Part shown: positions 1-64,000 of the stretch, one piece after another
How positions within the stretch are numbered: the stretch's first letter is position 1
How the letters are laid out: each line of letters opens with the position of its first letter
Assembly: GCA_963693365.1 (NCBI GenBank)
Contig: CAVNZM010000001.1
Span: 3,922,907 to 3,986,906 of the forward strand
Direction of reading: 5' to 3'
Length of the DNA stretch: 64,000 bases
Source of the DNA: Amoebidium appalachense
Lineage: Eukaryota > Protista > Ichthyosporea
Position numbers and translations under genes: made by a program
The notes under the pieces: generated by a model
Database searches by the model: none
Told to the model about the DNA's origin: nothing
The model's input: the letters and a program-made list of their open reading frames with translations, nothing else

Positions 1-39
1 GGTTTCGAACCCTGCCGCCACACCGCAGTTTGCTTCAAG

Positions 40-440
40 TTGATGATTGGCTGAATGCGCACCAGTTCCTAATTAAGAAGGTATCGAGCTATTTTTGGCA
101 AGTAAAACCAAGTGCTCAGGGTGCGTGCCACATTCCGCCGGTATAAGTCTGAACGCAGCTGCACATCCTTTTGGGCTGCTTGGCCTTTCCAATGTAAAAG
201 CACTAAAATTCATAGTCTTTCTTTAATAAACATCAGCATTGTCGTAATAACGGTTCCTTTTCTTACATTGTATTCTAAAGAATCTGAACATAAAGCCTAC
301 AACAAAGCATAGATCTGAGCCTTGACGTATATAGCGTTGATTGGTCAACTTATAGTATATATCACCCCTTGTTTACTGATTGGCTGTAGCCACCCAACCG
401 GGTACACACTATATTAGATGCTTCTGACGTCATCTATCAT
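40..440 (+). promoter_or_regulatory. Putative promoter of the TPT-family gene (CCAAT boxes plus CRE)
   Basis: GATTGG (reverse CCAAT) at ~45, ~338 and ~378, and TGACGTCA at ~425, upstream of the ATGs at 673/803. Confidence 0.45.
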
Positions 441-802
441 ACATTTCAGCCCAGATTTCTAGTTTTACTTGTTGACAGAGTCTACACTCTGTAGATGGTC
501 ATCCACGACAGTCACTCAGGCACGGTCCGTCGCTGCAGTGCCCCACTGCCCACCGTACCGTTGCCCCTCTGACTAGGACTCTTTGGCAGTAGTGACACTC
601 ATGTTGTGAACTTAAAAGAAATCTTGAAGTGCCACAGCGTATTAGCGCGGCAGGGTAGCGGTGTCAGCATAAATGAGCTCCTTCTCTAGAAAGGGGTCGG
701 TGGGCAAAGAGGAGGCGGACAGCCACACGAGCTACACGGCACTAACGACAAACGAAGACAACACACCCCTTATGAGAGCCGAGGAAGGCCAAGAAATGAA
801 AA

Positions 803-2569
803 ATGGCCGCCCTTCCTGTTCCTGCCATTCACAGTGAGTCCCACAAGACGCGCGAGAAGCTCCTTGCCGTTTTGGCCTGCCTGGGCTGGGCCTGCGTGTC
901 CAGTCTTCTTATTATGCTCAATGCACACATTCTTCGCGCGGAGGGCTTCAACTACCCCATCTTGCTGTGCAGTCTGGGCCAAGGGTTCAGTGGGCTGATG
1001 GCGTTTGTGCTGGTGCGTCTTGGCGTTTACCGCAACAACGTGGTGTTTACACCCGACAGCTATGCACGATCCATCCTGCCCATCGGCCTAGCCAGCGCTG
1101 GCACGCTGGCCCTCGGGAATGCAGGGTACCTCTTCCTGAGTGTGTCGTTTATCCAGATGCTTAAGGTATGTGCTGTTGTATGTGTGTGTGTGTTTATCTG
1201 GCTGTAAATCTGCTTTTTCTTTTTGTCTGCTTCTCACCTCATCTGCTTTTATTCGCGAATAGAAAAGGTTAAGGCACAACATATGATGGTTCTTGTTCGT
1301 GTAGGTGAGGTGAAAGTAAGGGGCTTCTACCAAGCACTTAGCTTGCTATGCTCTCATCACCTTGCTTTGTTGATCTTGTGTTGTGCCCAATGTCACGTGT
1401 GCGCTGCTCATACAAAGGCACATGCACTTGTACAGTGCACGTGACCATGTGCACGAGTGGGCACACAAGCACGCCAAAACCCATATTTCCACACACACAC
1501 GCACACACACAGACAGAGAGAGAGAGAGAGGGACAGACAGACAGACACACACATGCACATGCACAAACATTCAACACTTTCGCGCAGGCCGACATGTTCG
1601 TGCACTCCCATGGGTACGTGTTAATAAACACCCCACGGTGCAGCCATGTCTTGTAAAGTCGTGCAAGCACATACAGCTGATGCTTGTGGGTGCTCCGATC
1701 TACCGTTTGCACATACACTCCTGTGGTATGATTATGAAAGAACGTATATTGGTGCCCCTCCAAAACTTCAAGACCTCTCGTTCTTTTTTCAACAACTCCA
1801 CTTTGGGTTACCGAAGTTGGCCTTTATTCACTTGGTTTAACCTGGGCTGCCAAGCTAATTTTGCTCTTGTTTTTCCTCCCACTTTCCGTTATCCCCTTTA
1901 TTTTACCCATTCGATTACGCCCCCTCCCGCTAATACCACATACACACACAGGCCGGCACACCAGTGATTACGATGCTCGTGATGTTTGCGTTTGGGCTGG
2001 AGACCGCGCGCCGAGATCTGATCAATGCCGTTAACGTCATCACCATCGGCTGTGCTGCAGCCTCGTGGGGTGAGCTTGACTTCAACATTATCGGCTTCAC
2101 TCTGATCATGCTCTCGGAGGTGTGCGAAGCGCTAAAAACGGTGGCCACCCAGAAGCTTCTGGGCACACGCTTTTCGGGCCCCATGGAAGGGCTCTATCAC
2201 ACGTGCCCGGCCACGTTTGTGTGCCTTCTCACCGTGGCCGCATATCACGAACTACCGAGGTTTTTGGAGGAGGATGGAGCGGCGCCAGTGTTGGCGAAAC
2301 CCCACCTGTTTGTTCTTGCCGGCTCACTGGGGTTCATTGTCAACCTGCTGACTATGGAAGTAATCAAGCGCACCAACTCGCTGACATTCAAGATTGTCGG
2401 CCAGGGCAAAAATGTTGCCGTGGTGTGCCTGGGTGTTGCGTTGCTAGGCAACCAGATTACGGGGCTGCAGATGGGCGCGTATGCAATTTCCATAGCGGGA
2501 TTTTTTATGTATCAGAAGGCCATGGAAAACAAGAACAAGGCAAATGCAGCCGCCAGAGGCGCAAAGTGA
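803..2569 (+). CDS. Triose-phosphate/nucleotide-sugar transporter family (TPT/SLC35-like) membrane protein, 2 exons
   Basis: Exon 803-1165 (..GNAGYLFLSVSFIQMLK|gtatgt) joins in frame to exon 1952-2569 (cacacag|AGTPVITML..). Motifs LSVSFIQMLKA.TPV, GELDFNIIGF and VIKRTNSLTFKIVGQGKN are typical of the family. The true start may be ATG 673 (see findings). Confidence 0.88.
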
Positions 2570-3191
2570 AGGTGGGAACGGGAAGAGGGGGAGAGGGGGG
2601 GGGGGGGGGGGGGGGAGGGGGGGGGAGGGGGAGGGATAAGGTGTACGTATGACCAAAGCGCTCACGGGCAGTCATGTAGCAATAGAAGGAGAGGGACAGA
2701 CTGTTTGCAGCCTTCTGGTGGTTTTCAACCTTGCAAGGGTTTAGAGAGACAGACATGGTGGTTGTATTTTTGGATATGTGTCTCTCTGAATGCAGCACGG
2801 TAGGAAATATGTATAAAATATGTACATAGTTGTGTGTTTGCTGCGTCGATGGATGGTATATAGATGGACCTGGTAGCCCCTTGCCATAGTATCACATGGG
2901 AAAAATCTAGATCCGTTAGGAGTATATTACTCTATTAGAACTTAACTGTGCTGTGTGGGGCATCATTTTGAATACAACAGAGGTTTCTATCCGATCCCAT
3001 CGGGCGTCCAATCGTTTCTAGTGTGTGGGCACTGAAATGCCATTGCGGTGCAGCAAAACGCCCCTCCCCTTGCCCCCACACTCCCTACCAATGTTTTTAT
3101 GCTCAATTCCCTGCATCTGTCACGGAAGTGCGTGTGTCACCACATTCACACCAGGTCACGCAGGCAGTCCATCCTCCCCTCCCCCTAGCCC

Positions 3192-3224
<33 letters not shown>

Positions 3225-3606
3225 CCTTCTTGGTATACACTCAGGCACATATGAAACACCCACACACACGGCAACCCACCCTGAGAGTTCAGAGTCCGAT
3301 TATAATATTTCTGACTGTTATTGTTCGGATGTCACTCGCTAGTCAAGGGGAATACTCTGGCTCGCCTTCCACGAACACCAGTACCTTGCAAACACCGTTT
3401 TGCTTGTGGCACACGCTGAAACTTAAACAAACACAAACACTCACCCGCCGAGAGTTTTAAAAAGATTCTCCCCCCCCCCCCCCCCCCCCCCCCCCCCCTG
3501 CCCCTATCCCCCCCTCCCCCCCCCCCAAAAAAACACACCGTATAGGCACGCACACATGTACATGCCCACTTGAGTCCACACACACACAGTCACCGTGATG
3601 ATGCAC

Positions 3607-4070
3607 AGGGGTCAACCACACGAGCTGAATTATTCTGCTGGTAGCAGCGTAATTCTTCTGGTAGCGGCGTAATTCTGCTGGTAGCAGCGTAATTCTGCTT
3701 TGAGGGCACTAAATTCTGCTTCGAACAATAATTCAACTTGATGGTCGGTCTTGTCGCCATCATCAAAAATGCTCACGTGCCTAGGAAAAGCCTCTTCCGC
3801 ATTCCATTTGTTATGATTGGCAGTAAGCGCATCAGCAGTAGATCAAAAACGTATTGATTGGCTTAGAACGCTTCACGTGATGCCAAAACGTAGCGCACGG
3901 TGCGCTACATTCATATGCATGGGAACGGAATTCCGTCGAACGCGTGGCTCTTGCGTCTAAAATTCTGCCCCAAGCACCAGCTGAGTAATTCTGCTGGTAG
4001 TAGCGTAATTCTGCTACCAGCGGAATAATTCTGCTACAGCAGAATAATTCAGCTCGTGTGGTTGACCCCT
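3607..4070. mobile_element. Non-autonomous DNA transposon (MITE), probably hAT-derived
   Basis: Perfect 34-bp terminal inverted repeats (aggggtcaaccacacgagctgaattattctgctg at 3607-3640, reverse complement at 4037-4070). Multiple subterminal AATTCTGCTGGTAGCAGCGT-type repeats at both ends. Termini read (C/T)AGGGG. Flanks tgatgcac/atatgcac form an imperfect 8-bp TSD. No ORF. Confidence 0.85.
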
Positions 4071-4737
4071 ATATGCACACGCACACATGTACACACACAC
4101 ACACGCACGCACACACATAGGCACCGTGCGCACACCACAAGCATATGCACACATAGATACATGTCCTTATGTGCCCTTCACAGGCTCAGAGAAACACACA
4201 TCGGCGCCCGCACACTGTTACACACACACACACACAGTCACAACACCAACACACACAGGAGCCCTGAATACGAACGCACATGTGTGCGCGCACCCACACA
4301 GTGTCACGCCCACGCTCACGTTCACGCACACAAGCAGGCGCGCGCATGTGTGGGAGAGGGAGGGGAGGATGATGTGAGGCCGAGGGAAGCAACCATTCTT
4401 TGCAAGCGGACTCGATCTGTTGATGCTGTGGTTGTTTGGGGGAGGGGGGGAGGGGGGGGGGGGAGGGGGGGGGAGGGGGGGCACAGCCCTGCAGACGAAC
4501 AAACACTGGTGGCACGTGACACACATTTATTGTATATACACGCGCACGCGCACACACACAGTGCGCCCTTTTAACCCATTTCAGAAACTCTATTTATTTT
4601 ATTAGCGGCTGCATGTTTATCATGATATCTGTGCAGGGCCGGGACTAGGAGTCTCTAAACCTGTAGCGGGCCTCACTCTCTCTCATCGGTGACAGTGGTG
4701 TGTGTGTGTCGTATGTGTGCACACGTGGGTGTGTGTG

Positions 4738-4777
<40 letters not shown>

Positions 4778-5405
4778 CTATCATATGCATATGCATTCAG
4801 ACATCGTGCTTTTTGTTTGTTTTTTGCACACGTGCACAGTGCTCAAGCCGGATCGATGGCTTTCAACGCCTGGCTGGAACACACCGTCCAGAGTCTATGT
4901 GTAGAGGGATCGACTCCATGCGATGTACCCCCATTCACGGTACGTGCATCTGAGATACCACTGGGTATGTCCCGGGCCTGCTGCAATGTCTGTGTGTGTA
5001 CAGCCTATGTATGTGAACAGAAATGGTGCAAGGATTTATTTGAAAAGGTTTTGTCGAACCGTGTGCTGTCTTCGAAGTCCGAGGCAACGGGTCATTATGA
5101 ATTCGAAGTCACACTGTGACGCAAATCATGTCTGGCTCGCATTTTTTGCTTATAAGGGTAAAACTGTAAAAAGTCGAACTAATGAATATGTATGTACATT
5201 TACATGACATTGTGCTAGCCTGCGTATTATGCAGCTGCAGCACGGCAATGTCTTTTACAATCCTTTGCAAAGCTTGGATTCATCAACAATCCATACCAGA
5301 AATCAACAAATCTTCCTTCTCTCATACCTGTTGAGAAATGTACATAAAAAACGGAACTACTGAAGTTCAGGCTCCTAGTTCTATTTATTTTATAAGTACA
5401 GCCAC

Positions 5406-6041
5406 CTAGTGAGCCTGAGACATTGTCTTGTTGAAAGCAGCCTTGCACTCAGTCACAACCTTCTCAGTGAAACGCTTGGGCCACTGAATAGCACACCGGG
5501 CGTACTCCTTTGCAGGTGGGCCGCTAAGACAGGGGGAGCGGTAGCCGGGGGCAGCGGCCATAGGGGTGAAGGGTGCTGTGAGCTCCCCATCCGTGCGGGT
5601 AAGGTCGGCTGTCTTGCCGTCGAATGAGAGCTTGAACTGGGCCTGTAGGAGAGTGTTAGTTGTATATGCCGCAACGGGTTGGATTGACTTAGGCCTCCTT
5701 ACTCTTTCATATAGTATTATAGCCTCAGTGAAGGTAAGCTGTGTGTTGTTTTGACTACGTGCTTTGCTACGGACAATCCATGAGTCTTGTAGTTGTGTAT
5801 GTTGCAATAGTGCTTAGTGGTGGTGGGGGGGAGGGGGGAGGGGGGGAGGGTAGGAGGGGGGTCACAGGTACGGTGGATGGGGTAGGGTAACTGAAAGAGC
5901 GGAAGGCCCGGGTGGGTGATAGCGGGGATGGGAGGGAGTGCCGTTTACGGGGAGTTCGAGAAGGGAACATGAGCACAAAATTTGAGGGAGGAGCTTTTAC
6001 ACATGGATAGATATGACCCCCCCACATCCTTCCCCCCCCCC

Positions 6042-6072
<31 letters not shown>

Positions 6073-6520
6073 AGCCTCTCCGTTGGACCCCCCCCCCTCC
6101 CCCCCCCCCCCCATACTAAATGCCCCGCCCCCATACTAAATGCCCAAAGGGGAAGAAGCACTCACGGAGTAGCCGAAGTTGTTGGAGGGGGCATCAGCAG
6201 CGGTCCAGTTCTTCTTGTTGAGCGCGTGGTAGATGAGGAAGAGCCCGTGCGTGAAGATGCTGACGGTGATGTGCTCCCTGGGGGGTGGATATGCCTGTTA
6301 GCAATTGACTGAGTGCACCTGTAGAAGCCTAGCACCCTTGCCGAATACTAGGGCTATGAATGACTAATTGTTTGTTTGACTTTACCGTTATGATTGCAGG
6401 GCTCATCCTTTTTCTTAACTTGGGGCAGAGCACTTCGACAAACTTTTAGTACCAACTAACACAAACAGTTTGTGGTTCACAGTCACTGAATTTTCCTCCA
6501 CAGCTGCATGGGCGGGTTTC

Positions 6521-6573
<53 letters not shown>

Positions 6574-7307
6574 GAGGGGGGGGGGCGGGAAGGGGGGGGG
6601 GGGAGCAGTCGGAATATTATCTATGATCGTCACGACACTGTTGCACCCACCTCTTTGCTACCTTGCCAGTGACCTCAGCAGGCACATCCTTGCCCGTCAG
6701 TGTGCCAGCCAGCCAGCCAAGGAACTTGGTCATGCTGGGCTCAGCACAGCGCAGGTTTGTGGTGCTGCTCATGTCCTTCTCTTTGCACGATTTGTCACCC
6801 CACTTGCTCACATACTTGAAGTTAAGGCGGGACGGATTAGTGCCGGCGGCTTTGAGGACCTTCTTCTGCTTGCTTATGGCCCGAGGCATGTTGTACGTGA
6901 TGTTGTTGATGTACTCCCTCACATAGGGGACTTGATAGACCTGCATGTTAAACGGGGTGAGCCTGATATCAGATGGGGCACATATTGTGCTGTCTGTAGC
7001 CTAAATTTGTAACAGCAACACCGGAAACCGTTAAAAATACTGTGTTTGGAATGCCTTGCAGGTCAACCAAAGACTGCACAATAGTCATTTAGTCGGATAC
7101 ACACTGGTCATTTAGTCGGATCCTCGAGCACAAAACAATCGCAAGTGCATGTTATGGCACCGATAATAGCAAAGACAAAGCTCTTTATAACTGATCATCG
7201 TGCAACGGGCTCAGCTGATTCGACCTGCACATGATTACACTAGGAGCTAGCTAGCATTAAGAATCTAATTTCCGTTATAATCAACATAGCAAGGGTGAAT
7301 ACTGCAT

Positions 7308-7344
<37 letters not shown>

Positions 7345-7709
7345 GTCTTCTTGGGGAAGGTCACAAGCGCCGTTTCCGAGGTGCGCAGCAGAGCAGATGT
7401 CAAGACCAGGTCAGGGTACCGGTTACCAAGGGACGCACTGGCCATGGCTAGCAGCCTTGATGCATTGGCAGTGCCAACCAGACCAGAGTCAGTCATGATG
7501 GGGTCTGTAATATCGCTGGCACCGGGCCCAAGCTTGCCCCCACACATTCCCCAGCATGACTGGTAGACGTTGCCGCACGAAAAGCCGTGGCGAATGAACT
7601 GAAGCGTGACATCAAGCGACCACTTGGACTTGCTGTCGTATCCCTTGGTGGTGGCTGAAAGGGCGGGCAAGGAGAGGGCGAACAGGGTGAAGATGGTCTT
7701 GGGGTTCAT
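5406..7709 (-). CDS. Secreted histidine phosphatase superfamily (phosphoglycerate-mutase-like) protein, 4 exons, ~334 aa
   Basis: Exons 7709-7344, 6940-6651, 6277-6166 and 5642-5406 join in frame via GT-AG introns. N-terminal signal peptide MNPKTIFTLFALSLPALS, catalytic FIRHG motif, LTSALLRTSETA motif, and second His motif SIFTHG. Confidence 0.85.
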
Positions 7710-8034
7710 TTTCGCCTATACTTCGGAAGCAGCTGAGTTGATGTAGTAAGTTTTACACGGCCATATCAGTCGACCAGAAGCTACAGAACCCTGATATCCA
7801 ACACGTCGATTGCAAACGTTATTCCAGATGTACAAGGCGGCCCTGCGCATGCAGGAATAAGAATTGGTAAAGAAGTGCCCGTACGAGTGCCATTATGGGT
7901 GTTTTATAGAAATAGGCTGTGTATGGCGAGCAGCTGCCCATTCACAGGCAGGTGTGTTACGTACACCAGTTGATCAACACATGGCAGTCCGAAGCTCCGT
8001 GCTGGCGGAGGCTGATCCGTGCCAGCACCCCGCG

Positions 8035-8195
8035 ATTTGATTGGGCAGCAGACAAGATCTATTGGAATTCTATTAAGTAGTATTGGTCGATTTGATTGGT
8101 CAGCGCGCCGAAGCAGTCACTCCGGTGCCTCTCCTGGCAAGTACAGTGGCAACGTCACTGGCCTTCTGAAGCGGCTCTTGTTTTGAGCAAAAGGC

Positions 8196-8226
<31 letters not shown>

Positions 8227-8388
8227 CATATACATATATAAGGAGTTCTTCAGTGTGGACGAGAGGGCCGGAGAGGCACCCGGCTTTCTCTGCCACTTGC
8301 CCAGCCGCGTGTTTGCACCGCGTAATTTGATTGGGTAACAGATGAGATCTATTCAATTCTATTCAATGCTGTTGATCGATTTCATTGG
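8035..8388. repeat. Imperfect ~65-bp direct repeat carrying CCAAT boxes (copies 8035-8099 and 8325-8388)
   Basis: atttgattgggcagcagacaagatctattggaattctattaag..gatttgattgg versus atttgattgggtaacagatgagatctattcaattctattcaa..gatttcattgg. Lies upstream of the phosphatase gene. Confidence 0.7.
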
Positions 8389-8654
8389 CTCGCAGGAATG
8401 GCGTGCCAAAGGGGAGTCGTGCGCAACTGGCAAGCCAACTCACACTTAGCCAAGTACGAAGTACCCAGCCTTCAAGGCTTCACCCGGCCCCCTCGTACGC
8501 GTACTGTAGTAGTCATCATCACGCCACGCCATGTCATCTGTACATGTACAGCAGGTCACTAGGACGTGTTCTTTCTTCTCAGGCTGCACATACATGGCGT
8601 GAAGTCCCCGTGCACAGATGTGCAAAGGACTTTCTCAAGTTGGCGCCTGGCTGG

Positions 8655-8708
<54 letters not shown>

Positions 8709-8992
8709 TGGAGGGGGGAGGGGAAGGGGGAGGGGAAGGGGGGAGGGGAAGGGGGAGGGGAAGGGGGGGAGGGGGGGGGAACGGGGGAAGTGAGTAGGAT
8801 GTAGCTCAGAAAATATCCAAAACCCACATCAAGTTGGTAGTCTCCTTCGAATCAAGGCTCCCCCGTTGCCCTTGCTCAACTTCGGCCCGAGGCTACCTGC
8901 TTGGGTGAGATTGCCAGTGGTCCGCCTCCCAGTGGAGTTGTTTGGTGTCCTGGCTCCGCCTTTCCCCCGGCCCCCGCCCCCCGCCCCTACCT

Positions 8993-9030
<38 letters not shown>

Positions 9031-10185
9031 CCGCGTTTCCCCGGGCCCCTCATCAGCCTGGGTGGATCCCCCCACCCTCCCACCCCCAACGTTCACACGC
9101 ACATGCAGACAGGCACGTACACACGCACACACGCCCGCCCGCCCGCCCGCCCGCCCGCCCACCCGGCCCACCCACCCACTGCCAAACTTGACCATGCACT
9201 GCAGCTGAGTGAAATGCCTCGAATGACAATGACTGCTTGCGCAATTGCTGGACCATGACTTGAGATCTGGCTGCATGCCACTGTGTTACAATGTTTTGAA
9301 ACTCATGCATATGGTGACCAACAATATGTATCTGATTAGCGAAAAGTTTGCATGTATGTGGTGTGTGACTCTATGCGTTGCTCACACCCTTGCGTGCGTA
9401 AGGGTGTGTGTGTGTTTGTGTCTGACGTATTCACACGTTTGTGTGTGTGTGCGCACACATGTGCACGTGTGTTGTGTGTGCGTGATCACAAGTGCTTGCA
9501 CTTGCAAGCACTTGCAACATGTGTGTGTGTGTGTACGTGTACATGTGTGTGTGTGTGCGCGCGCACCCGCGAGATTGTACACACATGCATGGAGAGATCT
9601 AGATCGAGAAATTCTGACATGCATAAGCCTCACCAGAGAACTCGAGAAAGCATAGACCTGGGGCGCCGGGGGTTGCGGAGGAGGGTGGTCAACACAAGAG
9701 GCAAATCATCATGCGGAATGCACCGTGTTTATTTCCGTATTTGTCCACGTCAGGTTGGGCACACACCGTTTCAAGTAAATCTGCACTACTAATGCATGTC
9801 GGCACAGCCGCCAAGGCCAATAGTTTTGCGCGGTGGCACCTACCCCCCGCTCATATTAACGAACAAGGTCACGTTTTGGCACCCCACCAGGGCGTGCGAT
9901 AGGCTGAAAGTCACGTACCTGGTAATCTACAAAGCTGCTAAATACCTGTATATCGCGTTATGTCTTGGGATACACACTCTCTAAAGCAAAATACAAACTA
10001 TATAATGAGAATTTTCTCAATAAGCTAATGCTGAAAGTACCTGCCGCCAATCAAATGAGCAAGAACTACAAGCGGATAACTGTCAAATGATGCAAATAAC
10101 TGCCAAATCATGCAATTTGATTTAGCGCCGGCCACAGGCCCAAGCGCCGTTTCTTCTCATCTGCCCGAGACTCCTCCCGGGTAAC

Positions 10186-10299
10186 TTAGTGCTTAGTCAG
10201 CATGTCGATAATCTGGGGGGAGAAAGGGTGCCTGTTAGTGGCTGGATGAAATTTCTTGTACTCTACACGTGTGCTGGCTGGAGCGGGCAGGCGGGGGAA

Positions 10300-10336
<37 letters not shown>

Positions 10337-10567
10337 GTTTGCGTGTTGCGTGCATGTGTTCAAGTATATATGTGATGTTCCAAGCAACTAGTTTACACAC
10401 ATGCACCACATATCTGCTCATACACGCACCTGGTCCCTCTGTGCTGGCTGCAGGGTCTGGGCCAGTCTCAGGATTGCATCCACAGCAACGTCAGAGTGCG
10501 CCTGCCCAATGGCCTCGATCAACCCGAGCTGGTGCGCACGGCGCACGGACGCCACCTGCCTCTCAAG

Positions 10568-10632
<65 letters not shown>

Positions 10633-12408
10633 AGGGAGGGCGGGCGGGGGGGGGGGGGGGGGGGGGGGGGTAAGTGTTCTTCCTTCAGAAAACCACACCA
10701 ATAAGATAAATACATCATTTGGTGATGGTGGTAGTGGTGGTGGTGGTGGTGGTGGTGGTGGTGGGTGTCTTTGGGGAGAGGGGAGAGGGGAGAGGGGGGG
10801 GGGGGGGGGGGGGGGGGGGGATGATGGTCAAAAGTAAATCTCCTGAAATGCGTGTGGTAGTGCGTGTGTGTGTGTGTGCGCGCGCGTGTGTGCGTGTGTG
10901 TGTTGGGGGTCTAGACCAAACTATTCATTTGTGGTATGTGTATGTGTCCAGGGGTGCAGGGGCACGTACATCCTCCCTGTGGGCATCCAGCCACTGCACC
11001 ACGGCCTTGTTGTCCTCGAACTTACTGCTCAGCTGCGTCTCAAGCAGCCAGCGACGCACCATCGCCGTGGCCTGATACCCGTCTAATCAGAATTCAGAAC
11101 AATACATATTGGGCAAAAACCAAGGGGTACATTGGACTGCCGCCGCAGGAAAAAGACTGAATGAAGAGGTGAAGCACCACCGAAAAAATAATTCGGGTGT
11201 GGTGTGGTGTGGTGTGGTGTGATGTGATGCACAACCCAGCTTCACACGTGGGTGTATTCACGGCCCTATGACAGCACTACCCAACTACCTTCCGATAACC
11301 TAGGGCCTCGCTTTCTCGCATGCTTACTACCTATCTGCATGCCTTAACACCCACATGTACATATGCAAACACCCACATGTACATATGCCCCTCCATCTGC
11401 AAACACGTGTGCCCATGTTCATTATACGTACCTCTGCGAAGGTGACCTTGGGGTCAGCCTCCATGATGTCCCGGACCAGGCCGGTCTCGATCAGGCGGCG
11501 GCGCAGGGCGCCAGTAGAGGAACTCACGGCTGGTCTGCCACTCGAGAATCTCAGAGATGCAGCTGGAAGGTTCGAGAGTCAGTGGCCATGCGGCTACAAA
11601 GATAGAAGGGAAGGGTGAAGTGCTCGTGCTGTGTGGGCCAGCCATATGCAACCACACACTGATTAAAAACACACACGATGATCGGTCTGCTGCACGAAAG
11701 AATGGAAATGTGCAAATAGACAAAGAGGTTGCGATTAGAAAGAAATGGGATAAGAAAGAGAACTAAACATCCGAAGGACTCCTATGTATGTGTGTGCGTG
11801 TTCAGAATGTGGTCCAATCAGACAAGTAGGGATGGGCATTAGCACACATACCCCTTCTCCTTCATGCGGCCGGCCTTGTCGTGCAGGTCAGCAAACTGCA
11901 CGGCCACCTGGTGGTACATGGGCAGCAGGTCCTTCTCCCTCTTGCGCATCTGCCGGTCGATCTCCTTGATCTCCCCATCCACACTGCTGGATGCCCCCAG
12001 ACCACCGGCCTCCTCCTCCTTCTTCTTCCTCTCAACCGCCGCTGCACGTGCCTGCACCAGCCCCTTGTATGTCGGGTCGATCCGGGTCATGACCTTAAGC
12101 TGGTCGGGCTTGCGGAACTTGATCTCGACTGTTCCCTCCGGTTCTAGAACACCGCCACGTGACTCGGTGTCTGCGTACATCTCCATCATATCCGGGTTGA
12201 TGGACGGGTCAACCACCACCCAGGCACCACCACGGAGCTCACCGTTGGGCGGCAGGTAGATCATCGCGGGCTGCTTGTATTCCTGTGGGGGGAAAGGGGT
12301 TAGAATATGCTAGAAAGGTGGGTGGGAGGAGGTGGCGGTTGATCCAAAGGGAAAAGAAGGGAGAGGGATGTTAGATTGGAGGCGAGGGGAGAGGTGAGTG
12401 GAGAGGAT

Positions 12409-12461
<53 letters not shown>

Positions 12462-12866
12462 TCACGTACGCGGAGAGCGTCGACAATGTAGGCACCGTAC
12501 TTGAGGATCTCATCGAACATGTCGCGCATGCCGCCAGAGAACCCACGCCAGTTGGCAAAGACCAGCAGGGGCAGCTGCTCGTTGTTGAAGTCCTTCATGG
12601 CCTGCGCCGTCTTGAACGCACTGTCGGGGAACCACACCTGCCCGGCCTGCTGCAGGAGGCGGGCCTCGGTGTCCGGGTTGGCGGGGTCGGCCGGCTGCAT
12701 GACCTCAACGGTGCGTGTTTCCACGGAGACAACACCCACGGGGATACCGCCGAGGCGGGCACGACCAGTAACAACGGTGTTGGCCCAGCCACCCTGTGTC
12801 GGGAAGAATGGGAGAGGTGGTGATTTTGGTGTTATTTTTTATTTTTTATTTATTTATTTATTTATT

Positions 12867-12908
<42 letters not shown>

Positions 12909-13117
12909 GGTCCAAATAAAATGAAGGAGCATTGATATAGAGAAAGTGTTGGCAAGGAAGGAAGCTTGGGAGGGGGGAGAAAAGTTGATTCTGTATGGTC
13001 TTTGTGATGACAGTGGTGTACAACATAACTCACGGGAAAGGGCAGATTGGGGTAATGTTTGTGGGCTAGAGGAACAGGGAGGGAGGGAGGGAGGGAGGGA
13101 GGGAGGGAGGGAGGGAG

Positions 13118-13174
<57 letters not shown>

Positions 13175-14425
13175 GGGAGGTACATACCAGGCACTCAGTG
13201 AAGGTGTTCTTGTCGAAGAAGCCAGCCTCCCAGCGTGTGGGGTCCTCAGGGTGTGGGCGGCCAGCAAGCATGTGGCGCACATCGTAGGGCTGCTTGGTCG
13301 GGTAGAACTCCACAGGGCGCTCAACGGGGTCGATGGCCCGCAGGACGGGCAGGGGGGCATTGCGCCTCTTGGGCACGTAGGCCAGCCAGTTGACGATGGA
13401 CTGCACGCCAGCATAGTCGTCAGGCACCGTGATGTGGGACACACCGTTGTGGTACATGATCTGCGTGCCGCCCAGCTGCTGGTTGGACGAGTAGACACGT
13501 GAGCCCAGCACCTTGTTGAGCGCACCTGCACCGGTCAGGATGATGCTGGAACCTTCCACCTGGATGGTGCGCTGGCCCAGACGCACGAGGTAGGCACCAA
13601 TGCCCACAGACCGGCACGACACAAGCGTGATCGTCACCGTCTCCTGGTACGCCTGTGTGTGTGTTGGGGGGAGGGGGTTAGCATGAGTTACGGAGTACGA
13701 ACGACACATTCAGGGGGGGGGGGGGGGGGGGGGGGGGGGGGAGGGGAGGGGAGGCATGTTGAGTGGTGCAAAAGGCTGGGCGATGTGTGTGTGTGTGTGT
13801 GTGTGTGAGGAGAGAAGGAAGCAGAACATGCGATGCATGCAAAAAACGTACGTGCCTATTGTCGAAGCGGAGGAAATAAGCCAGCCAGAGATTGTTTCAA
13901 CGATTTCTCCACAAGGCAAAGCATAACACACACCTGAGAAGTCTCGCCGGCAATCATGCCGGAGCCGTGCAGATTCTCCACACCCAGGCCGTCATCCTTG
14001 CCCACAATGTCGATGATCTTGTACCGCACCTCGCCCTCATCCTCGATGCGCTCACAGTGCACACTCTTGCTGGCATCCAACCGCTGGTAGTCGGCCTCGG
14101 TCAGGTACAGATACTTGAACCCACGTGTCGGGTTGTCTGGAACGTTCCAGCTCACGCAGAACGCTTCCATGACCTCCTTGGCCAATCCGATGCGAGCACC
14201 ACTGTTGCATGAGATGTAGATGCGAGGAATGCCCTCCTTTCTCGCGATTTCGGAGGCCTTCTTGAAAACGACGTCTTCACGCACACCAAAGGAACCAATC
14301 ACGTGAGTGATGTCGTTGCAGATGAGCATCATGTCACGGCCCTCGGGGCACTCGGGGGTCACCATGTGCAGGCGGAAGGCAACCATGCCGATGTTGTACC
14401 TGTGTGTGCGCGGGTGTGTGTGTGT

Positions 14426-14488
<63 letters not shown>

Positions 14489-14989
14489 GGGGGGGGGAGG
14501 GGGGGGTTGAGTGTGTGTTCAGGGGAAGAGGAGAGAGGGAGAGTGACAATGTAAACAAGAGAGAGAGAAGGAGAAAGGGTGTGTGTGTACATGTGTGTAC
14601 GTGTGCCCGCGTGCATGTGCGTGCTTGTGTGGATGAGAGGGGGAGGGGGAAGGGGAAAGGATAGCTTCGGCTGTGCACAGGTAACCGGCTGGTAAAGGGA
14701 ACAGCAGGTAGGCCCATCAGGTAAAGGAAACACAAGGAAAGACCATTGAGGAAAATACAGCGAGGTAAACGGGAGGGGGTGCATAGCACGTACTTCTCCG
14801 GGGCCTGGGGGACGGGGACCAGGTTGTCGTTCTCATCGAGCACATAGTCGGTGATGGTGCAGTAGCTGCTGGGGATGTCCTGCTTGGATACAAGCCCACT
14901 GCAGGGGGGGGATGGTCAGTATATGTAATGCTCACACACAATAGGTGTATACAACACACGCAGTGCCCATTCACCCACCGGGAGGGGTG

Positions 14990-15024
<35 letters not shown>

Positions 15025-15216
15025 GGACATCTTGCAAAATGTATATGCAAGTTGTGTCATTGACTACCAACGGCCTTCGGGGGGTAGAAGGTGTGAGCGA
15101 GTGTGCGAGTGTGTGTATGGTGATTGTGGTGGTAACGACAGAGCGAAGACCAGGGGCTGTGGGGATGGCGTTGGAGCCGGGCGAGTGTGTGTGTGTGTGG
15201 GGGAAGGGGGGGGGAA

Positions 15217-15253
<37 letters not shown>

Positions 15254-15899
15254 CTTAAACTACCTCTGGCGGGCGTCCTGCCAGCGCTGGCGCACAGCCT
15301 GGCGGAACAGCTCGGGGAAGTCCCTGACGTAGGTCGTGCCGTTGGACTGAGCCGTGTATCTCTTGAGCTGCAGGTGCGTCTTCGTGGGGTACGGGTGGCT
15401 CACATCCAGGCCCTCGTACGGGCCCTTCTGCCCAACGGGGTACACGGTACGGAACACAGCACGGTTCTCCTCTGGCAGGTACTCCTCACGGTAGCAGAAG
15501 AACTGGAGGGAGAAACCGGAGTCGTTGTTGACGCACACACGCATGGCAATTTCATCGTCCGAGCCAACGAAACGGCACACGAGCTTAATCTCTGCTTGGA
15601 GGACACGGTTGCGCCAGAGACGTTTGCCGTGGCGCATGACGAGTTTCTGTGGGGGTGGAAGTAGGTGTGGGCAAGTATTCTTATCGGTTGGGCTACAAGA
15701 TAGGTTTAGGTGTTCCAGGGTTTGAACTTGCTATTGCACAATAGAGCAACACTAGGGCTACCATGATGCGTGTGTGGTTCGCAATGCGGAGAGGGTTGAG
15801 AGATAGAAAGAAAGAAAACAGATTCTGTGCAGGAATACATGTGGAGAACAGATTCTGAGCAGGAATACATGTGGAGGGGACCTTTCGGCAAGCGCCCAA

Positions 15900-15959
<60 letters not shown>

Positions 15960-17229
15960 GGGGATACATACGCTCATGGCATCTAGCACGGGCCCAATCT
16001 CCAGGGTGACGGTTGAGACGAAGTGCAGGAAGATGACGTTGTTGTCTGTGCCGGCATAGCGGGGGTCCTCGTTGACCACCTCCAGTTCGTTCAGCGCCTC
16101 AATCACCTGCCTCTCACCCTCAGAGAGGAAATACTCGAGCGACGCCTGAGTGCAGATCAGATCGCGATGGCGGATAATCGTGCGCACGAAGAAGCGGCGG
16201 TCCTGTGCAACGTTGGGCTTTGTCGTTTCCTTTGCCTGAGCAAAATACATGTGGATGTTCTGGTTGCCCGTCTCGATGTACTTGAGGTTGTAGTTCTCCA
16301 TGCGGTACAGCTCGAGCTGGAAAGCAAGGGCGGGCTCAAGATGGCGGTAGATGGTGTCTTCCTCGTACTGAAGACGGTCGCGGAAGGTGAAGAACTTGGG
16401 GAAGGCCTCCTTCTGCACAATCAGGAAGGTCACGCGGCGGATATCCCTCTCAGCAAGCTGTGCGCGCTTCGCAAGCACCACGCTGGCCATGATGCCCTTC
16501 ATCTGGTCGTCCGTCAGGTCCTGGCCCTTGACCACGTCCGTCAGGGCCACGTTGAGGATGTTGACTGGCTCGTGCCTGCCCTCCATCTGCTCCTGGCGCT
16601 TGACAGCATCCCGGTCCAGGTAGGGGAACCGTTCTAGAAGCTCCTGGAAGTGCGCCTGGAATTCGGAGAGTGCATCGAACACTGGGGGGCAAAAAAGAGG
16701 GGATTAGCCAATGTAATTGTATGGAAAATGTCTGATCTGGTTGATGGTGGTCACGCCCGCAAGGGTGCGCCGGGGGGGGGGGGGGGGGGGGGGGGGGGGA
16801 AGCACACCAGGCGAAGAAAAAATTGGCGGAGTAGAGGGAGAAAGGGAGAGAGGGAAGGGGGGTTATTTCCAAAAAAGCAACAAACAGCAAGGGAAAAGCA
16901 CACCAAGAATACAGCATGGCAAATCACATAGCAAAGAACACAGTAGAAAAAGACAAAACCAGCACGTACCGGCCATGACGCCGACCCTGGCAAAGTTCTG
17001 GTTCCGGTAGAGCTGGTCCAGCTGGTCGACCTGGTCGCTGACACTGGGCACCCGCTTGAGGCTGTTGCTGCTGCCCTTGCTGGGCAGTGACCCACTGCTG
17101 CTGGCTGCAGCGGCAGCCGCATTGACAAGGTTGGTGATGGCCGGATCATGGCTTTGGAAGTTGAGGTACTGGGGGGAGACGATGGCGGGTTAGAAACGTC
17201 CACGGAATGCAATGCAAATGTGTGTGTGT

Positions 17230-17268
<39 letters not shown>

Positions 17269-18294
17269 CAGAGCATGAGCTACAAGCAGGAAAGCCCAGC
17301 ACAAAGGAAGAGAGGCCGGGGGGGGAGGGGGGAGATGGGGGCTTTTACGCATACCTTGCCGTAGCCAGCAAACAGGCCCTTGATGGAGGGGTGAGTTTGG
17401 GGCAGCAGGAAGCGCCACTCAACCACGCGGTAGTCGGGGCAGTTCTGGTCGTGGGCAATGTTCTGGATGGCATAGGCACGGTATGCACGGCGCACATACA
17501 CCTCAAGGGCTGCCTGCTGGATCTGAAGGTTCTTGTGGTTGAAGAAGGCAGTCAGCACATCAAACACCGCACCGTTTTCATCCACCAAGTCCTGAAGGTT
17601 GTTGGCACTGGATGACCCGAGATTCTCAACGGCGGATTGGATGAAAATCTCCATGTCGAGGCACCGGCGCTTGAAACTTGGCATCACGCTAGCAATGAGC
17701 ATCTGGCGGGCCTTCACAGACACAGCACTGTTTTCCTTGGCGGTGAGAGAAGAGAGACGTTGGAGGAGGTTCTTGTCGTCAGCAAGCGCCTGGGCGGCGT
17801 CCCTCCCGCAGAGGGCGGTGAGCAGGCGGGCACAGAGCTTGTTCTTGTAGACAATGTGGGCGTGTGAGCGCACGATACCAACAAGACGGGGCACATCCTC
17901 CGTCTTGCTCTTCTCTCTGTGTGCGGTGGGTGCATGGGTGGGTGAAAAGGGGTGGGAGGGAGGGGGGAGGGGACAGGGAAGGAGGTTTCGGTAAGTTAGA
18001 AGGGGCCCACCGTATAGAGTACCTACCGAAAACGGATCAAGTAATACATATCAATGGGTTGGGAGGGGGGAGGAGGGGGGGGGGGGGGGGGGGGGGGGAG
18101 GTGGTGAAGGGGGACAGGACAAGGAGGGCTCTGGGAAGAAGGAATAAACGAGGGAACAGGATTGGCCATGCCAGGTGTGTGGCAAATGGAAGAGGAGGGG
18201 GGAGGGGGTGGGGGTGGGGGAATGCAGCTGACAACACCAAGCACAGATATGATGTGCAGGGACGAAGCGGGAGGCGGGGACGGGGACGGGGGAA

Positions 18295-18331
<37 letters not shown>

Positions 18332-18792
18332 GGGGGGGGGGGGGGAGGGGGGGACTAGTACCTGAGGGAGTAGAGGATATCCTCGAAATTGTTGTTGAGG
18401 CCCTCGTTGTTGTTGAACAGAGTCTCCACATCAAGATAGGCTTGCAGCAGCGACCCAAGCACAAGCTTCTGGTGCCCACGGATACCGTTGCGGTACCGCC
18501 CAATGATCTGCATGGAAAATCATGCGTCAGTACAGCCTTATGAGAAGGATAAAAAAGAGAGAAATGGGGGACGTGGGATGATGGAGGCAAGGAGTGGGGG
18601 AGGGCTCAAAACGATGACTGGGTTAGCTGGAAGCGACGGGGGGCGAGGGGAGGGGGAGGAGGATGTTGCCCTAATATGGCAGGGTGGGCCTCAGAGCCGG
18701 GGGGGGGGGGGGGGGAAGGTTAAGCCAAAATGGAAACGTGTATGCGAGGGACAGTTTGGAAGCGGGAGGGGGCGGGGGATGTGTGTGTGTGT

Positions 18793-18833
<41 letters not shown>

Positions 18834-19318
18834 TGAGAGGGTAAGATAACATACGTTAGAGATGGGCTTGACGGTGGTGAAGAAAGCATCCTGGTCGGCC
18901 TTCTTGGCCAGGGAGGCAGCGTGCTTGTCCAAAGCATGGGCTATGGCCTGGGTGGGGAATGTGCAGAACATGGAGTTGACACTGTAGGCGTACGAGGTAA
19001 GGAGGGCATTGATCTCGGCCTCAACGGTGGCGGGGATGCGCCCAGACAGGGCCGACAGAGCATCTTGCATCTCCAGGAGGGGCAGGCGGGCATCGTTGAG
19101 CGTCTTCATCAGCGTCTCAACGAGCTCTGTGGAAGGGGGGGGGGGGGGGGGGTGGGGTCAGCGTGTGTCCACTTGGGTAACGAGTTAAGGGGAAACTAGA
19201 GAGTTAGGGAAAGATCTGGACGAGGGAAGGGGCGAAAGGTGCGGTGGATATGAGGCTAGAGGGGGGGGGGAAGATCTGGACGAGGGAAGGGGGGAAAGGT
19301 GCGGTGGATATGAGGCTA

Positions 19319-19349
<31 letters not shown>

Positions 19350-21997
19350 GCTGGGGGGGGAGGGAGAGGTAATGAGGGATGTCGGGGGGAGTTAGGGGAG
19401 AGGTGACGAGGGAGGAGGGGGGAGGAAAGAGATGGGGGTGAGCAAGCACACATACCCTCCATGCGTGCGGTGAAGAGGGGCTCAAGGCAGATGTATCCGG
19501 CCATGATGTTGGCCAGGGCATCCTTGCTGACCGTGAACAGCTGGTGCGCCTTGCCCAGCGCAAGGTGGTTCTTGAAGTCGGGCAGGGGCTGCTTGTAGGG
19601 CTCAGCAAGCTTGACTGGAGAGGGGGGGGGGGGGGGGGGGGGTTAGTGGTTGATGTAGGGGTTCGCAGGGCATGTGGGTGGTGTGTGTGTGTGTGTGTGT
19701 GTGTGTGGGGGGGGGGGGTTTTGAATGCGTCAAAAAGTACGAAGTACACAAGAACAAACGGATAACACGATGCAGAATGCAAGCCATACATAAAGAGTAT
19801 GCATAATAAGCAGAGCCCATCCTCAGGGGGGGCCCACGTCATCCACAGTACCCGAGTTTCGACCTATTCCCCTCGTTAACGAAACCCAACTCAGATACTG
19901 TTTCACGGGGGGGGGGGGGTACATGGTGTCTGTGGGTGTGTTGGTGGGTAGGTGAGTGGGTGGGATGATGGGTAACCAATTTGATGCAGATGTGTGGGTG
20001 TCCAGGCAAATCGTCATGCTTTATGCAGGTATGTTGAGATGTGTGTGCAGGTGCAAATGTGTCGATGTAATATCTAATTGAGTGTATGGGTGAGTGTGTA
20101 GATGGAGGAGGAGCTGGATAGACGTACAAACATGACGTGCAATGGGAGATGTGGAGTGGTGTGGGGTGACACGAAAAGGGGGGGGGGGGGGGGGGAGGGG
20201 GGGGAGGGGAAGGGGGGAGGGGGGGAGGGAGGCAAGCGCCCAAAGGCAAAAGATGGACAGTTGTGTATCTGTCTGAATGCATGTGTGTACACACGTGTGT
20301 GTGTGTGTGTGTGTACACGCACACAACGCGCATGTTCTGAAATGGCAGAGGGGGAGCAAGGCATTTTCCATGCGTACCCTTTGAGAGGTCATCGAGTGTC
20401 AGGTGAGCCACAATGTGGCCAGCCTCCATGACGGCCCCAGCCTGCAGTGCCTGCCTGATCTTGCCTGCATGGGTGGCCACCAGGGGCATGATCATCTTCA
20501 TCACCTCGATCTCCGCAAACGGTTGGTCCGCATCCACATGGTCCCCATCATCAACCAAATACCGAACGAGCTTTCCAGGGGAGGTGGCACGGATGATAGT
20601 GGGGTCGTTTTCCTTCTGGAAAAGCATCGTCTTCCCGTCGATTGTGATGCGGTAGCGGTCGACCTCCTCCTTCATGTACACCACGTGCGATGTGTTGTCA
20701 AACATGATGAGAGACCCGCCATCGTTCAGTTTCTGCAGGTCGACATAGACGTATGAGCCGTTCATCTCGACGATGAAGGACTGGGGCCCTGTCTGGGAGA
20801 CCTGCAGGGTGAACTTCTGGTAGTCGTAGACCAGCTCTTGCTGGATCGTGGTCGTGAGGAGCTCCTTGCCAAGGATTTGCCCCCGCTCAAGCGCCCTGGG
20901 TCGATTGGTGCTTGGTCAGCTGACTTGGACGTAAACGCATGCATCAGTGTTTGCGGAGGAGATAGTGGAGGGTGGGTTTGTCAGGTGCGGGCACAGGGCC
21001 GGGGGGGGGGGGGGGAGGGGGGATGGGGGGGGGGGAGCTCGAGCTGAAGAGGTGGAGGGAGGTGGAGCAAGGAGCAGGGGCATGCCAGGGGGTGGGGTGG
21101 GGGTGGGGGGGGGGGGGGGGGGGGGGGGGGGGTGAGGGGGATCATTTCAAGAACGCACTTTGTGTATACGGCGTAGTTCTCTTCCAGGCGGGTCATTGCA
21201 ATGTGTGCGCCGGCAGCCACCACAGACATCATCTTGTCGGGCTTATCGCTCTGCATCTTGAGCTGGATCAGCCGGTCCAGCCAGGCCGTGCTGATCTGGT
21301 TTGCCTTGAAGTCCTCCGTCTCCATCAGCTTGATCAGGTACTCCACAGTAGTGCGGAAGTCACCCCGGATAGACACCTCACGCAGCGCCATAGCCATGTT
21401 CCGCCGTGCGTACTCTCTGTCCTCACCCCATGCAAAGATGTGGCCGAACTGCGAGTCTGCAAACTCGTGCAGGCCACCCGACGCACCGACACTGAAGTAG
21501 CCCCAGACGTTTGTGCTGCTGCGGAAGTTGAGCTCCGTCATGTTGCCGCTGGTCGGTTTGAACCCTGGGAACACAAGAGTTAGAAACTCAAGAAACATGA
21601 AAAACGAAGTCTGAATGGCTTGCAGGAAGCCCCCCCCCCCCCTCCCCCCCTAACACACGCACACACCCAGCCGCCCCTCGTCTTTCAGCAACCCCACACT
21701 CTACTAGTGGCCCCCCACCGGCACACATTCTGAGACGTCTTATCCCACACTCGTTTCGTCGTTGCACCCCGCCGCCAGTCCTGCTCCTTCCTAGTTTCCC
21801 CCCCCCCTCCCCCTTCCCCCCCTCCCCCCCCCCTCCCCCCTCCCCCCCCCCCCCCCCCCCCACCCAAAAAAAAAAATCTGGACAAATGCTAGGCCCATTC
21901 TCCTCCCCCTTCCATCATAATGAACATTTCCAAAATCACGCAATTCCACACCCACCTCTCCCCCACCTCCCCACCCCCCTTCTACCCCCACCCCCCC

Positions 21998-22045
<48 letters not shown>

Positions 22046-22552
22046 ACACACACTGCCCCACTCGTTCCCCTTTGTCCTCCGCACCCTTCCCTCCACTTAC
22101 CCTCATCGGGGTTTTCAGCGGTGATACGAGAGGCAATGACGTGACCATTAGGTCTGCGGCGCTTAGACAGATCACTGAAGTCGATGGGGGACGAGCCGTA
22201 GGGGTCCTCTCCGTAGAGCAGACGCACATCCTTGATGCGGTGCAGGGGGATACCCATGCCCACCTGGCGCACGTGCAGGAATATATTAAGTGATATGTCT
22301 TCTCTGACTGTTCTCTATTTCTGTCTGCCCCTCACTCTCTTACGTGTGTGCGAGTGTGTGTGCATGCGTGTATGTGAGTGTGTGCATGTGCATGTGTGTG
22401 TGTGTTTTGTGTGTGTGTGTGTGTGTGTGTGCATGTGTGTGCATGTGTCACCTACCTACTCATCTACTTGATATAACAACAAAAAAGAGAAGTCCACTTA
22501 GCCCCCTCCCCATCCCTCCATCCCACCTCCTCCCCTTTTCCAACCGCATAAT

Positions 22553-22593
<41 letters not shown>

Positions 22594-22615
22594 GACACAC
22601 ACACATACAGACACA

Positions 22616-22652
<37 letters not shown>

Positions 22653-22845
22653 GCAGCTGCGCCGCCGGCAGGTTGACATCCGTGATCATCTCTGTGCACG
22701 GATGCTCGACCTGCAGACGGGGGTTGAGCTCGAGGAAGTAGAAGGTGGGGGGGTTGCCGTTCTCCCCGTCCTGGTACAGATACTCCACAGTGCCGGCACT
22801 CACGTAGCCCACCATCTGGGCAAGACGCACAGCTGCACGCTCCTG

Positions 22846-22885
<40 letters not shown>

Positions 22886-23925
22886 GTGCGTGTGTGTGTG
22901 CGTATGTGTGTGTGTGTGTGTGTGCGTGTGTGTGCGTGTGTGAAGATGTGTGTGCACGTGGTTCGGGTTGGGGAAGGGCGGAGCGTGGATGGAGGAGGGA
23001 GGGTGTTAGCATGGCAAGAAATGTAGCATGCAAAAGCAGGCATAGCACTCGGCAGGTGTGTTTGCAGATCTCATCAAAACCACAAAAGCGCTTACGAAGG
23101 TAAAATGTGGAATAAGAACACCCTCCTGGGGGGGGGGGGGGGGGATCATCGGTATGGAGGGAGAAGGGAGTATACCATCTCCATGAAGGTCTCGACGGGG
23201 GCAACCTTTGCCGGTGCCTCCTCGATAATCTTCTGGTGACGACGCTGGACTGCATGGGGTAGGTGCGTGAGCATGGGATGGGCGGTTGGTGGCAAAAGGG
23301 GGGGGGGGGGGGGGGGGATGAGGATGGATTTGTGTTGTGTGGTTGTAGGCAACAAACTGGTGTGTGCTTATGAAGGAAAGCACACATGTCAGTATGTCTG
23401 TACGTGTTGATACCATAGGGAGAGGGGTGGGTGGGCGGGGTTAGTAGTTTTGGTTGTGGTGGTGGTGCGTGTGCGTGTGTTGGGGAGGGGGGAGGGGGGG
23501 GAGCTTTTGGGGTGGGAGCCTTTCGTGTAGAAGCTGTGTAGACGTGTGTGCAAACGTGTGTGTGGGTAGTGGTGATGGTGGGGAGGAGGGCTTTCGTGCA
23601 GAGGCTTTGTACAGATGTGCAAGAGTAAACGGGGGTGGGGGTGGGGGGGGTGGAGGGGGGGGCACGTATTTGGCATAAAAGTGTGCGGTTGAGTGCATGT
23701 GGTGGTGTTGCCTAGGAAAGAGCTGGAGGGGGGAGGGGGGGGGGGGGGGGGAGGGTTATAAATGTGAGGTAAAAGGGCACAGAAACAAGCACAAAAGGCA
23801 TCCATAAGACAACCTAGTACACAACTCCCAACCTCCCCACCCCCACCCCTACCCCGTCCCTACCCTCCCTAAAAGCACAGAAACACGTAACCACAATCCA
23901 CACACAACATCCACCCTATACCCAG

Positions 23926-23977
<52 letters not shown>

Positions 23978-25993
23978 CCACACCCGCACCCGCACCCGCA
24001 CCCACACACACACCCACACACACCTGAGCAGTCACGGCCATAGAGGGGGATGGCCTGGTTGTACTCGTCAGCCAGCAGCTGCACCTCCAAGTGTCTTGAC
24101 TGCTTGGCCAGCTGCATGATGAACACGGGCGACCCCGGCACCTCGGCTGCACAGGGGAAAAAGTAAACACGTGCGCATGGGGTAGAGAAGAATGGGTGGT
24201 CTCGTGGGTAAAAGAACATAAAAGGAGCGGCCATGGTGGCAGGTATGGGGGGTGTGCAACAAGAAGGGGAAGGGAGAAGGGGGGACACGGGGGAAGGGGG
24301 GGGGGGGTCAATGGGGAAGGGGAAAAGGATGGCAGGGAGACCATTTGGGTTGTGAATTACCGACAGCAAGTGAGAGATGCTATGCAAATGTGATGAACAG
24401 ACACAAATGGGGAAGAGGGGGAATCGGGCGGGAAGGTAAGTGGGGGGGATGGGGGTGGGCAGAAACAGGGAGGAGCAGCAGACAGGGGGCGTGGGGGGTG
24501 GGAGAGGGGGGGGGAAGAGAGAGTGGGAGGGTAGACAACGGAGGGACCTACATTGGACCTGACGGAACAGATTTGCAAAATTCTCCTCGTTGTCGACCTT
24601 GCGGATACCCTTTCCTCCGCCACCCTCCGAGGCCTTGATCATAACGGGGAACCCGACCTTGCGTGCAGACTCAAGACCCTCCTCTGCCGACTGCACCGTT
24701 CCCTGTGCGTAGATCTCGGGGGGCACCTCCAGGTACATGCCTGGGGCCATGTTCTCGGGCACGGGGATGGTCACACCCATACCACTCCATGGCAGGCAGG
24801 GCACCTGCGCGGACTGGGCCACAATGGTCGAGGCAATCTTGTCTCCTGCAGAGCGCATGCATGGTTAGTGTGGTGTGTGGTGAGGTCCTTAATTTTGCCA
24901 TGGCCATGGCGGATAGACTGCCAGATGGGAGGTGTAGAAGGAGGGCAACATATGGTGCAAAAGTTGATTTTGAACTGGCGGGAAGAAAAGACTTCCCGCT
25001 AAGAAGAAGATCGGGGGTTGTACGTGCGTGCAAGGGAAGAAAGGGCGACAGGTGAGGGGGTTAGCGGAGGAGGGCATGAAAGACCGGCCAAGGAGACAGG
25101 ACGTGATATACAAGGAGAAGGTGAGAGAGTGACCGGTGAAGGGGGGGGGGGGGGGGGGGTTACCGAGAGAGTCCATAGCGCTGGCGGGGGGCCCGAGGAA
25201 TGCAATGCCCAGACGCTTGAGTGTCTCGGGCAGCTTGGGGTTCTCAGACGCATGGCCCCAGCCGGCCCACACGGCCTTAAAAAAAGTAATGTTCCTTGTT
25301 AGTCTGTATCAGCCTCTAGATGCAAACAGCAGTTGGTAAAAGAGAAAAACAAGCAACAGTGGCGAGTGGCCCTGCTGGGTGGGGAGTGGTTTGGAAAGGA
25401 GGAATAAAGGCAGGAGGGGAGGGTGGGGGAAGGGGGGTGGGAAGGAAAGAAAGGGCGGTGGAGGGGGAGGGCGAGCGCGGGGCGGTGGGGCGCTATACAT
25501 ATAAGTAGAAGCCATGCAGACCAGACATAACAAGCATATCTCTTGTTATGTACTACAGAATATAGAGTAAACATTTAGGACTGACATTCAAATGCAGGCT
25601 TTAGGGGGGGGGGGGGGGAGGGGGGGGGAGGGGGGGGGAGGGGGGCACACACAAAAGTATGTATCAAGCGAAAGGGGGGAGGGGGGGGGGGGGGGGGAAT
25701 GATGCGCAGCACACACCTGGACCTTTGTGCGCTGGGCAATGTCGACAATCAGCTCCACGTTGGCATAGTTGTTGTTGTTGGTGCCCCCCGGCACAGGCAC
25801 ATAGCTGTCGGCCATCTTGATGTACTCCGCATTGATCTGCACCCCCGCGTGTCAGTCAAATGTGTGTGTTTGGGGAAGGGGGAAGGGGGAAGGGGGAAGG
25901 GGGAAAGGGGGGGGGGGGGGGGCTCCATGCAGTTGGGGTGGTAAGAGAGGATGCTTGTAGGGAATGGGAGGGATTTCATATTCTTTGGAGGAA

Positions 25994-26024
<31 letters not shown>

Positions 26025-26130
26025 AGAATAATTTTTGAATAGTGAGGTGAGCTGAGGAGTTCGTAAGTCCAGACAAGCACGGAGGGAGCGGGGGAGGGGG
26101 AGGGGGGAGGGGGGAGAGAGGGAGAGAGAG

Positions 26131-26172
<42 letters not shown>

Positions 26173-26942
26173 AAGAGGGGGGGGAGGGGAAGGGGTGCAG
26201 GTGGGGTACCCGGGGGAGGCACAGGGGGAGGGAGAGGGTGGAGGGGGGGGGGGGGGGGATGAGAAAGTAGAGAAACAAGGTAAATAATGAATAAATAAAA
26301 GGGGGAGAAGGGGGGAAGGTAGCTCAGGCCCACCTTGAGATCCTCAGGGGTGGCCATGGCCACGAACTTGATGGCGCGCTCATTGCCAAACATCTCATAA
26401 GAGAAGCGGCGGATGGAACGAATGCACTTGACGGCACCAATGCCGTTGTTTGCAATCAGAACACTCTCGATGGGCCGAATGCCCCCGTGCCGCTGAACCC
26501 AGTCGGCCACGGGCGACTCGCCCGAGTCTGCCCAGGGAACGAGGTGTGAGAAAGGGATACAACGGGGAAAAGTGTGAGAGAGGGATTTGTGGAGGGGTGA
26601 AGTGGCCGATGAAGGTAACGGGAGAAGGGCGGGGGGGGAGGCAGCAGCGAGGTTTTAGATTAGTTTGCAGTGGGACGAAAAAGGAAGAGTGTGTTTTGAG
26701 GGGGAGGGGGGAGGGGGGGACAACCACACACTGAGAAATCTCCCATCAAGTTTCAAATATCAAGCTGAATACGAAGACCCGGGCAACTAGTGGAGGCGGG
26801 ACTTTGTGGTCAAGGGTGGAATTGTTTGACAGGTAGGGCAGGTTGTGTGTGTGGGGGGGAGGAGGGGGGCGGGGGGGGGGGGAGGAGGAGGAGGTAAAGT
26901 CTGTGTGGAAGCGGACATACCATCAACAAAGAAGTTGACCAT
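10186..26942 (-). CDS. ACC1: Multidomain eukaryotic acetyl-CoA carboxylase (BC-BCCP-central-CT), 27 coding exons
   Basis: First exon ccaccATG (26942-26921, MVNFFVD) splices to 26527 (..[20 protein letters not shown]). Motifs [38 protein letters not shown], biotinylation EVMKM (20493-20507), [21 protein letters not shown] and [12 protein letters not shown]. Last exons 11071-10970, 10567-10430 and 10212-10186 (IIDMLTKH*). All introns are GT-AG with consistent phase. One +1 frameshift at 11506-11508. Confidence 0.96.
15817..15876. repeat. 30-bp tandem duplication in an ACC intron
   Basis: aacagattctg(t/a)gcaggaatacatgtggag x2. Confidence 0.9.
19211..19330. repeat. 60-bp tandem duplication (unit ends in a G-run) in an ACC intron
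   Basis: aagatctggacgagggaagggg(c/g)gaaaggtgcggtggatatgaggctaga+G10 x2. Confidence 0.9.
19719..19906 (-). mobile_element. Short interspersed element, copy B (188 bp), flanked by C-runs on both sides of its sense strand
   Basis: Reverse complement is identical to 62488-62674 except for one extra terminal A. Plus-strand G-runs at 19707-19718 and 19907-19919. Inside an ACC intron. Confidence 0.85.
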
Positions 26943-27909
26943 GGTGGTAGCAAGGTAGTGTCTCCCTGCTCATATATGCACCTATATATCCCCAATGAGA
27001 CGCCAGGTCTCTGCAGGAGAGGAGGCGGGTTAGTTTGCACACACACTGGCACAGTTTCTCTACCTTCCATCTCTTTCTCCCCCTGTACCCCCGACTCTGC
27101 CCCCCCTGCTCCCCCATCCAACCCCCAACCCACCCACCCCCATACTCAAGCTCACACATGCCCTGCCAAGGATCTCTTCAACTTCTCTACCTTCGGCTGT
27201 CTCCTCTCTTTCTAGCCCACTCACAACACACCCCACCATCCAGCTCTTTAAAGTCTGCATTCAGGTTTGGCTCAGGGTGGTTTCCGTGCGGCGAAAGTGC
27301 TAGATGGGTGCACAGACATAGGTCGGTGGTTCTAAGGGGAAAACTTCCGAGCTCGGCTCAGTTTGCCCCATATAGAAGTACAATTGGCGATAAATGTCCC
27401 AACGCTTATATTATTTTTTTTCCTTTTTGCACATCATTGTCGACATGTACACTCCCAACATCTCAGCTGCTGCTCCTAGAACTGTTTGTCATCGTTTACT
27501 CATGGTGTCAGCTGCACCTTTATCTTCCCTGTTTTATAGGTTGAAAACAAAATCTGCGCAATAGCTGTGACGAGAACACTAGTCTTGTCATAGACAGCAC
27601 ACACGGCACATAGCATCTCGCTTCACTCAAATCAGTGCGAAGCCCACCTCCCCCTTCACCGATTGACCATGAGCCGCCTTGTTAAAACCAGCGCAGCCCT
27701 TCCTCGGTCTTTTCCGCCTTTCCTCCTCAGTAATCGCAATGCACGGGGGAAGGCTATCGAAACCAGTGAGGGAAGAGAAAAAAACAAACATACCATGAAC
27801 GTAAGTTAGTGTGAGGCGGTAGGAAGCGACATGGGGAGGTCTCTGTTGACCGAACGAAGCACTCACACTGCCGCGCCGTGTTGGCTCGCTGCCATTTTGA
27901 GTGCACTCA

Positions 27910-28660
27910 CCCACCAATCAATTCCTCCAGGATCTTTTAGGCGAAACACTTGCATGGCGTGTAGCCAATTAGATCGTGGAAAAGGGTGACCCCGACTACT
28001 ATGGTGTCGGCTTAGCCAATCAGCAATAATCACCAGCCAGGATTGTGTTTGTGTTCAGCAAATTGCAGAGAAACTGCTGATTTGCAGCTAATCAGAACGA
28101 TTAATCATTCCGCTAAGCCAATTATGCACTCCGTTGGGGGGGTGGCGTACTGCAAGCCTTTCGACATACTGACACCCTATGATACAATGGAAAAAACAAC
28201 CAAGAGTGTTTTATCTGTTTACAGTTGGCCAACCTTCTGCATTAATTCCTTTTTAAATTATTCCAAATAATCATTTGCTGCACGGGTTTACATGCCATGA
28301 GCCTAGTTTGGAGGCGCATATACATCACACTTTTCGATTGGCTCCGCATTTTTGAGGTGCTCATGAGACTTCGCCGGGGATATACTTATGTCTCAGCCAA
28401 TCAGCGCGTCCACGAGTCCGGGCCAACGTGATGCAGCATGCCTTCCGCCAGCGTTGGGCCGATTGGCCCCCACAAAACTGGGAGTAAATAAACAAAACGC
28501 TCACCCAGACAAGAAAAAAAAAACTCCTTTAGCGCTTTTTGAAAAAGGAGAAGCCGATTATTTTTGCGTCTGTAATAATAATTTATTCATAGCACATTTG
28601 TAATCGAGTGTGTTTTTTTTTTTTTGCCTACGCATTTTCCGCTCCGATCGTTGATTGGAT
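27910..28660. promoter_or_regulatory. CCAAT-box-dense region, putative (bidirectional) promoter upstream of ACC
   Basis: About eight CCAAT/ATTGG boxes (~27915, 27965, 28016, 28119, 28337, 28397, 28462, 28654), mostly in a GCCAATCA-like context. The region lacks microsatellites. Confidence 0.55.
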
Positions 28661-30304
28661 GGGCTCCCCCGCACTGATCACATAACATGTCAACACAGCC
28701 TCACAGGCACTTGTGTCACACTGTTCCCCTATTCATAGCGAAGCCTTGCAAAGTCTGTTTACTTTCTCTTCGTTGTTTGTAGTTTCTTGAGTTTACTATA
28801 TTGCCGTTTGTTTTTACCTCTAACATCACTGTGAGCTTTCATTTTCACAATGCGTTTTCTTTTATAGCTGTGATGACACGCTCATTCTTTGCATTTGGCA
28901 TCGTTTCAACCAAGCCACTAGACCTTACTTGTTTACAAACACATCATGCCTAGATCCAACCACAGCTTGGTTTTACTTCTTTGCGTTTCCGTTGGCAACA
29001 AGAGGTGGGCGGCTGCCAGCGGAAGCAAATGACACTGATTTTTGTTCTTGTATTTACTTCCACCCTTATTGGATTAGGTAATGAGGCCTAATTTGTATGG
29101 CCGTCATAGTCCCTGCACAGTAGGTGTCGGCAGAGCGGATCCATTTCCTTCATGGCCACTATCATGTCTATGTTTCGAGGACTTGCATGAAATGTGTTTT
29201 TCTCTGTTCTATTGGTGTGTAAAAGATAACACGCTTGTTGCCCAACACGCACCGTCAATGACGAATCACCTCCTCTGAATCCACATTACAAATGGGGCAC
29301 CCATTCAAGTGTGCATCAACTATGACGGATGGTTCGATCTCTTGTAGCCGCTCGTACGCGTTGTTTGGCTTGTTGTTCCCCTGTCATGCGTAGAAGCAGC
29401 TGAGAGTTCATGCACATGCACAAACACCCGTGCCTCGTAAATGTCCTCAAGTTGCCATAGTATGATGATTACTGATGTTGATTATTGCTATCATTCATAG
29501 CATTTTTCTGTGCTTCCATAAGTGATAGTGTGTTCATTCTCGTGTTGACCTTTTTGGTCACTACCGAATGATGATGATTTGGGTGTGGATTTGTGGCGAC
29601 TTATTCTTCTAAGGTTGTCTCCCCTAATCATTAAATGAACTCTGTTTGTCTTACCCCTCTGTATTCGGATGATATTATCCATATGATACTGTTTTTGGTG
29701 TATGAATTCTCGCCTGTTCTTCAATCGTCATGAATACGTAGTCAGGGCATACACAGGTCACCCTCGAATTGTGTTTGCAAATATCCCTGGTATGCTGAGC
29801 ATACTAATCATGGCAGTCAAATAAACATCCGGTCAAAACCCAAAGTATTTGCGATAGCAATTTGAAATAATGCTTGTTTATGGTTTGGGTGTGTATAGAT
29901 CCCTCCCACTTCATATTCCTCGAACGAGCCATTCATAGTGGAAATCCGTAGAACAGTCTCAGTCAACATCATACCCCGTTTATACATTTATTAATGAGAC
30001 AATACACCAAGCTTCCGTCATATTCTGGATTGGGAAAAAATCTACATTTTCATACATATGAAACAACCCCAGTATCATTTACATTCAAATAGCAGTCCAT
30101 TAATGTGAAAAAAAACAGAAAAAAAAAACCCACACATATATTTATGGCGCATACTTTCGAATTCATATACATTCATGAGACGCTCCATCCATAGTCAAAC
30201 AACCCCTTGATACTCGTGATCAGAAACTCAACCAAATGTGTATGTGTACTATCCATTCAAATGCGTGAAACACACCAGAAAATGTATCACCATCGACCCA
30301 AATA

Positions 30305-30344
<40 letters not shown>

Positions 30345-30746
30345 ATCCCACCTCAAACAACAACAACCTCCCCCCTCCCCCTCCCTCCCCCCCCCCCCCC
30401 CCCCCCTTCCAAAAAAAAAAGAGAAACGAAAGAAAAAAGGAGGTCCGACGACAAACGTGTGTACATTCGCACACGAGCATCAATGATCCAAGAGTATATA
30501 ATAGAAATGTCAACCTAGACGACCTAAGGCCATCTATACACCATCCCCCTCCTATTCCTCTCCTCACTCCACATATCGTGCAACATGGGTGCGTGCGCAC
30601 GCGCAGACACACACACAGGCACATACAGACTGTACACGTGCACCACTCATTCGAATCAACACAATGCTGCCCACTAGCACACACACACACTCAAACACGT
30701 ATGTACATACACGGGCACGTCACCACACGAGACACGTATGACTACT

Positions 30747-32672
30747 CTACTTTGCCAGGAGAGTATCAACTGACACTGAATCACGCTCAAGTGTCCCCAC
30801 TAGGGGTGGGTAGGATGCACGAACAATATATCCATCCTCCGACAGTTTTAAAAATGACTGCTCCAATAGATGTGCTCCGTTATCTGTCCCCATCAGATCC
30901 ATAAGTGGCCGGTACACATTCCTATGATACACCACGGCAGATATATGGCTCATACCCCCATTGAAGTTGAAACACTTAACCTTGCGCCGGCTAGGAACGT
31001 TGGTTTTGAGCGTGTTCTTCACCATGTCTGTATTGGCCAGGGTCAACCCACCACATCGAATCCCCTTACATCCAGTAGATTCCCCCTCCGCATGAAATTT
31101 CCACCCAAGAATTAAAGCGCCCCCTTGCTTTTCCGTCCGCATATGTCCACCACAGCGGGGATCCAAGAAATAATCTCGCAATTTCTTGGCAAAGTTGGGC
31201 TCGAAAACGGCTTGATCCGAGATAATCATAACTACGGGGCCCAGTTCTTCCCTCTCTGCGATCTCAAAAATGGACGAAGTTGCCGATGCAAAATCAGTTC
31301 CTGGCGATTGCAAAGTAGCGCTTGGGTCTGAATCCGGCCCTACATTCACCCTCATCACGCGCCAATACCCCACCGTTTTCAAAGCCTCACTTACTTGTTC
31401 GAAATTTGCATCTCGGTTTTCAGCACTAACAACGAATACCGGCATCGAGTGGCTCATCTCTGTGGCGGTACTAACGGGAGGGGGGCATTCCGGTAAAAAG
31501 AACCCCGAAAATTCATACTGCACCGACGGATTATTCACGCAGGTGTGAGAATACGCCTTAGCAACCGCTTCACACGTCTTTTCCACTGCGTGCGATTGGA
31601 TAGCTTGAGTGCGACATCCCTTGATCTTGCGTACGATTGGTCGGATATACCCACTGTGTTGTCGGTGAAAACGGTAGAAGTATTCGGGTTTCTTGAGTGG
31701 GTGGACCAGTATCGAGTTGTGGAAATTTGCGGGGGGGACAGACGGAAAGCGTGCCGCGATCTGCTTGTAGGTATGATTTGGACTTGCATTTTCGTACTCC
31801 CGGGGAGACACCCGCCAATTTTCCATCTGCCAATATAAATTCACCATTTTGCCGCCCAAATTCACCCCTTCCACCGTTTCCATGCACTCCGTTTTCCCAA
31901 TTTTTACGATGCATTTTCCCCATTCGACATCGTCGTGTTCTACTTTCCGTTCTTTGTAGCATCTGCGAATATGGGGTCCTACTCCTCGGAGCAGTTTCTG
32001 GCTTACGAAATTTCCGTGCCCCAGGCAATAGGGGTGGTTGTTGAGCCCCAAGATTCCCTTGTCTTCATGTCTTCCGACCCCCCTCTCTCCAAAATACACC
32101 CATTGATACGTGACAGAACGGAGGGCTTCTGTCAGCTGTTCGGTGTTGACGTATGTGTCTCCGTCAATCTTGCCGAACCACCTGTGCACATTTGTGATTG
32201 TGTGTATGTGTGTATGTGTGTGTGCCCGCACGTGTGTGTGTGTGTGTGTGCGCGCGCACGCGCGCGTGCATGTGTGTGTGCGCGTGTGCATGTGCATGTG
32301 TGTACGCTTGTGCGTGTGCGTGTACATGTATGTGTGCGTGTGTGTGTGCGTGCCCGCACTGAGCATGTGCACGCATATGTGGATGCCGGTTTTAATAGGT
32401 TGCGTAAAGTTGTGTAATAGCCGGGTCTTGAGGAGTCCCGGAAGGTTGTAGGTTATTTGTGTGTGTGTGAACCAAAGGGGGGGAAGGGGGAGGGGGGGGT
32501 TCAGATGGTTATGTGTAAGAGCATGTCTCCTTTATCCGCTACTACTATGATTTTTGGGTTGCAGTTTCTTGCAAATGTGTTTCCACTTTTACCGAGTCTT
32601 ACAAAATCTAGGAGGTCAACCTTCAAACTAGTAAAGCCGGGCGGGAGGGCCGGGCGGGAGGGCCGGAGGGAG

Positions 32673-32714
<42 letters not shown>

Positions 32715-33115
32715 AAAACCAACGTGGTCCTAGCAGAGAGGGAGGGAAAAAGAAGAGGTGGAGGGGAAGGGGGGGAGGAGGAGGGGGGTAGTGGTGGTGG
32801 TGGTGGGGGGGGGGGGGAGCGTACGAATGTTTCCAACCGGTCAAAGTTCACGGTAATTTCGGGTGTTTAGGGCTAGTAGAGGAGCCCCTTGAACAATGGA
32901 GGAAGTGACGGGGTTATATGCCTGGGTGGTGGTGGTGGTGGTGGTGTGTGTGTGTGTGTGTGACGAAGAGTTTCGTTTTTATTTTTATTTTCCTTTTTCT
33001 TTTTTTTTCTTCTTCTTCTTTTTTTTTTTTTCCCCTCCCCATTTTTGTGTGTGCCGCTTTTGCGCCCACGGTGTGTGTGTGTGTTAGTGTGTTTGGGGGA
33101 GGGGAGGGGAGGTGT

Positions 33116-33163
<48 letters not shown>

Positions 33164-33853
33164 GGGGGGGGGGAGGGGGGGGGCTGAAACTGAGGACACT
33201 GACCTGTACTGGTGCACGTGATTGTCGTGCACGTGCTGCCACATTTTAAAGACTTTTTCGATTGGTGGATAGTTATCCGCCACATCCAACTGCACTATCG
33301 CCCACGTAGGCACTGCCGTTTTAACTCCATCCAGGTCTCCCCGTCCCACAAAAAAACGTATGTCGCATTCCTGCGATTGTTTGTTCTTGTCTATTCCACC
33401 GTGTTCTAGAAGGGGACTCGCCCATGTTTTTGCAACGGCGTCAGTGAGAGTGGAAAGGAGTTGAAGGGAGGAAACAACAGCGAGAAAACACAGTTTTGGG
33501 GGCGGAGTGGTGGTGGTGTTTTGACGGATGGCGCCAGAAGAAGAATTGTTCACGTGGTTTTTTTGCGCTCTGTGCACATACTTTTCTTGCACGTGTTTCT
33601 CCTCCGAGTGTTGTACTTGCACGTGTTGGAGTTGTTCTGCAGGCACATTTTCACCCAAGTAGACGTGATTTTGATTGGAAATAACAAATGTGCGCGTGTC
33701 CAAACGAAGTGTGGTGGTGCGATCGAAAATTCCAGCAAGGGGGAGAAACACGTGTGCAAGAAGAACGTAGAAGGCAGCGGAAAGAATTGTGCAAAGGGCT
33801 AGGCGGCGGATTAGAGAGCCCGGGTGGGAATGGGAGAGAGTGGGTCGAGCCAT
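30747..33853 (-). CDS. Type II membrane glycosyltransferase: chondroitin-synthase-like GT31 domain plus a degenerate C-terminal GT-like domain, 2 exons, ~694 aa
   Basis: Exons 33853-33204 and 32181-30747 join as ..[17 protein letters not shown]-terminal TM anchor. [17 protein letters not shown] and [16 protein letters not shown] parallel the CHSY1 N-terminal domain (YPPQKKSF..WFMRADDDVY..FCMG..HEDVEVGRCV). Confidence 0.8.
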
Positions 33854-34912
33854 GTTGAGGCGTTGTGTAACTAAAAAGGCAGCCTTAGTGGAAGGGGAAA
33901 AAATGTACCGGTCAAAAGGGGGGGGGGGGGGGGGGACAAGGGGGGGGGGGTTTGATGGTATTTAGAAGGCTTCGGCTCCTGGGGTTAGTACCCCACCAAA
34001 GAAGGTTAAGACAAAAAAAACGGGGAAAGAAGGAAGCTTAAGAAAGAAAATAAAACAAGACAATTAACGACACAATAAGAACGGGAATTCAGAGTCTGAG
34101 ACTTAGTGGGAATATGCCCCTGTCAAAATTTAATAGGAACATGACGTCTTTCAAATGGTGACAGTGTGCCGTGATCTAAACTTTGGGGCATATGATGACA
34201 TCTGGTTGCAGTGACAGGGGGTCACTGAACGTGTGTTTGTTGCTTTTAGAGCTCAAACGGTGCTGGCTATTTTCGGGCCATTCCAAATTGAGCAACCATT
34301 GTTGGCTGCTCAAGAAAACGGTTGATTATAAAAAGGTTTTTCTTTTCTTTATACTGGTTTTCCCTGTTCTAGCTTGCCTGCCTTCTTTCTCGGGTTTTGT
34401 TTAGTAAACAAAGTTTTGTCTTCTACGTAAATGGGTGGGTGGATTTGGGAGGAGAGGGGGGAGAAGGAGGGTGGGGCCCATAAAAAAAAAAAGGGGGGGG
34501 GGGGGGGGGGAGAGGGGGGAGGGGAGGAGGGGAGGGGAAGGGGGGGGACTGGGTATGATTTCTACTTTGCCCCAACGGACACACCGTGTAATCGTGGCGT
34601 TGTCAATGTGCGTACAATTAAACAGCAACCGAGATGTAAGATGGTTTTCAAAAATTTAAACACTGCTGGGAATCCGAGTTTTCAGTATCCCTATTTTTTT
34701 GTATCTGGTTTAACGAACCACGCTGGGTCGGAAAAAGCATACCTATGACACATGTGTGGGTTGAAGGACGTGCAGAGAATTGGCCCGGTACCGGCAGGGA
34801 TGCACGTGGTGGTGGTGAATAGGGTGTGTGTGTGTGTGTGTGTGTGCACGTGTGTGACGTGTGCGCGCACGCGTGTGTGTGCATGTACGTGTTATCACGT
34901 GTGTGTCTCACG

Positions 34913-34944
<32 letters not shown>

Positions 34945-34981
34945 ATCGCGATTGTGGGGGGTGGGTGGGTGGGTGGTTGCG

Positions 34982-35024
<43 letters not shown>

Positions 35025-35693
35025 CTTTTGGTTGGGAAACTGTTCACGAGGCCTGCATGGGCAAGGACAGAAAAAGGACATGAACAAACACAAGCCGCTA
35101 TAGAACCCAAGCAAGCGTAATTACGGCAACTATGCGAGAGGGGGAGGGGAGAACACCTGGTGAGCGACTGCATCTCGGCAAACAGAACATTAGGAGTTGT
35201 GTATACACATTCACATTAGTCACGTGATAGCACGTGGTACGGTAGGGCTGGCTTTACATGTAGAGACTTCACTTCAGCAGAAATAGATATATCAGAACAT
35301 TATTCGATCCGTAGACAAGAGAGGCGGAACAAAAACAAAGAATAGAAATAGGCGAGAAAATTAAGATCGAAAATAATCAGATATCAGACAATAGTGGGTG
35401 GTAAACCGAACAAATGGTTGTGTTCAGTCCTCCCCCCCCCCCCCTCCCCTTTCCCCCCCGTGTGTATGTGAGTATATGTGTGTGTGTTTATCTGTGTGCA
35501 CGTGCCATAACACGTGGCCTACCAAGTTCACTGTCCCGACCTGCAGGACCAAACATACCAATGGACATTAAAACCGCCCCCCTAAAAAGGTAACCAAATA
35601 GCAATTAACCTTTAACCACGTACACATCAACGCAATCACTTCATATACCGTACTTAGGAACCCACGAAACCCACGAAATCTCACATACATAAA

Positions 35694-35835
35694 CGAAACT
35701 AGTGTGCACATGATTGCTCTCTAGTCCCCTGGTGAAGGGTTGGATCGTGCATACACTACGTTAGCTGCTCATTTACGAGACCCAAGAACTACCAGAATAT
35801 TGTGTCTCTCTGTATCCTCTTTGTATCACTTCAAA
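35694..35835 (+). mobile_element. Diverged relative (copy D) of the short interspersed element, ending TTCAAA just before a (TG)n tract
   Basis: Ungapped match of CGAAACT (1-7), GAT (19-21) and CCCCTGnnGAnGGG (33-46) to 62533 onward. The distance from CGAAAC to the terminal TTCAAA is the same 142 bp. Confidence 0.5.
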
Positions 35836-35896
35836 TGTCTGTGTGTGTGTCTGAGTGGTATGCATGTGTTTGTGTGTTTGTGTTTGTGTTTGTGTT

Positions 35897-35933
<37 letters not shown>

Positions 35934-36058
35934 GCGTGTGCGTGTGTGCAAGCATATGTATATTGTTTGTGTGTATATGTGCACGTTACGTGCATGTGTA
36001 TGTGACGATACATGCACCTACACATGCACACACAAACACACCCACACATCAATATTTC

Positions 36059-49423
<13,365 letters not shown>

Positions 49424-50365
49424 CCTTGCACGTCTCTCCCCCGTGTGTGCGCTCACCTGTGTGGTTGCCCTACACCACACATGTTCCTTGTTGTGATGCT
49501 ACCTGTATGTACCCTTGCCACTCAAGCCCCCTCTCTCTCTACCCTGATCTTAGCCCATGCACTGAGTGGGCCATGCAACCTAAGAGCTATTTTAAATGCC
49601 GCTTGAATGATATGCCCCTTAGTAGAGGAGTTTTACAAGAAAGATGCTCAAGCATCAATTCTTTTCTATACGTACACAACGGTGTTCGTTCTTTGCATGG
49701 GGAGAGGCCTGCAGAAGAGAGTTTAGAAAGCGGGAGGATTCTTGTTCTAGGAATCAACCGCTCTCAAGTATTCCTAAGGGTTTTCTACAACACACTCTGA
49801 TATGAAGAGATAATAGCAGGAAGAAGCAACTACGTCCACTAATTCTTGAAGGCAGGCGTGAGATCTCCCTCTCTCTCCCTCTTTTTTTTTTATCTTGGCC
49901 GGCCAAGCACGAAACTTTTTATTTGGACTGCAGCAGTCCTGGGGTCGCCGACCGGTGCAGCTGCAGTCGGACTCCCGCTAGCACCAAGACAAAAATGACG
50001 TCACGTAATATCAGATTATCCGCTGATACATTTGGTTGAAGAGTGAAAGTATTTCCAAAGGTATCCATTGACAGACTATCATAATTTGGCCCACTAGAAA
50101 GAGGTCTATATATAGGTATCTCAGGGAGAAAAAGAGCTATATTTAGATGTGAAAACATTTTTATAACATTTGTGAGATAGCAGAGCATGCAAAGATAGTA
50201 AAACCCCCACATCTTTTCGATTAGAGTTTTGAGCCCCTGTAATTTTGATTTAGCAAACAGCTGTTGTATATCTGCAATCATTGCGGGCACACGTGCACAG
50301 CAATGATAAAAACTGCTGTTGGACAGTTGGAGGACAGCGGAAGTAAAAAAAACGAGGAAAAAAAA

Positions 50366-50503
50366 ATGACCGAAGCAGGCGTGAGAAAGAAGAAGGCAGA
50401 CCGCAAGGTCGAAATAGTAAGTGCATGCGTGTGGTGGGCGGGTCGGAGGGCTATGATTGCATGCGCGTGCGTGCCAGGTGCATGTGTGAAGGAATTGGCT
50501 GGT

Positions 50504-50537
<34 letters not shown>

Positions 50538-51084
50538 GGCTGGGGTGGTAGGCACAGGCTGACTGGTTATGGGTAAGTATGATAAAAACTCTGGCGGAGG
50601 AATCAGAGGAGCTGGGTCTAGTTCGTAATCTAGTTTTCTTCGAAACTGTGAGGTACGCTGAAGGGATTGAGGGAATGAAGGCTGGAAGGGCCGGGAGCAA
50701 GATGCACTTGAGAGATTCCCTTGTTTGCTTTGGGGTGTTCCGGGGAGGGATAGTTGAGGAAGCGACAGAAGGAGGGCAGTGGTGTGTGTGGGCGGCCCGA
50801 TGGAGCGTGCGTGGCAACCAGCAAAAGGGCTGGTGTGAGGGCGTGGTATGTGTGTGTTGGTGTGCACGTGTGTGTGCTGGTGGGTGGGCGGGTGGGCGGG
50901 TGGGTGGTTGGGGGTTGTGAAGATTTTCTTGTATTGTTTGTATGCTTCTGGGTTACTGACGTGCGGTGATATTGTTGCGCAGTTGACCACAGCAGCGGAG
51001 GGAGACTCTTGTGTGACGTTTAAGCTGAACGATGAGGATCACACTCTGGGCAACGCACTGCGCTACATCATTATGAAAAAGTAG

Positions 51085-51116
<32 letters not shown>

Positions 51117-51525
51117 GTGTGCGCACGTTTGTGTGTGTGTGCGCATGTGTGTGTGTGTGTGTTTGCATAGAGAAGCAGGCATGTGTTGTGCATACTTCTG
51201 AAGCTACGTGGATGGGTGGCGAGAGGTCCTGTGGGTGTTCACACAAAGACTAGTGTGCTTGTGCCGCCTGGGGTGTTGATATAGAATGATGCACGTGTGT
51301 GTGTGTGTGTGTGTGTATGGTAGATGTGGTAAGAATGGTGTCTGGGTGGGTGGATAGATGGTGCTGGTGCTGGTGTGTGTGTGTGTGTGGGAGGGGCTAG
51401 TGTGTGTGTGTGTGTGTTTGTGTGTGTGTGTGGAGGGAGGGAGGGAGTAAGAGCGAAAAGGTTTTGAGCTCGTCTTTGGTTAGCTGAGGCTTCTTATCAC
51501 TCACGTTGGGAGCAGGTAGGGTTTT

Positions 51526-51562
<37 letters not shown>

Positions 51563-52699
51563 CTAGCAATGAGGAATTGGATTTTGGTGTGTGTGTTTGT
51601 GGGGGGGGGGGGGGGGGTACAATCTTATGAGTTGAGGTTTTTGTTTGTACTAACGGCGGCCTCTACAGCCCCGACACGGAGTTCTGTGGCTACACGGTGC
51701 CTCACCCCTCAGACGAATGCATCAAGCTGAGAATCCAAACACGACGTATGTATTAATCCACCCTCTACTCGTATTCCCATGTTTGCCTCCTCCTCAGCTC
51801 TCTGTTATTTTGGTAGGGCAATATCATTTGTGATGTCAAGCCCTCCTGGCTTTCCTTGAAGCTGACATTCGTTTGTTTTTTGTGAAAGTGTCGTTTTAGA
51901 TGAAGAATTTGGAAAGTGTTGACTAGCTGCCGCACTTACGTATTGAAGAGTGCCAAAAGCCATTGCACTTGTCATAAAGCCATTAGAAACCTTATTTGTG
52001 TATTAGCTAAAGAAAGAGGTGAACCCGTGCACTTGCATATTAAAGCTCAACGGCAGCTCTCGGTGGCCGGTGGGTGTCGAAGCAGTGCAAAAGTAGAATG
52101 CATCGGGCCATTTGATTGGTTGTGCCGAGTGGGTGCTGCCGTGTAAACCTGTGCACGGGGTGGTTTTCACGCCGTACACGTGGTTTCTCGGTGGGGCCTG
52201 GGAACGATGACCAGATGGTGGATGCTACATGTTTCTAGCAAGTTCTTTGCCTTGACTCAGTGTGTGCATGTTGTCGTTTGAATTGTGCTTGTATCGATTG
52301 CATTGGTGTTGGTATGTGTGCTTGATAGAAAGACACTAATATTAGTTTTTGTTGCCTCGTAGCTGGTTTCTGTGCCCCCCCCCCCCCACACACACACAAA
52401 AAAAAAAAAAAGGAGATGAAGGAGAAAGAAAGCCACACAAACACGCACACATGTGCGTGCGCGCGGCATGTGAAATGATGGTTCCCAAAAGTTCCTAACA
52501 ACTTAATTCAGATTGAGCTTGCTATTATATAAGTGATCTGGTGTTCTATAGATTTCCACATTACTAAGCGTGTGTTCTATTTATAGAGGGTGTGTCTGCT
52601 GTCGAGGTGTTCAAGAAGGGCCTGCGTGATTTGGAGGAGGTATGCAAGCACGTGGATGCCGTGTTCACGCAGAGTGTCGCAGACTACAAGGCCCAGTAA
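50366..52699 (+). CDS. POLR1D: RNA polymerase I/III shared subunit AC19 (RPAC2/POLR1D), 4 exons
   Basis: Exons 50366-50416, 50983-51080, 51669-51745 and 52587-52699. Motif [55 protein letters not shown]. An in-frame upstream ATG at ~50303 is an alternative start. Confidence 0.93.
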
Positions 52700-52951
52700 T
52701 CACGTGATGTGTACGTGCACACGCACGTGCAAGAAACACGTGTACGATGATGGCGAAGGAATAGGCCCGGCACTTCTCAGTGGATGCATTCGACGCTGAG
52801 AGACGGTGCTGTGCATGGGAAGAGAGTTTTTTTGAATGTATGTAGTTTCTGTTTAAACCGTCAACAGAAAGAGAAATGACGCAACTCATGCCAGAATATT
52901 GTCGTATGAACATGCATGTGATAGCATAGCAAAATCCATCCGTGTCCTCTT

Positions 52952-52996
<45 letters not shown>

Positions 52997-54639
52997 CCTT
53001 TACATACAATTTTCAGTAGCGCCACGTCTGGGCTCACAGTGAAAATGAATGTCATGAGTAGCGAGAAAGTATACGTCTCCAGATTAGTGTTTGGGAGGAG
53101 CAACCCCGGGGTTAGACACTCTGAATTTGCTGCGGACGCTGGCCGTTTTGCCCAATAAGAAATAACGAAAGCATGAATAGGAGATCTGAATGGATACTGG
53201 CTGACAGTGTTGCCAGAATACATGCACACAGTATACCAGCAATATATGCACCCATTGTGAAAGCCCGCTTGGCCCCGGGCCATGCCATGTGTGTCATGAC
53301 CTGCAGAAGTTCATACGAGGCTACCAGGGCCAACTCGGTCCGGATGATTTTGCATTCACAATACCACAAGGCACATGGCCTCAACCACTATGCTCGAGCC
53401 GCCAAAAGCAAATTTGCGCGTTGACCATGTTGTGTGTGTGTGTATGGTACCGGGGTGATGGTGGTGTTGCATGGGATATTCAATCTTTTTTTATTGTTTT
53501 TTTATTAATAAAAGAATTATTTGGTGGTGGGCTATGGGCTCGGGACCGTTGAAAAGGTTTGGCAAAAAAGATATACAAGTGTCTAGATAGATCTGCAGGA
53601 GTAACATTCCCATTCGAGGTAATGACCAGGTCACCGATCGACATCGGTGATACCCAGTTGCAATATTGATATGCGGATTTGTGTGTGTGCACGTGACGTG
53701 ACACCGTGCGTGTGACATGCATGTGTACATGTGTGTGTATGGGTGGGTGGGACGGTGGGTGGGTGATGAGTGGATGAGTGCATGGCCGGGGTGGCCCGTG
53801 GTGGTGGTGGGAGGGGAGGGCCGGTACCCGCGGGGGGGGGGGGGGGGGGAGTCCCACTGATCATGAACTATAGCCAAATATAAACTGGCGCCAGGAGCTC
53901 AGGCCTTTTCGGCTACACAGCTGCAGCTGCCCTGTATAGGTCATGATCATTGATGTCATCCGCAGTCGCACATAAGCAAAAGTAATAGCACTGCAGTGGC
54001 TACGAAAGGCTTTTCTTCTGTGTTCACAGCTGCAGAGCTCAGCTGCAGTGCGTCACGCGGGCCGTCCACCGCGGTCATCTGCGCAGCATCCCAGGTAATT
54101 TCACAGATGTTTTATTTCTTGCTAGACTCTCAAAGTGAAAGTACTTTTTGCACCGGATCACGTTTAAATTGCATACCAACACACTGATCAACCCCCCCCC
54201 CCCCCCCCCCCCCCCACCCCCAAAAAGAAAAAAAAAAAATAACCGAACCAAAAGCCTTCGGAGTTCCGGTAGAAAACGGAATGAAGAATGGCCTACCCTT
54301 CAATTTTCTTATCGACAGCACACCAGAATAAGAAAACATCTCCTGTGTGTCCAAGAGGTCTTTAAAGCCCACGTTTCACCTAATGCATCACGACGTCGTG
54401 CACCGTGTCTGTGCATGTGCGCATGTGAGTGCATGCGCCCATTTGTGTGTGTGTGTTAATAATTACAATGTCAATGCGTCTGAGCCATTGCAACACTTCG
54501 AACCATGGCATATCAAAAACCAAAATGCATGCAAACAAACACGTGTTGACCTCACATAAATATATTCTTATATTTCAGAGACTATCCAACAGAATATCTC
54601 ACTAAACATCACACACCATCGTAGCCGGGTCGAGGTGAT

Positions 54640-55507
54640 CTAGATGGGGCCACCCACAGCCAGCTCTAGTCTCTGCAACCCCAGCACACCATATCAGCTG
54701 ATATACAAAAGGGCAGGCAAAAAAAAAAAGAAAACCCCTGGGTGGGTGGGTGGGGGGGGGGGGGGGGGGGGGGGACGGGGTTGACCATGGGTAACCTGCA
54801 GGAAATGTGTGGTGCATGCAGAACAAGGCGTAAGGGCAAGGTATGGGATGGCTACATGAACGAGAACCAGGTACTTGGCTCACACCCGTTTCTTCTGGCA
54901 AACATGGCCACAGAGGGATAATACCGCTTGTTAGAACCTTCCTCAAAAAAGGCCAAAAAACACGTCCCTCATCTGGTCCCAGCCACGGGGTCTTGTCATA
55001 CTTTCGTTTTTTCCTTCCTTCCTTTCTTTCTTTCTCTATTCTTTCTTATTCCTTTCCTTTTTTTCTTCTTCTGTTTTTGGGGCATATACCGGGTCGTGTT
55101 GCTCATGGAACAGCCAGTCAGCAGCCGTAGGCATGAGGCCCAGACTGTGTGCCTTGTAGAGGGGCACACCCAGCGACACCAGGTTGAGGATCACAAACAC
55201 GACCTTCTGCATGTTGAACGACTGCTCCGTGCCAAGCGGTGCAAACGCTGTGGTGTGTGTGTACGTGTGTGCGTGTACGTGTGTGTGTGTGTGTTTGCGT
55301 GTGTGTGTGTGCGCACGTGCAAGTGTGTCCGTGTGTTGTGCAAGTGAGTTGTGTGTGCATTGTAAGCATGTGTGTAAGTGTGCTGCGCGCGTGTGTAATG
55401 TCTGTGTGATTGTATTGTGTCTGTGTAGTGTATGTGTATGTGTATTGTGTGTGTGTGTGTGTGTGTGTGTGTTTGTGTCTGTGTGGTGTATGTGTATGTA
55501 TGTGCGC

Positions 55508-55577
<70 letters not shown>

Positions 55578-56255
55578 ACGCACGCACGAGTGCATGTATG
55601 TGTGTGCGTAGTTGGGTTGCATGTTGACGGAGCAAGGGGATGGGAAAGTAGATGTGAGATAGCCGGTGCCGGTTTCTTTTTTTCCTTATCAGTAACCAAG
55701 GGTGATGATTGAGTGAGGTGGTGATGGGGGGTGGGGGGGGGGGGAAGTCACGGAAGGAGCTAACTGTAGTGTGTACTGGGATGTGTGTATGTCTTTATGC
55801 GCACGTTTGCGTGAAAAGTGTGTGCGTGTGTGTGTGTGCCAAAGCAATTGTTGTGTGTATGTGCCTTTCCCAGTAAGCGTGATTGTGCATGTCAGCAGAT
55901 GTTGTGCATGTGGTTACATAGATGTGCGCGCACGTGAGTGCATTGTTTTGCACACACATCCTCTCTGTGTGTATATATGCATCCATGGATGTAAGTAGGT
56001 ATATGTACAACACCTCTCTCTCCCTCTCTCTCCACATCTCTCTCGTGTGTGTGTGTGAGTGTGTTGGGCGGAAGAAGGGGTTGGTCGGCCTCCCTCCCTC
56101 CCTATCTCTCTCTCTCTTTCTCTGTGTGTGTACGTGTGTGTGTGTGTATGCGTGCGTGTGCATGTTATGTGGTGGCTTGTGTATGTTCGTGTATCCGTGC
56201 ATGTTTGTGTGTATACACATGTGGGTGAGTGAGTTGACTGAGTGAGTGAGAAGTG

Positions 56256-56321
<66 letters not shown>

Positions 56322-57696
56322 AGTGCTGAGTGCGAGTGCGAGTGCGAGTGTGTGATGAGTGTGAGAGTGAGAGTGTGAGTGTGAATGTCTGTGTGCAAGG
56401 TCACACGTACTCTGCTGCACGGCACCCAGGCCCTTGATTGGGGTTGCAAACATCATGACAAGCATGATCATGGTGAAGATCTGGATGCTGCCCCCCATCA
56501 TCCACATCATAAACAGGTTCATCGGGATAGCCTTGATCGGCCCCTGCGCTATCTCCCACGCTTTCTGTATGTGGCATCGGTGGTTTGTTAGACAAAAAGC
56601 TCATGGTGGGCGATGGTGATGGAGATGTTGGTGGAGGTGGTGGTGGCTGGGGGGGGAGGGGGGGGACTAGGCATATGTTAGAGTTCAAGGTACACATGTT
56701 CACGACGGACAACAAACCTAGAGTATGCACAAAAAAGAGCTTCAAGAAGAGAAAGCATCATAAGTAGGGCCCACTCTCCAAGGGGAAAGGGGGGAGGGGG
56801 AGGGGGGGGCGGGGGGGGGGGGAGGGGGGGGACTGTGAGTGTGCACCAGACCATAGCCTAGAGGTGTACACTTTCGAAGAGGGAACGTCACCATGTGTAT
56901 GTGAGTGTAAGTGAATGAGTCAGAAAGTGAGTTTGAGTGAGTGAGTGAGTGTGTGTGTGTGCATGCACCCGTACATGAATCCCACGTGTGTACTCGTGTA
57001 CGCAGAAACACAGAAGCTGCAGGTGCACAAGTGCCTAGCCCACACAGGGAGGCGGCAAAAGGGACACACAACTAGACTAGAAATGCCCACATGATAGTTG
57101 GAAGCAACAATACGTTCACTTCGGCATGTATGCATAAGAGGCGCCACGTACTAACACATTCTCATAGCACACCTGTGTACACTCTGCTATAATCTCCCCC
57201 CCCCCCCCCACCGCCTCCCCCCCACTGGCACCTCCCCCCCCCTTCCCCCCCCCCTCCCCGGCCCCGCCGGTTGCCCAACCGATTCCTCACTATCCGCATT
57301 CCCCGCGCTAAGCCCAACAACACACAAACAAACTCGCAAAGAGTAAATCACATCCTAAACCAGCCCTGCCTTTCGCTCTACCTCTTTCATTATGCTTCCA
57401 CCCCTCTTCCCTTCCACGCTTTCTCCAAAAGCCTTCCCCCCCCCCCCCCCCCAACCATATTTCATCATCTTCCGACTCGACTCCATCTGGGAATTCCTCC
57501 TAAGCTGTTTGATTATCTACATGCTCGTTGCCACACACGTATACGTCCTTTTGCGTAAAGCGAAACACGCGATTCTAACTGTCACATACATAGGCACAGG
57601 AAGTTACAGTGAGCTCCACTCGGTGCATATTTCTACAGTCATCCGTGGAAAAATCCCTACGTGCAAGTGTATGTGCCTGTACGAACGCGCGCGCGA

Positions 57697-57753
<57 letters not shown>

Positions 57754-58420
57754 CATGCACAGCACAGTCACTAGCAAACACCCACCGCCTCACGCAGCTG
57801 CACCAGCCTCTGTGCCTTGTTTGTCTGGCCTGCCTTGTGCTCCTGCAGCAAAATATCAGCACATGTACTCCCCACAAAAGGCTTCATCTGTATTGCTTTC
57901 GATTACAGTTAGAGAGCAGATTACCAGAAAAGCTAAGGCGGAGTCTTGTCCGTGTTTCTTTCATCTCCTTCACACACACCGACCCACTTCTCTGCTCCTA
58001 CAGCCCCTCTGCTCCTCCTACAGCCCCTCATCCTCTCCACCGCTTTGTCCCCCCCCCCCCCCCCCCTTCCCCCCTCTTCCCCTCCCCCCCTCCCCCCCCC
58101 CCCCCCCCCCCCCCCCGTCTCTCCCCTCCCCCTTAACCCCCGTATAACACACACTCACACGCACACAACCCACGGACGCATGCACGCTCAACACACCTTC
58201 CCCTTTTCCAATTTCGTAACTTATTTCCTCCCACCCAAAATGATGTTCTCCAAGATCTTGTTTAGAACACGTCCAAATCAAGCAACCCTCAACCACATAC
58301 CTCACTGGTAGCCTGCAGGTTATAGCCCACAAGCAAAAGGCTCTTCTCGTCTGCCCGGCTCACAGCGTAGTCGCCCTTTTCACTCATAGCGAGCGCCCAC
58401 GGACTCTTCCTCTCCTTCAT
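54640..58420 (-). CDS. EMC4: ER membrane protein complex subunit 4, 5 exons
   Basis: Exons 58420-58301, 57842-57786, 56564-56411, 55247-55090 and 54672-54640. Motifs KAWEIAQGPIKAIPMNLFMMWMMGGSIQIF and LYKAHSLGLMPTAADW. Confidence 0.92.
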
Positions 58421-58704
58421 TTTAGGCGGCATATTGGCGCTCTATTATACTATAGTTAACTATATTCTGATATGGATGTTGTAGGGAGCATGTGAGGAGT
58501 ATATTAGCTAGCTATATAGCTACCGTGACGAAGAATGAAAAACGAAATTTAAAAGCCGGACTTCTCAAATTCGAAAGACTTCATACGTCCGTCGACTGTA
58601 ATAGAAGGTCTCTGTGCTAAAATTAGAACTTCTGAATGTTTTAGAAGCTATGAATATATAGGTGACAGAGGGCCGAAACGCCAAACGATTGCGTAATCAG
58701 TGAT

Positions 58705-58762
58705 GATGGTTCAGCCAATCACAGGTGGAACATTACGTAAGGCAAACAGGTATAAAAAGGGG
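58705..58762 (+). promoter_or_regulatory. CCAAT box plus TATA box in the divergent EMC4 / Gln-rich gene intergenic region
   Basis: agccaatca at ~58713, ttacgtaa at ~58733 and TATAAAAAG at 58751. Confidence 0.6.
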
Positions 58763-59126
58763 AAGCTTGGTCTCCACAGCCCGGGCTCCAGATAGTAACA
58801 CTTGTCGCAGGAATTTGGAGGAGCGAAAGTTGTCTTCGACTTGTTAATCTTTAATGGTCTTAGTATAAGGGTGTGCTCAATATTATAGTGTAAATCGTGT
58901 AAATGAGGTACAGCATATTAATATGTTCTGTAGGTAAGGGAAGGCGCAACAGTCCACGAAAAACCAAAAAAATTAACACAAAACAGAGGTGGTCTTGTGC
59001 TGTTATCAGTACTGCGAAGAGGGGGTATAGACATAGTTTACTCAGTAACCGCGTGAGCGCGCTTATATTAAAGGTCATAGGCCACGCATAGCTTCCGTTT
59101 CTGCCTGGGGGCGACACAACGTCCTC

Positions 59127-62116
59127 ATGAACCACTGGGTGGTAAGTTGTTCACTAACGAACAGGTGGTCACGGGGGGTGGGCAGGCACAAATTATATCC
59201 ATGCGCTGGAGGGGGGGGGAGTTGGCAGGAGGAGGGGGGGATGGGGGAAGAGGGCTGCACAGTTTCTATGTTGTAGGCTCAGCGTGTAAGCTGTCGCCCA
59301 TTAATGGCAGCTGACCACAGCTGAACAAAAACAATAAAATAAGAAAGAGAGCCTGGAAGTGCCTGTTCACGGTGCTCGGCCAAGCAGAGTTGCTTCACTC
59401 TCCTTTTTTGTTATTTAGCCATATCCAACTGCTCTATAACTGCTTATTTCGACACCCCACTGTGCCACATTCACATCTTCCTTGTTCCCGTGGGCGGTTT
59501 GTCCGCCTGCTTGGTCAGGTGCTGTCGTGCCTCCGTTTGTCTTATTCCTCTGCCACACACGAACGAGGATTCTTAATGTGGTTAATGTTTTGCTGCAATT
59601 TAATGTGCCTCCTGGAAACAGGGCTACGGCCAGGGGCTGCAGGGCAGCGGCGGTGGCCAGGGGGGTCAAGTACCCATGGGCCATGGCCAGGCAGGTGTGT
59701 GCGCCCATGTCCAGAAAGCATGTCTGTGACCGATTTAGGTGCCCAAATAACAAAGTGCAGAAAGAAGAATGTACAAGCCTTTATACTTTTCTTCGCCCCG
59801 TCCTCTTCCCCCCCCCCCCCCCCCCCCCCCCCCGGGGACCCCTTCCCTTGGGGAGGCCGTGCCCCGCTCATGTTGCATACATCGTGTGTTTGCTTTTGCG
59901 TGTCATCCCACATTTCACACGTTGTTCTCCTTGGCTATGCTTGTGCACGTGGATCGTACAGCTCTTTCCCCCCTCCACCACGCAGCGCTCTCCCATTCGT
60001 TTCTCTGTGTGCTGAGTTGCTGTTTTCACTGGCAGGTGGAGTGGGAATGTATGGGCGGACACCTGCTCGGCCCCAACAGCAGTCACAGTGGGGGACCGCC
60101 GGTATGTAATTGCTGTGTGCATATCAGTCGTGTGGCTAGATGGTGGCTCAGCGTGGATGGTGGTGGTTGTGTGGCTATTATGCTTGTGGGTAGGTGTTGG
60201 CGTCGAGTTAAACGTGCTGGCTGTGAAGTGTTTGTGGTTAGGTGGTGGTGTAGACATGACTGGTGAGTTGGGTGTAGTTAAACGGCCACACGTGTTTTTG
60301 TGTGCATGTGGAAAGCTTTCATTACTACGTTTTATAAAGAAATTCATAGAAGTGTTTTTTCTTCCTTCTTTTTTTTTGTGTGTACCGCCATTTTTGTTCT
60401 TTGGAGCTGGAGGCTAGGGTTGGGTAGGTGATGGGGTTTGCACTGTGTTGTCCGTCGTAAATGTGTACTTCATGCTCGATACACATTCTACCCGGCTCCC
60501 CTTCCCCCCCCCCCCCCCCCCCCCCCCGTTTGTCCTGCTCTCTTCCTATAGTTAGTTCTTTCCTTCTCTTCTCCGTATCCATTTCTTTCTCATTCCTCCT
60601 TTCTGTGTCTGCTGACCTATTCCCCCCCCCCCCCCCCCCACCCACCCCCGCCTTCCCTCTCCCCTTCCCCCTTTCTCCTGCATTCTTCCTGTGGTTACGT
60701 TTTTGCCCTTATTCTTTCTTTCTTCCTGCCCTTATCTCTCTTCATTCTTGTTTCTTTCCCACTGAACTTTCTTCTATTTTCTTTCGAATCCTACCCAGTT
60801 TTCTCTCTTCTCTTTTTCTCTTTTCTTTCTTTCGCACTCTCTTTCCCCCTTTGCATTTTTATCCTTTTCTACTCAACACTCGCTATTCTCTTTTTCTTTT
60901 CCCCGTTTTTTCTACCCATTCATTTCCTTCCCTCTTTCTCTGTTTTTTTGCAGGCAACCAGTTTGCCATGCTTCTTCAGTGGCTGATCAATAAGGCCATG
61001 ACCGACCAACGTGTAGCCCCCGCCCTAGAATACTTCAACAGGGCTCAGGTGAGGGCAGGGGGGGAGGGGGGGGGGGGGGGGGGGGGGGGGGGATGGGATT
61101 ATTGAGCTCAGACGAGTATTATTGACCAAAGGGAGGAAGGCGGGGGTGGGATGTAGGTAGGATAGTGAGGGGTGGGGGGTGGGGGGGGGGATTGGGAGGG
61201 GGGAGATAGAGAGAGAAAAGGAGGGTGGGATGTAGGTAAGATGGAGAGGGGGGGGTGGGGGGGGGGTGGGGGGGAGGCTGGGATGTAGGTAGAAGATTGA
61301 GAAAGGGGGGAGGGAGTGGGATGTAGGTAGGTAACAGAGAGAGGTGGAGGAGGGAGTGATAGAAGGTCGAGACAGAGGTGGAATGTGTGGCGAAGGTGGG
61401 GGGAAACACGGAGGAGGAAGAGGAAGGCACGGGCTGTCTGGGGACATTTACGAAGCTTCAATTTGCAGCTGCAATCTATGTACACTCTCGGGCGTATGTG
61501 CTTGAAAAAAACGTGCATGCAGGGGTGGGGGTTGAGGGTGGTGGTGGTGGTGGTGGGCGGGGGGGGTGCGTGGGGGGAGGGGGGCGGGGGAGGGGGGGGA
61601 GGGGGGCTTGCTAGGGATAAAAAGGGCTATGAAACTCGGACATGTATGTACGGGAATTGGGGAATAACTTACAACAATCTGCACATTTTCCCCACCCCCA
61701 CCCCTAAGCTCTTTTCCTTCCCTTCCAATTCAGAACCGGCCCATACACCCTTTTTCCGTTGTGTAAACATCCCATCCCTCCCGCCCCCTGTTATTTTCCA
61801 CGGCCATGAATCCTGTTGTTTTATCTGACTGGGTGGTGGATGGTAGGCGCTTGAGCTCTCCCTGCCTGACCTGCTCCATGTGATGAAGAACTTTGGCATC
61901 AGCATGCCCCCCCAGCTCAACGAGGCCACGGTCTACCAGGACTACAAGAGATATGTCGATGTAAGTCCCCAACACCCCTTGGCTCTGCTTATGTAGCATG
62001 CTACGTGTTGCTGATGTTGCATACTTGCCTGCTTGCTTTTTCTTGAGATTTGCTTCTCTTGTGCCCTGTGCCGTGCTTCTCACCGTGTAGCTGTACTTCA
62101 TGCCCTGTTGCCCATT

Positions 62117-62161
<45 letters not shown>

Positions 62162-63566
62162 ACGGGGGCTTTTTTTTTTTTGGAGCCATCTGTACCCCAC
62201 TGACGACACGTTTTGGTCTCTGGACCATGTTTTTTTTTGGTCGTGCATCCTGTGTTTCGTTTTGCATGCCTTTCTAGGGGTGATAAGACCCGCCCCTTCC
62301 CCCCTTTCCCGCCCACGTTTCCACCTTGCTTGGAGTGATTGCAGCCTTTATTCAGGCACCCAAACAAAATCATTCACGTCCCCCCGCTTACTGCTGCAAC
62401 TTTAACCCCCGGCCTTTCCCACTGCCCTTGCCTGCATAAGCAACCCTGCTCGTCTCTGATCAAGACGGGTGACCTACTCATGTTCAAGTGAAACAGTATC
62501 TGAGTTGGGTTTCGTTAACGAGGGGAATAGGTCGAAACTCGGGTACTGTGGATGACGTGGGCCCCCCCTGAGGATGGGCTCTGCTTATTATGCATACTCT
62601 TTATGTATGGCTTGCATTCTGCATCGTGTTATCCGTTTGTTCTTGTGTACTTCGTACTTTTTGACGCATTCAAACCCCCCCCCCCCCCCCCCCCCCCTTC
62701 ATGGCCCAACCATCCTGCCAATCACCCCCACCACATACATGTGTAGGCCTGTGTGCTAATGATCATATGGGTGGGGCTTGCAGTATCAGAGTCTCAAGCT
62801 GGTGGCAAACACCACGGCCCAACGCGCCAACATGGCAGCAAACCGAACAGGGGTGATGGGCAGGACAGGGGGTGCAAACATGTATGCATCTGCACAACAA
62901 CAACAACAACAACAGCAACAAAATTACGACTATGACAGTTACGACACTGATGGGTTGCAAGAGGTGACAAACAACGTCAGTTACCTGGGAACACGCACAC
63001 CCCTCCAGTCGGCCCTCTCACAGCAACAACAGGGAACTACGGGCCAGTTTCCTACCACCCCTTCTCCGGCGGCAAGCAGGGAGCCACAGCTAGCAGCGCA
63101 ACTCAGACAACAGCAAATACTGCAACAGCAACAACAGTTGATGGCTCAGAGGTCGGGTGCAAGCGCCGCACAGTTAATGGCGGCACAGCAAGGCACACCC
63201 TTCCAGTCTCGTGTGCCCACACCATCCCTCCAACAACAGCAACAACAGAGACAGATGGCCACCCAGCAAAGACAGACGCAGGACCTACTCACACCACAAC
63301 CCGCACATCCTTTCGGCGCCGTGCAAACCCCGCGACAACCCCCACCCCGCACCACCACGCCTACGCCCACACCTCAGCAACAAGCACCCATGCACCCCTC
63401 ACCACAACTCAGTCAACAGAGGGCCCACTCCCCGTATCCCTCCACACCGGCTGCCCCTGCTTTTGCGCAAGCAGGCATGGGGAATGTGGGGGCGGTGAAG
63501 ACAGAGTCCCCCCAATACTCACAGCCCTGCACCCCAGCTGCACATCAAACTGTGGTGCCCCCATCG
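59127..63566 (+). CDS. Gln/Gly/Pro-rich protein with a short helical (possibly RST/TAF4-like) domain; 3' end lies beyond the window
   Basis: In-phase exons 59127-59141 (tentative), 59622-59694, 60036-60101, 60954-61048, 61847-61960 and 62784-63566. Helical block NQFAMLLQWLINKAMTDQRVAPALEYFNRAQALELSLPDLLHVMKNFG is followed by poly-Q low complexity. The product identity is tentative. Confidence 0.7.
61142..61335. repeat. Dispersed GGGATGTAGGTA minisatellite within a G-rich intron
   Basis: Four copies of tgggatgtaggta separated by G/GA-rich spacers. Confidence 0.75.
62488..62674 (+). mobile_element. Short interspersed element, copy A (187 bp, may extend further 5'), followed by a poly(C) tract
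   Basis: gtgaaacagtatctgagttggg..ttttgacgcattcaaa then a C-run from 62675. Matches copies B and C. Located in the intron between exons ending 61960 and starting 62784. Confidence 0.85.
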
Positions 63567-63719
63567 GTAGGTCCGGGGGGAGGGGGGGGGGGGGGGGGGG
63601 GGGGGGGGATGTTGCGGTTGTACATGAAGGCCTGTAAGGATTTGGGTGAGGAGAAAGACTGTGAGTGTGTGTGTGTTTGTGTGTTTGTTCTGGGGAGGTG
63701 GAGGACGGGGGAGGGGTGT

Positions 63720-63783
<64 letters not shown>

Positions 63784-64000
63784 GGGATAGATTTCAAGCA
63801 GTGACATGTTTGAGCGGTTGGGCAAGCGCTGCGAGGAACATCAGAAGCTCCTTCTGTTGGTACTACATGTCACACTGATCCCCTCCCCCCCCCCTCCCTC
63901 CCCCCCCCCCTTCCCCCCCTCCCCCTCGGGGAAAAATCCTCCCTATCCCCCCCACCCCCCCTACCTAGACACACACAACCACACACCACCACCACCACCA

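Follow-up and report, generated by a model that had tools for sequence, protein, structure and literature searches.

Truncated, poly(C)-flanked insertions in introns of Amoebidium appalachense as putative 3′ stumps of a Chlamys-like Penelope element

Analysis of a 64,000-nt stretch of the Amoebidium appalachense genome (contig CAVNZM010000001.1, positions 3,922,907 to 3,986,906; hereafter the window) revealed short insertions with C-runs on both sides, a fixed 3′ end and graded 5′ truncation, belonging to an abundant family with several subfamilies of different age. These copies are probably the 3′ stumps of a Penelope-like element (PLE) that behaves like Chlamys. Judged from the traits described below, the element appears to work like Chlamys, and its membership among the Penelope-like elements is putative. 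The A. appalachense genome comprises 202 Mb, of which about 50% is TEs (PMC11244446).

Young copies and their ends

Three young copies were found in the window: copy A at 62386..62674 (+; 289 nt, 5′-truncated, ending in A3), copy B at 19719..19906 (-; 188 nt) and copy C at 42033..42180 (-; 148 nt). Self-BLAST of copy A (62488-62674) against copies B and C gave 187/187 and 148/148 identical bases (E 2e-85 and 3e-64), with a difference of A3 or A4 at the end. Each copy is followed directly by a C-run, namely C23 for copy A (62675..62697, +), C12 for copy B (19707-19718) and C18 for copy C (42015-42032). These results bear out an earlier note, made from the sequence alone, which had described three identical copies with A3/A4 variation and a shared 3′ end fused to poly(C). 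Comparison of 40-nt ends likewise agreed with its description of copies lacking TIRs and poly(A): neither TIRs nor terminal direct repeats were found in the young copies (best local score 3-5), and no poly(A) was found at their 3′ ends.

The 5′ sides of the copies differ from that first description. C-runs on both sides had been noted for copy B only; our analysis found C directly 5′ of every young copy as well, as C6 at copy A (62380..62385, +), C13 at copy B (19907-19919) and C6 at copy C (42181-42186). The element's own letters at these positions are not C, and the C6 of copy A lies outside the element, whose upstream letters in other contigs differ. Only 1.9% of window positions come after a C6. 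Copy A had also been taken to start at 62488, as a 187-mer, with one copy 5′-shortened. The start of copy A was instead placed at 62386, where contigs have loose ends and the summed contig depth steps from at most 18 to more than 200,000. It follows that copy B has lost 5′ sequence as well and that the unit is not 187 nt long. The young copies thus form a series of 289, 188 and 148 nt with one fixed 3′ end.

Length, abundance and subfamilies

Public DNA contigs from the runs X1, X5, X15 and X16 were aligned on window positions 62200-63300. A total of 3035 contigs were found for X1 (1141 at 99% or more, 1008 at 95-99%, 746 at 90-95% and 140 lower) and 4485 for X5. Summed depth in X1 and X5 contigs was 0.2-1.25 million at 62385-62680 and at most 18 upstream of 62385; over most of the single-copy flank of copy A it was 33 (X1) and 12-17 (X5). 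From the 5′ side of the element to near 62570, summed depth, a rough measure and no copy number, rose from 4.7e5 to 1.25e6 in X1 and from 2.3e5 to 1.06e6 in X5. This gradient and the length series of the young copies support the earlier reading of a family of young retroposons whose 3′ end is fixed and whose 5′ truncation varies. For X1, when depth is divided by the single-copy value and by a further factor of up to 31, to allow for overlapping words, the copy number is bounded at about 1,200 to 38,000. Three copies per 64 kb scaled to 202 Mb give about 9,500, and "thousands" of copies is the safe statement.

One contig each from X15 (776 nt) and X16 (783 nt) exactly matches 62386-62665 and extends 463 and 474 nt further 5′, respectively. 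These exact matches come from two runs among whose contigs the unique flank of copy A is absent, and the window version is likely the dominant young form of the family. The repeat unit is at least about 750 nt long. It could represent a non-autonomous partner comparable to Chlamys-N4 or MRC1, or simply that end of a longer element which is commonly copied. Loose ends of contigs on copy A reveal at least two more subfamilies. Since independent DNA runs contain both the family and its flanks, the copies are not adapter or assembly artefacts. The identity of the young copies can be taken to mean recent spread, which is not proof of present activity. X5 differs from the window at exon positions 63019 and 63095, yet its contigs apparently extend over the 5′ flank of this insertion, so copy A may be common to two DNA sources.

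Older copies in the window

The family is larger than the three copies first noted. Seven diverged copies were found within the 64-kb window, 55-71% alike to copy A and each ending at an intact or decayed C-tract. The copy at 40589..40687 (-; about 68% to copy A) has a decayed 3′ C-tract and was detected by nhmmer with copy A alone (E 9e-5). A head-to-tail pair consists of an upstream member at 46098..46183 (-; nhmmer E 0.042, self-BLAST to its neighbour E 5e-5), which is followed by a short C-run, and a downstream member at 45974..46074 (-; nhmmer E 7e-4), which is followed by C22. The copy at 56673..56784 (-; nhmmer E 0.005) lies in a predicted EMC4 intron and runs into a broken C-tract, as does a 3′ fragment at 60430..60491 (+; self-BLAST to the 40589 copy E 1e-6). 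A copy of a second subfamily lies at 61981..62119 (+) in the same intron as copy A and is followed by C40 (BLASTN E 3e-6, C-run included); by eye, it has an 18-nt block in common with a high-copy subfamily contig. A marginal 35-nt 3′ fragment at 13678..13712 (-; E 0.054, 13 bits), in an acetyl-CoA carboxylase intron, is followed by short C-runs and was not used as a profile seed.

The other six older copies seeded the profile, and their independent support is given by the BLAST and nhmmer scores. The profile had no match in the reversed window. Weak profile matches at 59846-59896 (+) and 14935-14978 (-) were excluded from every count.

Contigs related to the 40589 copy numbered 125 in X1, 249 in X5 and 153 in X3; X15 had 0 contigs on this copy, which is no proof of absence. 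The whole locus is spanned by one contig each in X1 (0 differences) and X5 (4 differences). The locus is therefore not an artefact of assembly, although the window itself may derive from X1.

C-tracts as insertion targets

The 3′ flanks genome-wide were read from older subfamilies, the flanks of the young subfamily being known from the three window copies. For relatives of the 40589 copy, 10 of the 18 loose-end consensus sequences listed (139 more exist) are on the 3′ side, and nine of these ten are long poly(C), each supported by 8-50 contigs with an agreement of 0.64-0.81, across three DNA runs. The remaining one (8 contigs) is C/T-rich without a pure C-run. Random 3′ flanks elsewhere in the genome would have spoken against the earlier reading; among the listed flanks of older subfamilies, poly(C) was found instead. 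Insertion into C-tracts, as proposed in the earlier note, is thus supported, each of the three young copies standing between two C-runs. Of the four refuting conditions named in that note, three were checked (3′ flanks, TIRs and artefacts), and none told against it.

An internal C7 at 62562..62574 (+) of copy A, running into a CUGANGA half core, is likely a truncation hot spot, where cDNA could pair with the target run. In 41 X5 contigs poly(C) replaces the element 5′ of 62562, and several older copies start near the internal C7; the breakpoints of copies A, B and C lie elsewhere.

The earlier note had also suggested that the element seeds or extends the poly-G/C tracts of this genome. For this our analysis found no support, and we give next to no credence to the idea that C-tracts of the genome are created from a poly(C) tail which the element brings along or adds itself. 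Nearly all copies do end at a C-run, as that idea would have it. However, the 5′ C-runs at all three young copies are as expected for insertion into an existing run. The summed 5′ and 3′ C flanks of copies A, B and C are 29, 25 and 24, whereas the longest run in each tract has a median length of 20 and a mean length of 22. Moreover, an element end stands directly upstream in only 7 of the 116 window C-tracts of C8 or more. All seven are previously known copies, to which the profile added none. Among 232 control sequences the only clear profile match was the marginal 13678..13712 copy. Splitting of an existing tract suffices to explain the flanks; short, fully decayed remnants could be missed by such a search.

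Two copies of a second short repeat (38298-38345 and 38667-38715, +), 88% alike over a length of 49 nt, lie antisense in an intron of a channel gene described below, and a C-rich tract follows each of them. They perhaps belong to another tract-anchored family, of opposite orientation.

Host genes, introns and strand

By TBLASTN, copy B lies in sense orientation in an intron (about 20377-19615) of an acetyl-CoA carboxylase gene, and copy C, also in sense, in an intron (42277-41408) of a CASTOR/POLLUX-like channel gene. Copy A lies in a predicted GT-AG intron of 823 nt (61961-62783) of an unnamed gene, three exons of which join in one stop-free frame; a 42-aa query found no homologue of this predicted gene. 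The location of the three copies in introns of different genes, on the host sense strand, was thus borne out, for copy A with a predicted gene. Exons of the channel gene match EukProt EP00123 Amoebidium parasiticum P016867 at about 100% along its length. The full channel gene extends over 36062-49423 (-) and encodes 772 aa, the next listed matches being from an oomycete and plants.

The co-orientation of the three young copies with their host genes, remarked on earlier, was observed, but alone it is not significant (P 0.18-0.25 given the C-tract positions). Young and old copies together, from searches that covered both strands, lie on the sense strand in 10/10 copies and 9/9 insertion events. 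For the nine events P was 0.003-0.009 over three thresholds, in a small sample with two of the gene models predicted. Of the C-tracts in the channel gene only 39-46% face sense, and of those in the unnamed gene 50-64%. C-tract polarity differs strongly between the neighbouring acetyl-CoA carboxylase and channel genes: 43/46 long C-tracts are sense in the former (9704-26937, -) and 9/23 in the latter.

The sense-strand bias is the only feature for which no precedent was found. Selection against antisense copies is the plain explanation. Over the last 100 nt of the element, T makes up 45% of the sense-strand bases; read in antisense, the sequence is rich in A and includes AATAAG and ATAAAG. A bolder alternative is strand-specific nicking during transcription. 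In its full form this alternative would hold that Penelope elements of Chlamys type with poly(C) as target, a lineage not described from any close relative of animals, have spread through Amoebidium introns in thousands of copies. They would choose their strand during transcription by nicking only G-runs of the template strand, which would leave every copy in sense orientation. We consider this full form rather improbable. If true, a retroelement of a culturable organism would follow a targeting rule that is specific to one strand and coupled to transcription.

Hammerhead-like part, folding and tandem joints

A hammerhead-like remnant was found at 62471..62544 (+; Rfam Hammerhead_1), 130-205 nt from the 3′ end of the element. 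It consists of stem II with a 49-nt insert, GAAAC and a short stem III, and is an incomplete ribozyme, scoring 14.2 bits (E 2.1) against an Rfam gathering score of 34. In a wider RNA-family scan the hammerhead was absent from the top matches. The CUGANGA motif stands downstream of GAAA, which is the wrong side, and none occurs upstream in the visible 289 nt. A lone CUGANGA was found in 7% of shuffles and both half cores within 60 nt in 0.4%, in a test chosen after the half cores had been seen. This part of the element weakly recalls the half core of some Naiads. Folding of the 187- and 295-nt sequences was unremarkable (z -1.0, -0.2 and -0.2), and RNAalifold found 0 pairs shared over the last ~55 nt of seven copies.

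The head-to-tail pair at 46183-45974 has a short C-run between its members, and repeated insertion at one tract explains it equally well. Among the contigs on 62200-63300, two single-copy joints lead back to element sequence; in one case the return comes immediately after a 3′ end. No full-length pLTR, inverted 5′ copy or 30-40-nt tail was seen. In a single-copy contig present in both X1 and X5, at window positions 62535-62545, two overlapping element pieces are separated by about 29 nt of a telomere-like repeat similar to TAGGGT.

Class of the element

Under the Chlamys-like reading, the insertion steps can be outlined from general knowledge of target-primed reverse transcription. A reverse transcriptase (RT) and endonuclease encoded elsewhere in the genome would nick the G strand of a C:G run, and the freed G-rich 3′ end would prime reverse transcription at the 3′ end of the RNA. 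Synthesis would stop early and the cDNA would be joined to the other half of the C-run, often where the internal C7 of the element offers a match to the run. An old C-tract would in this way be split rather than created, and the intronic position of the copies would follow from that of the C-tracts in genes. In the 98 of 155 candidate window frames that were scanned, neither an RT nor a GIY-YIG nor any other transposon domain was found.

Alternatively, a microsatellite-specific non-LTR element of the APE or RLE type might have mobilized the copies, which would then be a SINE or the truncated 3′ ends of a LINE, the C-runs being target or tail. We hold this to be unlikely. A fixed 3′ end and 5′ truncation fit it equally well, and the 3′ block is conserved across subfamilies at 55-70%, which is typical of LINE/SINE tails. 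A SINE-like unit could be indicated by the two contig ends at 463 and 474 nt upstream. The hammerhead remnant and the direct head-to-tail joints, however, lean to a PLE; no tRNA was found in the window, and no A box or tRNA-, 5S- or 7SL-derived pol III head in the visible 289 nt, the 5′ part of at least 460 nt lying outside view. Microsatellite-specific LINEs are known (Waldo, Mino, Kibi, Koshi and Dong; PMC3812793), but (C)n is absent from the targets given in the available part of that source.

A non-autonomous HUH element (Helitron- or Replitron-like), that is, a copy-and-paste DNA element with one fixed end, appears very improbable. The copies have no CTRR-type end, a feature of Helitrons, no terminal direct repeats and, as noted above, no consensus 3′ hairpin. 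Elements of this kind do insert in one orientation at their target and without TIRs (PMC10288648), and Helitron-type elements can target microsatellites (PMC3812793), but the graded truncation with C-runs on both sides closely matches the Chlamys case.

Several other classes were rejected. A canonical PLE (Penelope, Neptune, Hydra) or retrozyme does not fit, with the complete type I hammerhead missing from the visible part, as the sub-threshold score and the position of CUGANGA indicate. A DDE DNA transposon or MITE does not fit with the lack of TIRs and a 5′ end that is different in every copy. Introners make up a whole new intron; here the surrounding intron is longer than the copy, with the closest splice sites at distances of about 95-425 nt. 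Motif scans for the element gave 0 matches in metagenome contigs and 0 in viral contigs; with a looser pattern, two metagenome and two prokaryote matches lay inside phage or bacterial coding DNA, showed no further likeness and were attributed to chance.

Other repeats and genes in the window

An inverted pair of a short tandem unit at 3607-3699 and 3975-4070 (about 300 nt apart, 81% alike) is possibly a small fold-back element. An intergenic 75-nt direct repeat (79%) with ATTGG (CCAAT-box-like) words is present at 8025-8099 and 8315-8388. A long stop-free frame at 30750-32531 (-), with matches to Fringe-like and CHGN glycosyltransferases, lies in an otherwise intron-rich region.

Comparison with known systems

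The word "Penelope" is absent from the text of PMC11244446 and its two text supplements, and the repeat library of that study may hold the family unnamed. No description of Penelope-like elements of Amoebidium or ichthyosporeans was found in the literature searched (outside subscription journals, Repbase and Dfam), which, in the parts available, also held no report of Chlamys in holozoans. If the RT proves Chlamys-like, ichthyosporeans would be added to the range of the clade, beside the Naiads of animals, and a name would be available for one of the large unclassified repeat families of the Amoebidium genome. Thousands of near-identical insertions at one simple target, with several isolates sequenced, offer good material on PLE junction chemistry, which was called unresolved by Craig et al. 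(PMC8557442).

With Waldo, Mino, Kibi, Koshi and Dong the present family has in common 5′ truncation and, putatively, target-primed insertion into simple repeats; unlike here, their listed targets in the available part of PMC3812793 are ACAY, AC, TC, TTC and TAA and not (C)n. Closer likeness was found to the Chlamys/Naiad clade (PMC8557442), in which microsatellite targets hide target duplications, 5′ truncation occurs and no canonical hammerhead is present. Members of this clade insert preferentially at (C)n or (CA)n and encode an ORF that combines an N-terminal GIY-YIG, a CxC motif and an RT with IFD, which groups with PLE RTs. Traits of this clade found here are a fixed 3′ end with frequent 5′ truncation and no poly(A), a (C)n bias and, in the visible 289 nt, the lack of a canonical hammerhead. 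Partial tandems are described for the clade, and here there is a head-to-tail pair, also explicable by repeated insertion; separated half cores are noted for some Naiads, and here there is a sub-threshold partial match. Unlike the clade, the present family has shown no inverted 5′ copy or tail, and unlike the Naiads, an animal group that prefers (TA)n (PMC8557442), it occupies C-tracts.

In the tables of Craig et al. (PMC8557442) that were available, (C)n is listed as target for 13 of the 49 families of the Chlamys sheet and 0 of 54 Naiads, with no Hydra row. Among the Chlamys 3′ ends examined from that source, five of six have AA and then a C-run, with (C)n families assigned by file order. 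This AA-then-C-run junction of several Chlamys (C)n families resembles that of the young copies and of the commonest older end here, and no sequence likeness to Chlamys 3′ ends was apparent by eye, unaligned. The host is new and the behaviour is not: (C)n-targeting, intron-only, truncated insertions of about 128 bp have been published for Chlamys (PMC9977147, PMC8557442). In Chlamydomonas reinhardtii, Lopez-Cortegano et al. (PMC9977147) described insertions of Chlamys-9_cRei and Chlamys-N4_cRei with a median of 128 bp, all intronic and at (C)n; the available part of their account is silent on strand bias. Unlike that case, the host here is an ichthyosporean and not a green alga, and the family is known from sequence, with no RT or de novo insertion found. 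Like Chlamys-9 and Chlamys-N4, it combines a (C)n target with very short 5′-truncated insertions (100-290 nt here), an intronic location and 3′ ends free of poly(A).
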